The notes beneath the pieces were generated by a model. The model saw nothing but the letters and a program-made list of their open reading frames with translations, did no database searches and was not told the DNA's origin. DNA of 55,179 nucleotides, taken from positions 1 through 55,179 of IMG/VR virus record IMGVR_UViG_3300046734_000050; one strand, given 5' to 3'. Positions 1-55,179 of the stretch are shown here, one piece after another (position 1 is the stretch's first letter; every line of letters starts with the position of its first letter). This stretch comes from a virus (Duplodnaviria; Caudoviricetes). Made by a program: the position numbers and the translations under genes.

Positions 1-266
1 CAAAAGGAAGGAGCTAATTTAGAGATAACAGCATACTGTAAACCTATAAGGAAAAAATAAAATGTTAGCAGAACTAGCCGCAGCTAACGCTGCTTTCAGC
101 GTCATAAAACAATTTGTGTCCAACGGTAAAGAACTGAGTGGGTGTGCAAAACATATAAGCGATTTCGTATTCTCTAAAGAAGCAATAGAAAAGAACCTAA
201 AGAAAAAGAAAGCTAAAGGTGTAGGAGGTACAGACTTAGAAGAGTTCATGGCTCTTGAGCAGATAA
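1..266 (+). repeat. Terminal direct repeat / circular overlap, copy 1
   Basis: Matches 54914-55179 except at positions 100, 142, 166, 190 and 220. Confidence 0.97.
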
Positions 267-505
267 AAGAAAAAGAAGAAGAACTCAAGAAGATGATGAT
301 ATATCTAGGCAGACCCGGATTATGGCAAGATTGGCAAGCCTTCCAAGCTGAAGCACGTAAGTCTAGACGCTATCAAGAAAAGATGGCAGAGAAGCGTCAA
401 CAAGAACTAATGGAATATGTAGGCTACGGAATAGCATTTATAGTTGTTATATTCTTTGCAGGACTGTTAGCGTGGGCTGCAGGTAAATGGGTAGGAAAGT
501 TTTGA
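62..505 (+). CDS. Hypothetical protein, coiled coil with C-terminal TM helix
   Basis: 147-aa ORF with AAGGA RBS; hydrophobic C-terminus YGIAFIVVIFFAGLLAWAAG; mismatches against the second copy are all synonymous in this frame. Confidence 0.85.
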   Translation: MLAELAAANAAFSVIKQFVSNGKELSGCAKHISDFVFSKEAIEKNLKKKKAKGVGGTDLEEFMALEQIKEKEEELKKMMIYLGRPGLWQDWQAFQAEARKSRRYQEKMAEKRQQELMEYVGYGIAFIVVIFFAGLLAWAAGKWVGKF

Positions 506-642
506 GTCCTTGTGTAGGCATCTGTAAGTTACAAGGAAATGTCTGTACAGGATGCTTTAGAACAATAGAACAAATAAAGGAAGCATATGAGAGCACCACA
601 AAAATCTCTAGCAAATTGGACAAAACAAAAGTGGCGAACTAA
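502..642 (+). CDS. Small Cys-motif protein, DUF1289-like (not in ORF track)
   Basis: TTG start overlapping the upstream stop; MSPCVGICKLQGNVCTGCFRTIEQI shows the SPCxxxC...CxGCxRT pattern. Confidence 0.7.
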   Translation: MSPCVGICKLQGNVCTGCFRTIEQIKEAYESTTKISSKLDKTKVAN

Positions 643-832
643 AAGTGGGAAGCCTAGTACACAAGGGAGTAAAGCAACAGGTGAACGTTATCTACCTGAA
701 AAAGCAATTAAGGCTCTTTCTTCCAGTGAATACGCCGCCAGTACGGCTGCTAAACGAAAAGCAACTAGAGCAGGTAGACAGGTATCTAAACAGCCCAAAA
801 AGATTGCTACAAAAACGGCGAGATTTAGATGA
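587..832 (+). CDS. Small basic hypothetical protein
   Basis: 81 aa, Lys/Arg-rich, AAGGAAG RBS. Confidence 0.8.
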   Translation: MRAPQKSLANWTKQKWRTKSGKPSTQGSKATGERYLPEKAIKALSSSEYAASTAAKRKATRAGRQVSKQPKKIATKTARFR

Positions 833-960
833 AAAAATACGAATTTTATCTCGCTTTAGCGAAGCCCTTCCAGAAGGTAGGAAACTATCTAATGCTAAAA
901 CACGTAAAGGCTCTGAGACAGTGGCAAGCAAAACAAAGAATTAGGCAGGAAAGACTTTAG
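829..960 (+). CDS. Small hypothetical protein (not in ORF track)
   Basis: ATGA overlap with upstream stop; MKKYEFYLALAKPFQKVG...QERL fills the gap exactly. Confidence 0.55.
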   Translation: MKKYEFYLALAKPFQKVGNYLMLKHVKALRQWQAKQRIRQERL

Positions 961-1208
961 TGGTAACCGTTGAACAATTCTTAGAATGGAAAATACTTCC
1001 TAGATGTATGATGCTTGCAAGCACAGTAATGTCATGGAGATGTGCAGAATGGTTTATGGAACTTGATGCACCAACAGCGGCTCAGTCAGCTTTCGTGTCA
1101 GTAGTTATGGGTGTGATGACAGGTGTCTTTGGTATTTGGATGGGTCACGAACATAAAGGAGATAGTAATGTTAACAGCGTTGATAGGACCAATCGCAAAT
1201 CTCGCTAG
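960..1208 (+). CDS. Two-TM membrane protein, holin candidate
   Basis: Two hydrophobic segments; lies in the lysis cluster upstream of the lysozyme. Confidence 0.6.
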   Translation: MVTVEQFLEWKILPRCMMLASTVMSWRCAEWFMELDAPTAAQSAFVSVVMGVMTGVFGIWMGHEHKGDSNVNSVDRTNRKSR

Positions 1209-1560
1209 TTCTTGGATGGACAGCAAGGTTGAGAAGGTTAAAGCTGAAGGACAGGCAAAGGTAGCACAAGCTAAAGCTAAAGCAGTTGTAGCTGAGAAGG
1301 TAGCAACAGGCGAAGTTGAATGGGAAAAGTCTATGGCAGATGCCACAGATAATTCATGGAAAGACGAATTTGCCTTGACAGTTTTACTTTTACCTGCTAT
1401 ACTAGTGTTCATTCCTAGCATGACAGAATATGTAAGAACAGGGTTTGAGGTATTGAATACACTTCCTGAGTGGTATCAATATCTTTTGTTTATAGCAATT
1501 AGTGCATCGTTTGGTATTAAGGGTGCAGGTCAGGCTATGAAGATTATGAGGAAAAAATAA
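1168..1560 (+). CDS. Holin-like membrane protein (3TM-holin type)
   Basis: AAGGAG RBS before ATG 1168; SWKDE motif followed by TM segments; basic C-terminus; upstream of lysozyme. Confidence 0.65.
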   Translation: MLTALIGPIANLASSWMDSKVEKVKAEGQAKVAQAKAKAVVAEKVATGEVEWEKSMADATDNSWKDEFALTVLLLPAILVFIPSMTEYVRTGFEVLNTLPEWYQYLLFIAISASFGIKGAGQAMKIMRKK

Positions 1561-1655
1561 TGTTTGCTTGGTTTAAAAACTTATTTATACATTCTAGCGG
1601 AGACTTATCTAAGCATAGACTACACACAACCAAGTATCAAGACTTGTGCATGTAA
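1560..1655 (+). CDS. 31-aa hypothetical protein (not in ORF track)
   Basis: TAATG coupling to upstream gene, GAGG RBS; MFAWFKNLFIHSSGDLSKHRLHTTKYQDLCM. Confidence 0.45.
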   Translation: MFAWFKNLFIHSSGDLSKHRLHTTKYQDLCM

Positions 1656-1664
1656 AGGAAGACA

Positions 1665-2132
1665 ATGAACTTAATAAAACTACAAGATGAAATAGCAGAC
1701 GATGAAGGCGTTAAGTACGAAATATATAAATGTTCAGAAGGATACCCTACAGGGGGTATTGGACATCTGATTACAGAATGGGATGAAGAGTATTATGAAA
1801 AACCCATAGGAACAAGGATTCCACATGAACAAGTGGATGATTGGTTTGCGAAAGACATAGAAACAACTATAAAAGATTGTAACCTATTGTTTTCGCAATT
1901 CGATAATCTACCTGAAGATATACAACATGTATTAGCCAATATGTGTTTTCAATTAGGTAGACCTCGCCTATCTAAATTTAAGAATATGATTGCCGCCGTA
2001 GAAGATTTAGATTGGCATAAAATGGCAGACGAAATGGAAGATTCTCGTTGGTTTAAACAGACTCCCAATAGAGCAAAACGTCTAATAGCAATCGTGGATA
2101 GGCAGCATCATAGAGAGAACCCACCCGTATGA
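1665..2132 (+). CDS. Lysozyme / endolysin (T4-like, GH24)
   Basis: DEGVKYEIYKCSEGYPTGGIGHL catalytic region; NMCFQLG; SRWFKQTPNRAKRL. Confidence 0.9.
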   Translation: MNLIKLQDEIADDEGVKYEIYKCSEGYPTGGIGHLITEWDEEYYEKPIGTRIPHEQVDDWFAKDIETTIKDCNLLFSQFDNLPEDIQHVLANMCFQLGRPRLSKFKNMIAAVEDLDWHKMADEMEDSRWFKQTPNRAKRLIAIVDRQHHRENPPV

Positions 2133-2491
2133 GTAGACAACTAACCGAAAGACAACAAAAGTTTCTTGATGTACTATTTGATGGTGCAGGTGGAGATGTC
2201 GCACAGGCTAAAGTGCTTGCAGGATATTCTGAAACATCTAGTACAACAGATATAATAAAATCTCTCAAAGAAGAGATTATGGAAGCTACACAATTATATA
2301 TGGGTAGAAACGCACCTAAAGCCGCTGTGGCTATGGTAAGTGGTGTAGATGACCCTACCCAGCTTGGCATACGAGATAAGCTCTCAGCAAGCAAAGAACT
2401 GCTAGACAGAGTAGGTTTAATTAAGACCGAGAAGGTACAAGTAGAGGCATCAGGTGGTGTTATGATATTACCTCCTAAAAATAAAGAGTAG
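2129..2491 (+). CDS. terS: Probable terminase small subunit
   Basis: LTERQQKFL...AKVLAGYS N-terminal HTH pattern; ELLDRVG; just upstream of TerL. Confidence 0.6.
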   Translation: MSRQLTERQQKFLDVLFDGAGGDVAQAKVLAGYSETSSTTDIIKSLKEEIMEATQLYMGRNAPKAAVAMVSGVDDPTQLGIRDKLSASKELLDRVGLIKTEKVQVEASGGVMILPPKNKE

Positions 2492-2492
2492 A

Positions 2493-2897
2493 ATGACAGT
2501 AAGAAGTTTAGGTAAGTGGAAGTTACCACAACCTACAGACATAAAGGATGAAGAAGGTAAAGAGTGGTCTAAGATACCACGTATATCACGAATAATACCT
2601 TTTGGATATGAAAAAGATAAAGAAGACCCTGACGTACTTAATCCAATACCCTTTGAACTTGAAGCTATTGAAATGGCTAGAAAGTATGTAAGACAGTATT
2701 CCTATAGGCAAGTTGCTAATTGGGTTACTCAAAAAACAGGTAGAGAAATATCTCACGTAGGATTAAGAAAAAGGTTAATGCATGAGCAACAACGTAAGAA
2801 CCAAGCTAGAACTCTCAGAAAATGGTCTGAGTACGCCCAGAAAGCAATCGAAAAGGCGAAAGCCATTGAAGAAGAAAGACTCGGTTCAAAAACCTAG
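2493..2897 (+). CDS. Hypothetical HTH-like DNA-binding protein
   Basis: IPFGY...SYRQVANWVTQKTGREISHVGLRKRL resembles a recombinase-type HTH. Confidence 0.6.
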   Translation: MTVRSLGKWKLPQPTDIKDEEGKEWSKIPRISRIIPFGYEKDKEDPDVLNPIPFELEAIEMARKYVRQYSYRQVANWVTQKTGREISHVGLRKRLMHEQQRKNQARTLRKWSEYAQKAIEKAKAIEEERLGSKT

Positions 2898-4326
2898 TAT
2901 AGTTGAAGTAGAAAGATTAGAAGAAGAATCTCTTAATGTAATCTTTAAACCAAATGCAGGACCACAGACAGAGTTTCTTGCGGCAAATGAAAGAGAAGTA
3001 TTATATGGAGGTAGTGCAGGTGGTGGTAAATCATATGCTATGCTTGCAGACCCTTTAAGATATATGGGTCATCCATCGTTTAGTGGTTTATTATTAAGAC
3101 ATACAACAGAAGAACTTAGAGAATTAGTATGGAAGTCACAAGAATTATATCCTAAGATTTGGAAGGGTATAAAATGGTCAGAAAGAAAGATGCAATGGGT
3201 AGCACCATCAGGTGCTAGATTGTGGATGTCATACCTTGACAGAGATGATGACGTATTAAGATATCAAGGATTGGCATTTAGTTGGATAGGGTTTGACGAG
3301 TTAACGCAGTGGGCAACTCCATTTTCATGGAATTACATGCGTTCACGTTTAAGAACAGCATCATCAGATTTGCCAATCTATATGAGGGCAACCACAAACC
3401 CGGGAGGTCCGGGTCATGGTTGGGTCAAAAAAATGTTTATTGACCCCGCACCATATGGAAAGACATTTGATGCAACAGATATTGAGACCGGGGAAATACT
3501 TAAGTATCCAGCAGGACATAGCAAAGCTGGACAATCGTTATTTAAAAGGAAATTTATCCCTGCAAGATTACTTGACAATCCGTATTTATCTAGAGAAGGT
3601 GATTACGAAGCAATGTTGCTATCACTCCCAGAGCAACAGCGTAGGCAATTACTTGAAGGCGATTGGGATATTAAAGAAGGTGCCGCTTTTACGGAGTTCA
3701 ATCGTGATATTCACGTTGTTGAGCCTTTTCACATCCCTAGTAATTGGGTCAAATTTAGGGCTTGTGATTATGGGTATGGTTCTTATAGTGGGGTGTTATG
3801 GTTTGCTGTCTCACCATCTGAACAACTTATTGTTTATAGAGAACTCTATGTTAGCAAAGTCCTTGCCACAGATTTGGCAGATATGATAAATGAATTGGAA
3901 GCAGAAGATGGAAATATTAAGTACGGTGTTCTTGACAGTAGCCTTTGGCACAAACGTGGTGATACTGGTCCTTCTCTTGCGGAACAAATGATACAGAGAG
4001 GGTGTCGTTGGAGACCTTCTGATAGAAGTAAAGGTAGTCGTGTATCAGGTAAGAATGAGATACATAGACGTTTGCAAGTAGACGAATATACAGAAGAACC
4101 TAGAATAGTGTTTTTTAATACGTGTACTAATACGGTTTCGCAATTACCTTCTATACCTTTGGATAAAAAAAATCCCGAAGACGTAGATACTAGAGCCGAA
4201 GACCACTTGTATGATGCATTAAGATATGGTATAATGTCACGACCAAGATTTAGTATATTTGATTACGACCCACATGGCAGACCTTCTAGTAGTATGCCTG
4301 TAGCAGATTCAACGTTTGGATATTAA
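2782..4326 (+). CDS. terL: Terminase large subunit
   Basis: Walker A YGGSAGGGKS, Walker B IGFDELTQW, ATTNPGG, nuclease DYGY and EDHLYDALRY; start uncertain. Confidence 0.95.
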   Translation: MSNNVRTKLELSENGLSTPRKQSKRRKPLKKKDSVQKPSIVEVERLEEESLNVIFKPNAGPQTEFLAANEREVLYGGSAGGGKSYAMLADPLRYMGHPSFSGLLLRHTTEELRELVWKSQELYPKIWKGIKWSERKMQWVAPSGARLWMSYLDRDDDVLRYQGLAFSWIGFDELTQWATPFSWNYMRSRLRTASSDLPIYMRATTNPGGPGHGWVKKMFIDPAPYGKTFDATDIETGEILKYPAGHSKAGQSLFKRKFIPARLLDNPYLSREGDYEAMLLSLPEQQRRQLLEGDWDIKEGAAFTEFNRDIHVVEPFHIPSNWVKFRACDYGYGSYSGVLWFAVSPSEQLIVYRELYVSKVLATDLADMINELEAEDGNIKYGVLDSSLWHKRGDTGPSLAEQMIQRGCRWRPSDRSKGSRVSGKNEIHRRLQVDEYTEEPRIVFFNTCTNTVSQLPSIPLDKKNPEDVDTRAEDHLYDALRYGIMSRPRFSIFDYDPHGRPSSSMPVADSTFGY

Positions 4327-4327
4327 T

Positions 4328-6457
4328 ATGGCTGAAGACGAAATAAATTTAGAAGATGATGCGATTGCATTAGAGGACTCTAAAGATTCTGATGTAACTG
4401 ATGTAGAAGTAAAAGGTATTGCTAGTCATGTTATGTCACAGTTTAAAAAATCAGAAGACTACAGATATGATGATGAAACAAGATGGGTTCGTGCCTATAG
4501 AAATTATAGAGGTATATATGGACCTGATGTTCAGTTTACGGAAGCCGAAAAGTCTAGAGTATTTATTAAAATAACTAAAACAAAAACATTAGCCGCTTAT
4601 GGACAGATTGCTGATGTATTATTTGCGGGAAATAAATTTCCTATAAGCATAGAGCCAACAGAGTTACCAGAAGGAATTGCTAAAGATGTTAGTTTCGACC
4701 CTAAAGAACCTCAAGAATTACGTAATCAAAATGACAGCGGAGATGTGGTTTCTCCTTACGGTTTTATGGGAGATGGCAAAGAGCTTCCTAAAGGAGCTAC
4801 AGCTAAAAGCTTGCAAGATATGCTTGGTCCTTTGGGGGAAAAGCTTGAAGACGTTGAAAATCTTAAAGAAGGCAGTGGACAAACTCCTACAGCGATAACA
4901 TATAGTCCTGCAATGATTGCAGCTAAGTCTATGGAAAAACAAATCATGGACCAACTGCAAGAATCTCATGCCAACAAACATCTTAGAAGTACAGCTTTTG
5001 AAATGGCGTTGTTTGGTACAGGGGTAATGAAAGGACCTTTTGCTGTTGACAAAGAATACCCAAACTGGGATGAAGAAGGGGAGTATTCTCCTGTATTTAA
5101 AACAATTCCTCAAGTCAGCCATGTTTCCGTTTGGAACTTTTATCCTGACCCTGATAGTACTAATATTGAACAAGCACAATACATAATAGAACGACACAAA
5201 ATGTCACGCTCTGAGCTACGTGCTTTAAAACGAAGACCTTACTTTAGAGATAACGTTATAGAAGAGGTAATATCAGAAGGAGAAAACTATACAAAAAAAT
5301 ATTGGGAAGATGACTTAATAGATTATAATCAAGATAGCTATGTAGAACGTTTTGAAGTTCTTGAATACTGGGGTATGTTAGATACCGAAATGCTTGAAGA
5401 CCAAGGGGTTGATATTCCCAAAGAATTAAAAGACTTTGAAGAGCTACAAGTTAATGTGTGGGTTTCTGGGGGTAGATTACTTAGAGTTGTACTTAACCCA
5501 TTTAAACCTGCTAAGATACCATACATGGCTGCACCTTATGAATTAAATCCATATTCTTTTTTTGGAATTGGATTAGCAGAAAATATGGATGACACACAAA
5601 CATTGATGAATGGTTTTATGAGAATGGCTGTTGATAATGCGGTGTTATCAGGTAATTTACTTATAGAGGTGGATGAAACAAACTTAGTTCCGGGACAAGA
5701 CTTATCTGTATATCCGGGTAAAGTATTTAGAAGGCAAGGTGGTGCACCGGGTCAAGCTATCTTCGGTACGAAGTTTCCAAATGTATCAAATGAAAACTTA
5801 CAATTGTTTGATAAAGCTAGACAACTAGCAGATGAGAGTACAGGATTACCATCATTCTCTCATGGACAAACAGGAGTATCCGGTGTAGGAAGAACTGCAT
5901 CAGGCATATCTATGTTAATGAACGCAGCAAGTGGCAGTATTAAAACTGTTATTAAAAATGTAGATGATTATTTACTTAAGCCTTTAGGTGAAGGATTGTT
6001 TAGATTTAATATGCAATTTAATTTTAACCCAGAAATAAGAGGTGATTTAGAAGTTCATGCTAGAGGAACGGAAAGCCTAATGGCAAACGAAGTCCGTAGC
6101 CAAAGACTAATGCAATTTTTACAAACTGCATCTAATCCTGCCCTTGCTCCGTTTGCTAAGTTTAATTATATAATTAGAGAAATAGCAAAAGCTATGGATT
6201 TAGACCCATCAAAGGTTACTAACAATATGGATGAAGCTGTTTTACAAGCGGAGTTACTTAAACAGTTTCAAGGACCTCCACCACCTCAAGGTCAAGCTCC
6301 AGCAGGTGCAAATCCAATGGACTCCACAGGAGCAGGGGGAGGAACAATAGGAACAGGTCAAGTGCCGCAACCGAATGAACAAGGATTTAGTGGAAATGGA
6401 CAAGCAAATACTGGGCAACCTCAAACCCCTAGTCAGCCACCAGCACCAACTCAATAA
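4328..6457 (+). CDS. Portal protein
   Basis: ~710 aa directly after TerL; FGTGVMKG, WNFYPDP, RTASGISML motifs typical of podovirus portals. Confidence 0.9.
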   Translation: MAEDEINLEDDAIALEDSKDSDVTDVEVKGIASHVMSQFKKSEDYRYDDETRWVRAYRNYRGIYGPDVQFTEAEKSRVFIKITKTKTLAAYGQIADVLFAGNKFPISIEPTELPEGIAKDVSFDPKEPQELRNQNDSGDVVSPYGFMGDGKELPKGATAKSLQDMLGPLGEKLEDVENLKEGSGQTPTAITYSPAMIAAKSMEKQIMDQLQESHANKHLRSTAFEMALFGTGVMKGPFAVDKEYPNWDEEGEYSPVFKTIPQVSHVSVWNFYPDPDSTNIEQAQYIIERHKMSRSELRALKRRPYFRDNVIEEVISEGENYTKKYWEDDLIDYNQDSYVERFEVLEYWGMLDTEMLEDQGVDIPKELKDFEELQVNVWVSGGRLLRVVLNPFKPAKIPYMAAPYELNPYSFFGIGLAENMDDTQTLMNGFMRMAVDNAVLSGNLLIEVDETNLVPGQDLSVYPGKVFRRQGGAPGQAIFGTKFPNVSNENLQLFDKARQLADESTGLPSFSHGQTGVSGVGRTASGISMLMNAASGSIKTVIKNVDDYLLKPLGEGLFRFNMQFNFNPEIRGDLEVHARGTESLMANEVRSQRLMQFLQTASNPALAPFAKFNYIIREIAKAMDLDPSKVTNNMDEAVLQAELLKQFQGPPPPQGQAPAGANPMDSTGAGGGTIGTGQVPQPNEQGFSGNGQANTGQPQTPSQPPAPTQ

Positions 6458-6602
6458 GTATTTAGATGCTTTAATAGAACAGCATCATAAAGCTATAGAG
6501 CAAACAGAAGATACAGTTGTTATGTATAGAACGCAAGGTGCAATAGCAGCATTGAGAAGATTAAAATATTTAAGAGACGAGGTAAATAAAAACGATGGCT
6601 AA
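6396..6602 (+). CDS. Small conserved protein after portal
   Basis: YRTQGAIAALRRLKYLRDEV; position typical for podoviruses. Confidence 0.7.
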   Translation: MDKQILGNLKPLVSHQHQLNKYLDALIEQHHKAIEQTEDTVVMYRTQGAIAALRRLKYLRDEVNKNDG

Positions 6603-8628
6603 AAAACCTGTAAGCGACCAAATGGAATTGTTTGAAGATGGCGGTTTAAAAGACCAAGGAAAAACTAAAGACCCTGTATCAAATAACCCCGTACCTATTG
6701 GCTCTACTCAAGAAGAAGTAAGAGATGATATACCTGCTCAACTAAGCGAAGGTGAATTTGTGTTACCTGCGGATGTTGTAAGATATCATGGCTTAGAAAA
6801 AATTATGGGTATTAGAGACCAAGCTAAACAAGGTTTACAAAAGATGGAACAAATGGGTCAAATGGGTAATTCTGACCAAGCTACCATACCTGACGGTGTA
6901 CCTTTTAAACAAATGGCAGAAGGTGGTGTAGTTCCGGGTGTTAATATACAAGGACCTACAACACAACTTACTAAACCATCTATGTTTGCTGCCCCTGCTC
7001 AAACACAACCACAACAAGTTGCACAGCCTGTTACTGTACAAACGCCAAAAGCACCTGTGTATGCGTCTTCTCAAGTAATGCCTAAAGTACCTTATACGTT
7101 TGAACAAGCTATAGGTACACCATTTGGACAACAGCAACAATCAGAAACACGTGTATATATAAATGATGCAGGTGAAAAACTATATATACCTTTTGTTAAT
7201 GAGCAACCTATATATCCTATTCCAGCAGGTTATAAACCTGAACCTGTTGCTGAAAAAGAAAAAGAACAAGAGCAGACAGTAACTGATGTTCGTGCTAGAA
7301 GTGCTACTACGCAAGATACTGGAGATGATAGTGTAGGTATTAAATCTACAGCGGTATCTGATTTAGCTAAAGCCGCACAAAGAAGAGAAGCGGGAGTAGG
7401 CAAAGGTTTAGCTACAGCAGTAGGTGCTTTAATTAATCCTATAGCAGCTATTGGTGGAACTATTATAAGTAGCTTAACAGGTAGAGATAAACCTGAAACA
7501 TTAACTCCTGCAGAAGCTCTTGATGAAGAACGAGCATTTGAAGGTATAACTCCACAAGAAGTGTTAGAAGAAAATTCACAAAAAGCTTTTGATACAGATA
7601 TAAGAAATGCTACTGCTATGTTTGGTGCTACTCCAACATTTAAGTTTGGAACAGGTGCAGGAGATGTAGACATAGCAACTAATGGTGTATATCACAATAG
7701 TGGTTTAGCTATGAATAATAATGGTTCTGCTGCATTAACAGAACAAGGAACTGTTTCATATAAAAGTGCAGCAGACTTTGCTAAACATATGTCAGCTAGT
7801 TTTAATACAGGTTGGCATGGTTCTACTGTATCTACAAAAGAATATAACGCATTAGGGCAAAAGGGAAAAGAAAGATATGATGCATGGGCAACAGAGCTAG
7901 GATATAAAACAGGTGGCGGTACTAAATTTGCCGACCCTAAAGATGATAGACTTACTAAAGTAGGAGATGAAATAAAAGGTGGAGACCAAAAACCCAAAAC
8001 TACTACTACTATGGGATATGTAGAACCTTTTGATGAAGTTACACCAAGTAGAAAAACCGATACTACAAAATTTACTGGAGCTTTTCCAACGCCTAAACCA
8101 TCAGTTTTAACAAAAGGAGATTCAAGAGTTTCTACTCCAAAAGGTGCAGTAACTCAAGTAGACCAATTTTTACAATTATCTCCTAAAGTTCAGAGAGAAC
8201 TTAAAGTAGGTTTAGCAAGAGACCCTAGTTTACTTAAAGACCCTTTTGAAAATATGTCACCTAATAAATTAGCATCTTTAAAAAAAGCAGCAAAGAAAAC
8301 TCAAGATATATATGATGATATGTATAAAGGCAGAAAAGGTGCAGGTATTTCAAACATAGCTTCTCAAGAATACTTAGATAGAAATGAAGAAGCAGCTCAA
8401 CGAGGTGGTGATTATGGTGTAGGTAGTAGTTTGTATAGTGACTTTGGAACTGTAACACCAAGTTATGATGATAATAATTCTAGCGATGATGACGGTGGTC
8501 AAAGTAGTGGTGGCGGTTCTGCATCATCCGATATGGGATTTTCTACTGCATCAGGTGGTTTTATACAAAGAAAGAATTTACCTAAAGCTAATAAGAAGAA
8601 GCGAGGTGGGTTGGCTTCAAGACAATAA
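6595..8628 (+). CDS. Large low-complexity hypothetical protein, probably virion-associated
   Basis: 677 aa; DDIPAQLSEGEFVLPADVVRYHG motif; FEDGG/MAEGG motifs; between portal and scaffold. Confidence 0.7.
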   Translation: MAKKPVSDQMELFEDGGLKDQGKTKDPVSNNPVPIGSTQEEVRDDIPAQLSEGEFVLPADVVRYHGLEKIMGIRDQAKQGLQKMEQMGQMGNSDQATIPDGVPFKQMAEGGVVPGVNIQGPTTQLTKPSMFAAPAQTQPQQVAQPVTVQTPKAPVYASSQVMPKVPYTFEQAIGTPFGQQQQSETRVYINDAGEKLYIPFVNEQPIYPIPAGYKPEPVAEKEKEQEQTVTDVRARSATTQDTGDDSVGIKSTAVSDLAKAAQRREAGVGKGLATAVGALINPIAAIGGTIISSLTGRDKPETLTPAEALDEERAFEGITPQEVLEENSQKAFDTDIRNATAMFGATPTFKFGTGAGDVDIATNGVYHNSGLAMNNNGSAALTEQGTVSYKSAADFAKHMSASFNTGWHGSTVSTKEYNALGQKGKERYDAWATELGYKTGGGTKFADPKDDRLTKVGDEIKGGDQKPKTTTTMGYVEPFDEVTPSRKTDTTKFTGAFPTPKPSVLTKGDSRVSTPKGAVTQVDQFLQLSPKVQRELKVGLARDPSLLKDPFENMSPNKLASLKKAAKKTQDIYDDMYKGRKGAGISNIASQEYLDRNEEAAQRGGDYGVGSSLYSDFGTVTPSYDDNNSSDDDGGQSSGGGSASSDMGFSTASGGFIQRKNLPKANKKKRGGLASRQ

Positions 8629-8638
8629 CCCACATATA

Positions 8639-8683
8639 GGCTACTTATCCCCCAACATATTTGGCTACGATAACCCCAAGGAG
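8639..8683 (+). promoter_or_regulatory. Structured RNA leader abutting the scaffold RBS
   Basis: TTATC/GATAA and CCAA/TTGG stems with repeated CC/CTAC internal loops, followed by AAGGAG. Confidence 0.5.
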
Positions 8684-8690
8684 AAAATAA

Positions 8691-9566
8691 ATGGCAGAAG
8701 CTATGATTAAGGAAGCAACACCTAAAAAAGTTGCATTTGTAACTAAACCTTACACGCAAGAAGAAAGAATAAAAAAAGAAGAAGCTGAATTAGAACAGCT
8801 ATTGAAAGAACAAAAGGGTGAAGTTGAAACTGAAGCTAAAGAAGCGGAAAATAATAATGAAGAAGAACCGACTTCTGCTGAAGAGAAAACTTTTAAAAAG
8901 CGTTATGGAGACTTACGAAGACATACCCAAGAAAAGGAACGAGAGTTTCAAAAGCAACTAAGTGATTTGAAAGAACAGTTAGATAAAGCAACTAAAAAAG
9001 AAATGAAACTTCCTAAGTCGGATGAAGATATAAGTGAATGGGCAAAGGAATACCCTGATGTAGCGGCTATAGTAGAAACAATTGCTACAAAAAAAGCAAG
9101 AGAGCAATCAGAAGATATAGCTAAACGAATAAAAGAAATAGATGAAAGAGATGCTAACTCCGTAAAAGAGAAAGCTGAATTAGAATTACTACGAATACAT
9201 CCAGATTTCGTAGACATAAGAGAAAGTGATGACTTCCATGATTGGGCAGAAGACCAACCACAATGGGTACAAAATGCTTTGTACGAAAACAATAATGATG
9301 CCAAATCTGCAGCAAGAGCAATCGACCTCTATAAGGCAGATAAGGGAATTAGTAAGACAAAAGAGAAGTCAGATGATGCAGGTGCTGCTAAAGCAGTCAC
9401 AACGAAAGGCAAAACGACTCCTTCAGAAACTAGCAAAAGCGTAGGGTTTAAAGAGTCTCAAGTAGACAAAATGAGTCCTCAAGAGTATGAAGCTAAGTCA
9501 GAACAGATAATGGAAGCTATTAGGTCAGGCAATTTTATATATGATATATCAGGAAATGCAAGATAA
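8691..9566 (+). CDS. Capsid scaffolding protein
   Basis: Acidic coiled coil, FKKRYGDLRR motif, C-terminal MSPQEYE...IMEAIRSG; directly upstream of the major capsid gene. Confidence 0.8.
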   Translation: MAEAMIKEATPKKVAFVTKPYTQEERIKKEEAELEQLLKEQKGEVETEAKEAENNNEEEPTSAEEKTFKKRYGDLRRHTQEKEREFQKQLSDLKEQLDKATKKEMKLPKSDEDISEWAKEYPDVAAIVETIATKKAREQSEDIAKRIKEIDERDANSVKEKAELELLRIHPDFVDIRESDDFHDWAEDQPQWVQNALYENNNDAKSAARAIDLYKADKGISKTKEKSDDAGAAKAVTTKGKTTPSETSKSVGFKESQVDKMSPQEYEAKSEQIMEAIRSGNFIYDISGNAR

Positions 9567-9569
9567 TAG

Positions 9570-9597
9570 TTGACAAGTAATTTATTATAGGTATAAC
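9570..9597 (+). promoter_or_regulatory. Sigma70-like promoter for capsid operon
   Basis: TTGACA-N16-TATAAC. Confidence 0.7.
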
Positions 9598-9610
9598 TAT
9601 AATAACTAAA

Positions 9611-9736
9611 AGTGTAACATAACCCCATACTTGGTTACTTGTGTTGCACTATTCCCGAAACTTTAGAGATTACCCAATTATGTGAGCCTACAAAGGAATC
9701 GCTATCCTACGTACAACCTCAACGCATGAATGGTCC
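9611..9736 (+). ncRNA. Structured 5' leader of the major capsid gene (putative cis-regulatory RNA)
   Basis: Hairpin 9611-9650 (AGTGTAACAT/GTGTTGCACT, AACC/GGTT) and a multi-stem 9668-9735 inside a 245-bp non-coding gap. Confidence 0.5.
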
Positions 9737-9811
9737 TTATAAAGTAAAATGACTAAAAACTAATAGTACACATTCCGTGTACATTTGATAAATGTTTAAG
9801 GAGATTTAAAA

Positions 9812-10870
9812 ATGGCATTTACAGCAGCAGCTGGTTATGGTAATCTTCCTAACGGTAATTTTAGTCCTATTATTTACAGCAAACAGGTTCAACTTGCTTT
9901 CCGCAAGGGGTCTGTCGTTGAAGCTATCACTAACAGTGATTACTTCGGTGAGATTGCTAATATGGGCGATTCCGTTAAGGTTATCAAAGAACCAGAAATA
10001 ACAGTCAAGGAATATGCAAGAGGAACAGCAATTACTCCTCAAGACCTTGATGACGAAGAATTTTCACTTACTATTGACAAAGCTAATTACTTTGCATTTA
10101 AAGTGGATGATATTGAAGAGGCTCACTCTCATATTAACTTTCAACAGTTAGCATCAGATAGAGCAGCTTATAGACTAGCCGACCAATTTGACCAAGATGT
10201 ACTTGGTTATATGTCAGGTTTTAAGCAATCAGCTATACACGGTGCACCTGATACAGCTAATACTACCACTAACGGTACTGTTGCTGTTTCAACTGCAGGT
10301 TCTGACGAACTCTTATCATCAATGAAAGTTGATGCTTCAGACTTCGGTGGTTCAGCAGGTGACGCTGTGGCTATCTTACCAAGAACAGGTGGAGCTACAA
10401 CTGCTGCTCCTGCAAACGGTGATAGACACCCATTAACTGTTATTGCTAGAATGTCTAGACTATTAGACCAACAGAATGTTGACACTAATGGTAGATGGTT
10501 AGTATTAGACCCTGTATTTATAGAAGTACTAAAGGATGAAGATTCAAGATTATTTGATGCAGACTTTGGTGGTTCAGGACTACAGAATGGTTTAATTCTA
10601 AACAACCTACATGGTTTCAAGGTTTATCAGTCAAACAATTTACCAAAAATAGGTACTGGACCATCTAATACAGGTGCTAACAGTTCCACTAACTATGGTG
10701 TAATTGTTGCTGGTCATTCTTCATCAGTAGCTACTGCCGAGCAAATCAACAAGACAGAGACTTACAGAGACCCTGATTCTTTTGCTGATATTGTTCGTGG
10801 TATGCATTTGTACGGTAGGAAGATACTTCGCCCAGAAGCAATCACTACTTGTGCTTATCACTTAGCGTAA
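9812..10870 (+). CDS. Major capsid protein
   Basis: 352 aa; NFSPIIYSK, YFGEIANMGDSVKVIKEP, DIVRGMHLYGRKILRPEA; AAGGAG RBS. Confidence 0.92.
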   Translation: MAFTAAAGYGNLPNGNFSPIIYSKQVQLAFRKGSVVEAITNSDYFGEIANMGDSVKVIKEPEITVKEYARGTAITPQDLDDEEFSLTIDKANYFAFKVDDIEEAHSHINFQQLASDRAAYRLADQFDQDVLGYMSGFKQSAIHGAPDTANTTTNGTVAVSTAGSDELLSSMKVDASDFGGSAGDAVAILPRTGGATTAAPANGDRHPLTVIARMSRLLDQQNVDTNGRWLVLDPVFIEVLKDEDSRLFDADFGGSGLQNGLILNNLHGFKVYQSNNLPKIGTGPSNTGANSSTNYGVIVAGHSSSVATAEQINKTETYRDPDSFADIVRGMHLYGRKILRPEAITTCAYHLA

Positions 10871-10884
10871 AGGGAGATTGAATT

Positions 10885-11367
10885 ATGGCGAATATTACTG
10901 CTGTTCTTAAAGCCGCTTCTGGCAACTCCCAGAGAGGCAGAAACGTATACTATATAGATAACGTTATTGACTTAACTGCTAATAGTATTAATCCTAACGG
11001 TGATACCATTCAAGCTATCACAGTTCCAGCTAATACTCTTGTTGTGGGTGCAGGTCTTCAGGTTGTAGAAAGTGCAACTCAGAATACTGGTACAGACGCA
11101 ACAGCATCACTTGGTTTCACAGGTGGTGACGTTGATGAGTTTGTTGCAACTTTTGATATTGATGGTGCTGCCGATGGTGCTTATGCTCCTCAAATTGCAA
11201 TCACAGGTTTGACTGCTTCTACTTCTGCTGACACTATTGATGTGTTATTAGCAGGTAGTGGTGCATCATTCAGTGCAGGTAAAATCCGTGTCTATGCAAT
11301 GATGATGGATATAAGTGACCAAGGTGATATGTCTGCTGACGAAGTAGATAGAGACACTTTAGCTTAA
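10885..11367 (+). CDS. Probable capsid decoration / minor capsid protein
   Basis: 160 aa, beta-rich, follows the capsid gene and precedes a terminator. Confidence 0.6.
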   Translation: MANITAVLKAASGNSQRGRNVYYIDNVIDLTANSINPNGDTIQAITVPANTLVVGAGLQVVESATQNTGTDATASLGFTGGDVDEFVATFDIDGAADGAYAPQIAITGLTASTSADTIDVLLAGSGASFSAGKIRVYAMMMDISDQGDMSADEVDRDTLA

Positions 11368-11375
11368 ATCATATA

Positions 11376-11410
11376 TAAGGGAGCAGGGCAACTTGCTCTC
11401 TTATCTTTAT
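11376..11410 (+). terminator. Rho-independent terminator after capsid genes
   Basis: GGGAGCAGG-GCAA-CTTGCTCTC stem with GNRA loop, then TTATCTTT. Confidence 0.75.
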
Positions 11411-11420
11411 AGGAATTATT

Positions 11421-12362
11421 ATGGCAGAAAACTACCTAACATTAACAAATAAAGTAATAGCAAGGTTGAATGAGGTTGCATTAACTTCAGCAACCTTTTC
11501 TAGTGCTAGGGGTATACAAGTTCAATGCCAAAACGCAGTTAATGAATCAATAAGATATATAAATCAGAAAGAATTTCAATATCCATTTAATCATGCTACA
11601 GATACAAAAGTATTAACAGCAGGAGTGGTTAGATATTCTTTACCTACTACAACTAAAACAGTCGATTACAATACTTTTAGAATTATTAAAGACTCTGACT
11701 TAGGTATAGGAGGTGGCAATTTAAGAATATTAAACTATAATGATTATGTAAATAATTTTATTACACAAGAAGATGAAATAAGTAGTACAGTAACTAGTAC
11801 GACACACACTGATAGTGTAACAACCATAACCGTCACAAGCACCACAGGTTTTGACAGCACGGGTACTTTGTTTGTCGGCAATGAAGAAATTACATATACA
11901 GGTACAACAAGTACAACATTTACAGGGTGCACTAGAGGTGCAGGTGGTACTACAGCGGCTTCAATAGATAGCGGTATTACTGTTACGCAGTTTGACGGGG
12001 GTGGTGTTCCTGAGTTTGTTATAAGAACCCCTGATAACAATTATCTTTTATATCCCTTCCCTAAAAAATCATATACTATAAAGTATGATTACTTTTCATT
12101 TCCTACTGACTTATCATTATTTGATGACGTAACAACTGTACCTGATAGATTTGCGGCGGTTATTATAGATGGTGCTACAGCATTTGTTTATCAATACAGG
12201 GGTGAGACACAGCAATATCAATTAAACTTTGGAAGATTTGAACAGGGTATAAAAAATATGCAGACATTGTTGGTTAATAGATTTGATTATGTAAGGTCTA
12301 CTTACATACCACAATCAAGTTCAGGAAGTAATAGCTCTACTTTAAACATTAGAGTAAATTAA
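11421..12362 (+). CDS. Head-tail adaptor (tail tubular protein A-like)
   Basis: YLTLTNKVIARLNEV N-terminus, YPFP and VIIDGA C-terminal motifs; position after capsid genes. Confidence 0.7.
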   Translation: MAENYLTLTNKVIARLNEVALTSATFSSARGIQVQCQNAVNESIRYINQKEFQYPFNHATDTKVLTAGVVRYSLPTTTKTVDYNTFRIIKDSDLGIGGGNLRILNYNDYVNNFITQEDEISSTVTSTTHTDSVTTITVTSTTGFDSTGTLFVGNEEITYTGTTSTTFTGCTRGAGGTTAASIDSGITVTQFDGGGVPEFVIRTPDNNYLLYPFPKKSYTIKYDYFSFPTDLSLFDDVTTVPDRFAAVIIDGATAFVYQYRGETQQYQLNFGRFEQGIKNMQTLLVNRFDYVRSTYIPQSSSGSNSSTLNIRVN

Positions 12363-12363
12363 T

Positions 12364-13878
12364 ATGGCAGACCAATCTCAAACAGTGCCTTCAGCATTTA
12401 CTTGTGAAGGTGGTTTAGTATTAAATAAATCTACATTTATGATGCAACCGGGTGAAGCATTAGAGCTAGAAAACTTTGAGCCTGACATAACAGGTGGCTA
12501 CAGAAGAATAAATGGTTACTCTAAATATGTAGATGCAGTTGTACCACAGACAGCATCCTCTACCGAAAAAGTACTTATGGTTGTTACTTTTGGTAGTAAG
12601 GTCTTGGCAGCTAGAGGCGAAAGTATCTATAGTGCAGACCCGGGTGGTTCATCTTGGACTAGTATAGATAGTGGTAGAACAAATGCAGGTAAGTATAGGT
12701 TTGAGAGATACAACTTTGATGGTACAGATAAGTTAATAGTTGTTGATGGTACTAACGCACCAACAATATTTAATTCATCTTTAACAGCTTCAGATGTAGC
12801 GGCATCTTCAGTAGCAGGTGCTAAACATGTAGCTGCTTTTAGAGACCATATGTTTTACTCAGGTATGTCTAGTACCCCACAAGAACTAGTGTTTAGTAAA
12901 CCTTTTGATGAAGATAACTTTTCTAGTGGTTCAGGCTCAGGTTCTATTGCAGTTGATGATAATATAGTAGGCATCAAGGTTTTCCGAGATAACTTGTTTA
13001 TCTTTTGTCAAAATAGAATATTTAAGTTAGCAGGTTCTTCCGTTACTGACTTTGCAATACAAGATGTAACAAGAGACATAGGTTGTATAAATGGTGACAC
13101 AATTCAAGAATTTGCTGGTGACCTTATCTTTCTTGGTCCTGATGGCTTGCGTACCATCGCAGGTACAGCTAGAATTGGTGACGTGGAGTTGGGCACTATA
13201 AGCTCTAACGTGCAGTCTATATTTAATGATAACATAGCTAGTTCATCAGAATTTGATAGCACGGTTATACCTGACAAAACACAATATAGAATATTTTTTA
13301 CTAAGAGTGGAACATTGGAAACACAAACAAAGGGTGTGATTTGTGTTCTTAAAGGACAAAGATTTGAGTTTGCTGAGATTAGAGGAATAAAACCTGCGAG
13401 TACTGACCACTTTGTTAATGATGGTGATGTTATAGTTTTACACGGTGGGTATGAAGACGGTTACATTTACAGACAAGAATCAGGTGATACCTTTGATGGT
13501 GTTAACATAGCAGGTAAATATAGAAGTCCAGACTTAACTTTTAATGACCCCGGAATAAGAAAACATATGCAAAGGGTTATTATTAACTATAAACCTGAAT
13601 CAACAGTAGACGCTGATTTATTTTTAAGATATGACTATGAAGCATCTGACTCATCTAGACCTGCCGCCTACCCTTTAGACTCAGGCGATGTTGTTGCTAT
13701 ATATGGCACATCAGTTTATGGAGTACCTACATATGGTGGAGCTGCACAACCTTTAGTTAGACAAGCCGTAGAAGGTTCAGGTTTTGCTGTAGCATTAAGA
13801 GTTAGAGATGGAACAGGAAGTGCACCTTATTCACTTAAAGGTTTTCAGCTAGAATATCAATTAGGAGCAAGAAGATAA
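12364..13878 (+). CDS. Tail nozzle / stabilisation protein (tubular B-like)
   Basis: 504 aa, beta-propeller-like; DIGCI...IQEFAGDLIFLGPDGLR; follows the adaptor. Confidence 0.7.
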   Translation: MADQSQTVPSAFTCEGGLVLNKSTFMMQPGEALELENFEPDITGGYRRINGYSKYVDAVVPQTASSTEKVLMVVTFGSKVLAARGESIYSADPGGSSWTSIDSGRTNAGKYRFERYNFDGTDKLIVVDGTNAPTIFNSSLTASDVAASSVAGAKHVAAFRDHMFYSGMSSTPQELVFSKPFDEDNFSSGSGSGSIAVDDNIVGIKVFRDNLFIFCQNRIFKLAGSSVTDFAIQDVTRDIGCINGDTIQEFAGDLIFLGPDGLRTIAGTARIGDVELGTISSNVQSIFNDNIASSSEFDSTVIPDKTQYRIFFTKSGTLETQTKGVICVLKGQRFEFAEIRGIKPASTDHFVNDGDVIVLHGGYEDGYIYRQESGDTFDGVNIAGKYRSPDLTFNDPGIRKHMQRVIINYKPESTVDADLFLRYDYEASDSSRPAAYPLDSGDVVAIYGTSVYGVPTYGGAAQPLVRQAVEGSGFAVALRVRDGTGSAPYSLKGFQLEYQLGARR

Positions 13879-15567
13879 ATGGGAGCTACATACACTAGAC
13901 AATCCTCGTACACAGATGGAGATATAATCACTGCGGCTCATACCAATGATGAGTTCAATCAGTTATTAGCTGCCTTTGCTGCAAGTACAGGACATACCCA
14001 TGATGGTACGACTGCTGAAGGTGGTCCTATCACTAAGATGCTTGGCACATCTCTTACACTAGGAGATGGCACAGCAGGTACAGATATTACAGTTACATTT
14101 GATGGTGAGTCAAATGATGGTGTCCTTAAATGGATGGAAGATGAGGATTATTTTGAGTTCAGTGATGACATACTTGTTGCTTCTACAGAGAAGTTACAAT
14201 TCAGAGACACAGCTTTATACATCAATTCAAGTGCCGATGGACAACTTGACATTGTTGCCGACACAGAAGTCCAAATAGCCGCACCAACAATTGACATAAA
14301 TGGTGATGCAGACGTATCAGGTACACTAACATATGGTAGCTTGTCTGATGGCTCTATAACTATTACAGCGTTTGTAGATGAAGATAACATGGCATCTGAC
14401 AGTGCTACTCTTGTACCTACACAGCAGTCTGTAAAGGCATATGTAGATGCACAGGTAACTGCTCAAGACCTAGACTTCCAAGCAGATAGTGGTGGTGCAT
14501 TAAACATAGACTTAGATAGTGAGATACTTACTCTCACAGGTGGTACAGGTATTGATACAAGTGGTAGTGGTAACGCTGTTACCTTTGCAATAGATTCTAC
14601 TGTAGCTACACTTACAGGCTCACAAACACTTACAAATAAAACAATAGATGTAGACAACAATACTGTTTCTAACATTGAAGTTGACAATCTTAAATCAGGT
14701 GTACTAGACACAGACTTATCTTCTGTATCAGGTAGCGATGACACACTAGCTTCTGCAAAAGCTATTAAGACTTATGTAGACTCACAAGTAACTGCACAGG
14801 ACTTAGACTTTCAGGGTGACTCAGGTGGAGCATTAAGCATTGACTTAGACAGCGAAACTTTAGACATAGCAGGTGGTACAGGTATTGACACTTCAGGTTC
14901 AGGTAATACACTTACTGTAGCTATTGACAGTACAGTTGCTACACTTACAGGAACACAAACACTTACAAACAAAACACTTACAGCACCTACTATAAGTAGT
15001 ATTACTAATTCAGGTACACTTACATTACCTACATCTTCTGACACACTTGTAGGTAAAGCTACTACTGACACATTAACTAACAAAACTATTGACGTTGATA
15101 ATAACACAGTATCTAACATTGAGGTAGATAACTTCAAAGGTACAGCCATTGTAACTGAATCAGAAGGTATTGGGTCTAGTGACAATGATACATCCTTACC
15201 TACATCAGCAGCGGTTAAGGATTACGTAGATACACAAATTACTGCTGAAGATTTAGATATTACAACAGATAGTGGTACAATTGCAATTGACCTTGACAGT
15301 GAGACACTAACTGTTGCAGGAACATCTAATGAGATTGAGACAAGTGCAACAGGTAATATAGTAACAATTGGATTACCAAACTCTGTTACTATAAGTGGTA
15401 CTTCAACAGCTACTACATTTAGTGGTGATTTAAATGGTACAATTAATAGTGCTACTACAGCTACTACACAGACAGCAGGAACAAATAATACATTAGTTGC
15501 TACCACAGCCTTTGCTGTCACGGAAGCAAATAACTCAGCAGTAGCAATGGCAATTGCTCTAGGATAA
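13879..15567 (+). CDS. Tail fibre protein with internal repeats
   Basis: N-terminal DEFNQLLAAF...GHTHDG; three VKxYVDxQ(V/I)TAxDLD...IDLDSE repeats; QTLTNKT motifs; C-terminal AMAIALG. Confidence 0.8.
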   Translation: MGATYTRQSSYTDGDIITAAHTNDEFNQLLAAFAASTGHTHDGTTAEGGPITKMLGTSLTLGDGTAGTDITVTFDGESNDGVLKWMEDEDYFEFSDDILVASTEKLQFRDTALYINSSADGQLDIVADTEVQIAAPTIDINGDADVSGTLTYGSLSDGSITITAFVDEDNMASDSATLVPTQQSVKAYVDAQVTAQDLDFQADSGGALNIDLDSEILTLTGGTGIDTSGSGNAVTFAIDSTVATLTGSQTLTNKTIDVDNNTVSNIEVDNLKSGVLDTDLSSVSGSDDTLASAKAIKTYVDSQVTAQDLDFQGDSGGALSIDLDSETLDIAGGTGIDTSGSGNTLTVAIDSTVATLTGTQTLTNKTLTAPTISSITNSGTLTLPTSSDTLVGKATTDTLTNKTIDVDNNTVSNIEVDNFKGTAIVTESEGIGSSDNDTSLPTSAAVKDYVDTQITAEDLDITTDSGTIAIDLDSETLTVAGTSNEIETSATGNIVTIGLPNSVTISGTSTATTFSGDLNGTINSATTATTQTAGTNNTLVATTAFAVTEANNSAVAMAIALG

Positions 15568-15575
15568 GAAAATAC

Positions 15576-15604
15576 TTGACAAATAAAGCAAAACCGAGTA
15601 TAAT
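15576..15604 (+). promoter_or_regulatory. Consensus sigma70 promoter for the distal fibre / internal protein block
   Basis: TTGACA-N17-TATAAT in an intergenic gap. Confidence 0.85.
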
Positions 15605-15626
15605 TATATAACATAAGGAAAAGGAA

Positions 15627-15971
15627 ATGGCAAACGCATTTTTATCAGAAACTGATACAGGAATTGGTACATCACCTGCTACTATACTAACATGTGGTGC
15701 TTCAACTGAAACTACCATCATTGGTCTTAGTATCTCCAACATAGTCACTAGCCAAATCACTGTAGATGTACAGCTTGATGCTTCAAGTCGTACTAGCGGT
15801 GCAGAAGACAGTGTTTACATTGTTAAGGGAGCACCTATACCTGTAGGTGGTTCGTTGGTAGTTGTAGGTGGAGACCAGAAACTTGTATTAGAACCGGGTG
15901 ATGCAGTTAAAGTTACATCTAGTCAAGCATCTTCTGCTGACGTTGTTCTGAGTCATCTAGATATTACATAA
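15627..15971 (+). CDS. Small tail / fibre connector protein
   Basis: 114 aa, beta-rich, IPVGGSL...KLVLEPGD; lies between fibre genes. Confidence 0.6.
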   Translation: MANAFLSETDTGIGTSPATILTCGASTETTIIGLSISNIVTSQITVDVQLDASSRTSGAEDSVYIVKGAPIPVGGSLVVVGGDQKLVLEPGDAVKVTSSQASSADVVLSHLDIT

Positions 15972-15981
15972 GGGGTAACGT

Positions 15982-17556
15982 ATGACATACGTAGGAAAAA
16001 AACCTGCCGATATAATTGCAACTGCTGTTGATACCACTACAGGTACGTTTAGTGGTGACCTAACAGTAGACACATCAACACTTTATGTAGACTCAGCTAA
16101 CAATAGGGTTGGTGTAGGAACTGTAAGTCCTGCTAATACTTTGTCAGTAGAAGGTTCAGGTACTGGACTAAATATAAATAGTACTAATGATGAAGTTAAA
16201 AAGATTGTTTTTGAAAATAGTGGCACTACTACTGGCTACATAGGAAGCAGTTCATCATCACCTATACGACTTTTAGATGGGTCAGCTAATGAACGCATGA
16301 GAATAGACAGTAGTGGCAACTTGTTGGTGGGATGCACTGCCGTAGGTGAAGGTGTGGGTAACACTAACTTAGGTATTACTGTAGGTAGTTTCTTGTCCGT
16401 GTCACGAGATGGTGGCACTGTAGGTTACTTTAATAGAAACACATCAGACGGCGACATTGTGCAACTCCGCAAAGACGGCTCTCTTGTAGGAAATATTGGT
16501 ACTTCAAATGGAGATTTATATATTGGTACTGGTGATACTGGATTAAGATTTCACGATGGTGATAATAGTATTTATTCAGTAAATGCTACTACTGGTGCAA
16601 AAATAAATGGAGCAGTAGATTTAGGTGAACCAGCAGGTCGTTTCAAAGACCTCTACCTATCTGGTGATATTACATTTGGTGATAGTCATTTTATTGGTAA
16701 CCAAACAACATCAGATAATTTGTTAATACAATCAAGCACTGGTGAAAATATAATATATGATTCTGCTAATGGTGGTCATATATTTTATAAGAATGGTACA
16801 GAAAAATTTAGGATTGATGATAATGGAAATGTCGGCATTGGCACTAGTGGTCCTGATACTACTTTAGATGTAGAAGGTGCAGGAGACTGCACAATAAGCA
16901 TTACTGCTAATAGTACAAGTCACGACAGTAAGATAGACTTTGTGCAAGGTTCAACAATAGAGGGTGGAATAACCTTTGACCATAATGGGTCTTTTGGCAG
17001 TGAACAAATACAATTTAGAGTAGGTAATAATACAACTCATGTATATATGCACGGAACTGGAGCAACTTCTTTTGGAGATTCTGATGCAAGTCCATATATA
17101 GCAACTGAAGGTCATGTAGTTGCTTTAAATGATGGTTCTAGATATGGAGGTCTTTTTGGTTGTGATAATATAGCAAATAGAGATGCAATTGCATTTGTAA
17201 ATCCAAATGGATTTGTTGGAAGTATTAAAACAAATGGTTCATCAACATCTTACAACACTTCTTCAGACCATAGACTTAAGGAAAATGTAACAGCAGATTG
17301 GGATGCAACAACTAGACTAAAGCAACTTAATCCAGTTCGTTTTAACTTCATAGCAGATGCAGACACCACAGTAGATGGCTTCTTAGCACATGAGGTGCAG
17401 TCAGTTGTACCTGAAGCTATTAGTGGCACACACAATGAACTAGATGATGATGGTAACCCTGTCTATCAAGGCATAGACCAAAGCAAACTTGTGCCTTTAC
17501 TCGTAAAGACAATACAAGAATTAGAAGCTAGAATAGAAACATTGGAGAACGCATAA
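15982..17556 (+). CDS. Tail fibre with C-terminal S74 intramolecular chaperone
   Basis: RVGVGT/NVGIGT repeats; SDHRLKENV...GFLAHEVQ...LVPLLVKTIQEL. Confidence 0.85.
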   Translation: MTYVGKKPADIIATAVDTTTGTFSGDLTVDTSTLYVDSANNRVGVGTVSPANTLSVEGSGTGLNINSTNDEVKKIVFENSGTTTGYIGSSSSSPIRLLDGSANERMRIDSSGNLLVGCTAVGEGVGNTNLGITVGSFLSVSRDGGTVGYFNRNTSDGDIVQLRKDGSLVGNIGTSNGDLYIGTGDTGLRFHDGDNSIYSVNATTGAKINGAVDLGEPAGRFKDLYLSGDITFGDSHFIGNQTTSDNLLIQSSTGENIIYDSANGGHIFYKNGTEKFRIDDNGNVGIGTSGPDTTLDVEGAGDCTISITANSTSHDSKIDFVQGSTIEGGITFDHNGSFGSEQIQFRVGNNTTHVYMHGTGATSFGDSDASPYIATEGHVVALNDGSRYGGLFGCDNIANRDAIAFVNPNGFVGSIKTNGSSTSYNTSSDHRLKENVTADWDATTRLKQLNPVRFNFIADADTTVDGFLAHEVQSVVPEAISGTHNELDDDGNPVYQGIDQSKLVPLLVKTIQELEARIETLENA

Positions 17557-19967
17557 TGGCATACATAGGAGTATCTCCTTCCAACGGAGTTAGACAAAAA
17601 CATACCTACACAGCCACTGCTTCACAGACAACATTCAGTGGTGCAGGGTCAGAAGGTATTTCACTAAGCTACAGAGATAGCAACTACGTTGATGTGTACA
17701 GAAATGGTGTTAAGCTAGGTGACGCAGATTACACTGCCACTAGTGGTACATCTATTGTGCTAGGAGAAGGTGCTGCTGTAAGTGATATCATAGAGATTGT
17801 AACATATGATGTATTTTCTGTAGCTGATACAGTAAGCAAGGCAGATGGTGGCACGTTTGATGGTAATGTCACAATGGCAGGTACTCTTGCAGTTACAGGT
17901 GAGACTACTCTTTCAGCTAATCTTAATCTAGGTGATAATGATAAAGTCATATTTGGTGATGATGATGATTTTGAAATAAGGTATAATAGTGCAACTGGTG
18001 AAAATCAGTTAAATCTTACAAGCAACCCTCTTGAGATGAAACAATTAGGAACAAACTCGGTTTTGCAACTTATTAATGGTGGAACAAATCACAATCAAGT
18101 CTTGCAAATACTTAAAGGAAGCACTCTCCACGGCAGTATTAGCACTGATACTAATAAATTAAAAATAGATGGCATTGGTTCTCTTGAGTTATCAGATGAC
18201 GGTAGTACTAAACTCGCCACCACATCAACAGGCATTGACGTAACAGGTACAGTTGTATCAGATGGTATGTCTACAAACACAGCAGGAACATCTAACTTTA
18301 TAGCAGGTGTCAATGCAGGTAACTCAATTACAAGTGGGGGTAATTTTAATACTGTAGTTGGCGATGAAGCAGGTACAGCTTTAACTACTGGAGATGACAA
18401 CACAGCATTAGGTTATGGAGCTTTATATTCAGAAGATGCACACGGAAAGAATACAGCAGTTGGCACTAATTCTCTGTTAACACTTAATGCAGGTGTAGAT
18501 GGTCACAACACAGCAGTCGGATATTTCTCAGGTAGAGCAATAACAACAGGAGTTCAAAACACCCTAATTGGTAGTCGTGCAGGAGATGCTTTGACTGATG
18601 CAGATTTCAATGTAGCTATTGGTGACCAAGCTCTAACTACTGATACTCAAGGTAGTAGGTCTATTGCCATTGGTTATGGTGCATTATCTACACAAAATTT
18701 TACTTCTGCTACTAATTCTCATAATACAGCAGTTGGACACGCTTCTGGAGCAGCAATCACAACAGGAACTCTCAACACTTTAGTTGGTGCATTATCTGGT
18801 GACGCATTAAATACAGGTGCAGAAAATGTGGCTCTTGGATACAATGCTTTAAGTGCAGATGTAAAAGGAAATAATAGTATTGCTATTGGTTCTAAAGCCT
18901 TGCAATCACAAAGTTTTTCTGGAGCAACAGATGTTTACAATACGGCAGTTGGGCATAATGCAGGTAAATCAGTAACAACAGGTGTACAAAACACTCTAAT
19001 TGGGGGTCTAGCTGGAGATGCCTTAACTACAGGAAATGAGAATACAGTTCTTGGTTATGATTCTCTAGGCTCAGATACTAAAGGAAAACATTCTGTAGCA
19101 ATAGGTCACAGAGCTTTAACAACTCAAAACTTTACTAGTACTACTGATAATTACAATATAGCAATAGGGACTCTTACATTAGCATCATTAACAACAGGAG
19201 TTAACAATACTTTCGTTGGTGGTCTTTCAGGTGATGCACTTACTGATGCTGATGATAATGTTGGAATTGGACTATTTGCACTTAGTGCATCAACACAAGA
19301 TAGCAGAAATGTAGCAATAGGAGCTAATGCTTTCAAAGTTTTAAATTATGGCTCACAAGCCAACTTTGAAGCTGTAGCTGTAGGATATGATGCAGGTAAA
19401 AGTGTAACTACTGGTTTAAGAAATCAATTATTTGGTGCTTTTGCAGGAAAAAACATTGATACTGGACAAAAAAATACATGCGTTGGCTATGATTCTGGTG
19501 CGACACTTACAAGTGGTGGTCAAAATACTTGTTTAGGATTTGAAGCAAATGTTGCGAGTGCAAGTGCAAATAATAGTATTACTTTAGGTAATGCAGATGT
19601 TACTGCATTAAGATGTCAGCAAACATCTATAAGTTCTTTATCAGATGTTAGAGATAAAACAGATATAATTGATTTACCTTATGGTTTAGATTTCATTAAT
19701 AAAACAAGACCAGTTCAATTTAAATGGAATTTAAGAGATGCTAAAGAAGAAAGCACATTAAATGGAACAATAAGAAATGGATTTATTGCACAAGAATTAC
19801 AAGACTTAGGCAATAATGACCAACATCAATTAGTATATGATGAAAATCCAGAAAAGCTAGAAGCAAGATATGGTAATCTAATGCCTATGCTAGTAAAGGC
19901 AGTACAAGAATTATCAGCACAAGTAACAGCATTACAATCTGAACTCAAAACAATAAAAGGAAAATAA
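17556..19967 (+). CDS. Tail fibre with beta-roll (YadA-like) repeats and S74 chaperone
   Basis: Many NTAVG/NVAIG/AGDALT repeats; SDVRDKTDI...GFIAQEL...LVKAVQEL. Confidence 0.85.
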   Translation: MAYIGVSPSNGVRQKHTYTATASQTTFSGAGSEGISLSYRDSNYVDVYRNGVKLGDADYTATSGTSIVLGEGAAVSDIIEIVTYDVFSVADTVSKADGGTFDGNVTMAGTLAVTGETTLSANLNLGDNDKVIFGDDDDFEIRYNSATGENQLNLTSNPLEMKQLGTNSVLQLINGGTNHNQVLQILKGSTLHGSISTDTNKLKIDGIGSLELSDDGSTKLATTSTGIDVTGTVVSDGMSTNTAGTSNFIAGVNAGNSITSGGNFNTVVGDEAGTALTTGDDNTALGYGALYSEDAHGKNTAVGTNSLLTLNAGVDGHNTAVGYFSGRAITTGVQNTLIGSRAGDALTDADFNVAIGDQALTTDTQGSRSIAIGYGALSTQNFTSATNSHNTAVGHASGAAITTGTLNTLVGALSGDALNTGAENVALGYNALSADVKGNNSIAIGSKALQSQSFSGATDVYNTAVGHNAGKSVTTGVQNTLIGGLAGDALTTGNENTVLGYDSLGSDTKGKHSVAIGHRALTTQNFTSTTDNYNIAIGTLTLASLTTGVNNTFVGGLSGDALTDADDNVGIGLFALSASTQDSRNVAIGANAFKVLNYGSQANFEAVAVGYDAGKSVTTGLRNQLFGAFAGKNIDTGQKNTCVGYDSGATLTSGGQNTCLGFEANVASASANNSITLGNADVTALRCQQTSISSLSDVRDKTDIIDLPYGLDFINKTRPVQFKWNLRDAKEESTLNGTIRNGFIAQELQDLGNNDQHQLVYDENPEKLEARYGNLMPMLVKAVQELSAQVTALQSELKTIKGK

Positions 19968-19968
19968 A

Positions 19969-20244
19969 ATGAGCAGAACAGCAGAAGAAATAGCACAAGC
20001 ACATTCCGCTTGTTTAGATGGAGCAAATACAATCAATGTTGTAATTGCTACACATAACTTAGGTGATGATGCAACAAATGAGAATTATGGACATGACATG
20101 ACACTTGAGGAAAAGAAAGCAAGGGTTAGTCGTAGTGTAGGATATCTTAAGTATCAGAAAGATAACTTTGATGATTGGGGTGATGCTGATTTTACAGTTA
20201 TAGATGCAGCGATAGCGAGTGCCGACACCTTTACAGAGGAATAA
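19969..20244 (+). CDS. Hypothetical protein, possible fibre assembly factor
   Basis: 91-aa ORF tightly packed between fibre genes, AAGGA RBS. Confidence 0.7.
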   Translation: MSRTAEEIAQAHSACLDGANTINVVIATHNLGDDATNENYGHDMTLEEKKARVSRSVGYLKYQKDNFDDWGDADFTVIDAAIASADTFTEE

Positions 20245-20247
20245 TAC

Positions 20248-21999
20248 ATGACAAGAGCAAAAGACATATCCAAGATAGTCACTGATGCAGACCTCAGTGG
20301 TACTCTTGATGTAACAGGTACAGTGACAGCAGGTGATGTAACCATGACCAGAGAAACTGGTGGTTACTTGTTTAACACTGGTGGCTCAACTAGAGCAGGT
20401 ATTCGTTCTGATGACCAAAACAATTTAACTCTAAGAGCAGGTACTGATGCTATAAAAATGCACGTTGGAGCAGATGGCAACGTAGGTATTGGTACTAGTA
20501 GTCCAGATAGCACACTTGAAGTTAACGGAATCATAGAGATAAAAAGAAGTAATGAATTATCAGTACTTACAACTACAGCTACAGGTGTTGCAAACTTTGA
20601 GTTTGGTTTTAATAAAAGTGGTGGCACTACTCGTGGCATGCCAAATGACACAGCATTTATAAATATGCGACAAGGTTATCCTATTATAATTGCGACTCAA
20701 GAAACAGAACGTATGCGTATTACTGATGGTGGAAACGTAGGTATTGGTACTAGTAGTCCAAATAGGATGCTCACCTTAGAAAATGGTGATATTCAAATAC
20801 ATGATAGTGGAACAGGTGACCCATTATTAAACTTTTCTGTAGGAGGCACACAGGCTTCTCCAACTCAAAGTTGGACTTTTAGAATAGACAATAGTGATTC
20901 TGATAAATTTCAATTAATGGATGTTACTGATAGTCGTATTGTTTTAACAGCAGATGGCTCAGGCAACGTAGGTATTGGTACTAGTAGTCCTTCTGCAAAA
21001 CTTGACGTAACTGGTGCAATAGAAGCTGACGATAAAATCACTATTGCTTATGAAGCAGGAAGTAGTGATTGGGAACTTGAATCTACATCAGGTGATGACT
21101 TTACTATTTCAAGAAATGGTTCACAAAAGTTATTGATAGATGGTAGTACAAGCAACGTAGGTATTGGTACTACTAGTCCTGCTACAACATTAGATGTGTA
21201 TGGAAACATAAATTTAAGAAGTGGTTACAATTTAACTTGGGGTGGTTTTTACGGAGCAAATATCCCTACAATAGCTGCTCCAAGTGGAGCAGGAGCTAAC
21301 ATCCAATTCTACCCTGCTGGTAATACATCAGGCGAAACAATGCGTATTACAAGTAATGGTACTGTATTAATAGGCAAAACTTCATCTGACGGCTCTGCTA
21401 GTGCTGGATTTGAATTTGAGCCTCCCGGTGCTTTAAGTATTGCCGCTGATGGAGCACCTTCCGTAACAATAAATAGGAACACTAGTGATGGTTCTTTAGT
21501 TGCCTTCCGTCAAGCTAATACTACTGAAGGAACAATTTCAATAAGTGGAACAACTACAAGCTATAATGGTGGACACATATCTCGTTGGTCAAGATTACTT
21601 GATAACAGTAAAGACACTTCAATAGTCAAAGGCACAGTAATGACTAACCTTGATGAAATGGTTGAATGGGGTGATGAAGACAACGAGCAGTTAAACAAGA
21701 TGGCAGTATCTAGTGTTGAGGGTGACGCTAATGTTGCAGGAGTATTTGTTAACTGGGATAATGATGATGACTGGAATGATATGAATGTAGCAATGACTGG
21801 TGATATGGTTATTAGAATTGCTCAAGGAACAACAGTCGCTAGAGGTGACTTGCTAATGAGTGCAGGAGATGGCACAGCAAAACCTCAAGATGACGATATC
21901 GTAAGAAGTAAAACAATAGCCAAAGTTACTTCTACAAACGTATCACATACATATGATGACGGCACTTATTTAGTGCCTTGTGTATTGATGGCTTGCTAA
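20248..21999 (+). CDS. Tail fibre with GNVGIGTSSP repeats and C-terminal chaperone-like domain
   Basis: MTRAKDIS N-terminus; four NVGIGTxSP repeats; GGH...GDLLMS...IAKVTS...LVPCVL C-terminus. Confidence 0.8.
   Translation: MTRAKDISKIVTDADLSGTLDVTGTVTAGDVTMTRETGGYLFNTGGSTRAGIRSDDQNNLTLRAGTDAIKMHVGADGNVGIGTSSPDSTLEVNGIIEIKRSNELSVLTTTATGVANFEFGFNKSGGTTRGMPNDTAFINMRQGYPIIIATQETERMRITDGGNVGIGTSSPNRMLTLENGDIQIHDSGTGDPLLNFSVGGTQASPTQSWTFRIDNSDSDKFQLMDVTDSRIVLTADGSGNVGIGTSSPSAKLDVTGAIEADDKITIAYEAGSSDWELESTSGDDFTISRNGSQKLLIDGSTSNVGIGTTSPATTLDVYGNINLRSGYNLTWGGFYGANIPTIAAPSGAGANIQFYPAGNTSGETMRITSNGTVLIGKTSSDGSASAGFEFEPPGALSIAADGAPSVTINRNTSDGSLVAFRQANTTEGTISISGTTTSYNGGHISRWSRLLDNSKDTSIVKGTVMTNLDEMVEWGDEDNEQLNKMAVSSVEGDANVAGVFVNWDNDDDWNDMNVAMTGDMVIRIAQGTTVARGDLLMSAGDGTAKPQDDDIVRSKTIAKVTSTNVSHTYDDGTYLVPCVLMAC
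20479..21179 (+). repeat. Four copies of AACGTAGGTATTGGTACTAGTAGTCC (26 bp)
   Basis: 20479-20504, 20734-20759 and 20965-20990 identical; 21154-21179 has one mismatch. Confidence 0.95.
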
Positions 22000-22015
22000 C
22001 TTAAAGGAGAATAAA

Positions 22016-22327
22016 ATGGCAGTAACTTGGACAATAGGAACAATGGAAAGAGACTTAGTGCAGGGAGACAACACAGATATTGTGACTATCTTGCATTGGA
22101 GAGCATCTGACGAAGACGCAGATGGTAACACAGGGTCAGCTTATGGCACAGTCGGTGTAACACTTGTAGGAACACCAACACCATATGCAGATATCACAGA
22201 GACGCAAGCTATTGGATGGGCTAAAGATGCACTTGGTGCAGACGAAGTGGCATCAATAGAAGCAGGGATAGCTAGTCAGATAGATGCAATGGCTAACCCA
22301 ACAACAGCAAGTGGAGTATCTTGGTAA
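22016..22327 (+). CDS. Hypothetical tail-associated protein
   Basis: AAGGAG RBS; TWTI...PYADITETQAIGWAK...GVSW. Confidence 0.75.
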   Translation: MAVTWTIGTMERDLVQGDNTDIVTILHWRASDEDADGNTGSAYGTVGVTLVGTPTPYADITETQAIGWAKDALGADEVASIEAGIASQIDAMANPTTASGVSW

Positions 22328-22566
22328 TGACTGAACAATCAAACGTAATCACTATTGATGGTAAAGAGTATAAAGAAGAAGATTTATCTCAAGACCAAAA
22401 CTATTTTATCAATCAGATAAAAGACTTACAGGGTAAAGCTGCTAATCTTAGGTTTCAACTAGACCAAGTAACTGTAGCACAAAATGCCTTTACTAATTCA
22501 CTAATACAGTCAGTTAAAGGTGAAGAAGAGGAATCTACAGACAATGCAGATGAAAATGCAGCCTGA
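22327..22566 (+). CDS. Coiled-coil hypothetical protein
   Basis: ITIDGKEY...DLS followed by a coiled coil; TAATG coupling. Confidence 0.7.
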   Translation: MTEQSNVITIDGKEYKEEDLSQDQNYFINQIKDLQGKAANLRFQLDQVTVAQNAFTNSLIQSVKGEEEESTDNADENAA

Positions 22567-22738
22567 GTTAAAAGTACAAATGGAACTAGATGCACATGAG
22601 AAAGAGTGTGCCATCCGATATCAAGCAGTCAATGACAAGCTAGAAACCCTAGACAAAAGAATGTGGCGAATAGAAGCTATGTCTATGGTGGGTACGCTTG
22701 GTGTGGTAGCTTTGGTTGTCGCAATTGTAATGAAGTAA
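22544..22738 (+). CDS. Small coiled-coil plus TM protein
   Basis: HEKECAIRY...RMWRIE, then hydrophobic C-terminus. Confidence 0.65.
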   Translation: MQMKMQPELKVQMELDAHEKECAIRYQAVNDKLETLDKRMWRIEAMSMVGTLGVVALVVAIVMK

Positions 22739-22752
22739 TAGGATAAGGATAC

Positions 22753-24948
22753 ATGGCAGTACAACAAGAAATGCAAGAATCGTTTGCTAGGGTATTAGGT
22801 TATGATGGACCTATGCAAGGATTCAATAGCTTTATACAGTCAGACCCTGCAGCTTCAGAAAAGTATAAGGGTATGTTAGCCATTGCTGAAAAGCAAAGAG
22901 AGATGGCTAAACAAAATATGATGAAACGTACTCAAGCACCTAAACCACAGATGGCTCAAGGTGGTTACATGATGGATAGGTTTTCACAGAATCAACAACA
23001 AGATATGGTTGGTGGTTACGTGCCACCACCTACACAATCTTTTCGTGAAGGTGGTTTAGCAAATCCCGGATTATTACCTCAAGCTACTGCTTTTTATGGA
23101 GTAGATGGACAAGAAACTTCTTTATCTTTACCTGTACCAAATAAAGCAGGTGGTTTAACAACTCTACCTACTGCTAAACCACCAAGCCAAGACTTTCAAG
23201 ATGTAACTAAACCTGTATATGACACTAATCCATACTTAGCAGATGGCACTACACCTAACCCTAATTATGGTAAGGACACAGGAACTACAACTACTTCTGC
23301 TCCTAACATAGGAGAGATGGGTGCTCAGATGATAACAACACCCGGATTACCTACAGGCGGTGCGGTTGAAGCAGTAGGTGTGGATGCTGGGACAAATCAA
23401 TTTTTACAGACAACAACAGGTGGTGTAACACCAAGTGCTGTTGCTGTACCTACTACACTAGCTTCCACAGCCACAGCACAAGGACAGACTAAAACCACTC
23501 CTAGTGCAATAGAACCTGCTAAAGCAGAAACTTCGGTTAACACTGCATTACAGCAAACTCAAGCGGCTCAAGGTATTGTCGGTACTAATGCACAAGTAAC
23601 TGCACAACAGCAGGTAGCTAGTTCCGTATCCGAATTAAATGCAGCACAGGGTATTGCCACACAAATGACTAACCCTGTACAAAGACAAGTACAAGCTGGT
23701 GAATTAGTATCTCCTGTAGCTAACGCCGAAACAGCATCTACATATGCGGAACAAATACAGGCAGCAACAGCTACTCCTACAGAAAAGGCAACAGTGCAAG
23801 GGCAGCTTGCTAGTTTAACTGCTGACTTTGATGCAAGCAATCCTCCTGCGTGGGCAGCAGGTTCTTTACGTGCTGTACAAGCACAGATGGCACAAAGAGG
23901 TTTAGGTGCATCTTCAATGGCAGGGCAAGCTATGATTCAAGCGGCCTTAGAGTCAGCACTTCCAATAGCACAAGCGGATGCACAAATACAAGCACAGTTT
24001 GAAACACAAAACCTATCTAACAGACAGCAAAGGGCAATGCTTGCAGCTCAACAAAGAGCACAATTTATAGGTCAGGAATTTGACCAAGCATTTCAAGCAA
24101 GGGTACAAAACTCTGCACGTATAGGTGACATAGCTAATCAAAACTTTACTGCTGAACAAAACATAGCCTTAGAAAACTCTCGTGCTGTTAATACAATGAA
24201 CTTAAATAACCTGTCTAATAAACAAGCACTAGTTATAGCAGAAGCATCAGCACTTGCTAATATGGATATGTCTAACTTAAACAATAGACAACAATCTGCT
24301 GTACAAAACGCACAGTCTTTTTTGCAAATGGATATGGCTAATCTATCCAATACACAGCAAGCTAATATGTTTAATGCACAGCAAAGAATACAATCTTTGT
24401 TTACAGACACAGCTGCTGAAAACGCCGCTAAACAATTTAATGCTACATCACAAAATCAAGTTGACCAATTCTTTGCACAGCTAGGGCAACAAGCTAATCA
24501 GTTTAATGCTACACAAGTTAATGCACAAGAACAGTTTAATGCCGGGCAAAACAATACAGTAGAAAGATTTAATGCTGAATTGAATAATGCACGTGACATA
24601 TTTAATGCCCAAAACCAACAAGTAATAGCACAGTCTAATGCTAATTGGAGAAGACAGATAGCTTCAGCAGATACTGTAGCTGTCAATCGTGCTAACGAAC
24701 TTAATGCTCAAAGCATATTAGGTATAAGCAATCAAGCTTATAACAACTTATGGCAGTACTACGGTGACACTATGGAGTGGGCATGGACATCAGCAGAGAA
24801 TGAAAGAAGTCGTGTCGTTGATTTAGCAAAAGCACAATTAGCTGCCGATGCTAATGCTGATATAGCAAAAATGAAGAATGATTATAACTCATCAGCTGCA
24901 TTTGGTGGTCTTATGACTAAGTTTATTGGAGGAGCACTAGGATTCTAA
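22753..24948 (+). CDS. Putative internal virion / ejection protein, Gln/Ala/Asn-rich
   Basis: 731 aa; long QFNA/NLSN heptad-like repeats; position after tail genes. Confidence 0.65.
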   Translation: MAVQQEMQESFARVLGYDGPMQGFNSFIQSDPAASEKYKGMLAIAEKQREMAKQNMMKRTQAPKPQMAQGGYMMDRFSQNQQQDMVGGYVPPPTQSFREGGLANPGLLPQATAFYGVDGQETSLSLPVPNKAGGLTTLPTAKPPSQDFQDVTKPVYDTNPYLADGTTPNPNYGKDTGTTTTSAPNIGEMGAQMITTPGLPTGGAVEAVGVDAGTNQFLQTTTGGVTPSAVAVPTTLASTATAQGQTKTTPSAIEPAKAETSVNTALQQTQAAQGIVGTNAQVTAQQQVASSVSELNAAQGIATQMTNPVQRQVQAGELVSPVANAETASTYAEQIQAATATPTEKATVQGQLASLTADFDASNPPAWAAGSLRAVQAQMAQRGLGASSMAGQAMIQAALESALPIAQADAQIQAQFETQNLSNRQQRAMLAAQQRAQFIGQEFDQAFQARVQNSARIGDIANQNFTAEQNIALENSRAVNTMNLNNLSNKQALVIAEASALANMDMSNLNNRQQSAVQNAQSFLQMDMANLSNTQQANMFNAQQRIQSLFTDTAAENAAKQFNATSQNQVDQFFAQLGQQANQFNATQVNAQEQFNAGQNNTVERFNAELNNARDIFNAQNQQVIAQSNANWRRQIASADTVAVNRANELNAQSILGISNQAYNNLWQYYGDTMEWAWTSAENERSRVVDLAKAQLAADANADIAKMKNDYNSSAAFGGLMTKFIGGALGF

Positions 24949-25157
24949 TGATTACTAACCCTATGATTATGGCACTAAATGGTGTACCAACCATTGAAGA
25001 AGAGACAGAGGTAAAGAAGATACCATCTAAAGGATTACTTACTCGTACTATGGATTCAAAACAATCCACAGGCAGTTCTCCTGATGATGTTAAAATGCGT
25101 GTAGCAAGATATGTACAAGATATACGTAACAAAAGAAAAGGTTTAAAAGATGCCTGA
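24948..25157 (+). CDS. Hypothetical protein
   Basis: 69 aa, translationally coupled at both ends. Confidence 0.65.
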   Translation: MITNPMIMALNGVPTIEEETEVKKIPSKGLLTRTMDSKQSTGSSPDDVKMRVARYVQDIRNKRKGLKDA

Positions 25158-25650
25158 ATTAAATGAAGTCGTACATGATGGTCCTGTAGCAGGTCAGTCT
25201 CTAACAGCAGAGTTTGGTGCTAGACCTTGGCAGAGTCCACCACAATATAATACACTAGAAGAAGCATTAGAGTGGTATGTACCTAGACTAACAAACAAAG
25301 CGTTTACTACAGAGTTATTTGATATAATAGAAATGGGAATACCATTAACTACTATAGCTAATAGTATGCAGTTGACAGCAGTTATGGAAGGTGTTCACTC
25401 GATTGATATAGGCATTTTAGTTACTCCTATTATAGTAGAGATGTTAGCCTATCTTGCAGACAGTCAAGATGTAGAATACAAAATAGGTAATGAAGAGCCT
25501 GAAGATGACGATACACCTAGTGAAGGTATGATAGCGGCGGCTCTGAACAAGTTAAAACAAGAAGAAGATAAACCTATTCCTGTCCCGGGAATAGATAATG
25601 AGGTTACTGAAGAAGAAGAGCCTAGTGGATTAATGGCAAGGAGAGCTTAA
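25150..25650 (+). CDS. Hypothetical virion-associated protein
   Basis: PVAGQSLT...RPWQSPPQY motif; acidic. Confidence 0.7.
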   Translation: MPELNEVVHDGPVAGQSLTAEFGARPWQSPPQYNTLEEALEWYVPRLTNKAFTTELFDIIEMGIPLTTIANSMQLTAVMEGVHSIDIGILVTPIIVEMLAYLADSQDVEYKIGNEEPEDDDTPSEGMIAAALNKLKQEEDKPIPVPGIDNEVTEEEEPSGLMARRA

Positions 25651-26921
25651 TGGGATTTAGTTTAGCAGGATTTATTGGTGGTGCAGCAACTCAAGGTTTA
25701 AAAGACATTGAGGCAGAGGAGCTACGTGTTAAAAAATTCTATGAGAAGGAACTTGACAGGTCTGTTGCAGAGCAGAGAGAGATGCGTAAAGACAGGCGTA
25801 AGAAAGTAGAATCTCGTATGGAACAAATAACTATGCTTGAGTCTTTCTTTGGGGATGACCCACAAGCTAGAAACATGGCGGCTAAAGTCGTAGCAGGTGG
25901 TACTGCTAATGTTAATATGATATTAAATACACTTCAAAAAGCTAGAGTTAATGGTGCGACAAAGGAAGATATGTTTAAGGCTATTCAGTATGTACCAGAT
26001 AAAGATGCACCTAATCAATCTTTTGAAACAGCTAAAGACGCTGCTGAATCAATCACAGAAGTGATTAAGCCTATTGAGTTTGATTCTATATCTTCCGCAG
26101 CCTCAAAGCAAACTAAAGGTTTATTTGGTAGGCTTGTTAATAAAGATAAAATCTTTAACACAATGGTTCAAGAATATAAAGACGTTGGTGGATTAAGAGA
26201 TGAGCCTAATGATAAAGTTGTTCAAGCTCTGAAGGGAACACTAAAGGTAGACTTTACTCAACTACCAACAGAGGTTAAGTCATTAGACCAAAACTTAAAT
26301 AGGGTAAGTGTAAGTATGTCTAAGCTAGATAAATCTAGTCCTACTTATCAGCAAGACTTTGACAAACTTAATAACGAAAAGAAACGTATCATAGGTATTA
26401 TGAATGAAAAAGCTATTGCTTTAGAAGGTACACCAACGGATACCTCTGCTAGTATATCTGTACTAGGTACAAACTTAAACAGTGTTATATCAGATGCGGA
26501 AAAGTCAGTAGGTTATGATAAAACTAAAAAGACAGCGATAGTAAATGGTCAACTAGTTGCGGTTGGCGATGCCCAAAAGATACGTAATAAAGTAGTTGAT
26601 AAGGCTAAGAAAGAATTTTTACTAACATTAGTAGATGGTAGTGGTCAGCCATTAAATAGTAAGGCTGCTTTTATAATAAGGTCAAGACTAAAAAATGAGT
26701 ATGAAGAGTTAATGGCTAGACTAGAAGGCAAGGAAGTAAAAAGCACAGTAGATAAAAAGGAAGAAGCAACTAAAATAGAGGTAGGTGTGGCTAAAAACTT
26801 TGGCTCTCCTGAAGCTTATCTAAATGACCGTAGAAAAAAGGGATTGAATAATGCTGCTATTAGAGTGATATTAAAACAAGCATACCCTAACGCAGACATA
26901 GATAAATTATTAAAAGGATAG
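25650..26921 (+). CDS. Putative internal virion protein
   Basis: 423 aa; Gly-rich amphipathic N-terminus MGFSLAGFIGGAA, then helical. Confidence 0.6.
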   Translation: MGFSLAGFIGGAATQGLKDIEAEELRVKKFYEKELDRSVAEQREMRKDRRKKVESRMEQITMLESFFGDDPQARNMAAKVVAGGTANVNMILNTLQKARVNGATKEDMFKAIQYVPDKDAPNQSFETAKDAAESITEVIKPIEFDSISSAASKQTKGLFGRLVNKDKIFNTMVQEYKDVGGLRDEPNDKVVQALKGTLKVDFTQLPTEVKSLDQNLNRVSVSMSKLDKSSPTYQQDFDKLNNEKKRIIGIMNEKAIALEGTPTDTSASISVLGTNLNSVISDAEKSVGYDKTKKTAIVNGQLVAVGDAQKIRNKVVDKAKKEFLLTLVDGSGQPLNSKAAFIIRSRLKNEYEELMARLEGKEVKSTVDKKEEATKIEVGVAKNFGSPEAYLNDRRKKGLNNAAIRVILKQAYPNADIDKLLKG

Positions 26922-26930
26922 GTATCCGCT

Positions 26931-29900
26931 GTGAGCAATACTAACTTTGAGCTACTGAACAATCTGTATGCTGATGAGGATATAAATGAAGAGAATAATA
27001 TTACCTCTCTGAATACCATCTATGGTGAATCTCAGATACCCGATGTTGAAGTAGAAGAGAAAGATGAAAACATAGAGTCCTTAAATAGCTTGTATTCTGA
27101 AGAAGAAGAGCAGACTATTGAGGATAAAAGACCTGCCGTTGAACAACTAGAACTCCCTGAAGAATCAACTAAAACATTAACTGAATTTGCCAACGATGAA
27201 AAGTTTATAGAAGACTTAAAGAAGTATGGTAAATCTAGATTTGGTGAGTCTGGTATTCCCCAAGAAGATGAAAGTAACGAAGACTACGTTAAACGTTTTA
27301 TAACACACACAAGGCAACTTGAAACTAATTCTCTAGACTTAGGTGCTCAAGTAGCTTGGATGCGTGGTGCTTCAGAACAAGAGAAAGCTAACTTTGGTAG
27401 AGTGTATCAAGAAATGGAAAGACTTCCATCCTTCTACGAAGAAGGTGGTACTAGTGTATTAAGTGCAGTTAAAGACTATGGTCTTTCTGTATTTACTGAC
27501 CCCTTAACTTACTTAGGTTTTGGTGTAGGTAAAGTTGTATCAGCAGGTGCTCAACAAGGAATCAAGAAACTTGTATTGGCAGGTGCAAAAGAAGCCGCTA
27601 TAAAACAATCCAATAAACTACTAACTAAAGGTGGGCTTAAGACAGGTCTGGCTGTAGGTGCTACTGAAGCAGGTGTAGGTGTAATCCATAGCTTAGGTGG
27701 TCAAGAGATACGACAAGAAGCAGGAATGGAACTTAAAGGTGAAGATGGTAAGGTAGACTACGACTTAGGTGAAGCTGCTTTATTCGGTACTATAGGTGGT
27801 GTGCTAGGCTTTGGTGGTGGTGTAGGCATGAGTCGAAGTTTGTCTAAAGGAGTAGCCAAGAAAGAGATTGGAAAACAAGAAGCACTAGAAGCTGCTGAAG
27901 AGACTGTAGAAGAAACAGGTTTAGAATTATCTGAAGAAGCTATAGAAAATGTAAATAAACAAAACTTTAAATTTGATGTCAACGAAGGTTATAAAGTATA
28001 TGACAAGCTTAGTCCTGACTTCGATGTAGGTAAGTTAACTGACGTTAAAATAAAGAAGGATATACAGAATAGAGTTGGTCAAATTGGTGTACAGCTATTA
28101 GAAGAGATAGAACGACAGGGCAAATATAAAGACCTACCCAAAGAAATACTTAGCGAGAAACAGGTTACTAAGTTTGTAGGTAGACTACTTGTAGAGCAGG
28201 GTGATGTCATTGATGATGATGTATTGGATGCTGCTATAAGTCGTTCAGGTTTGTCTATGGAACAATTTACTCAAGCACTTAACGCAGGTCAGAACGAAGC
28301 AGGTAGTATACTTGGTGGGTTTGGTCAAGCGGGTAAGGTGTTTAAGAGATTAAAAGAACTAGACCCTGAGTTTGAAAAAAGATGGCAGAATCTTTATGGC
28401 TTAGAAAGTGAGACCCTAGGTTTTATGAACAAGGCTTATACTGTAATGCAGAAGCTAGACCGAAACCGTAGAGCATTAATGGTTACTCAGCTATCTACTA
28501 CTATACGTAACGTAGCTACAGGTGGTATGCGTATGACTATGGAGATGGGTGCTAACGCTATTGAAACATCTTTATACCATTTAGGTAAAGCTACCTCTGC
28601 TGCTTTAAGAGGTGAGGGTAGTGTGCAAGGTATAAAGAATGGCTTAAAAGATATGGCGAAAGATGCCTTTGGTACTCTAGCTTTTATATCAGATTCAGGT
28701 CAGACAAAAGAAATAGCTGAAGCACTTCTCAAACATAATCCTAGATTATATAGACAGATAGACAGGTCTCTACAAGAGGTAGGTGCAGATAGTAGTGATG
28801 ATTTATGGAGATTTTCTAAGTGGGCTAACAGCCTAAACATGGCTCAGGACAGGTTCTTTAGACGTGCTGTATTCTCAGCTTCTGTTGATAAACAGATAAG
28901 AAGAACAGGACTTAAGGGATTAGGTGGTGAGGATGCCGCAGGTTTAGCCGAAGCTTTAGCTACAGGTAAGTCAGTTCCCGCTAGTGTTTTAAAACAAGCA
29001 ACGGAAGATGCACTTTCTTTTACTTTCTCTCGGATGCCTAAAGCACAGAAGGGTAAGATAGGAGATAGTATTGCTCATTACTTTATAAAGTTTAATGAAT
29101 CATTAGGTCCTATCCCCGGTCCTGTAGGTACAGCGGCATTTCCATTTGCTAGGTTTATGGCTAATGCCATGCAGTTTCAATTTAGTTATAGTCCATTGAG
29201 TATTCCTGCCGCAGCTTTTAATACTGTAGGTGGTGCAACTAAGTATATAAAGAAGGCTATCACAGGCAAGGGTGGTGAGGGTGCAGAAGCACAGATGCGA
29301 TTAGCTAGGGAGCAGTTCTCTAAAGCCACTGTAGGTAGTGCTGCTCTAGTAGCCGCTATTAAGTATAGAATAGACAACCCTGATATAAAATGGTATGAAG
29401 GTGAAAAGGAAGATGGTAGGACTGTAGACCTCAGACCTTTCTTTCCTATTACTCCGTACTTAGCAGTAGCTGATGTTATTGTAAGACTAGGTCAAGGAAG
29501 AGAGATTGATACTAAGCAACTCATAGAAGGTTTAACAGGTGCTCAGTTTAGAGCAGGTGCTAGTTCATATATGATTGACTCAGCCTTTGAGTTCATGCGT
29601 GAAGATGGCAGTAATATACAACAAGAAAAACTAGGAGAGTTCTTTGGTGGGTATGTAGGTGAAATCTTTGGTGGGTATGCCACACCATTTAGAGTAGTTA
29701 AAGACATAGATGCAGCGTTTAACAAAGATGCAGCTACAGTTAGAGACTCTCGTCAAGTAGAAGGAAGTGGTGCACTAGAACGTGGGTTGAGTGCAGCTAC
29801 AAATGCAATACAAAGAAACCTACCTTTCGTAGGTAAGGATTTACCTGCACTACAAAGTCCTACGCAGGAAGGTGATGTCATACAGCAAGACCCTTTAACA

Positions 29901-30395
29901 ACACAGTTGACAGGTCAAAAAATGACAGCTAGAAGAACTGCTGTACAAAGAGAATTAATAAAGCATGGATATGAAGACTATCAGATTATCCCAACTACAG
30001 GCGATAAAGCAGCTGATGCCTACATTAAAAAGTATATGGGTAAGCTAGTAGCAGATAGTTTAGCCAATGAAATTGAATCGGATTATTACAAGGGTCTTTC
30101 AAGAGTTAAGCAAGAGGCTGCCATTAAAAATAAACTAAGCTTGTATAGAGACATTGCTAAAACATTAGGTGAAGCTGAAGCTATTCAAGAAAATACTAAA
30201 GCGGGTAAAAGATTTACTCCCTTTGATAGGGCACAATGGACACGGATGAGTAAGGTTGGTAGGAAGTTAGCAGACGAATACTATAAAAATAAATATGGTA
30301 AAACGGTTGCGGAGATGCAGAAAGACGAGCCTGAAACTAATCATTTCTATATAGGAAAAACTATAGGCAATAGTCTAAGTAGTGCTTACAGATAA
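26931..30395 (+). CDS. Large internal virion / ejection protein
   Basis: 1154 aa, last gene of the structural arm; DPLTYLGFG and AFPFARF motifs. Confidence 0.65.
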   Translation: MSNTNFELLNNLYADEDINEENNITSLNTIYGESQIPDVEVEEKDENIESLNSLYSEEEEQTIEDKRPAVEQLELPEESTKTLTEFANDEKFIEDLKKYGKSRFGESGIPQEDESNEDYVKRFITHTRQLETNSLDLGAQVAWMRGASEQEKANFGRVYQEMERLPSFYEEGGTSVLSAVKDYGLSVFTDPLTYLGFGVGKVVSAGAQQGIKKLVLAGAKEAAIKQSNKLLTKGGLKTGLAVGATEAGVGVIHSLGGQEIRQEAGMELKGEDGKVDYDLGEAALFGTIGGVLGFGGGVGMSRSLSKGVAKKEIGKQEALEAAEETVEETGLELSEEAIENVNKQNFKFDVNEGYKVYDKLSPDFDVGKLTDVKIKKDIQNRVGQIGVQLLEEIERQGKYKDLPKEILSEKQVTKFVGRLLVEQGDVIDDDVLDAAISRSGLSMEQFTQALNAGQNEAGSILGGFGQAGKVFKRLKELDPEFEKRWQNLYGLESETLGFMNKAYTVMQKLDRNRRALMVTQLSTTIRNVATGGMRMTMEMGANAIETSLYHLGKATSAALRGEGSVQGIKNGLKDMAKDAFGTLAFISDSGQTKEIAEALLKHNPRLYRQIDRSLQEVGADSSDDLWRFSKWANSLNMAQDRFFRRAVFSASVDKQIRRTGLKGLGGEDAAGLAEALATGKSVPASVLKQATEDALSFTFSRMPKAQKGKIGDSIAHYFIKFNESLGPIPGPVGTAAFPFARFMANAMQFQFSYSPLSIPAAAFNTVGGATKYIKKAITGKGGEGAEAQMRLAREQFSKATVGSAALVAAIKYRIDNPDIKWYEGEKEDGRTVDLRPFFPITPYLAVADVIVRLGQGREIDTKQLIEGLTGAQFRAGASSYMIDSAFEFMREDGSNIQQEKLGEFFGGYVGEIFGGYATPFRVVKDIDAAFNKDAATVRDSRQVEGSGALERGLSAATNAIQRNLPFVGKDLPALQSPTQEGDVIQQDPLTTQLTGQKMTARRTAVQRELIKHGYEDYQIIPTTGDKAADAYIKKYMGKLVADSLANEIESDYYKGLSRVKQEAAIKNKLSLYRDIAKTLGEAEAIQENTKAGKRFTPFDRAQWTRMSKVGRKLADEYYKNKYGKTVAEMQKDEPETNHFYIGKTIGNSLSSAYR

Positions 30396-30413
30396 GACTA
30401 CTGCCTACTAACG

Positions 30414-30806
30414 TTATCTATTATCCCCTGAACCTGATAATGTTCCACGTTCCTTTCTGCTATGTAACTTCTTCAAGTTTTCTTTCATAATCTCATTCAA
30501 TGGAACACCTACCTCTTTAGCCATCATAGCACAATACCAAAGTACGTCACCTATCTCTGATGCTATGGCAATCTTCTTCAACTCAAAGCCTTCCATATCC
30601 TCACCATCACGTATAAGTTTCTTTACCTTACCTGCTACTTCACCTGCTTCACTTGTTAACCCTAGAGCTAAATACTCTAGGGCTTTGTCTTTAGGGAAGA
30701 TGGCTGTTTGTCCTGCCTTCATTTCGTAGAACTCAGCAGTCATTATCTCTGCTATAACTATTTTATCTTTCATGTATTTGTTCGCTTCTTCTTCTAGTTT
30801 CGACAT
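30414..30806 (-). CDS. mazG: MazG-like nucleotide pyrophosphohydrolase
   Basis: LGLTSEAGEVAGKVKK...EIGDVLWY...NLKKLHSRKERGTLSGSGDNR. Confidence 0.9.
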   Translation of the reverse strand: MSKLEEEANKYMKDKIVIAEIMTAEFYEMKAGQTAIFPKDKALEYLALGLTSEAGEVAGKVKKLIRDGEDMEGFELKKIAIASEIGDVLWYCAMMAKEVGVPLNEIMKENLKKLHSRKERGTLSGSGDNR

Positions 30807-31041
30807 TCTTTACCTTCTTAAGTTGTTGTGCATATGCAGAGTTATACCCACGTAACCATTCCCTTGCTTGCATAGTGTTTGGATTATATGGATTCTCTGT
30901 CATAATTATTTTAGCATCTCCATTTGTTTTCACATATTGCTTACCCTTGAAGGCATTGAACCCTCTATCAAATTGTATTCTTAAGGGAGCATCATACTTA
31001 CTTAGATTTGGATTTCTCTTTCTCTTGACTCTCGATTGCAT
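30763..31041 (-). CDS. Hypothetical protein with Rmf-like motif
   Basis: FDRGFNAF...NPY...AREWLRGYNSA. Confidence 0.55.
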   Translation of the reverse strand: MQSRVKRKRNPNLSKYDAPLRIQFDRGFNAFKGKQYVKTNGDAKIIMTENPYNPNTMQAREWLRGYNSAYAQQLKKVKNVETRRRSEQIHER

Positions 31042-31252
31042 TTTCCTTACTCCTTTCAAAATATTTTATTAGTATATTTATTCTTCCATCAAGATGTTCT
31101 AATGCAGACATCTCTTTCTCAATAGTATCTATCACAGTTGCACGGTCTCTTGCACCAACGGGGTTGGTTAGCATAACCTCTACGTTAGCTATGTGTGCGT
31201 TCATCTGCCCTATCATCTTAGTTTTTATTGCGTTAATTATCATATCTCTCAT
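30998..31252 (-). CDS. Hypothetical protein
   Basis: 84 aa, ATGA-coupled, GGAG RBS. Confidence 0.75.
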   Translation of the reverse strand: MRDMIINAIKTKMIGQMNAHIANVEVMLTNPVGARDRATVIDTIEKEMSALEHLDGRINILIKYFERSKENAIESQEKEKSKSK

Positions 31253-31668
31253 GCTTCTGCTCCTTTAAATGCTTTTATAACATCAGATGAAAATAACTTC
31301 TGTAGATTAAGTAAGTACATTCTAGATGCTTTGTGGTCTCCACCTGAGACAGACTTCTTATAATCTAAGTTCTTTATTATCTTCTTTAAACTCTCTGTGT
31401 TAAATACCAATGTGCAAAAAGTATCTTCTCCTACACACAAATTATGAAACCAGTAGTCAGATTCAGTTGCATCTATTCCACTTGGTTTACCATAAGACTG
31501 ATACTCAATGGCAATGTTACCTGTACGTTGCCACATATCTCTTTCACTTTTAACTTCTATCTTTTTGTTTTGTAACATGTCTGCTACAAGTTGCTCTCTC
31601 ACTTGCCCATACTCTAGGTCAATATCAAACTTCTTTCTGTTCTCTTTACTTGGTGCTAGGTTTTCCAT
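31249..31668 (-). CDS. PD-(D/E)XK-like hypothetical protein
   Basis: KIEVKSERD...TGNIAIEY...GKPSGI...DYW. Confidence 0.65.
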   Translation of the reverse strand: MENLAPSKENRKKFDIDLEYGQVREQLVADMLQNKKIEVKSERDMWQRTGNIAIEYQSYGKPSGIDATESDYWFHNLCVGEDTFCTLVFNTESLKKIIKNLDYKKSVSGGDHKASRMYLLNLQKLFSSDVIKAFKGAEA

Positions 31669-31822
31669 GTGTAACTCCCTTTCTCTTAGGTTTAAGATGT
31701 AATAGTTCCCTTATGTGTAGCTTCCTACCTTTAAAGAACACGATTAAGTTTATAGTTGTGTTGATGGAAATGGCGATAAGTAACCACCATTGCCACCATA
31801 ATAACTCAGCAGAGTCTAACAT
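31646..31822 (-). CDS. Small membrane protein (not in ORF track)
   Basis: MLDSAELLWWQWWLLIAISINTTINLIVFFKGRK..., coupled to the RNR stop codon. Confidence 0.6.
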   Translation of the reverse strand: MLDSAELLWWQWWLLIAISINTTINLIVFFKGRKLHIRELLHLKPKRKGVTHGKPSTK

Positions 31823-33735
31823 TAATTAGATGTCAAGTCAACTACTTCACAGGCATCTGCTGTGCAAGCTAGTTCTCTACCACCTGATGTAGTGTCTTCC
31901 TTCTCATAGTCTGCTAACTTTGACCAATCAATTGACTCAGGCATCTCATGTGACAAGGCATAATACTTTGCTTCATCTATATCTTGATAAGGTGCTTGAG
32001 CATATGTATGGTCACTGAATGGTAAGAAGGATATACCTGATACTTCATCAAAGTTCTTATACACCCATGCTCCTACATCCATCCACTCATCTTCCTTAAC
32101 AGATACAGTAACAGAAGGCTTGTGCTCACACCAATGTCTTTGGAACATTAGCCAATACTCTAGCTGTTCAATAGCAGACATCTGTGTTCTAGTAACAGCA
32201 CCTTGAGGTGACTTCATTGGGAAACTGAACACAGTAGTGCTATCAGGTTTCATAACACAAGGCTCATTTGGTATACCACTCTCTTTCATAAACTGTGTGA
32301 GTGGGTCTTTGTTATCACCACGTACAGTTCTGATGTAGTAGTCGTTGTGTCTAGCATGAATACCTGAAGCACTGTCAACTAACTGACTGACTGTACCACT
32401 TGGCTTTACACAAGTGATAGCAGTTGACTGTGGTATACCTAACTCTTTAGCCATTTTCTTGTTAGTTTCTACTGCTACTTCTCTTAGTATAGAGAGAACT
32501 TCTTCTGTCCAGATATTATTATCTAGGATACCTGTTAGGGAAACTCCTAATAATCTTTCTTCTTCTGTATTATCCTTCCATATCTTACGTAAATATTTAA
32601 AGCTAGTAAGAGTAGATTGTAATGTGCCTAATATAGTAGCCATACGTACTTTCTCTGTTAGAGATGCTAAGTCATCCGTAGCTCTACATACTACTTCAGT
32701 TAGGTTACAGAACTGATATGGTCGTAATATGATTTCACTACAGGGATTACAACCAAACTCGTGTTCAATCTCACGTCTACCATTCTCAGATGCCTTAACT
32801 TTGGCTGCCTGTCTGTTGAAGATACCACGTTCACCTGACTTAGATTCATATAATGATGTCCACTCTCGCATGAATGTACCCATCTCAGGCTTACCTTTAA
32901 ATGCTACAGAGTTATTGGCTAGTGCCCTCTGCCCTTCATTCTCCCACCATTGACCTGACTTAGCGTGTCTCATTTGGTCATCACCTAAGTTGGATAGAGA
33001 TATAAGAGCAGACCTACGTACACCACCCACAACTACAACCTCACCTATCTTGCACATAAGGTCGTGGCACTCAATAGGAAATAGTCTTCTACCTTTAGCA
33101 CCTTCAAACTTCTGTATGCAGAATTGAAACAGCTCAACTAAAGGTGCAGGTCCTGATGCCCTACCACCAAATGTTTTTAGCCTAGCACCTGCAGGTCTTA
33201 CCTCAGATACATCCCATGTAGGAACTTGTCCTGCATATAATAAAGATATTAACTCTCGTAATGCACGTGCCCAACCGGGTCTGCTATCAGCTACTTTTAT
33301 TATTGTAGATGACTTCTCAAAATGCTCATTGACTACAGGTAGTTTGTCTACACTTTCTCTTTCAACAGAGAAACCTACACCCGTACCACACATTAAAATG
33401 TACATACATTCATCAAATGAACGTGGACTATCTACGGGTATGTAGCTACAGTTATAACCACCCACGTGACACCTGTCTAGAGCAGGTCCTGCAGTCATTA
33501 AGGCTCTCATGCTAGGCATCACACCTAAACTCATTATCTGCTCTGTAAGCTTATCTTTTAAAGCTTTAGTAATAGTGTACGAATAGTTCTTCTTAAGGTG
33601 GTCAGACATGTAATTAAAGTATCTGTCTACTGTCTCACCCCAATTCTCTCTCCTCTGTTCGTCTTCCTTCCATCTTGCATAGCGAGAGAGTGCTATAAAG
33701 TTTTGATAGTCGGTTGGTAAATAGTTTTGTATCAT
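31822..33735 (-). CDS. nrdJ: Class II (B12-dependent) ribonucleotide reductase
   Basis: GYNCSY, VVVGGVRRSALISL, GCNPCSEIIL, TCVKPSGTVSQL, C-terminal CTADAC; no NrdB gene present. Confidence 0.92.
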   Translation of the reverse strand: MIQNYLPTDYQNFIALSRYARWKEDEQRRENWGETVDRYFNYMSDHLKKNYSYTITKALKDKLTEQIMSLGVMPSMRALMTAGPALDRCHVGGYNCSYIPVDSPRSFDECMYILMCGTGVGFSVERESVDKLPVVNEHFEKSSTIIKVADSRPGWARALRELISLLYAGQVPTWDVSEVRPAGARLKTFGGRASGPAPLVELFQFCIQKFEGAKGRRLFPIECHDLMCKIGEVVVVGGVRRSALISLSNLGDDQMRHAKSGQWWENEGQRALANNSVAFKGKPEMGTFMREWTSLYESKSGERGIFNRQAAKVKASENGRREIEHEFGCNPCSEIILRPYQFCNLTEVVCRATDDLASLTEKVRMATILGTLQSTLTSFKYLRKIWKDNTEEERLLGVSLTGILDNNIWTEEVLSILREVAVETNKKMAKELGIPQSTAITCVKPSGTVSQLVDSASGIHARHNDYYIRTVRGDNKDPLTQFMKESGIPNEPCVMKPDSTTVFSFPMKSPQGAVTRTQMSAIEQLEYWLMFQRHWCEHKPSVTVSVKEDEWMDVGAWVYKNFDEVSGISFLPFSDHTYAQAPYQDIDEAKYYALSHEMPESIDWSKLADYEKEDTTSGGRELACTADACEVVDLTSN

Positions 33736-33903
33736 TTATATATCCTCGCTAACTAATTTCATATTGTTTATTCTTACTCCTTCTATTTCATGGAAGGCTT
33801 CTCTTATGTATTCTTCAATCTCGTCACTAACCACGCCATCAGCAGGTACAGCATACTCATCTGGGTCTATGGAAAGTGTCATCATTATCTTAACTTTTAT
33901 CAT
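33736..33903 (-). CDS. Small acidic hypothetical protein (not in ORF track)
   Basis: MIKVKIMMTLSIDPDEYAVPADG...SEDI; GAGG RBS; fills the gap. Confidence 0.65.
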   Translation of the reverse strand: MIKVKIMMTLSIDPDEYAVPADGVVSDEIEEYIREAFHEIEGVRINNMKLVSEDI

Positions 33904-34192
33904 CGTAGACCTCAATAAGTTTATTCAGATACCACTGTGCTTTTTTTAAATCCTCTACACCATTCTTATATCTGAATCTCCATAGGTATTTAACTATGTT
34001 ACCTTGTAAATAATAATCAAACCCATCAACTAACATAGCTTCTAAGGCATCGATGGTTTCAATACCCGCTTTGTTATAGTGTTTAGGACTATTAACCATA
34101 TCTTCTTCCATTTGCTTCTCCCTTTCTGCTCTGTAAGCCATGTATTCTAGATGTCTCATAGGCTTTTTATCATAGTCCGATGACGTTGTCAA
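33890..34192 (-). CDS. DUF3310 (SaV-like) protein
   Basis: DMVNSPKHYN...IETID...GNIVKYLWRFRYKNGVEDLKKAQWYL. Confidence 0.88.
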   Translation of the reverse strand: MTTSSDYDKKPMRHLEYMAYRAEREKQMEEDMVNSPKHYNKAGIETIDALEAMLVDGFDYYLQGNIVKYLWRFRYKNGVEDLKKAQWYLNKLIEVYDDKS

Positions 34193-34539
34193 TGCTTAGT
34201 TTCTCTTCCAAATGTAATATGTATTACATTGTCTTCTTCTTCTTTCTCTACCTTTGATGTAGGCTTGGATGGTATATCAAAAACATCCTCAATAGGTAGG
34301 TGTTTATTTGCTTCTTCTTCAACAGCGTCTCTAAACAATTTATTATGTTCCATCAGGGGAACAGTAGAACATATCTGCCTAGTTAAATTTAACATAGCTT
34401 CAAAGTCATCATCACTTAACGGGTTATCTTTTCCTACCATAATATTTAATGACACATCTCCTGTCCAGCCTTTAGAATCTAGGTGAGGTTTTATTTGTAT
34501 AACAAAGTCTTCATCGTCTAAGTATTTATCGCTAATCAT
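34189..34539 (-). CDS. Hypothetical protein
   Basis: 116 aa, coupled, GGAG RBS. Confidence 0.75.
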   Translation of the reverse strand: MISDKYLDDEDFVIQIKPHLDSKGWTGDVSLNIMVGKDNPLSDDDFEAMLNLTRQICSTVPLMEHNKLFRDAVEEEANKHLPIEDVFDIPSKPTSKVEKEEEDNVIHITFGRETKH

Positions 34540-34997
34540 TTTATTCTCCTTATTCTTTTTGCTACAAACTTAATCAGTTTAGGGTGTTTATTTTTACCTT
34601 TTTCTTTGAGCCAATCTTCAGGTATGATTCTATCATAATATCGGAATCCGTATTTAATACACCATTCTCCATATGTAGACTTTGCACCTTTACTTAATTT
34701 ACGTCTGCTGTTCTCAAACACAAATCTAATATCTAAATTAGGGTGTTGCTTTTTAATTGCTAAATGTTTCCTTCTGTCATTAGCTAGAAACCTACCCTTT
34801 GTTTCTATAATAACCCCGTTGCTTAATATAAAGTCAGGGGTATAAGTTCTGTAGGCTAGGTCTTCCCACTCTATCTTAATAGATTCGTAGTCATACTTAT
34901 GATTACGTTCCTCTAGATAGAGTGATACCTTATGCTCTAGCCCACTCCTATACCCATACTTATACGCAGCACGTGTTGCCTTGTGAGAAGGATACAC
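34536..34997 (-). CDS. Endonuclease I / Holliday junction resolvase (T7 gp3-like)
   Basis: YRSGLE...YTPDFIL...IETKGRF...DIRFVF. Confidence 0.92.
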   Translation of the reverse strand: MYPSHKATRAAYKYGYRSGLEHKVSLYLEERNHKYDYESIKIEWEDLAYRTYTPDFILSNGVIIETKGRFLANDRRKHLAIKKQHPNLDIRFVFENSRRKLSKGAKSTYGEWCIKYGFRYYDRIIPEDWLKEKGKNKHPKLIKFVAKRIRRIK

Positions 34998-35845
34998 TAT
35001 GCTACCTTAATATACTGAACCATCTTTGGTTCTCTTGCTGATGACTTCTGTGCAGGTAACTCTTTTAAAGTTTCCCAACATGTATATCTGAAGGCACAAA
35101 AGTTACAGTTCCTATTAAGGACTAGATTACCCGTAGGTTTACCTCTAAATGTTTCTTCCTCTGGCTCAAAGCACCTATCTAATTCTTTGGCATTAGCTTT
35201 CTCTATAGTCTTCTCGATGTCATCTAAGACACTAGTTGTATCCGCATTTTTAGCTGACACGTATTTGAACTGTCCATTAGACTTGTTCACTACCCACCAA
35301 CCGCCTATGTTTTTACCACTCGCTTTCGCATACCCAACGAGTTGACCTACATATCCAAAGCTATCACCTTTAGCTAGAGATTCAAAGGACTCAAACTTAT
35401 TTCTGTAAGACCAATCAGATGCTGATTTAATATCATCAACGCAATCGTCTAACACTAAGTCATAAGTTCCCTTTACATTGATACCATTCTTTAGAGGTAA
35501 CATAACTTCTTCACTGTCTTTATAATCTATCTTAGCCTCTTTCAGCAATGCTTTAAATACAGCTTCGACTATATCACCAATCATCATGGTCATCAAGAAG
35601 TTATTACCTCTTGGTAAAGCTTTATCAGGGTGATTCTTTTCAAACCAAAGCTGACAGGAAGGTTTACCTATGTTAGACATACGTAATTTAAAATCCTTCC
35701 TATCATTCTTTGAGCCGAACTGACGAACCATAGCTTCCTTTATATCGGATGCTACACCTTCAATAGTCTCCATAGACATCTGCTTCTTAGATGCAAGTAT
35801 ATCTTCTAGCAACTTGTATATCGCCAATTCAGCACGATGGTTCAT
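34997..35845 (-). CDS. PD-(D/E)XK (Cas4/RecB-like) exonuclease
   Basis: LRMSNIG..C, GTYDL...DDIKSAS, QLVGY, CNFCAFRYTCW. Confidence 0.8.
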   Translation of the reverse strand: MNHRAELAIYKLLEDILASKKQMSMETIEGVASDIKEAMVRQFGSKNDRKDFKLRMSNIGKPSCQLWFEKNHPDKALPRGNNFLMTMMIGDIVEAVFKALLKEAKIDYKDSEEVMLPLKNGINVKGTYDLVLDDCVDDIKSASDWSYRNKFESFESLAKGDSFGYVGQLVGYAKASGKNIGGWWVVNKSNGQFKYVSAKNADTTSVLDDIEKTIEKANAKELDRCFEPEEETFRGKPTGNLVLNRNCNFCAFRYTCWETLKELPAQKSSAREPKMVQYIKVA

Positions 35846-36756
35846 TAGCTTGCATCCACTTCTACAAAGTCTTCGACTATGTCTTTCATGGCATCATCCG
35901 CTTTACTACCTACGTTTGAATCCCACTCACTGACTATATACTGATTATAGTTTTGTATCCATGATATAAAATCGCCAAAGATAACTTGGTCTTCATCAGT
36001 AGTTTCAATAGTACTAGATACATCTAGAGTCGCTGTAGGTAAGTAAAAAGAGTTACCATTAGGTAGCTTACGTTCCTGAGTTTCTAATCCAATATGATGC
36101 TGTACAGGTAGCCTTCTTAAATCCGCTAACTTAGCGAAAGGTTTTCCTACATCTTTAAATGCATCACGATTATCTATCTCCCATATAAAAGGAGTTGTCT
36201 CAAAAGAAATGCTCTCACCTTTTTCGTTGTAAGGTTCTAGTAAATCTACTAAACCAAAGATAACACGTACCCTTTTAATCTGCTTGATTAAGTCTTGGGT
36301 TTCTGTAGGTAATGCCTTAAAGTCTTGTATATAACCTGCAGGTTTACCGCAGTTGAAGCCACCTTGATTATCTTTTAAGTCTAGGTTAAGTGAATCTGCC
36401 ATGACAGTCTTATGGTATATACCCATAGGCTCTCCCATCTTGGCGTTCATATTTTTAACAAACCTCTTATACATGTATCTCTGCATGAATGGTCTTATTC
36501 TAGCAGTCTTACTATAATAGGTTTCTCCATCAGGTATCTCAAGTTTGTAAGTACCACCTTCAACTACCTCTACGTTTACATTCTTGCCATTCATTTTGGT
36601 TTCACCCATGATTGGTGAATGGTTTATTCTGAAACGTGGTAACTGCTGAGACTTCTTTGTATCAGAGGACTTTGAACCCTCTCCTGCTATACCCATAGCC
36701 TTAGCCATTGCTTCGTAGTTATTGGTATCAATCGTTACTAAATTATTATTATCCAT
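35845..36756 (-). CDS. Putative ssDNA-binding / annealing protein
   Basis: 303 aa between polymerase and exonuclease; acidic C-terminus; function inferred from position. Confidence 0.5.
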   Translation of the reverse strand: MDNNNLVTIDTNNYEAMAKAMGIAGEGSKSSDTKKSQQLPRFRINHSPIMGETKMNGKNVNVEVVEGGTYKLEIPDGETYYSKTARIRPFMQRYMYKRFVKNMNAKMGEPMGIYHKTVMADSLNLDLKDNQGGFNCGKPAGYIQDFKALPTETQDLIKQIKRVRVIFGLVDLLEPYNEKGESISFETTPFIWEIDNRDAFKDVGKPFAKLADLRRLPVQHHIGLETQERKLPNGNSFYLPTATLDVSSTIETTDEDQVIFGDFISWIQNYNQYIVSEWDSNVGSKADDAMKDIVEDFVEVDAS

Positions 36757-36798
36757 ATGTATTGCTCCTTTCTGTGAGTCAAATGTTGTATAGTTATA

Positions 36799-38808
36799 TC
36801 AGCTAACATCTTTCGTGTCAAGCCAATTATCACCTATTTTTGCTTCAAGTAATAATGGTACATTGAACTCGATGCTAAACTGTTTCTCAATAATAGATTG
36901 GAGACTACTATTGAGTAGTTTGATAAGATATAATACTTGTGTTATCTCATCAGGGTGTATGTCAACAACTACAGAATCGTGTACTGAATTAACAATACAT
37001 GACTTATAATTAGCTAACAGGTTCTCCATGTGTATTAATACAATGGGAACTATGTCGGCAGTAGCAAAGCTTTGTACAGGATAGTTCTTTATCTGTGTAA
37101 AGAAGCTTACTGTGCCATTCATTCTTCTTTGAACATCAGGAAAAGAAAACTCTCTGCCTGATGGTGTGGATATCTTGCCTGTCTCTAGAGCTTCTTTAGC
37201 CAATCGGGAGTGCCAAGCTTTGATTCCTGTGTACTTCTTTGTAAAGTGTTCATAGTACTCCGCTTCAGCTTTACTTCTTCCAAAGCCTGTTGCTCCGTAG
37301 AGAGGTGCAAATGTGTGTGCTTTCGCATCCTGCCTAGAAGTCGGTTGACCCGCATCTGTAATAACTTTAGACGTATATGAGTGAACATCAAATCCAGTAG
37401 AGACTTCATTCATTGCCACCTTATCTTGTGATAGATATGCCGCAGCTCGAAACTCTAGCTGTGCAAAGTCAGCTTCAAGTATCTTGCCACCTTTCCAACG
37501 TGATACGAATACCTTCTTTACAGGAAACGTACCACCTCTAGGCATATTCTGCATATTAGGGTCTGCACCGCTGAATCTACCTGTGGCAGTTCTGTGTTGT
37601 AATAATCTCACATGAAGCTTACCATCAGTTTTAACGTGTGCCTTTATGCCCTCTACAAAAGAACTTAAGTATGAGTCTAGAGCCGACAAACGTTTAACAT
37701 CTGTCAAGAAGTTGACAGCGTCTGTCATGTTGTTACGTTTAGCCATGCTCTGTAGCATATCCAAGTTAGTCTTTGAAACACCAAAACCATTGGCAGATAC
37801 CCACTTAGAGTTTGGTGCTTTAAATTTTAGCCCTGCTACTAATCCAAGAGATTGAAGACTATAACCATAACCACCACAGTCAATGTGCTTAGTGGTATTT
37901 GCGTAAGGAGTTCCATTCTTTCTTACCTTTCTTATCTGCCCTGTGCCATTACAACCTCTGCATGATACAGCCTTTGTTTTAAATACTATGCTTGAGTTCT
38001 TAGATACAGTATCGTTGAAATGACTCTTGTCCATATAAGGAGTAAAGGCATTAGCCCACATAGTTTTATCGTGTGGTTTTCTGCTGTATATAACCCAAGA
38101 CATCTGCTCTGGACTATTTAGATTAATAGGAGTGTCACCCATAAGAGTTCGTATTTGAACCTGTAATCTCTTTTCTATCTCAAGCTTCTCTGTTTCAAAC
38201 TGAAGCCTAACTTCCTCTAGCTTCTCTTCATCTACAGCAAAGCCTGTATTATATATATGAGCTAGAGTGACACATACCCTATTAGTTAATACAACACACT
38301 CCATCAATGATGAATCTGTAGTCATCAATCTTTTTGATAGTTTCTCAGCTAACTGTTGTGTTGCATGTAAGTCTGCTGATAAGTACGAAGACAATTCATC
38401 AGGCGGTATCTCATCAACACCTATACCCTGTTTAAAATACTCCTTCAAAGTATCCTGCTTCTTTGTATCTAACTCATACCTTTCAGCACAAGCTTCTAGT
38501 GATAAGGGTTCTTTCTGTCCACGTTGCAAGACATACTCGCCTAGCATTGTGTCAAACACAGGACCATCATACTTGAAGCCACACTCCCATAGCCACATTA
38601 AATCGTATGCTATGTTGTGTCCTATTAATATAGTAGCTTCATCCAAGTGTGCTTGCACACCATCAAAATTATCTCTATATAAATATTCTTCTCCTTTATC
38701 TGTCAAGCATCCAACCATGACAAGTTTATTGTCAGGCTCAAATGGGTCTAGGTACATCTTGCCATCACGTTTAGTGACAGTATTTTCTACATCTAATGTA
38801 AGTTTCAT
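36799..38808 (-). CDS. polA: DNA polymerase family A with DnaJ-type zinc-finger insertion
   Basis: Exo motifs LDVE, GHNIAYD, YLSAD; motif A ADFAQLE; motif B AKAHTFAPLYG; motif C VHDS; CRGCNGTG...HIDCGGYG insert. Confidence 0.95.
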   Translation of the reverse strand: MKLTLDVENTVTKRDGKMYLDPFEPDNKLVMVGCLTDKGEEYLYRDNFDGVQAHLDEATILIGHNIAYDLMWLWECGFKYDGPVFDTMLGEYVLQRGQKEPLSLEACAERYELDTKKQDTLKEYFKQGIGVDEIPPDELSSYLSADLHATQQLAEKLSKRLMTTDSSLMECVVLTNRVCVTLAHIYNTGFAVDEEKLEEVRLQFETEKLEIEKRLQVQIRTLMGDTPINLNSPEQMSWVIYSRKPHDKTMWANAFTPYMDKSHFNDTVSKNSSIVFKTKAVSCRGCNGTGQIRKVRKNGTPYANTTKHIDCGGYGYSLQSLGLVAGLKFKAPNSKWVSANGFGVSKTNLDMLQSMAKRNNMTDAVNFLTDVKRLSALDSYLSSFVEGIKAHVKTDGKLHVRLLQHRTATGRFSGADPNMQNMPRGGTFPVKKVFVSRWKGGKILEADFAQLEFRAAAYLSQDKVAMNEVSTGFDVHSYTSKVITDAGQPTSRQDAKAHTFAPLYGATGFGRSKAEAEYYEHFTKKYTGIKAWHSRLAKEALETGKISTPSGREFSFPDVQRRMNGTVSFFTQIKNYPVQSFATADIVPIVLIHMENLLANYKSCIVNSVHDSVVVDIHPDEITQVLYLIKLLNSSLQSIIEKQFSIEFNVPLLLEAKIGDNWLDTKDVS

Positions 38809-38818
38809 ATCTACTCCT

Positions 38819-40042
38819 CTATGCTGTGAACCTTGCGATTCTATAATCAAGGTTACAATTAATCATACCATGCCATCCTGTTACTTTATTCTTTACAACA
38901 TTAATATGCCTTAAAGTTGACTGTTCGTCAACCCCTTCTACTTGAGCAGGTTGTCCTATCAGTATCATCAAGTCTGCTTCAGCGGCCTTACCTGTACGTG
39001 AGCCTTCCATCATAGCCTGATTAAGAACCTGTCTGCCTTCCGCTTCCGCAGACAACTGTGACATATAGAATACAGCACAGCCATATGTCTTTGCTATTTG
39101 TCTAGCATATATAGCATTAGCTTTTAACATCTCATCAGGTCTAGAGTAACTACCTGACCTAGCAAACTTATCTCCCATATCTAGAACTACTATGTCAGGT
39201 CTCTCTGTCTTACACATTGTCTCTACCCATGACATATCCTCACCACTAACATCTTTAATCTTTACGTTCTTGGTTACATCTTGGTAGATTGATTTAGCTT
39301 CTTGGATGTTAGCTTGAATCTTCTCCTTTGGAAAACCTGTAGATGCCTGTATATATCGGAAGGCAACTCTGTCATAAGACTCTTCATTGCAGAGGACTAC
39401 ACATTTAGCACCCTGTCTAGCCATACCATTAGGACCTACCAACATAGATGCATGAAAGGAAGTCTTGCCTGTGTTAGGTCGAGCACCTATCTCCACAAGG
39501 TAACCTGCATTTACACCTTCTACCTTACGTGCCATCTCAGGTATATTGAATGTCCACTTCATCTGTACAGATTGTTTAGCCATGATAGTATCAAAAGATA
39601 TATCATCCCATTCAATCTTTACTTCAGGTAAAAAGTTATCATTATACTTGTCAAGTAAATCACGTAATGGTCTAAGACTTTTCTCTGCACCATTCACATA
39701 ATCAAATCCTAGATTTGCTATGTCTTCACCAATGACCTGTTGAAATAACTTAGACAGCACATCCTGTGCCACATCAGTACCCATTGGTTGCTCACGTTTT
39801 ACTGTGTTAAACAGTGCACTATAACCTTGCTTCTGTGCTGTAGTCATCGATGGATTGTTTGCCATAAACAATGCTTCCACTTCATCAGGTGTTACATCTC
39901 TTTTATATTTATTCATAGCATAATCAATAGTATGCTTTAGCTTTCTTGCATCTTTACTGAACAGTCTATCAGGACACTTAGAGCCACGATGGTCTGTGTA
40001 AAAATCTTTGTTCATCAAGCTACGTAGTAGGGATAGTTCCAT
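38819..40042 (-). CDS. Replicative DNA helicase (DnaB/SF4)
   Basis: GARPNTGKT Walker A, VVLD, SQL, KAAEAD, VKNK. Confidence 0.9.
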   Translation of the reverse strand: MELSLLRSLMNKDFYTDHRGSKCPDRLFSKDARKLKHTIDYAMNKYKRDVTPDEVEALFMANNPSMTTAQKQGYSALFNTVKREQPMGTDVAQDVLSKLFQQVIGEDIANLGFDYVNGAEKSLRPLRDLLDKYNDNFLPEVKIEWDDISFDTIMAKQSVQMKWTFNIPEMARKVEGVNAGYLVEIGARPNTGKTSFHASMLVGPNGMARQGAKCVVLCNEESYDRVAFRYIQASTGFPKEKIQANIQEAKSIYQDVTKNVKIKDVSGEDMSWVETMCKTERPDIVVLDMGDKFARSGSYSRPDEMLKANAIYARQIAKTYGCAVFYMSQLSAEAEGRQVLNQAMMEGSRTGKAAEADLMILIGQPAQVEGVDEQSTLRHINVVKNKVTGWHGMINCNLDYRIARFTA

Positions 40043-40787
40043 ATTGGTTCTCCTTTGGGGTTAAGTTAATTAAATTTTCTATATCATCTTGCTTCTTGTA
40101 CTTCAAGTCATCTTGCAATCGTAGCACCTTAACATCATTTACATAAGCTCTCAATTCTTTTGCGAATGACATTGTCTTGGGTAATGCGTCAGGGTCTAAT
40201 GCTATAATTGCTGTTGAGAACTGCGAGAGATACCTCTTGTGAGATTCTGATAATGACGTACCCAATACTGCTACCCCAACATATACTTCACTATCTAGGA
40301 CTGAAGCACTCACGCAATCCTCAACAACTACTGCGACCTTACCATGTCCTGAGACAAAAGGCAAGTCACTTTTTCCATACCTTTTCCACTTAGGTATTCT
40401 TTTTCCTAATGACCTGCCATTGGCATCAACAACCCTGCCCTCATGTATGACAGGGAAAACAACTCTGTGTTCCTTGACATCATACATAAGCTTGTCATTA
40501 GGTATACCATAATAACTTTCTTTATCGTAAGGTACTATGTATTCAGGCATTACGAATGGTTCATTGTCTTTCTCTATATCCTGTCTGTGTTTTTTAATAT
40601 CACTAACAGATAACGATACACGTTTAGAACCTGACAACTGACAAGAAGACTTGTAACAGTTCCATAACATCTGACCCATGTTGTTGGTGACAGTAAAAGT
40701 TTTGTATCCATTACAAGATGGACAGTTAAGTCTTTTACTTTCTCCTATACTTAAATCTAAGTCATTAATGTACATATTAATATTCAT
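40020..40787 (-). CDS. DNA primase (Zn-binding plus TOPRIM)
   Basis: CPSC...WNCYKSSC zinc ribbon; VVEDCVSA; ALDPDA. Confidence 0.88.
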   Translation of the reverse strand: MNINMYINDLDLSIGESKRLNCPSCNGYKTFTVTNNMGQMLWNCYKSSCQLSGSKRVSLSVSDIKKHRQDIEKDNEPFVMPEYIVPYDKESYYGIPNDKLMYDVKEHRVVFPVIHEGRVVDANGRSLGKRIPKWKRYGKSDLPFVSGHGKVAVVVEDCVSASVLDSEVYVGVAVLGTSLSESHKRYLSQFSTAIIALDPDALPKTMSFAKELRAYVNDVKVLRLQDDLKYKKQDDIENLINLTPKENQYGTIPTT

Positions 40788-40809
40788 ATATCACTCTCCT
40801 TGTCGGCAT

Positions 40810-41712
40810 TTACATGCTTTTAACATGGCTTTTTCGTAATGTCAATGCATTATTTGCAGATTCATACGTATTTTTCATGTAAGGTTTGACCGATTGAGGG
40901 TTAGCATGACCTGTAACGGACATAATTTGACCCATAGACACACCTGCTTCTACCATTTCAGTCGTTCCTGTACGTCTTAAGTCTGAAATACGTAGTGTAT
41001 CAGGTAAATTAGCTAAGTCCATCACTCTACGTGCCACTTTTGATAGCCTTTGCATGGTATAAGGTGCATACTTACCACCTTTTGCAGTAGGATAGGGTGC
41101 TACGTAAGGCTGAAAGTCATAATCTTTTGCCTGTTGTTTAAGCATTTCTAATAAGTCAAGTGAAATAGGTAGATGAACTACACTTCTTCTCTTGGACTGT
41201 TGTAAATTTAGCACACTTTTATCAAAGTCAATGCTAGAAAACTGCAACATTCGCATATCTCCCACCCTCTGACACCATTCGTAAGACATTTGTACAATCA
41301 ATCCTATGTTTCTGTACTTGAAATCAGCATAAGCTGCATCCAAAAACTGTATGACTTGGTCTTGTGTCCATACTGTGTTCCTAGAATGGGGTGTCTTACG
41401 TTTGTAAGTAGCAAATGGATTAGTCTCAGCATAACCCATCTCCATCCCATAAGAATATATCTTACGAGCAACAGAAGTAATGGCATTAGCTTGATATATA
41501 CCACGACCAAGCCACTGCTCATACGCTCTTCTAGCTATTGCTCCTGTCATTTTAAGAAGACTTATTCCCGCCACACTTTTGCCATCAACTTCAGTAGCCA
41601 ATAAAACTCCTGCACAATATTGATAATCATGTTTAGTTTTATCAGCTAACACCTTGAAATCATTAGATAAATAATACTTATCTACTAAGTCATTCAAATT
41701 TAATTTTGTCAT
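40810..41712 (-). CDS. int: Tyrosine recombinase / integrase
   Basis: QRVGD (R), QSKR (K), DLRRTG, TGHAN, PY catalytic set. Confidence 0.9.
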   Translation of the reverse strand: MTKLNLNDLVDKYYLSNDFKVLADKTKHDYQYCAGVLLATEVDGKSVAGISLLKMTGAIARRAYEQWLGRGIYQANAITSVARKIYSYGMEMGYAETNPFATYKRKTPHSRNTVWTQDQVIQFLDAAYADFKYRNIGLIVQMSYEWCQRVGDMRMLQFSSIDFDKSVLNLQQSKRRSVVHLPISLDLLEMLKQQAKDYDFQPYVAPYPTAKGGKYAPYTMQRLSKVARRVMDLANLPDTLRISDLRRTGTTEMVEAGVSMGQIMSVTGHANPQSVKPYMKNTYESANNALTLRKSHVKSM

Positions 41713-41983
41713 TATTTACTCCTGTAATAATTACATCTTTCTTTGTATTTAATGTGTGACCTACGCCATGCCCTATATCTACCTGTTTGATATGTCCTTC
41801 TAAAAAGATTACCTCTCCATGTATGGGTCGTATTGCCCATCTTTTCATGTGCTTTATATGTTCATCTATAGCTTCATCTAAAGTTTCTCCTTGCACATAT
41901 TCTACTCTACTAGTAGGATAATCTATTGTAGAATCATATCTATCGTTTGCAGTATATACTACTGTATACTTTTTTATATCCAT
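41690..41983 (-). CDS. Hypothetical protein
   Basis: 97-aa ORF in the operon. Confidence 0.7.
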   Translation of the reverse strand: MDIKKYTVVYTANDRYDSTIDYPTSRVEYVQGETLDEAIDEHIKHMKRWAIRPIHGEVIFLEGHIKQVDIGHGVGHTLNTKKDVIITGVNNDKIKFE

Positions 41984-42007
41984 ACCACATCCTTTATAAA
42001 CAATAAC

Positions 42008-42640
42008 TTACTTAACATCCACATAAACTCTCATATGAGATGACTCATTTAAACCTTGACCCCAATAGGTAGCACCTGTACCCTTGAGTTCTTCCTTGAT
42101 GTGTTGTCCCCGTACTCTTATCTTATATGATTCTTTGTTGAGATACTTCTTCATAGTGTCTACAAACTCTTGACCTTCTGTGTCGTTAGGTATCTCGCTG
42201 AATACATAGTTACAACCTTTCTTAGATGTAGCCTTCTCATATTCTTTTCTCCACATCTCTGCTCGTTTCTCTAGAGTCTGAATCCTTTTCCAAGCTACAT
42301 CATATGCTTCTGCCTTAACAGTTGGTTGTCTATTCAATTCAGCTAGAGCATCTTTAACTTTATTGAATGAGTGTTTCTCTACCATGTTCATAGCTTTCTC
42401 TTTCCACCTGTCACGTTCTTTAGCTATCTTGAGTGCTGTATCTGTAACACCTACTTGCCTATTCAACATACGTTCTTGATGTCTAAATGCTCTGACTAAA
42501 TACACAACATCCATGTCTGCAATTCGTATGGGTTCATCTCTGTGAAAAGATTTATGTTCCACCTCATCTAACTCATACATATCGGCAGGTAGTTTTCCAT
42601 TTACTGCTTCTGCTATTTTAATTAACTGTTTTACTTTCAT
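42008..42640 (-). CDS. Hypothetical coiled-coil protein
   Basis: AAGGAG RBS, ATGA-coupled. Confidence 0.7.
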   Translation of the reverse strand: MKVKQLIKIAEAVNGKLPADMYELDEVEHKSFHRDEPIRIADMDVVYLVRAFRHQERMLNRQVGVTDTALKIAKERDRWKEKAMNMVEKHSFNKVKDALAELNRQPTVKAEAYDVAWKRIQTLEKRAEMWRKEYEKATSKKGCNYVFSEIPNDTEGQEFVDTMKKYLNKESYKIRVRGQHIKEELKGTGATYWGQGLNESSHMRVYVDVK

Positions 42641-43143
42641 GCTACTTCTCCTTCTAGCCATTGTGGTTTATTTGTATACTTATACCTAGCAAATTTAAGT
42701 TTGTCAACTTTATAAAATGCTCTGTATGCTTCAATAGGAAAGCTCTCATCTGTCTTCAAGTCATCATGCCCACTAAAACATTGTGGGTGTGGTGTTATAA
42801 AGTTCTTCCAATCAGGTACAAACTTCCTGCCTTCCCATAGAGGTGTAAAGTGTTTGACTGCACCATGTATTTTTTTATATCTTCTAGTGTACTCAGTCAA
42901 CATAGCATCATACAAACCAAATGCCCATATGTAATTAAGCTGACATTCCATTGCCCATAGTGTGCAAGGGTGCTTTTGATGTACAGGTTTGTACAAGCCA
43001 TGCTCCTCTGCATACTGTGGTGCATGATGCCATAGTGTAGTACATAACATCTGTGCTTCTTCAAGTGGCATCTTGACTACGTGTTGGTCACATAGAGATG
43101 ATGCTATTTCTTGTGGTGTCTTCTCTATAATAAATCTATTCAT
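42637..43143 (-). CDS. Pyrimidine-dimer DNA glycosylase-like protein (T4 EndoV superfamily)
   Basis: MNRF...CDQHVVKMPLEEAQML...HQKHPCTLW...EYTRRYKKIH. Confidence 0.75.
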   Translation of the reverse strand: MNRFIIEKTPQEIASSLCDQHVVKMPLEEAQMLCTTLWHHAPQYAEEHGLYKPVHQKHPCTLWAMECQLNYIWAFGLYDAMLTEYTRRYKKIHGAVKHFTPLWEGRKFVPDWKNFITPHPQCFSGHDDLKTDESFPIEAYRAFYKVDKLKFARYKYTNKPQWLEGEVA

Positions 43144-43352
43144 GTTGTCTCCTTATCATTTATTTTAGTTCTGCATACATCTGTGCCTAACATATCAAAC
43201 ATAACACACCCATAATCATAACCTATCTTATAGTAATGATGTGTCTTTGTGTCATCTCTTTCGCCATGCAATAAGCCATCTGCTATACCATCTTTGATAG
43301 CTTCAACAATCTTATGCTCTTTGATTTGTTTATCTAATTCTATTAAGTTCAT
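43140..43352 (-). CDS. Hypothetical protein
   Basis: 70 aa, GGAG RBS. Confidence 0.65.
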   Translation of the reverse strand: MNLIELDKQIKEHKIVEAIKDGIADGLLHGERDDTKTHHYYKIGYDYGCVMFDMLGTDVCRTKINDKETT

Positions 43353-43361
43353 TTATATCTC

Positions 43362-43508
43362 CTATTCAAATGTTTGTTCTATATGTACTATAACTCCATC
43401 AATCATATCTATGATTTGTTGAGAATCATAAGCCTTTATATAGATATAAAAAGTTCCATAGTCTTCTTTACCTCTTGGGTGTTCCATCTCTACATAATAT
43501 CTATTCAT
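43362..43508 (-). CDS. Small hypothetical protein (not in ORF track)
   Basis: MNRYYVEMEHPRG...TFE; GGAG RBS; ATGA-coupled. Confidence 0.6.
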   Translation of the reverse strand: MNRYYVEMEHPRGKEDYGTFYIYIKAYDSQQIIDMIDGVIVHIEQTFE

Positions 43509-43639
43509 GCTATCTCCTGTGTCCAATAATCATACAAATCATTTACTGTTTCATCATCAGCTTCTTCAATCCATTTCCAAAGATTTCCTGCTAATCTTTC
43601 TTGTCTGATAATAAACTTTATCTTATCTTCACGTGTCAT
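43505..43639 (-). CDS. Small hypothetical protein (not in ORF track)
   Basis: MTREDKIKFII...QEIA; GGAG RBS. Confidence 0.6.
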   Translation of the reverse strand: MTREDKIKFIIRQERLAGNLWKWIEEADDETVNDLYDYWTQEIA

Positions 43640-43814
43640 CTTTTATCTCCCATATTGTATTATATTTTTGTGTTAATTGGTCAATGACATTCTCAATACA
43701 ATCTCCAACAGTAAAACTACTGCCATCATTATCCTTTGGTTTATCATATAACTTAGCTTGTTTGACTTGTTCTTTAATGTCATACATATCGCATAGCATA
43801 TCACTTATATTCAT
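43629..43814 (-). CDS. Hypothetical protein
   Basis: 61 aa, AAGGAG RBS. Confidence 0.65.
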   Translation of the reverse strand: MNISDMLCDMYDIKEQVKQAKLYDKPKDNDGSSFTVGDCIENVIDQLTQKYNTIWEIKDDT

Positions 43815-44245
43815 TTCTTACTCCTTTCAATATCCCATCTATAAAATATGTGGTCATCTATTCTTGTTACATAAGTCTTAGTCTCTGCCCAACTAGGATT
43901 CACATAGTAGGCATGGTAGTGTGTCGCACCTTCAACAAAGTCATCTAGGTTGCCCTTGTATACACCACTTGCAACTTTCAATGCTTGCTTGATAGCTTCC
44001 TTGTTCTTAGGCTTGTCACTCTTACCATCACAGTACCAACTGAATTGGCATTTGTTCCTGATAGGTATAGATGGATTCCATTTGTATGTTAAGCCTTGTT
44101 TAACTACGTCACATACATTGTTAGGATACCTTTCATCCTTTACCCTATTCATTACAACTTGTGCTACTGCTACTTGCCCTATGAAACTTTGGTTCTTAGC
44201 TTCATGGTAGACATTGAGTGCTAGACACATGAGTGCTTCAATCAT
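43811..44245 (-). CDS. Cell wall hydrolase (SleB / Hydrolase_2)
   Basis: CLALNVYHEAK...VAQVVMNRV...CQFSWYCDG...GATHYHA...IDDHIFY. Confidence 0.92.
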   Translation of the reverse strand: MIEALMCLALNVYHEAKNQSFIGQVAVAQVVMNRVKDERYPNNVCDVVKQGLTYKWNPSIPIRNKCQFSWYCDGKSDKPKNKEAIKQALKVASGVYKGNLDDFVEGATHYHAYYVNPSWAETKTYVTRIDDHIFYRWDIERSKK

Positions 44246-44478
44246 TATCGCCAATCCCTTCTATCTAAGTCAAAGCTACGTCTTAAATCCCACATACTTT
44301 GCTCTAAGTTTCTTATGTCAGACAGATATAAGTCTTGACAATCAAACAACATCTGTAGTGCTGAACTTAAATGTTGTTCAGCTTCTTTAACTGCTTTCAT
44401 CTGTTCCTCACTCATGCCTTGAATACCTTTTTGTCTAGAGATTTCAATTAATTCAGATTTAGTTTTTTTCTTAGCCAT
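44245..44478 (-). CDS. Hypothetical protein
   Basis: 77 aa, GAGGAG RBS. Confidence 0.7.
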   Translation of the reverse strand: MAKKKTKSELIEISRQKGIQGMSEEQMKAVKEAEQHLSSALQMLFDCQDLYLSDIRNLEQSMWDLRRSFDLDRRDWR

Positions 44479-44600
44479 TATACGTTCTCCTCTGTTTCAT
44501 CAACTAAAAATTTTATTGTAACTTCTCCATAGTCATCTTCAATAAATTTGTAAGTTCCTTTATACTTATTAAGCCACTCAAAAAATTGTTCTCTATTCAT
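44478..44600 (-). CDS. Small hypothetical protein (not in ORF track)
   Basis: MNREQFFEWLNKY...EENV; coupled to the downstream gene. Confidence 0.55.
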   Translation of the reverse strand: MNREQFFEWLNKYKGTYKFIEDDYGEVTIKFLVDETEENV

Positions 44601-44638
44601 TTTATTATCTTCTACTATTCCTAATCTATACATTGTCA

Positions 44639-45859
44639 TTATACCATCTCCTTGTTGTTGTTATACATTTCATGCCATGTCTCAGCTAATGGTATGCCCT
44701 TGAGTATATGTGCAATCACATCAACTGTCCACCCATTGCCAATCATTTTGTATCGCTGACTATTGGATACATGATTGGTATAGTTGTCAGGTAATGTCTG
44801 CAATCGTTCACACTCAAGTGGTGTCAGCTTTCGCCACATATCTTTAGAGACTAGCACGTTATCTTTTTGTACAGTAGTGAGACAGTTAGACTTCTCATCT
44901 TTGCGAACTTCTATCTGTCTTGTGTAAGGCAACTCAAGTTGATAATCTTTCCTAGTACCATGCTCATCTAGTCTACGATTAACAATCCTACCAATAGCAA
45001 CCTTTGGTTCTCTGTGTCCACCTTGCATGGTAGTAAGTGTAGGTGCTTTACCTTCTTGTGCATACACTCGCTTGATTGAGTCATGTCCTTTGAGGTCAGC
45101 AGTACCTACCCTAATCAATCCATCTTTGGACATGGTAGGGTTATCCTTGAGTACCATAGTACGTTGTTTACGTTCAATACTATTCCACCATACTGCACCA
45201 TTATATCTAGCAGTAAGACAATGAGACTTGCCATTGCTAGTCATCTCATCTGTAGCATAGCCATCTTCTAGTATGTTTTGCATAGTCAAACCCTTGCATA
45301 TCATAGGTGGTATAGTTATCTGCTCATACTTAGGATAGTGTTCAAAGTCATCTTCAACATCATAGTATAGTTTACCAAACCAATACAATCTGTATCTGTT
45401 TTGTGCTGATACATACTTAGAGTTTAATGCTTGTGGTTCAAATCCCATGTACTCAGATATCACATCTTGTGATTTTCTAGCCATACGTACATTCTCTAGC
45501 AGTACATACTTAGGCTTACACTCATCTCGTATACGTATGAAGTCAAAGAATAACTTACTACGTGGGTCATCAAAGTTAAGCTGATGTCCTGCGAATGAGA
45601 ATCCTTGACAAGGTGAACCACCCATAAGCAAATCAATAGGTGGGTCATAGTCTAAGGCATAATCAACACCCATACCTCTTTCGCTAGGCTTTACTTGTGT
45701 AACATCTCCTAGCTGAATAGTGTTAGGAAAGTTAGCTTGTGTCACTTTGATTGCATACTTATCAATCTCACTTGCATAGTAGTTGTCTACGTGAATACCT
45801 GCCCTTTGCAAGGCAAGTTGACCACCACTACAACCATCAAATAAACTTAGTACATTCAT
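44639..45859 (-). CDS. DNA cytosine-5 methyltransferase
   Basis: Motif I LSLFDG, IV GSPCQGFS, VI ENV, VIII QNRYRLYW, IX LTPLECERLQ, X IGNGW. Confidence 0.93.
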   Translation of the reverse strand: MNVLSLFDGCSGGQLALQRAGIHVDNYYASEIDKYAIKVTQANFPNTIQLGDVTQVKPSERGMGVDYALDYDPPIDLLMGGSPCQGFSFAGHQLNFDDPRSKLFFDFIRIRDECKPKYVLLENVRMARKSQDVISEYMGFEPQALNSKYVSAQNRYRLYWFGKLYYDVEDDFEHYPKYEQITIPPMICKGLTMQNILEDGYATDEMTSNGKSHCLTARYNGAVWWNSIERKQRTMVLKDNPTMSKDGLIRVGTADLKGHDSIKRVYAQEGKAPTLTTMQGGHREPKVAIGRIVNRRLDEHGTRKDYQLELPYTRQIEVRKDEKSNCLTTVQKDNVLVSKDMWRKLTPLECERLQTLPDNYTNHVSNSQRYKMIGNGWTVDVIAHILKGIPLAETWHEMYNNNKEMV

Positions 45860-46140
45860 TACCATGTTCCTCCTAGTTTTCTTACCTTAACATACATTCT
45901 ATCTAGTTGTACAGCCAATCTTCTATACTTGATAAACCATTTTCTAACGTGTGGGTCTGATTGTTTCTCCACTTTATAGAATGGTAGCCTACCTTCTACG
46001 TTCAAAGTCACTTGTGAGAAGTCATCATTAGCACACTCCATGTCCTCTAAATTTTCATAGAGAGCATCAATAATCATTGACAACTCTTGTGGTTTTAGCT
46101 TTACATCTATCTCTTTTACTTTTGCACTTACGTCAGCCAT
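45859..46140 (-). CDS. Hypothetical protein
   Basis: 93 aa, GGAG RBS. Confidence 0.7.
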   Translation of the reverse strand: MADVSAKVKEIDVKLKPQELSMIIDALYENLEDMECANDDFSQVTLNVEGRLPFYKVEKQSDPHVRKWFIKYRRLAVQLDRMYVKVRKLGGTW

Positions 46141-46217
46141 TTTATACTCCTATGTAACTTGAAAAATATAACACAACAAATGTGCTAATAATAAGCACAA
46201 TCATTGTATCCTTGTCG

Positions 46218-46583
46218 TTAGGCATCTTCCCATTCCTTAATGGTGAATCCTGCATTGCTATGATTTATAGCTTGCTTACCTATGAAGGTAATACTATGCC
46301 TTAACTCTTTAAGGGTTGAATGAGCAGACACACTCTCTCCTCTATCATCAAGACCTAGCACTAAACCCTTACCACCTATAGGTGTATAGGCATCTTTGTG
46401 AAGAAAGAAGTGATTGTTTTCCTTAAGCAATCCTTCATCGTCTACAAAAATAGTATCCTCATTTGGAATGTCCACAACACCAAAGGTACTAGCATCTATG
46501 TGCTTGTATATCTGTGTGTAATCTCCGTTGTATTCTACCTCTTCGATTGTTTCGTTGATTGGGTCAATTAGTATTGCTCTCAT
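46218..46583 (-). CDS. DUF3846-like hypothetical protein
   Basis: MRAILIDP...IFVDDEGLLK...GKGLVLG. Confidence 0.65.
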   Translation of the reverse strand: MRAILIDPINETIEEVEYNGDYTQIYKHIDASTFGVVDIPNEDTIFVDDEGLLKENNHFFLHKDAYTPIGGKGLVLGLDDRGESVSAHSTLKELRHSITFIGKQAINHSNAGFTIKEWEDA

Positions 46584-46765
46584 TAGTTGTACTCCTTCAC
46601 ATATAAAAATTCTATTCTCTCGTTTGGGTGAACTGCTCTAGCAGTATCCATAGCATGTTCAATTGCATACTCCCATGATGCATCAGGTAGGGCATCAGAG
46701 TGGACATTAACTTGCCCACTCTCTGCACCTATCTTGATACCTACTTGCCAATATGGTATTGTCAT
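46583..46765 (-). CDS. Hypothetical protein
   Basis: 60 aa, TAATG-coupled. Confidence 0.65.
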   Translation of the reverse strand: MTIPYWQVGIKIGAESGQVNVHSDALPDASWEYAIEHAMDTARAVHPNERIEFLYVKEYN

Positions 46766-47142
46766 TAGGCTACCTTTCTCTTTCTGCCTAGCTTAGACTT
46801 GGCTAGGTCTTTGAGGTTACTTACTTTGAAAGAACCATAGCTTTTACTATTGAACTCTTTCCCTTTTCTGATTGCTCTGCAAACTGAGGTTAAGTCTTGT
46901 ATTAAGACCATGAAAGCAGTAGTCGCAGTATTCTGTATGTAGAATCCTTCGTCTGCTTTAGCACCTCTAGACATCTCTAAAGACAGCTTGTACAGTTTCA
47001 TCTTAGATAGTGGTAAACCTACCACCTCTTCATATATAGGCTGAAGAGTATCAAAAAGGTTTTGACCTCTCTCGCTTAAACATTGACCTGTACGACCTGT
47101 AGATTGCTTCCAATAGGAAACGTTGAATGTCTTCTTACTCAT
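46765..47142 (-). CDS. Early hypothetical protein
   Basis: 125 aa, AAGGAG RBS, basic C-terminus RKRKVA. Confidence 0.75.
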   Translation of the reverse strand: MSKKTFNVSYWKQSTGRTGQCLSERGQNLFDTLQPIYEEVVGLPLSKMKLYKLSLEMSRGAKADEGFYIQNTATTAFMVLIQDLTSVCRAIRKGKEFNSKSYGSFKVSNLKDLAKSKLGRKRKVA

Positions 47143-47195
47143 AGTGTTCTCCTTTCATTGAGAGTTAGTGTCCAACATTGGACAGTTACTTTGCA

Positions 47196-47336
47196 TTATG
47201 CAAAATTCCGTTCTTGTATGTTACGTTTAACTTTACGTAAGGCTTGTCTGTCTCGCTTCCAATCATCACGTTTATCTTTCTTGACTGTCTTCTTAACAGA
47301 AATCTTTTCAAATGTTTCGTATTTAATCTTTCGCAA
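47196..47336 (-). CDS. Small basic early protein (TTG start; not in ORF track)
   Basis: GGAG 6 nt before TTG; MRKIKYETFEKISVKKTVKKDKRDDWKRDRQALRKVKRNIQERNFA. Confidence 0.65.
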   Translation of the reverse strand: MRKIKYETFEKISVKKTVKKDKRDDWKRDRQALRKVKRNIQERNFA

Positions 47337-47411
47337 TTTAATCTCCAATAGTTATAATAATATATATATAATACTTTCATATACATTTAAGTATTATATA
47401 TATTATAATTG

Positions 47412-48146
47412 TTATATGTACTTAGCACCTGTTCCATGTCCTACAATAGCAATGCTCTTTGCATTGATAACTGAACCACTACAAAGCTTACAGCTTTCAC
47501 AGGTAGTACGTCTACCTGCTTCTTCTGATGCAGGACATAGAACTTCTTCACCTTTGACTACAGAGTCAACAGATTTGATTACTCTGAAGGTTCTGATACC
47601 ACTAGCCCAAGCACTTTGTGCTTCTTCTAGAGTGTCAGCACTCTTCATACAAAGGTCATATCTTTGATTGACCTTCTGATGTGTATAGCCCGTTCTACCT
47701 TTTGAGTAAGATAGAAGGCTATCCCAAATATAAGATGGTACTGCTGATGGGTCACCATAAGACCCAAGTCTTATGATGTTATCCTTGCCAAGTTCAGCTA
47801 AATCATTATGTCCTTGAACATAATCATAATTACCCTTCTTGTATGTTTTCCAAACATTCAAAGGTGCTTGGTAGATTGCAACATAGCAAGCCCTATTTTC
47901 AGCTAACTTCCTATCGGAAGAAGCATCAACAGCAGTACCTCGAAGCTTACAGTCTCCACAAATAGAATAGTCCAAGCCAAGCTTATTAGCTTCACGTGGG
48001 TCTATGTCCTTGCAAAGTATCCATGTCTGTATCATGCTACCTGTCTTGCTATTGCTAGAATCCTTATCAAATCCCGTTGCAATAACAACAATATCTTGAC
48101 CATCAATCATTGATTGACCTTCATATAAAATGTAACCATTAGCCAT
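47412..48146 (-). CDS. Cys-rich early protein, possibly Fe-S or Zn binding
   Basis: NSKTG, ICGDC...CYV, RLGSYGDP, GYTHQ, CPAS...TCESCKLC. Confidence 0.75.
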   Translation of the reverse strand: MANGYILYEGQSMIDGQDIVVIATGFDKDSSNSKTGSMIQTWILCKDIDPREANKLGLDYSICGDCKLRGTAVDASSDRKLAENRACYVAIYQAPLNVWKTYKKGNYDYVQGHNDLAELGKDNIIRLGSYGDPSAVPSYIWDSLLSYSKGRTGYTHQKVNQRYDLCMKSADTLEEAQSAWASGIRTFRVIKSVDSVVKGEEVLCPASEEAGRRTTCESCKLCSGSVINAKSIAIVGHGTGAKYI

Positions 48147-48225
48147 TGTATTCTCCGTGATGTTTAAGTTATATATATAATAAATATACTTTCATATACA
48201 TTCAAGTATATTTATTATTATATTA

Positions 48226-48459
48226 CTAAAGTTTTTTATCTAGTGCAGTCCATAGTCCATCAAGTTCATTGATGTCGTAGTATCCATAGCCTAGCTTTTT
48301 ACCTTCGGTATCTTCTATGTAAAAACCTCTATCATCAGACTGCCACTTCTCCCATATATTTCCAATATATCCAAATGAATAATCTTTTGGAAGATTGTTT
48401 TCAATCTTATCATAGTACTTACGGAACTTCTCTCTATCAATATCTTTAAAATGTATCAT
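48226..48459 (-). CDS. Early hypothetical protein
   Basis: 77 aa, GGAG RBS. Confidence 0.7.
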   Translation of the reverse strand: MIHFKDIDREKFRKYYDKIENNLPKDYSFGYIGNIWEKWQSDDRGFYIEDTEGKKLGYGYYDINELDGLWTALDKKL

Positions 48460-48460
48460 T

Positions 48461-48712
48461 TTAATACTCCCTAACTCTATCGTAGATATAAAGATACTCT
48501 TTAATATCTAGTAATATTTCATCATACTCTTTCTTTGCCAAGTCTTTTAACCCTTCCTCATAGGAAGAATAACTAGAAACGATTTGATTAAGAGATATGT
48601 ATCGTAAGACACAACTCCCTTCCTTAAGGTTTTCAACCTTTTCTAGCACGTACCTGCTACCCTTTGCTATGATGTCAGAAGGCAAATCTTGATATCCATA
48701 ATTAAATCTCAT
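48461..48712 (-). CDS. Early hypothetical protein
   Basis: 83 aa, GGAG RBS. Confidence 0.7.
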   Translation of the reverse strand: MRFNYGYQDLPSDIIAKGSRYVLEKVENLKEGSCVLRYISLNQIVSSYSSYEEGLKDLAKKEYDEILLDIKEYLYIYDRVREY

Positions 48713-48760
48713 ATTAATCTCCGATTAAAAGTTAAAATTAAAGTGTCCAACATTGGACAG

Positions 48761-49030
48761 TTAGTACTCATCAGAGTACACTTCTCCGAAGTCTTCCCAC
48801 TCCTGCTCCCATGAAGGCTGACCATCATCTTCGTCTTCTTCTCCGAAGAACTCAGCCCACTCCGAAGGAGTTACACCTGTCTTAATGAACTCTCGTTCAT
48901 CAGCAGATAAGTTTGGCATGGCATCTTGAATAAGAGTACCATTCTCCCAAGAGCTTAATTGCTCTTGAGTTACATCAATGTCCATTGTATGAACATTGTT
49001 AGTAAAAGCTGACATTCTTGTAATTTTCAT
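48761..49030 (-). CDS. Early acidic protein
   Basis: LIQDAMPNLSADEREFIKTG core plus acidic tail EEDEDDGQPSWEQEWEDF. Confidence 0.8.
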   Translation of the reverse strand: MKITRMSAFTNNVHTMDIDVTQEQLSSWENGTLIQDAMPNLSADEREFIKTGVTPSEWAEFFGEEDEDDGQPSWEQEWEDFGEVYSDEY

Positions 49031-49133
49031 AATAAACTCCGTTTAAGTTAAAGTGTCCAACATTGGACTGTTTAAGTTATATATATAATAAATAATATTT
49101 CATTAAAATATTATATTATTTATTATTATATTA

Positions 49134-49349
49134 CTAATTGTTTCGGAAATGGTGGATTATAAATAATCCTGTCATTAACAAAGTTAATCCCATTGCTCCG
49201 ATTAAACCAACAAACATTATTCCCAAAGGGAATCCTTGGTTGATTGCTTCGCTCATGTAATAACCTTCCTCTTCTGATAAGGTTATCCAAGCCATTAAAG
49301 TTACAGGTATTCCTAAAAGGAATATTAATACTCCATCTAATTTACTCAT
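49134..49349 (-). CDS. Early two-TM membrane protein
   Basis: Two hydrophobic helices; GGAG RBS. Confidence 0.7.
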   Translation of the reverse strand: MSKLDGVLIFLLGIPVTLMAWITLSEEEGYYMSEAINQGFPLGIMFVGLIGAMGLTLLMTGLFIIHHFRNN

Positions 49350-49350
49350 T

Positions 49351-49617
49351 TTAAACTCCGTTTAACATTTCATCTAACATTGCAATAGCTTCGCTATTGT
49401 CAGAGTGTCCAACATTGGACAGTTTACCTTTGGTAAGAGCTTCTTTGAACATCTTAGTTTCAAGTTCATTCTTTCTTGAAACATAAACTTCCAATGGCTC
49501 ATCATGGTCTTTGACCATCTGAATCCAATTACTTCGTAATGGTTTATGTTTATAATTAGAACCAAAGCTTCGCTTTACAGTAGTTTTACACCAAAGTTTT
49601 CTTTTAAGTCTCGCCAT
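49351..49617 (-). CDS. Early hypothetical protein containing one 14-bp site
   Basis: 88 aa; LSNVGH is encoded by the palindrome. Confidence 0.75.
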   Translation of the reverse strand: MARLKRKLWCKTTVKRSFGSNYKHKPLRSNWIQMVKDHDEPLEVYVSRKNELETKMFKEALTKGKLSNVGHSDNSEAIAMLDEMLNGV

Positions 49618-49724
49618 GTTTATCTCCTAAGATATATATAATAATTAATACTTTCGTAAGTATTCAAGTATTAATTATTTATATCTCTAAATGTTAAAGT
49701 TATCATTCACAAAGAAGATAGCTG

Positions 49725-50327
49725 TTAAGCTACCTTCTTAAGGTTATCTTCTTCTAAAAGAGCTAATTGCTCTTTAAGGGCTTTGATGAAGTCACTCTTT
49801 GAGATACCATTGGTATCACAAGCTAGTATAGCTTCAAAAGCTACATCAGAAGCTGAAAGCTTCTTTTGAACCTTCGGTTCTTCTTTGACAGACTGTCCAA
49901 CATTGGACTCTTCAGAAGAAGTATCTTCTGTAGTTTGAGACTCTGTCTCATCTTGAACCTTTGGTTCATCTTTTGGCTTATTAGCCAAGCTGTAAGCTCT
50001 TTGCAGAGCAGTTAAAGAGGTAAACCTCTTCTTAGGGTTTTGGTTTAACCAAGTGACTATGTCACTATGATTGGAGAATAACCATAAAGCTTCGCTTTTT
50101 CTTCTTCTATCGATGGAATTAATTCCATACTTTAAGGCTAAAGCCTTACTAATAATCTTAACATTTTCAATGGTTAAGATTTCAGACTGTAGCTTTCCAA
50201 GCTCAAAGTCAAAACTCTCCTTGCTGAAAACCATCTTTGTAGTTTTCACTTTCAAAGCCTTTTGCTCTTTGTTGTAGATTTTAGTTAAGTTTGAACCGAT
50301 TGACTGAAGTGTTGAAATGTTAGTCAT
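49725..50327 (-). CDS. First early gene; candidate DNA-binding protein containing one 14-bp site
   Basis: 200 aa; FELGKL...GINSIDRRRKSEALWLFSN helical basic segment; acidic linker with ESNVGQ encoded by the palindrome. Confidence 0.8.
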   Translation of the reverse strand: MTNISTLQSIGSNLTKIYNKEQKALKVKTTKMVFSKESFDFELGKLQSEILTIENVKIISKALALKYGINSIDRRRKSEALWLFSNHSDIVTWLNQNPKKRFTSLTALQRAYSLANKPKDEPKVQDETESQTTEDTSSEESNVGQSVKEEPKVQKKLSASDVAFEAILACDTNGISKSDFIKALKEQLALLEEDNLKKVA

Positions 50328-50398
50328 ATGTTTTCTCCTAAGTTATATTAATTAAATTTAAACACCTTTCGTAAGAACTCAAGGTGCTTTAAATTTAA

Positions 50399-50427
50399 TA
50401 TATAACTAAATGGTTTCGGTTTGTCAA
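50399..50427 (-). promoter_or_regulatory. Sigma70-like early promoter
   Basis: Minus strand TTGACA-N17-TATATA upstream of the first early gene. Confidence 0.75.
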
Positions 50428-50562
50428 GCCATCAATAGACTTTGTCGAAGTAAGTATCGACATTGTTTTTTTAAGAAGACTTCAACAGTCCAACATTGGA
50501 CACTTAACTTACTACCACTAGGGTAGTAAAAAAGCCATACTCCTCCACTCCGTACTACCTCT

Positions 50563-50890
50563 TGTTGCAAAAATGTCACACTTCTCATCGAAGATGAATA
50601 GGAAACTGATAGTAAATGAGTTGTTTACTTAGAATAAGTACTTGATTTTACTACATTTTATATGCTTTAGCATATAGAGCTTGGGAAGAAGTCTTCAATT
50701 CTATCAGAAAAGACTCTTTGAGATGAGAACTCTAGCCAATCCCTAGCCCTCGGCAGGGGTCAGTGGGGGGTAGGGGTTATATATATATACAGAAATACAC
50801 AGATTAGGAAAACTAAGTGTTAACTACAATAGAAACTGTACAAACATATACACACAAGCACACACAAATAAGTGTTGCATTTATATCACA
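50563..50890. promoter_or_regulatory. Two 18-bp imperfect palindromes TGTTGCA-N4-T(G/A)TCACA
   Basis: 50563-50580 and 50873-50890; the second overlaps a -35 box. Confidence 0.55.
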
Positions 50891-50903
50891 CGCATGTTAT
50901 AAT
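50875..50903 (+). promoter_or_regulatory. Sigma70-like promoter with extended -10
   Basis: TTGCAT-N17-TATAAT with TG-n before the -10. Confidence 0.65.
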
Positions 50904-50928
50904 CGTACATGCCTAAAAATAATTGGGG

Positions 50929-50957
50929 TTGACAAGTATCGTGATTGATGGTATAAC
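50929..50957 (+). promoter_or_regulatory. Sigma70-like promoter
   Basis: TTGACA-N17-TATAAC. Confidence 0.75.
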
Positions 50958-50976
50958 TTAGGGCATAATCAACACA

Positions 50977-51049
50977 CACTTATAATGTAACACTTAAATG
51001 TTTATTACTTATTCTTGTTAAATTCACTTATATGTAACACTTAAATGTA
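50977..51049 (+). repeat. Four iteron-like CACTTA(T/A)(A)ATGT units in two pairs
   Basis: 50977, 50991, 51025 and 51038. Confidence 0.8.
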
Positions 51050-51106
51050 CACATAAGTAATCCTCCCTAATAAATATATCCGTAATAAATAAAAAGTTGC
51101 TTGACA

Positions 51107-51319
51107 ATGAAACGAAAATCAGTAAAACTATATACACCAGAGAATATGTTAGAAGCATTTTATGATGCTATCCGTAATAACAAACTAAAAGAATTGCACA
51201 TTCCCCATAGTTCCGTATTTTATGTACGTGCTGCTATTGAAGCCGACACTGGAGTGCGATACACTCTGAAACATGTAGAGACTGCAATGAAGGCAGAAGG
51301 GATGTTAAATGATGTTTGA
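51107..51319 (+). CDS. Hypothetical protein
   Basis: First ORF of the plus arm; LHIPHSSVFYVRAAIE; start uncertain. Confidence 0.65.
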   Translation: MKRKSVKLYTPENMLEAFYDAIRNNKLKELHIPHSSVFYVRAAIEADTGVRYTLKHVETAMKAEGMLNDV

Positions 51320-51509
51320 AGCATTTGTATTTATTTGTATGTTGAAAGACCCAACGAACTGTCAGACATTACAAGATACACAAGGACCATACCAAAAAGA
51401 ATCACAGTGCGTAAAGAGAGCATATCAGATAGCTGTAGAGTTACCTGAGTGGATGCCTGAGTATGTTGCTCTTCGGTACAAATGTGATAATAAAGGACAA
51501 GGCGTATGA
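51309..51509 (+). CDS. Small Cys-containing, possibly exported protein
   Basis: Hydrophobic N-terminus; C...C...GPY...C...C spacing. Confidence 0.65.
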   Translation: MMFEAFVFICMLKDPTNCQTLQDTQGPYQKESQCVKRAYQIAVELPEWMPEYVALRYKCDNKGQGV

Positions 51510-51781
51510 CTGTAGAAAAATCAGGTGAGAAGTTTTCAGGTTATAACAAACCTAAACGTACCCCTAAACATCCTAAGAAGTCACATGCCGTATTAGCCAA
51601 GGAAGGCGATAAAATTAGATTAATACGCTTTGGTCAGCAAGGCGTTAAAGGTGCTGGTAAAAATCCTACCACAGCGAAGGATAAGGCACGTAAGAAGAGT
51701 TATTATGCTAGACATAATGCTCAAGGCAAACCAACTTCAAAGTTATCAGCGAAGTACTGGTCGCATAAGGTAAAATGGTAG
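51506..51781 (+). CDS. Small basic conserved phage protein
   Basis: YNKPKRTP...LIRFGQQG...KSYYARH...SAKYWS. Confidence 0.8.
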   Translation: MTVEKSGEKFSGYNKPKRTPKHPKKSHAVLAKEGDKIRLIRFGQQGVKGAGKNPTTAKDKARKKSYYARHNAQGKPTSKLSAKYWSHKVKW

Positions 51782-51791
51782 GAGTAATACT

Positions 51792-52391
51792 ATGTCTGAA
51801 GACGTTATAAAAAAATATAAACAAAGATTAAAAAAAGATTTAGTGCAACCTAAGTCTAAAAAAGAAACAACTAAAAAAAAATCAAGCTTGACTAAGCCTA
51901 AAAGTTCTAAGCTAGGAACAGGTAGTAAAAGCAGTGGTTCAAAAAATCCTACTACTGTAAAAAATATAAAGGAAAAGAAAAGCATACTATCTGGAATGAA
52001 TTTTAAAGATATATTTAATACGTACATTGCAGGTTCTAAGACTAAAATTAAACCAAAGAAAAAAACAACATCAACTAAAACAAAAACGATGTCCGATAAA
52101 TATAAAACTCAAATGTCTAAAATAGCTAAAAATGAAAAAGGTGTCAAGTCTTCTCAAAATGACGCAAACAAATACTCTAAGTTAAAAAGTGACGCTACTA
52201 AAAAGCTAATGAATAAAAAGAAAAGCACAACCACTAAAAAGAAAACACCTATAGTAACTAAAGAGCAGTTAAGAAAATCAGGTCTAACCTTACGTGATTA
52301 CATGAATATGTTACAAGGTAAAACACGTAGAGATTATAAGGATGTTAAAAAAGCAGCCGTAAAGAAAAGAGCAAAAGGAGCAATCACATGA
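51792..52391 (+). CDS. Lys-rich basic protein
   Basis: 199 aa, very K/S/T-rich; GGAG RBS; VTKEQL..SGLTLRDYMN. Confidence 0.75.
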   Translation: MSEDVIKKYKQRLKKDLVQPKSKKETTKKKSSLTKPKSSKLGTGSKSSGSKNPTTVKNIKEKKSILSGMNFKDIFNTYIAGSKTKIKPKKKTTSTKTKTMSDKYKTQMSKIAKNEKGVKSSQNDANKYSKLKSDATKKLMNKKKSTTTKKKTPIVTKEQLRKSGLTLRDYMNMLQGKTRRDYKDVKKAAVKKRAKGAIT

Positions 52392-53149
52392 GTGCAAAAG
52401 CAAAATTAGCCGCTAATATATTAAAAGCTTTAGGTAAAAAAACTAGCAAGAAGAAAAAAGAGTTAGAAGCAAAGACTCTTAAAGAGTTAAAAAAAGAAGC
52501 AAAATTAGTTCAGGGTCATTCATCCGATAGAAAAACAAATTTTAAAGATGCACGTAAAAAAACAGATAACAAAAAAGTTACTGAAACTTTAAAAAAAGAA
52601 CAGAAAAGACAATTAAACGTTAACAAAAACCAAAAGTCAGGTGGAGGCGTAAATAAAATTGTAAGAGGTGATGAAAGTAAAGATGCTCTTAAAACTGCAC
52701 CTATGACACAAAAAGAACTAAAAGCACAAGGTGCAGTAAGTGGACCTTCTTCTATGGCATTTATGGCTGCTATTAAAGGTAAAGCAAAAGCCTTAGCTGA
52801 ACAAGTACAAAAGAAAAAGAAGCTGTATGATAATTTATCTGCCTCAGATAAAAAAGGAGAAAAAGGACAGCTACTACAAAATGCTATTAAAGATATGCAG
52901 AAGAAACTAAAAGGTCAAGTACCTATTCGTACTTTACGAGACGCAAATCTTTTAAATAAAGGTGGATTAGCTACGCCTAAGCCTAATCAAACAGGATTAA
53001 AGAAACTACCTACTACTGTACGTAACAAGATGGGTTACATGTATGGTGGTGGAATAGCTAAGAAAAAGAAAACAGGAAGTATGGACTACCGTAAGGGTGG
53101 ACTTGTAATAATGATAGGCATGGGTAAACCTAAGAAAGGAACAAAATAA
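52388..53149 (+). CDS. Lys-rich basic protein with KGG motifs
   Basis: 253 aa; LNKGGL, GLKKLP..VRNKMGYMYGGG, DYRKGGL. Confidence 0.75.
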   Translation: MSAKAKLAANILKALGKKTSKKKKELEAKTLKELKKEAKLVQGHSSDRKTNFKDARKKTDNKKVTETLKKEQKRQLNVNKNQKSGGGVNKIVRGDESKDALKTAPMTQKELKAQGAVSGPSSMAFMAAIKGKAKALAEQVQKKKKLYDNLSASDKKGEKGQLLQNAIKDMQKKLKGQVPIRTLRDANLLNKGGLATPKPNQTGLKKLPTTVRNKMGYMYGGGIAKKKKTGSMDYRKGGLVIMIGMGKPKKGTK

Positions 53150-53442
53150 TGGCTATGGATGCGAAAAAAGGAATGACTGATGCACAGATAATGAAACAGA
53201 TTATCAAAGATGCAACTAAAGGTCTAAAGGGTGAAGAAAAACAAAAGGTAATTAGAGACTTATTTGTTAAAGTTATGCCAAAACCAAAAGGCATGACAAA
53301 CAAAAAGAAAACAACCATGACTACTAAAAAAATGACAGCAGCTAAAGGTGGTATGGCTAAGAAAACTAAGTACATGGCTAAGGGTGGTGCAACTAAAAAG
53401 ACTAAGTACATGGCTAAGGGTGGAGCTGCTAAAAAGAAGTAA
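53149..53442 (+). CDS. Basic protein with tandem AKGG repeats
   Basis: AAKGGMAKKTKY-MAKGGATKKTKY-MAKGGAAKKK; 36-bp period in the DNA. Confidence 0.75.
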   Translation: MAMDAKKGMTDAQIMKQIIKDATKGLKGEEKQKVIRDLFVKVMPKPKGMTNKKKTTMTTKKMTAAKGGMAKKTKYMAKGGATKKTKYMAKGGAAKKK

Positions 53443-54146
53443 TGTCTTATCTGATAAGTAACGTACCACATTTTAAATGTTGGGTACGTAGGGAGTTCAC
53501 ATGTAATCATCTGGACTACCACGGAGAATATCTCCACGCATTAGCGTTTGCCGTGAATACCATACCTGACAGGTCATTAAGTTTTCAGGTAGTCTTTACT
53601 GGAAGTACTGAAGAAGATAATGTACATGGTGGTGCTATGTGGGCTAGGATGCCAATACAAGCACTTGTAGCTGATATACCTGTAGATGAATGGGCAGAGC
53701 CAATGGAAGACCACTTGTGTCAACCTTGGGATTGTGAGTCTAGGCATCATAGTGTTATAGTAATGGACAGAGTAAGTTCTAGTCCATGGCTGTGTAAGAT
53801 AGACAATGAGTTCTACAAAGCTAAGTATATGTTTACAGTGGACTATACTGACAGTGATATAGCAGATGACCCTGCACAGCATAAACAATCACACGTAATG
53901 TATTTGATTGATGCAGGTAAATGGACAGGTAACATTGTAGCCTTACCGAATAACAGAGTAAGAGCCACAAGTCCTGCTTTATGGGTTACAGGTGAAGGTG
54001 CTCCTGATTTTACACCATCACAGTGGACACACTCAGCAGAGTCACATGAGTCTTACTTAGACCCATATACTACATTTAATAATCTTTATGAGGATAGAGA
54101 TGGCAATAAAAAAAGCAAAAGCAACAATAAAAAAAGTAGCAAGTAA
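53442..54146 (+). CDS. Conserved hypothetical protein
   Basis: 234 aa; VHGGAMWARMPI, QPWDC, DDPAQHKQSH, ALPNNRVR. Confidence 0.8.
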   Translation: MSYLISNVPHFKCWVRREFTCNHLDYHGEYLHALAFAVNTIPDRSLSFQVVFTGSTEEDNVHGGAMWARMPIQALVADIPVDEWAEPMEDHLCQPWDCESRHHSVIVMDRVSSSPWLCKIDNEFYKAKYMFTVDYTDSDIADDPAQHKQSHVMYLIDAGKWTGNIVALPNNRVRATSPALWVTGEGAPDFTPSQWTHSAESHESYLDPYTTFNNLYEDRDGNKKSKSNNKKSSK

Positions 54147-54387
54147 ATTAAAGAAAGCTAGTAAAGCACATGCAGGTCAGGCAAAGGCTTTATCTAAAAT
54201 TAAGTTAAGTAAAGGCGGGAGTACAGTAAACAGTGCTGGGAATTATACTAAACCATCCATGCGTAAGCGATTATTTAGCCAAATCAAGTCGGGTGGTTCA
54301 GGCGGTGCACCCGGTCAATGGTCTGCAAGAAAAGCCCAAATGCTTGCCAAACAATATAAAGCTAAAGGCGGTGGATATAGAAGCTGA
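54100..54387 (+). CDS. Basic conserved protein
   Basis: NYTKPSMRKRL...GQWSARKAQMLAKQYKAKGGGY. Confidence 0.8.
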   Translation: MAIKKAKATIKKVASKLKKASKAHAGQAKALSKIKLSKGGSTVNSAGNYTKPSMRKRLFSQIKSGGSGGAPGQWSARKAQMLAKQYKAKGGGYRS

Positions 54388-54692
54388 TGAAGAAGAAGAA
54401 GGCAGACCCTAAAGTTGGCACAGGTAAAAAACCAAAGGGCAGTGACAGAAGACTGTATACGGATGAAAATCCTAAAGACACAGTTAGTATCAAGTTTGCC
54501 ACAGTCGCAGATGCCAAAGCAACCATTGCAAAAGTTAAGAGAATTAATAAACCGTTTGCGAGAAAGATACAGATACTTACAGTCCTTGAACAACGAGCCA
54601 AAGTATCTGGGAAGAAAGAGCAAGCAAGACTTGCAAGAATAGCAAAAGAGCAATTAAGAAAGAAACACGAAAATGATAAAAGAAAAGTGTGA
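54387..54692 (+). CDS. Basic conserved protein
   Basis: DPKVGTGKKPKGSDRRLYTDENPKDTV. Confidence 0.8.
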   Translation: MKKKKADPKVGTGKKPKGSDRRLYTDENPKDTVSIKFATVADAKATIAKVKRINKPFARKIQILTVLEQRAKVSGKKEQARLARIAKEQLRKKHENDKRKV

Positions 54693-54786
54693 TACATGCG
54701 AATGTTACGAATGTGACTGCGAAGAATGTAATTGTGAATGTCACATAGAAAAAAAGAATGAGGAGGTACAAGGAGTACCTGTATAA
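54673..54786 (+). CDS. Metallothionein-like Cys-rich microprotein (not in ORF track)
   Basis: MIKEKCDTCECYECDCEECNCECHIEKKNEEVQGVPV: 8 Cys in 18 residues; fills the gap between genes. Confidence 0.6.
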   Translation: MIKEKCDTCECYECDCEECNCECHIEKKNEEVQGVPV

Positions 54787-54790
54787 ATAA

Positions 54791-54973
54791 ATGATTGAGT
54801 TTGTGCTTGTGTTTATGATGGGATTAAGAGTAGTAGACCAAACACAAACCTTCCAAGATATAGATAGATGTTTATACTTTGCAGAGAGACTGCACAACCA
54901 ACCTTCAATACCACAAAAGGAAGGAGCTAATTTAGAGATAACAGCATACTGTAAACCTATAAGGAAAAAATAA
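54791..54973 (+). CDS. Small protein with hydrophobic N-terminus and two Cys
   Basis: MIEFVLVFMMG...CLYFA...AYCKP. Confidence 0.7.
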   Translation: MIEFVLVFMMGLRVVDQTQTFQDIDRCLYFAERLHNQPSIPQKEGANLEITAYCKPIRKK

Positions 54974-55179
54974 AATGTTAGCAGAACTAGCCGCAGCTAA
55001 CGCTGCTTTCAGTGTCATAAAACAATTTGTGTCCAACGGTAAAGAACTGAGTGGCTGTGCAAAACATATAAGCGATTTTGTATTCTCTAAAGAAGCAATA
55101 GAGAAGAACCTAAAGAAAAAGAAAGCTAAAGGGGTAGGAGGTACAGACTTAGAAGAGTTCATGGCTCTTGAGCAGATAA
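54914..55179 (+). repeat. Terminal direct repeat / circular overlap, copy 2
   Basis: Repeats 1-266 and includes the truncated start of the 62..505 gene at 54975. Confidence 0.97.

Follow-up and report, generated by a model that had tools for sequence, protein, structure and literature searches.

The window, i.e. the whole stretch of DNA analysed here, is an entire virus record of 55179 bases (CheckV 100%) with a GC content of 37.6%. The phage carries helicase, primase, and polymerase genes, a tyrosine integrase gene, and large unannotated virion ORFs (22753..24948, 25650..26921, and 26931..30395). The following features were assigned in its early region:

47170..47183 (no strand), palindrome copy 1, following the stop codon of ORF 47186..47386 by 2 nt and preceding the ATG of the minus-strand gene 46765..47142 by 27 nt, AAGGAG lying in the gap
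48745..48758 (no strand), palindrome copy 2, following the stop codon of 48761..49030 by 2 nt and preceding the ATG of 48461..48712 by 32 nt, GGAG lying in the gap
49055..49068 (no strand), palindrome copy 3, preceding the ATG of 48761..49030 by 24 nt within an A+T-rich spacer, GGAG lying in the gap
49407..49420 (no strand), palindrome copy 4, within the 3' part of 49351..49617 (SNVG) and 57 nt upstream of the ATG of 49134..49349
49895..49908 (no strand), palindrome copy 5, inside 49725..50327, coding for S141-N-V-G144 in a disordered acidic linker
50488..50501 (no strand), palindrome copy 6, on the upstream side of the early promoter-like site and 60 nt away from its -35 element
49725..50327 (minus strand), first early gene, encoding a 200-aa protein of an unannotated family, the proposed palindrome binder
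50399..50427 (minus strand), early promoter-like site TTGACA-17-TATATA (TTGACA at 50427-50422, TATATA at 50404-50399), a consensus match only
50340..50409 (minus strand), long hairpin within the putative 5' leader of the first early gene
46765..49617 (minus strand), array-decorated early genes of unknown function (49351..49617, 49134..49349, 48761..49030, 48461..48712, 48226..48459, 47412..48146, and 46765..47142)

A similar promoter-like site was present in the close relatives L133 and L134, and in close relatives, too, one palindrome precedes the -35 element. Copy 6 lies outside the early transcript because it is located upstream of the -35 element. A search of positions 46500-51200 against Rfam 15 (E ≤ 1) gave only two sub-threshold chance matches, neither of them at a palindrome; a sub-threshold miRNA-precursor match at 50340..50409 is explained by the hairpin.

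A motif scan identified exact copies of GTCCAACATTGGAC at 47170, 48745, 49055, 49407, 49895, and 50488, all on the + strand, as given in a preliminary description of this DNA. Its statement that the 55-kb genome has no seventh copy was confirmed with up to two mismatches allowed, which returned the same six sites (12 rows, both strands being counted); in 100 dinucleotide-preserving shuffles, the mean was 0.32 matches, the maximum 2, and none reached 12. With at most one mismatch, a scan of the whole record gave 6 forward, 0 reverse, and 0 control matches, and CCAANNTTGG was restricted to the six places in the window. The irregular gaps between the copies (1575, 310, 352, 488, and 593) were reproduced, as were the in-frame SNVG of both coding copies (KLSNVGHS in 49351..49617, EESNVGQS in 49725..50327), the position of the copies at 47170 and 48745 2 nt past the stop codon of a minus-strand ORF, and the end of copy 50488-50501 60 nt upstream of the -35 element. 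The single orientation reported for the central CA holds within the window and is lost in relatives, where CA, TG, CG, GG, and CC centres occur in both orientations. The neighbouring genes lie on the minus strand, so that the centre reads TG in the sense of transcription, which had been missed before. For three copies, the distance to the next ATG downstream is 24, 27, and 32 nt, with a GGAG in the gap; for a fourth, it is 57 nt.

The preliminary description had proposed a search for clustered palindromes in related phages, and these were found. Arrays of GTCC(A/G)A-YR-T(T/C)GGAC with 3-9 copies are conserved in many HMO-2011-type contigs and in the cultured phages CRP-1 and CRP-345, and HMO-2011 carries a variant of the array. 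Linkage of the arrays to the family of the 200-aa protein was strict. In a sample of 80 loci collected via the neighbouring 72-aa gene, the family was present in 12, all of which had GTCC-N6-GGAC sites (3-7 sites at 11 of the 12; the twelfth is cut by the contig end). Of the 37 family-free loci for which 2 kb or more of upstream DNA was available, 36 had no site, one had a single unrelated match, and none had two or more. In agreement, gp74 of HMO-2011 matched the family profile with E 1.7e-22, and CRP-207, CRP-2, CRP-603, and CRP-9 contained neither a gene of the 200-aa family nor an array. The 72-aa neighbour was rejected as binder; loci with 90-92% identical copies of it, and CRP-207 (61%), have no sites. 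A copy inside the gene, corresponding to copy 5, was present in 63 of 65 non-identical family genes, and an upstream copy within 500 nt at 54 of the 65 family loci. The family, which lacks annotation, comprises at least 3018 sequence clusters and had no member in the 185,579 bacterial and archaeal genomes searched.

Relatives without the family carried other palindrome arrays at the same place (GTCCCAA-N-TTGGGAC, GTCACT-N-AGTGAC, GTCTGA-N3-TCAGAC, and TCATAG-N-CTATGA), each accompanied by a first early protein of its own that is similarly built. The likeness of linker and C-terminal parts between these lineages was faint (hhalign probability 29%), and the N-domains differed where the palindromes differed. 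Among close relatives, insertions and deletions of genes did not fall at the palindromes. In some RNA-library contigs of relatives, likeness was lost beside the sites 47170 and 48745, an observation made in contigs only.

The spacing of the half-sites is nearly invariant, with a 2-nt centre in 256 sites, a 5-nt centre in 3, and centres of 0, 1, 3, 4, or 6 nt in none; the centre itself is variable and occurs in both orientations. The two half-sites change together at positions 5/10. At 93 non-identical family loci, this base pair was A·T in 69, G·C in 13, G·T in 2, mixed in 6, and not scorable in 3, and the switch from A·T to G·C took place approximately 8 times on the N-domain tree, at least 6 of these being forced by well-supported branches. 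Residue 106 of the 200-aa protein changed with it, from Thr to Ser on at least 5-6 occasions: Thr was found at 68 of 69 A·T loci, Ser at 10 and Lys at 3 of the 13 G·C loci, and Ser at both G·T loci. Five independent pairs on supported branches showed a same-direction change in 4.6 cases on average and never one in the opposite direction, where a sign test on five pairs cannot give a p value under 0.0625. Positions 110 and 113, which are on the same helix face as 106, co-changed in most pairs, and the Arg-rich helix 74-85, the most HTH-like element of the protein, showed no co-variation with the site class.

The structure model of the 200-aa protein is all-helical and consists of a basic, helical N-domain (residues 1-120, net charge +11), an acidic disordered linker (121-155), and a C-domain of two helices ending in KKVA (156-200). 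The internal site is encoded in a stretch with pLDDT <50, which indicates that the DNA, not the fold, maintains SNVG. A symmetric homodimer was modelled with a score of 0.77 versus 0.52 for the best control; the score mark applied is attained by 20 of 30 proteins whose solved structures are pairs and by 1 of 23 solved as single chains. The homodimer runs had at least 75% of contacts in common with a partner pLDDT of at least 74, and the modelled interface leaves helix 105-116 free. Thus, co-occurrence, co-variation, and the homodimer model bear out the earlier view that the palindromes behave less like a classical operator overlapping a promoter than like sites of a phage protein that acts as a dimer, and among the three candidates named then, it is the product of 49725..50327 that co-occurs and co-varies with them. 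Pfam and NCBIfam gave no family match for the protein, Foldseek gave no match to its model at E ≤ 0.001, and a profile search of all PDB chain sequences reached a best E of 0.22 without matching a solved repressor.

The fold did not clearly mark the protein as a DNA binder. The best VIA match of the N-domain was the KorB DNA-binding domain 1r71_A (Z 4.8, rmsd 3.8, 88 residues aligned), at chance level for helical proteins, followed by weaker matches to Spo0J 1vz0_A (Z 4.0), SopB 3mky (Z 3.7), and KorB 8qa8 (Z 3.5), likewise in the chance range. That the top matches belong to the ParB family, together with identical dispersed palindromes and a dimeric binder, as modelled, would fit the centromere (parS)-like or nucleoprotein array favoured in the preliminary description, which would serve to segregate the DNA, to aid its entry, or to protect the part injected first. 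We regard this as improbable: besides Z scores in the chance range, no ParA-like ATPase gene was found among the 72 ORFs scanned, a Pfam scan (E ≤ 0.1) detected no ParB-type domain, including the ParB N-terminal domain (CTP-binding, GERRxRA box), in any of 31 family members, and NCBIfam gave none for the 200-aa protein. The absence of the family from the searched cellular genomes and the tyrosine integrase of the phage also count against it, as does the relative CRP-3, which according to the part of PMC6918029 available integrates into a tRNA gene.

The sites do not lie apart from gene signals. In relatives, 124 of 186 downstream sites were within 40 nt of a Shine-Dalgarno sequence plus start codon versus 684 of 2900 random positions; the typical order is stop codon, palindrome, Shine-Dalgarno, and ATG, and the modal distance of RBS-adjacent sites to the start is 19-21 nt. 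This sharp placement would also suit an RNA element, a 5-bp stem with an AUGU-type loop 5' of each RBS of the polycistronic early mRNA, through which the 200-aa protein or a host factor would govern how each cistron is translated and processed or how stable it is, resembling the operators of T4 RegA or coat proteins. In line with such an element, an mRNA hairpin with a 5-bp stem was predicted at all six sites of the window (pair probabilities 0.7-1.0, -4.9 kcal/mol alone), pairing is kept through the A·T to G·C switches, and the ESM Atlas listed a RegA-type translational-repressor cluster for the protein (score 0.90, 128 shared features), a chance-level lead only. Two strand asymmetries point the same way: the sense-strand centre is TG in 79 and CA in 21 RBS-adjacent sites, compared with TG 25 and CA 21 and hence no orientation bias in promoter-upstream copies, and of the hybrid sites, 17 have G·T and one has A·C when read on the sense strand. 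A C-to-T bias of the non-template strand would produce both asymmetries even in the absence of selection.

However, one copy precedes the promoter-like site, and another falls in the middle of a gene, distant from any start. In this and other lineages, whose centres measure just 1-2 nt, dyad symmetry extends to positions that a hairpin would leave unpaired. The loop is the least conserved part and flips its orientation (ACAG/CTGT in HMO-2011, AGT/ACT in L268), stem positions 1-4 have no wobble variants, exact sites outnumber one-mismatch near-sites by 380 to 4, and Rfam had no match at the palindromes. A function at the RNA level is possible but unlikely; given the fixed RBS-adjacent place, one and the same protein might act on each site in its DNA form as well as in its mRNA form. 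Intrinsic (rho-independent) terminators were rejected, as the stem has only 5-6 bp (-4.9 to -6.5 kcal/mol) and no T run flanks the six copies; a terminator scan listed some copies only via loosely T-rich tails such as CTTTAATTTT.

The copy in the linker codons of nearly all family genes recalls a replication origin. In the lambda O layout, an initiator binds repeats that lie in its own gene. By analogy, the variable N-domain of the first early protein would bind the repeats, and a conserved C-domain would recruit helicase or primase. The differing N-domains and faintly similar linker/C-terminal parts of the palindrome lineages are compatible with this, as are the replication genes of a phage in which a PHROGs scan of 72 ORFs recognised no initiator. 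Against it, the sites are single and spread over 3.3 kb instead of forming a tandem cluster beside an A+T-rich unwinding stretch, and most of them are at the RBSs of unrelated early genes. A lambda O-type origin within the gene itself was rejected, with only one internal copy (49895) and the others 310-1575 bp apart. We consider an origin function improbable.

Least probable of all, in our estimation, is that the sites serve another factor, either as promoters or pause sites of an unrecognised polymerase or host factor or as repeats promoting the shuffling of early gene cassettes. Perfect, directional-looking 20-mers before genes do resemble phage-polymerase promoters, the large virion ORFs are unannotated, and the contigs diverging beside 47170 and 48745 might reflect shuffling; yet the 200-aa protein strictly co-occurs and co-varies with the sites, and the motif-bearing phages have different hosts (Roseobacter RCA for CRP-1 and CRP-345; SAR116 for HMO-2011, with the variant motif). 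Moreover, palindrome symmetry and free centre orientation do not suit promoters of single-subunit polymerases, the gap between site and Shine-Dalgarno is too small for a sigma-70 promoter, and gene indels among close relatives are not located at the palindromes.

On balance, we consider it somewhat probable that the six palindromes are cognate binding sites of the 49725..50327 product, forming a module of a regulator and its dispersed operators over the early operon. We infer that the 200-aa protein binds directly and that its target is duplex DNA rather than RNA; by analogy, the effect would be repression rather than activation or another outcome. Host RNA polymerase would start at the strong early promoter suggested by the consensus match, and the 200-aa protein would be made first. 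It would form a symmetric homodimer, in which each basic N-domain reads one GTCCA half-site and helix 105-116 with Thr106 contacts base pair 5/10. The dimer would occupy the site upstream of its own promoter and the site inside its own gene, and also those between stop codon and Shine-Dalgarno of the downstream early genes. Occupancy would most likely limit or shut off early transcription by autoregulation and roadblocks, and may represent a timing or immunity device, as with stoperators and KorB operators. As a tentative and rather unlikely extension, each lineage might label its early cistron boundaries with a palindrome peculiar to it and produce the cognate dimer before other proteins, so that a resident or co-infecting phage silences an incoming genome with the same marks. 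Pressure from such a fast-evolving early-operon immunity code would explain both the repeated A·T to G·C switches with Thr106Ser and the complete exchange of the N-domain together with the palindrome from one lineage to another.

The logic of these dispersed operators is best read as similar to that of stoperators or KorB. According to the available parts of PMC9283540, PMC6550527, and PMC3203893, the stoperators of Cluster A mycobacteriophages are short identical sites dispersed through operons, mostly in intergenic gaps away from promoters, at which the bound protein (L5 gp71-type repressor) stops elongation, and stoperator and repressor specificities co-evolve. Common to both systems are many identical short, dispersed sites of one phage-encoded DNA binder, which is predicted here. 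In contrast, stoperators are asymmetric 13-bp sites read by a monomer in one orientation (available part of PMC9283540), whereas 14-bp palindromes with both centre orientations and a modelled homodimer were found here, with the sites confined to approximately 3.3 kb. The stoperator repressor is a separately expressed lysogeny repressor, and the proposed binder is the first gene of the decorated operon, without sequence homology to any solved repressor. KorB of plasmid RK2, a ParB-family dimer, binds a short palindrome (OB) present in a dozen copies at varying promoter distance and silences at a distance (available part of PMC11790492). Its DNA-binding domain is the top match of the N-domain, though weak and in the chance range; it differs by its ParB/CTPase N-terminal domain, seen in none of the 31 members, which show no sequence likeness to it, and no ParA or KorA partner was seen among the 72 ORFs.

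Early repressors of the lambda Cro and phage 434 type are small dimers encoded by the first gene of the early operon that bind 14-17-bp palindromic operators and lower early transcription in lytic growth. Their operators overlap the early promoters in tandem triplets, whereas each site described here stands alone, the sites being scattered and for the most part distant from promoters; the 200-aa protein is larger, with two domains, and is not part of any known family.

In Cluster K mycobacteriophages, start-associated sequences (SAS) and extended SAS (ESAS) are located in the non-structural half of the genome just upstream of the starts of many unrelated genes, with binder and function unknown, and ESAS are inverted repeats with a consensus differing by subcluster (available part of PMC3203893). 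SAS are asymmetric 13-bp sequences that include the Shine-Dalgarno core 3-7 bp from the start, and ESAS are imperfect 17-bp repeats with a variable spacer of 4-13 bp (same source); the palindromes here exclude the Shine-Dalgarno, typically lie 19-21 nt from the start, are perfect with fixed spacing, and have a candidate binder.

Phages of the HMO-2011 type rank with the most abundant viruses in surface ocean waters. To our knowledge, almost all of their early genes are unannotated, and we know of nothing reported on the timing of their infection programme. The motif or array is not mentioned in the main text of the main genomic papers on the HMO-2011 group, nor did a full-text search for the motif strings retrieve it. 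Most likely, the regulator and its sites constitute a unit common to many abundant ocean phages that has been unnamed so far. If roadblocks or the immunity code hold true, the logic of mycobacteriophages and IncP plasmids would extend to marine podophages, where it is realised by an unrelated protein and by palindromic sites that lie far from promoters and next to the RBS. The unit is concrete, combining an unannotated protein family with an exactly defined 14-bp candidate target; it includes a naturally occurring switch of specificity, in which Thr106/Ser106 goes with A·T/G·C, and is carried by the cultured phage-host systems of CRP-1, CRP-345, and HMO-2011.

The palindrome GTCCAACATTGGAC was present in the whole window in six mismatch-free copies, at 47170, 48745, 49055, 49407, 49895 and 50488, all with the central CA on the + strand. 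No further site was found in the window at up to two mismatches, and the core CCAANNTTGG did not occur in it outside the six copies; shuffled sequences gave an expectation of 0.32 matches and a maximum of 2 versus the six palindromes. The window corresponds to an entire virus record (55,179 bases), in which the palindrome total is six. The genome is that of an HMO-2011-type podophage with the structural genes on the + strand and the polymerase, helicase, primase and integrase genes, together with a block of small unknown genes, on the - strand. Since this small-gene block is on the - strand, the genes around the palindromes are read from that strand; the sense-strand centre of the palindromes is TG. 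Three of them lie 24-32 nt 5' of a start codon with GGAG in between, and a fourth lies at a distance of 57 nt. The spacings given in the preliminary description were correct on recheck, which also confirmed the in-frame SNVG reading of the two coding copies, the location of two copies directly after stop codons and that of one copy 60 nt upstream of a TTGACA-17-TATATA promoter-like site (promoters are consensus matches throughout). A terminator-like hairpin (+ strand, 50443-50472), complete with a T run, separates the upstream palindrome from the early promoter; it is directed away from the early genes and could stop antisense or divergent transcription.

The preliminary description had left it to a motif count whether relatives carry clustered palindromes; such clusters were present in both IMG/VR and cultured phages. 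An exact scan of IMG/VR returned at least 120 stretches, and among the matches listed 33 of 120 carried three to ten copies of GTCCAA-NN-TTGGAC; by a rough estimate rather than a computation, single random occurrences of a 14-mer are expected in a collection of this size. The Roseobacter phages CRP-1 and CRP-345 each hold four palindromes within the first 12 kb, with an additional one upstream of the first gene in CRP-1, and HMO-2011 carries five copies of the variant GTCCG-ACAG/CTGT-CGGAC. No palindrome array was found in CRP-207, CRP-2, CRP-603 and CRP-9. The site definition was sharp, with 380 sites having exact outer arms versus four one-mismatch near-sites that kept the consensus inner hexamer. 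Half-site spacing was fixed: 256 sites had a 2-nt centre, none had 0, 1, 3, 4 or 6 nt, and three had 5 nt. The centres in the clustered stretches were CA (58), TG (57), CG (30), GG (6) and CC (4). A GG-centred copy (GTCCAAGGTTGGAC) lies inside the integrase gene of CRP-1 (6868), CRP-345 (7079) and the IMG/VR loci L011 (10203) and L119 (10785); the integrase gene of the window (40810..41712) contains no GG-centred copy. In its fully symmetric form, the palindrome is centred on CpG (AACGTT), of which the TG and CA centres are the deamination products. The window encodes a C-5 cytosine DNA methyltransferase (44639-45865, Pfam E 4.8e-53); this gene was present in only 2 of the 33 cluster loci, most array-bearing relatives being without it.

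The placement of the sites was evaluated at 65 loci that differ in their copy of the first early gene, with the genes of relatives taken from crude longest-ORF calls. A palindrome was located within the first early gene at 63 of these loci and at most 500 nt upstream of it at 54. Among 186 further downstream palindromes, 124 had a Shine-Dalgarno sequence plus start codon (ORF of at least 30 codons) within 40 nt, versus 684 of 2900 random positions in the same stretches, and the distance to the start showed a sharp mode at 19-21 nt. The commonest order was stop codon, palindrome, about ten bases, GGAG and ATG. Loci from one search are kin, so that raw counts overstate independence throughout.

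The first gene following the early promoter (49725..50327, - strand) encodes a protein of 200 amino acids, the proposed binder of the palindromes. By BLASTP, its family was detected in 26 of the 33 cluster stretches versus 5 of the 87 others among the matches listed. A cleaner test of co-occurrence used loci fetched via the divergently read neighbour gene for a 72-aa protein (51101..51319; best 80 of at least 592). The 200-aa family was encoded at 12 of these 80 loci, and all 12 had sites (eleven had 3-7), whereas 36 of 37 loci without the family and with at least 2 kb of upstream DNA were siteless and one had a single unrelated match. The 72-aa protein is ruled out as the binder because copies with 90-92% identity occur at loci without the 200-aa gene or sites; the CRP-207 copy (61%) is also without sites. 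HMO-2011 gp74, which accompanies the variant palindrome, is a distant member of the 200-aa family (E 1.7e-22 with the family profile). The family comprises at least 3018 clusters at E ≤ 0.001 among 8000 candidates scored; these clusters contain no Pfam domain and bear 'hypothetical protein' as their sole name, and searches of Pfam, NCBIfam and PHROGs gave no usable match. A search of 185,579 bacterial and archaeal genomes revealed no relatives (92 pattern matches, all unrelated); thus, no prophage copy is on record there.

Site and protein were found to co-vary. Family relatives were the best 80 of 197. At 93 non-identical family loci, the base pair at the mirrored site positions 5 and 10 was A·T in 69, G·C in 13 and G·T in 2 cases, the remainder being mixed (6) or not scorable (3). 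The A·T/G·C label switches about eight times on the tree of the N-domain, and at least six switches are forced by well-supported branches. In every nearest-neighbour pair examined, residue 106 was Thr in the A·T partner and Ser in the G·C or G·T partner, and in most pairs residues 110 and 113, located one and two turns further on the same helix, changed too. Residue 106 was Thr at 68 of 69 A·T loci, Ser (10/13) or Lys (3/13) at G·C loci and Ser at both G·T loci. Using a tree built without the trait's own columns, five independent pairs on supported branches showed the same-direction change in 4.6 cases on average and the opposite one never; with the sign test at its floor (p = 0.0625), the co-variation is strong but not formally significant. 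The pairing of Thr with a thymine-bearing and of Ser with a cytosine-bearing base pair would fit a thymine-methyl contact, a point in favour of a duplex-DNA target. The Arg-rich helix 74-85, the element most like a recognition helix, showed no co-variation with the site class and was rejected as specificity reader, identical helix strings being associated with both A·T and G·C classes.

In the AlphaFold model of the 200-aa protein (mean pLDDT 86 for the whole protein), a helical N-domain predicted with confidence is followed by a disordered linker and a C-domain of two helices; the net charges are +11, -6 and -2, respectively. The N-domain modelled by itself gave a pLDDT of 85 and a pTM of 0.74. 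Linker residues 129-152, including the internal-site peptide, had pLDDT values below 50. The internal palindrome always encodes Ser-Asn-Val-Gly, amid an otherwise unconserved acidic stretch; as this stretch is unconserved and disordered in the model, it is the DNA sequence rather than the peptide that is conserved. A two-copy model scored 0.77 versus 0.52 for the best control. This mark was attained for 20 of 30 proteins with a structure solved as a pair and for 1 of 23 with a single-chain structure (counts are approximate because our own alignment was used). With at least 75% contact agreement between runs and a partner pLDDT of at least 74, the modelling supports a symmetric homodimer, whose predicted interface comprises residues 2-21, 39-53, 66-76 and 156-191 and leaves helix 105-116 free. 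Foldseek comparison of both models with the PDB gave no match at E ≤ 0.001. An aligner independent of Foldseek ranked the operator-bound KorB DNA-binding domain first for the N-domain (1r71_A, Z 4.8, rmsd 3.8, 88 residues) and Spo0J second (Z 4.0), and SopB and KorB scored 3.5-3.7 with the whole model; such Z values are reachable by chance in helical proteins, and the likeness is therefore taken only as a lead. The best hits of a PDB sequence profile search, CLIP1 (E 0.22) and the bHLH protein BMAL1 (E 0.48), were both regarded as chance, and the ESM Atlas returned nothing other than unnamed viral clusters and chance-level rows.

In 11 of 23 relatives without the 200-aa family, another perfect palindrome occupied the same early region; no palindrome array was found in the other 12.

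Palindromes in relatives without the 200-aa family (L numbers denote IMG/VR loci)
GTCCCAA-S-TTGGGAC, ten copies, six loci (L236, L237, L245, L247, L249, L250)
GTCTGA-NNN-TCAGAC, nine copies, three loci (L267-L269)
GTCACT-C-AGTGAC, seven copies, one locus (L259)
TCATAG-N-CTATGA, six copies, one locus (L243)

All four start with GTC (or TC) and finish with GAC (or GA). In each lineage the first early protein is a distinct one of about 200-250 residues; an acidic or Ser-rich linker can be seen in most, and the sequences finish in a Lys-x-Ala type tail. In two lineages the linker codons again contain the palindrome, e.g., as SQVG in L245. The palindrome in these lineages adjoins a Shine-Dalgarno sequence. 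In profile-profile comparisons with first-early-protein families of other palindrome lineages, the 200-aa family matched A3 with 29% probability over the linker and C-terminus only, and gave no match to A4 and A5. The picture is that of a modular regulator with a common overall build, whose variable N-domain goes together with a palindrome of its own. The otherwise unrelated first early proteins share a basic-then-small tail (KKVA, KKSA, RKAA, KIAS, QEAA and KAVA in the window, 49725-49739, and in L245, L259, L268, L280 and L257). These short tails resemble C-terminal ClpX recognition tags and may act as such, in which case the regulator would be short-lived.

The target of the 200-aa protein is probably duplex DNA. 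Half-sites change jointly, and the symmetry includes the bases flanking a 1- or 2-nt centre, which are unpairable in a hairpin. Conservation is lowest at the centre, which is found in either orientation even at sites before genes (ACAG and CTGT in HMO-2011; AGT, ACT, ACA and TGT in L268). The window and close relatives have a copy 5' of the promoter-like site, at distances of 60 and 80 nt to the -35 box, and upstream copies showed no orientation bias (TG 25 versus CA 21). Action of the palindrome as an RNA hairpin, which we consider rather unlikely, would agree with its constant location directly 5' of the ribosome-binding site and with a predicted 5-bp hairpin with a 4-nt loop. At such sites the sense-strand TG:CA ratio was 79:21, and of the hybrid sites, which come from two or three lineages only, 17 had G·T and one had A·C on the sense strand. 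C-to-T change occurs on the non-template strand and could also give both strand asymmetries. Rfam and tRNA scans revealed nothing at the palindromes.

The simplest reading of the array, by analogy with stoperators and KorB operators, is a negative-feedback or shut-off device of the early operon with promoter-distal roadblocks. The 200-aa protein would be produced first, from a near-consensus promoter; its putative sites flank that promoter, occur within its gene and are located in front of most downstream early cistrons. Given the integrase of the phage, the regulator may double as an immunity determinant. Activation of early transcription by the 200-aa protein and a role of the palindromes in DNA entry are both possible, as is a role of the protein in replication initiation; lambda O has its sites in linker codons of its own gene. 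The centromere (parS) reading, favoured in the preliminary description, is unsupported since its defining parts are missing, neither a ParA among the 72 ORFs scanned nor a ParB N-domain in any of 31 family members having been found. Sigma-70 promoters at each site were rejected, as there is no space between site and Shine-Dalgarno sequence and -10-like hexamers merely overlap the ATG. Terminators were dismissed because the T run is missing, and palindromic symmetry and free centre orientation argue against phage-polymerase promoters. Use of the palindromes as cassette breakpoints was discarded because gene indels between the window and its closest IMG/VR relatives fall elsewhere. RNA-library contigs of some relatives lose likeness within a few bases of the palindromes at 47170 and 48745 (window 47167 and 48761), which hints that homology between relatives can break at these sites; these data are assembled contigs without starts, ends or strand, and their coverage gaps are uninformative.

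According to excerpts of the respective sources, stoperators resemble the palindromes in their dispersed, intergenic and promoter-distal layout and in the co-evolution of site and repressor, but are asymmetric sites that depend on orientation and have a monomer as reader (PMC9283540). The start-associated sequences of Cluster K phages, as far as excerpts of PMC3203893 describe them, likewise precede starts in the non-structural genome half and have an unknown binder, but differ in being asymmetric, in including the Shine-Dalgarno core and in their distance of 3-7 bp to the start. KorB likewise has a palindromic site and dispersed operators, but belongs to the ParB family as a CTPase clamp (excerpts of PMC11790492). 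The terms palindrome, inverted repeat and promoter are absent from the main text of PMC6918029 and PMC9038755, the main genomic papers on the group, and a literature full-text search with the motif strings gave no match. The array and the 200-aa protein would constitute a dispersed-operator module that employs an unrelated, unannotated protein family, has a palindromic layout adjacent to ribosome-binding sites and places one operator in the linker codons of the regulator itself.

Three further regions of the window were noted. The divergent early control region contains a non-coding stretch of about 110 nt (50752-50860), which includes a C-rich/G-rich island and is the sole DNA in 46500-51100 with a nucleotide match to HMO-2011 (53523-53631, 76%) and CRP-345, in both of which it is unannotated. 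It had no Rfam or tRNA match, is covered by RNA-library contigs and could be an attP, an origin or a small RNA. In the structural module (22753-30395), consecutive ORFs of 731, 69, 166, 423 and then 1154 amino acids gave no match in PHROGs or Pfam and presumably encode internal or ejection proteins. Following the 72-aa gene, the + strand encodes a run of very lysine-rich low-complexity proteins (51506-54692; e.g., 51792..52391, 52388..53149, 53149..53442, 54088..54387 and 54387..54692), mostly without family matches, which may be internal virion or DNA-condensing proteins.

Follow-up and report, generated by a model that had tools for sequence, protein, structure and literature searches.

Here, we identify the product of the first early gene of an HMO-2011-type phage as very probably the cognate binder of a dispersed set of palindromic operators that includes a copy within the gene itself. 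The protein and the palindrome co-evolve as a phage-specific pair. On balance, the findings as a whole are best explained by a sequence-specific, probably dimeric binder of dispersed early operators that would act as a feedback regulator of the early genes.

The analyzed window, i.e., the whole stretch of 55,179 nucleotides, has the layout of a podophage in PHROG and Pfam scans of 59 ORFs (≥70 aa, on the expected strand). Its structural genes encode terminase, portal, major head protein, and tail fibers, while a family-A DNA polymerase, a primase, a DnaB-like helicase, a class II ribonucleotide reductase, and MazG make up the replication and metabolism genes. An integrase is also encoded, and no RNA polymerase gene was found among the 59 ORFs. 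Because its closest relatives among named phages are the Puniceispirillum phage HMO-2011 and the Roseobacter phages CRP-1 and CRP-345, we regard the window as an HMO-2011-type genome; phages of this type are described as a dominant, widely distributed marine viral group (PMC9038755). Genes point rightward to ∼30.4 kb, then leftward to position 50327, and rightward again after an intergenic region of 770 bp. The features on which the argument rests are the following.

49725..50327, minus strand: gene of the 200-aa protein, first of the leftward early block; homologue of CRP-1 gp01, CRP-345 gp01, and HMO-2011 gp74
49974..50327, minus strand: N-terminal all-helical domain, residues 1 to 118, in the predicted structure; proposed DNA-binding domain
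50106..50108, minus strand: codon of R74, the first residue of the conserved RRRK/RRRR helix; co-varies with the outer half-site bases
49983..50021, minus strand: helix 103-115 (TSLTALQRAYSLA; FTSL-T-ALQRAYSLA), proposed base-reading helix; T106, R110, S113, and L114 change with half-site base 5
49854..49973, minus strand: acidic low-complexity linker, residues 119 to 158; pLDDT <50 at 123-145
49728..49853, minus strand: C-terminal two-helix domain, residues 159 to 200, in the AlphaFold2 model; weak likeness to ribbon-helix-helix antitoxins
50399..50427, minus strand: predicted early promoter TTGACA-17-TATATA, read from the sequence
50488..50501, no strand assigned: upstream palindrome copy, 161 bp before the ATG and ∼70 bp upstream of the predicted −35 element
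49895..49908, no strand assigned: gene-internal palindrome copy, encoding S141-N142-V143-G144 of the linker by codon count
49407..49420, no strand assigned: palindrome copy in the second early gene (49351-49617), again in the frame that reads S-N-V-G
49055..49068, no strand assigned: palindrome copy 24 bp before the ATG of the gene at 48761-49030, directly after an AT-rich promoter-like element
48745..48758, no strand assigned: palindrome copy 32 bp before the ATG of the gene at 48461-48712, an exact match
47170..47183, no strand assigned: palindrome copy 27 bp before the ATG of the gene at 46765-47142, an exact match

The palindrome, GTCCAACATTGGAC, is a 14-mer with 6-bp arms around a 2-bp center (CA on the plus strand) and is, therefore, an imperfect palindrome. 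It occurs in six exact copies (starts 47170, 48745, 49055, 49407, 49895, and 50488) and nowhere else in the 55 kb. All six lie within 47170-50501, a span of 3.3 kb, and in a single orientation; two are inside genes. A search that allowed ≤2 mismatches returned 12 matches, corresponding to six places on two strands, where 0.32 were expected and where none of 100 shuffles reached 12. A terminator scan flagged five of the palindromes, which have T-rich flanks, but no T-run follows the two intragenic copies, the stems are just 5 to 6 pairs long, and intrinsic terminators were rejected as an explanation. Rfam and tRNA scans of 46500-51300 and 50300-51150 gave no tRNA and only two sub-threshold chance matches.

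The gene that the first-pass annotation placed at 49725..50327 is an ORF of 200 aa on the minus strand, and the stretches FELGKLQSEI...RRRKSEALWLFSN and EESNVGQS were both found as quoted. The first-pass annotation had also placed this gene first after the early promoter. This placement is borne out by a near-consensus, sigma-70-type predicted promoter (TTGACA at 50427-50422, a 17-bp spacer, and TATATA at 50404-50399) 71 bp before the ATG, which is absent from the promoter-scan list because the scan accepts only second hexamers that end in T. The proposed layout of a helical N-domain, a linker carrying the site, and a small helical C-domain agrees with the AlphaFold2 model. Based on a 59-sequence alignment, this model has a confident helical N-domain at 1-118 (helices 4-24, 30-34, 39-54, 61-67, 74-96, and 105-115), a linker with pLDDT <50 at 123-145, and two C-helices at 159-199; modeled alone, the N-domain reaches a pLDDT of 90.2 and a pTM of 0.84. 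The 14-mer at 49895-49908 falls in the linker, as had been claimed, and this linker is predicted to be disordered. The C-terminal two-helix domain is a possible dimerization module in this model. Contigs from RNA libraries that are 90-99% alike overlap parts of the gene in four of four runs; such contigs give neither ends nor strands, DNA carry-over is possible, and we do not count these contigs as evidence for expression.

The protein belongs to a family with 242 relatives at 90% clustering (from 675 candidates) and 72 clusters at 50% identity; the relatives are ∼180 to 260 aa long, and are all unnamed. Identities to the window protein are 32% for CRP-1 gp01, 31% for CRP-345 gp01, and 24% for HMO-2011 gp74, the last being a distant relative. 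So far, all sightings of the family are in contigs of phages and in metagenomes of marine origin; when 185,579 species genomes were scanned with the A3 alignment patterns, no relative was returned, and no prophage copy was found by this route. For the comparison of loci, 108 viral-contig loci were collected in searches with the narrower alignment sets A3, A6, and A7, in one of which the best 80 of 205 relatives were kept.

Several lines of evidence connect this family to repeated palindromes. First, a de novo search with 6-bp arms found a palindrome family of at least three copies in 64 of 70 distinct early regions but in 0 of 67 control regions of equal size from the neighboring module of the same contigs, and the six missed early regions have cut flanks or motifs with 5-bp arms. 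Second, homologues do carry different palindromes, a possibility that the first-pass annotation had raised. In the search for repeated inverted repeats, GTCCAA-NN-TTGGAC was the commonest class, and the other classes were GTCCGA-NN-TCGGAC, CCCCAACGTTGGGG and CCCCGATGTCGGGG (CCCCAA and CCCCGA), (G)TCCCAA-NN-TTGGGA(C), TTCCGA-TTG-TCGGAA with a 3-bp spacer, and AGTCC-N6-GGACT. Each locus is homogeneous: none of 86 mixes A- and G-class sites, i.e., sites with A or G at half-site base 5, and none of 86 has hybrid sites. Among the named phages, CRP-1 and CRP-345 have GTCCAA-NN-TTGGAC five and six times, respectively, with a copy within gp01 at the corresponding S-N-V-G position and another ∼235 bp upstream, while HMO-2011 lacks this sequence and instead has five copies of AGTCCGACAGCGGACT around gp74. 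Third, the arrangement of sites recurs. Loci have a median of five sites (range 2 to 9), an upstream copy at 60-450 bp is present in 73 of 83 loci, and a gene-internal copy is present in 79 of 89 distinct complete genes at 58-75% of gene length. The site in the protein's own linker is, therefore, common but not obligatory; of the ten genes without it, four have a copy 25-67 bp after the stop codon. Where the site is GTCCGA..TCGGAC, the linker peptide is S-D-V-G in place of S-N-V-G. Because the peptide follows the site class, the DNA dictates the peptide and not the reverse.

Co-variation within the protein points to a single helix. On a tree built without the helix and site columns, the A/G class at half-site base 5 switches 10 to 12 times. 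The mutual information between class and alignment columns is highest, besides the site's own codon, at residue 106 (0.51 of a possible 0.576 bits), followed by columns 113, 114, and 110, and all four lie on helix 103-115. Among 95 loci, Thr at 106 is combined with class A in 74 and with class G in none, while Ser is combined with class G in 20 and with class A in one (L035). ORFs of <175 aa cut by contig ends as well as L107 and L110 were omitted from this count, and HMO-2011, L100, L102, and L104, all with Lys or Asn as residue 106 and with an inner site that is degenerate, were left unclassified. In independent pairs, residue 106 changed with class in the same direction nine times, in the opposite direction never, and remained unchanged once (sign test, p=0.0039); an earlier, smaller set gave 6/0/1 (p=0.031). 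In the 16 nearest A/G neighbor pairs, some of which are non-independent, position 142, which is the site's own codon, differs in 16, residues 106, 110, and 113 in 15 each, residue 114 in 14, and the next position in 10.

Two close pairs illustrate these switches. L095 and L098 are 98.4% identical outside the helix; of their eight differences, five are at 104, 106, 110, 113, and 114, and all five sites differ in class. The class-A protein of L095 has Thr106, Arg110, Lys113, and Gln114, and the class-G protein of L098 has Ser106, Lys110, Ala113, and Lys114. L035 and L032, which are colinear, share 92% identity across 7.5 kb, and yet all five orthologous sites have switched in both arms. Because these sites switched in place, a simple module swap is ruled out. 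L035, with Ser and class A, also demonstrates that residue 106 is not the sole determinant.

The outer bases of the half-site appear to follow a different residue. In 91 of 91 loci with GT as outer bases, residue 74 is R or K, whereas it is S, D, or A in all of the loci (12 of 12) with a half-site that starts with TC, CC, or TT; this weaker signal is supported by only 3 to 4 independent events (p=0.25). The first-pass annotation had proposed co-variation of the palindrome with the RRRKSEA helix. The protein does co-vary with the palindrome, but the main element is helix 103-115, and within the RRRKSEA helix only the first residue, R74, tracks the site, while the remaining RRR core is nearly invariant. 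R74K as the A/G determinant, a candidate from the first 10 sequences, was rejected on 86 loci, in which DRRRR and DKRRR both occur with both classes.

From this pattern in the sequences, it is highly likely that the protein is the cognate binder of the palindrome. We regard it as very improbable that another phage or host factor reads the palindromes and that the helix hitch-hikes by linkage or module exchange. All support for the binder is correlational, the alternatives examined are genes within ∼5 kb, and phage early regions are mosaic. However, the signal is on one face of one helix (106, 110, 113, and 114) and not spread across the gene or its neighbors; near-identical, colinear pairs have sites that switched in place; the independent events all have the same direction; and phages that are 92-98% identical have different classes, for which a host factor cannot account. 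In a control with 30 neighboring ORF families (all ORFs ≥40 aa on both strands, clustered), none with at least five class-G members exceeds 0.59 of the class entropy outside the sites, compared to 0.88 for column 106 of the gene. Two families of antisense ORFs simply reflect the gene or the sites, and one small ORF family contains a site.

The anatomy of the sites argues for duplex DNA as the target. Among 449 sites, the arms are invariant and the center is least conserved (TG 283, CG 81, CA 69, GG 14, and TA 2), the logo has symmetric AAA...TTT flanks, and both orientations of the center are found within single genomes. Invariant arms, a variable center, and symmetric flanks fit a dimer on duplex DNA, and double-stranded DNA is quite likely the target. 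It is improbable that the element instead acts in RNA. In that case, the protein would bind a GUCCA-AUGU-UGGAC hairpin as the early transcript emerges, either for antitermination in the manner of lambda N/boxB or to control translation from an operator in front of every cistron. Consistent with a hairpin, changes in the arms are compensatory and keep the pairing, the predicted hairpins fold at −6.1 to −7.2 kcal/mol, TG exceeds CA at the center with a strand bias of 4:1 (283 vs. 69), and 136 of 433 sites (∼30%) lie 0-40 bp before an ORF start, just 5′ of the ribosome-binding site. Moreover, this protein is the first product of the early genes, and its arginine-rich helix may resemble the arginine-rich motif of the N protein. 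Against RNA, the stem is invariant and the loop least conserved, which is the reverse of known hairpin binders and typical of half-sites with a spacer, and the two center orientations coexist in single genomes. In the clade of the window, the upstream copy is separated from the gene by a strong predicted promoter, which places this copy outside the predicted transcript. The strand bias may arise if a CpG at the center decays from C to T on the non-template strand. Finally, unlike the lambda N/boxB system, in which a short disordered peptide would be expected, the protein has a well-folded 120-aa domain (pLDDT 90.2) and a second domain.

The protein family is, judged by sequence comparison, new. 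The window protein has no Pfam match at E≤0.01, and 59 members lack a consistent match; HTH_3 and Cro models match neither the window protein nor the 59 members. PHROG 36047, to which no function is assigned, is a weak match (E 5e-4). The first-pass annotation had likened the protein to KorB/ParB and to DUF3102 proteins. Sequence comparison lends support to neither membership, as none of the 59 members matches the ParB/KorB or DUF3102 Pfam families at E≤1. DUF3102 (PF11300) appears as a language-model look-alike with a score of 0.89 at rank 8, below the trust level of the tool, and neither it nor PHROG 36047 has a known function. An N-terminal ParB/Srx-type CTP-binding domain (ParBc, GERRxR box) is absent by Pfam, and the modeled protein is all-helical, its linker preceded by 120 residues. 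Searching PDB sequences with a profile found nothing relevant, with no KorB or ParB match at E≤10, and hhalign of a 56-sequence N-domain profile against the R751 KorB DNA-binding domain gave a probability of 0.3% (E 0.22).

Structural comparisons gave faint leads. Foldseek, which the first-pass annotation had suggested for finding a DNA-binding fold, returned nothing from the PDB at E≤0.001 with the full-length and N-domain models; against BFVD, it returned a single match, the unnamed 205-aa entry S4S2E1 (TMq 0.69), which is probably a member of the family and perhaps HMO-2011 gp74. In VIA-align against 48,161 chains, 1r71_A, the KorB DNA-binding domain with operator, ranks first with both models, though with Z scores of only 4.9 and 4.8 (rmsd 3.5 Å, 86 aligned), below the tool's meaningful level. 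Spo0J 1vz0_A (Z 4.0) and SopB-DNA 3mkw_B and 3mky_P (Z 3.4, 22-25% identity) are likewise sub-meaningful, as are alignments of C-domain residues 157-200 to TacA1, ParD2, MazE6, MazE-mt9, and CopA(SO) (Z 3.6-4.2). The C-domain sequence contains a G174-I-S176 turn, and the ribbon-helix-helix module, which forms an intertwined dimer, has the pattern strand, helix, G-x-S/T/N turn, helix. We infer a DNA-binding fold for the N-domain. Because the structural match to KorB is weak and a sequence relation is lacking, we classify the protein as working like KorB and not as a member of its family.

The comparison with KorB of the IncP plasmids RK2 and R751, a global repressor of the ParB family, is nevertheless instructive. 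Both systems have a short palindrome in many dispersed copies, some of them far from promoters or intragenic, a feature shared with the ParB/KorB family at large, and both proteins have a helical DNA-binding domain, a linker, and a separate C-terminal domain, which in KorB serves dimerization. In the work on 1r71, KorB reportedly makes base-specific contacts via Thr211 and Arg240, outside the helix-turn-helix; this numbering fits the 1r71 chain sequence. The co-varying residue of the window protein is similarly a Thr at a helix N-terminus, and T106 would fall near Thr211 of KorB by the aligned ranges alone. Unlike KorB, the window protein has no ParB CTP-binding domain, no ParA/IncC or KorA partner among the 59 ORFs, and no detectable sequence relation, and it is encoded in the early operon of a lytic-type podophage. 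The C-domain of KorB is SH3-like, and that of the window protein instead looks two-helix or ribbon-helix-helix-like.

Three other systems share parts of this arrangement. In Bacillus subtilis, parS lies inside spo0J, and parS is nearly universal across bacteria. The window protein is like ParB/Spo0J in having a site within its own coding sequence and more copies nearby but differs in that the site is re-specified repeatedly among close relatives, in lacking a CTPase/spreading domain, and in leaving the Pfam ParB models unmatched. The lambda O gene contains the ori-lambda sites, four clustered iterons next to an AT-rich region. In both cases, sites lie in DNA coding for a flexible linker between an N-terminal DNA-binding domain, here proposed, and a C-terminal domain; unlike in lambda O, only one copy is in the gene, the others are spread over 3-5 kb, and no homology was found. 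Lambdoid Cro/CI proteins act on about six pseudo-palindromic OR/OL operators, and the specificities of repressor and operator diversify together (heteroimmunity). The window protein, like Cro, is a first early product with about six pseudo-palindromic sites, binding to which would be expected here, and with specificities that diversify together in related phages; unlike Cro/CI, its sites are not clustered over early promoters, it has no HTH_3/Cro match, and it has 200 aa and two domains.

We suggest the following mechanism. The protein would recognize GTCCAA-NN-TTGGAC, an inverted repeat of 14 bp, and would probably do so as a dimer in which each N-domain occupies one 6-bp half-site. Helix 103-115, with Thr106 and residues 110, 113, and 114 on the same face, would read the inner base pair, while R74, at the N-terminus of the arginine-rich helix, would read the outer bases, leaving the invariant R75 and R76 free to read the invariant CC/GG. 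The sites, which are confined to the early region, would make up a dispersed set of 5 to 9 operators, with one upstream of the early promoter, one usually in the protein's own linker-coding DNA, and most others 20-40 bp before early cistrons. Because the protein is the first early product, its most likely role would be global regulation of the early genes by feedback on the early region, either as an autoregulatory repressor or as a roadblock, with a logic comparable to that of lambda Cro or plasmid KorB. Repeated switching of specificity would keep related phages from cross-regulating one another.

That the function is early transcription control is, on the sequence features considered here, an evenly balanced proposition. 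A fixed spacing between site and promoter was not found (70-180 bp, with noisy promoter prediction) and, therefore, a classical operator-over-promoter mechanism is not evident; sites before early cistrons, within two early genes, and upstream of the promoter, with no fixed spacing, are more readily reconciled with a roadblock or with action at a distance than with promoter occlusion of the classical type. The main alternative, which is unlikely, is that the same binder and sites instead serve a ParB/KorB-like or initiator-like DNA organizer, which would mark the early end for replication initiation, as lambda O does with ori-lambda, segregate a non-integrated prophage, or compact or protect DNA. 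Such a role would agree with the dispersed, partly intragenic placement of sites at variable distances from predicted promoters, with the site that abuts the AT-rich element at 49069-49137, with centromere and operator binders (KorB, Spo0J, and SopB) as the best, weak structural matches, and with a phage that has primase, helicase, and polymerase but no recognized initiator among its 59 ORFs. However, neither a ParA-type ATPase nor the N-terminal CTPase domain of ParB was found among these ORFs, the protein itself included, the sites extend over 3-5 kb and are not clustered like iterons, and ∼30% of them lie just before early cistrons.

Feedback regulation could have a further consequence for related phages, which we put forward tentatively and consider doubtful. 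The palindrome class, read by residues 74, 106, 110, 113, and 114, would set which HMO-2011-type phages regulate or shut down each other's early regions in co-infection or lysogeny, in that way acting as an immunity-like identity system. Frequency-dependent selection for escape from cross-repression by relatives would then have driven the 10 or more independent changes between two inner-base states, in each of which all 5 to 9 sites of a genome switch. If true, this identity system would be a naturally replicated, simple protein-DNA recognition code in a very abundant group of marine viruses.

A regulator with palindromic operators is of a known kind; the family, the layout, and the series of switches are new. 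Term searches of PMC9038755 and PMC6918029 found no palindrome, inverted repeat, promoter, or DNA-binding regulator described for HMO-2011-type phages, and none of the papers searched joins HMO-2011 with a palindrome. The protein is the first candidate regulator with a full set of sites for HMO-2011-type phages, which by the scan of the window lack an RNA polymerase gene of their own, and the roseophages CRP-1 and CRP-345, which are in culture, allow direct tests of it. The relatives also provide a rare natural series in which near-identical proteins differ at four to five residues in one helix and all operators differ at one symmetric base pair, a series that would be useful for understanding direct readout and for building orthogonal regulator/operator pairs.

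The divergent intergenic region contains a non-coding element of ~80 nt with a recognizable counterpart in HMO-2011:

50741-50830 (window), ~80-nt non-coding element, divergent intergenic region
53523-53631 (HMO-2011), counterpart of this element

Counterparts are also present in the upstream flanks of the related viral-contig loci L007-L115, and altogether the element is kept in 72 of ~105 related loci, including those with proteins that are just 30% identical. Within it, the blocks GGTTAACA and ATCTGTGT, along with a C-run and TGCC, do not vary; the first palindrome lies ~250 bp downstream of the element. A search for covarying RNA structure in the element found none, and Rfam and tRNA searches gave no match. 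Possible roles of the element are as a promoter for the other module, as a genome terminus or as an origin. The rightward block opens with a series of low-complexity ORFs that are very rich in lysine, for which a family match was sought but none was found:

51792-53442, + strand, ORFs of 199, 253 and 97 aa

AT-rich, hairpin-capable repeats of 38-69 nt separate early genes in the window:

47346-47414, AT-rich repeat
48161-48229, AT-rich repeat
49069-49137, AT-rich repeat
49641-49678, AT-rich repeat
50340-50400, AT-rich repeat

Several contain promoter-like hexamers (TTGAAT-17/18-TATTAT) on the - strand, and the repeats may serve as further promoters of the early genes or as sites of processing.

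Among 449 palindromes at 100 loci, the centre read on the gene strand is TG in 283, CG in 81 and CA in 69. These counts are consistent with a perfect AACGTT centre that has decayed through C-to-T changes, mostly on the non-template strand. Any link between this pattern and the C5 cytosine methylase that the window phage encodes is speculative.

44639-45865, C5 cytosine methylase gene

The second early gene also carries a palindrome:

49351-49617, - strand, second early gene, 88 aa, without family
49407-49420, palindrome copy inside it, read as S-N-V-G in the same frame as the first-gene copy

In locus L009, its orthologue encodes S-D-V-G, in agreement with the GTCCGA class of that locus. Finally, the L035 protein has Ser at residue 106, which tracks site class, and yet its sites are still of the GTCCAA type (class A). 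Compared to its class-G sister L032, it differs at 110, 113 and 114 only. L035 may represent an intermediate along the path of a specificity switch.
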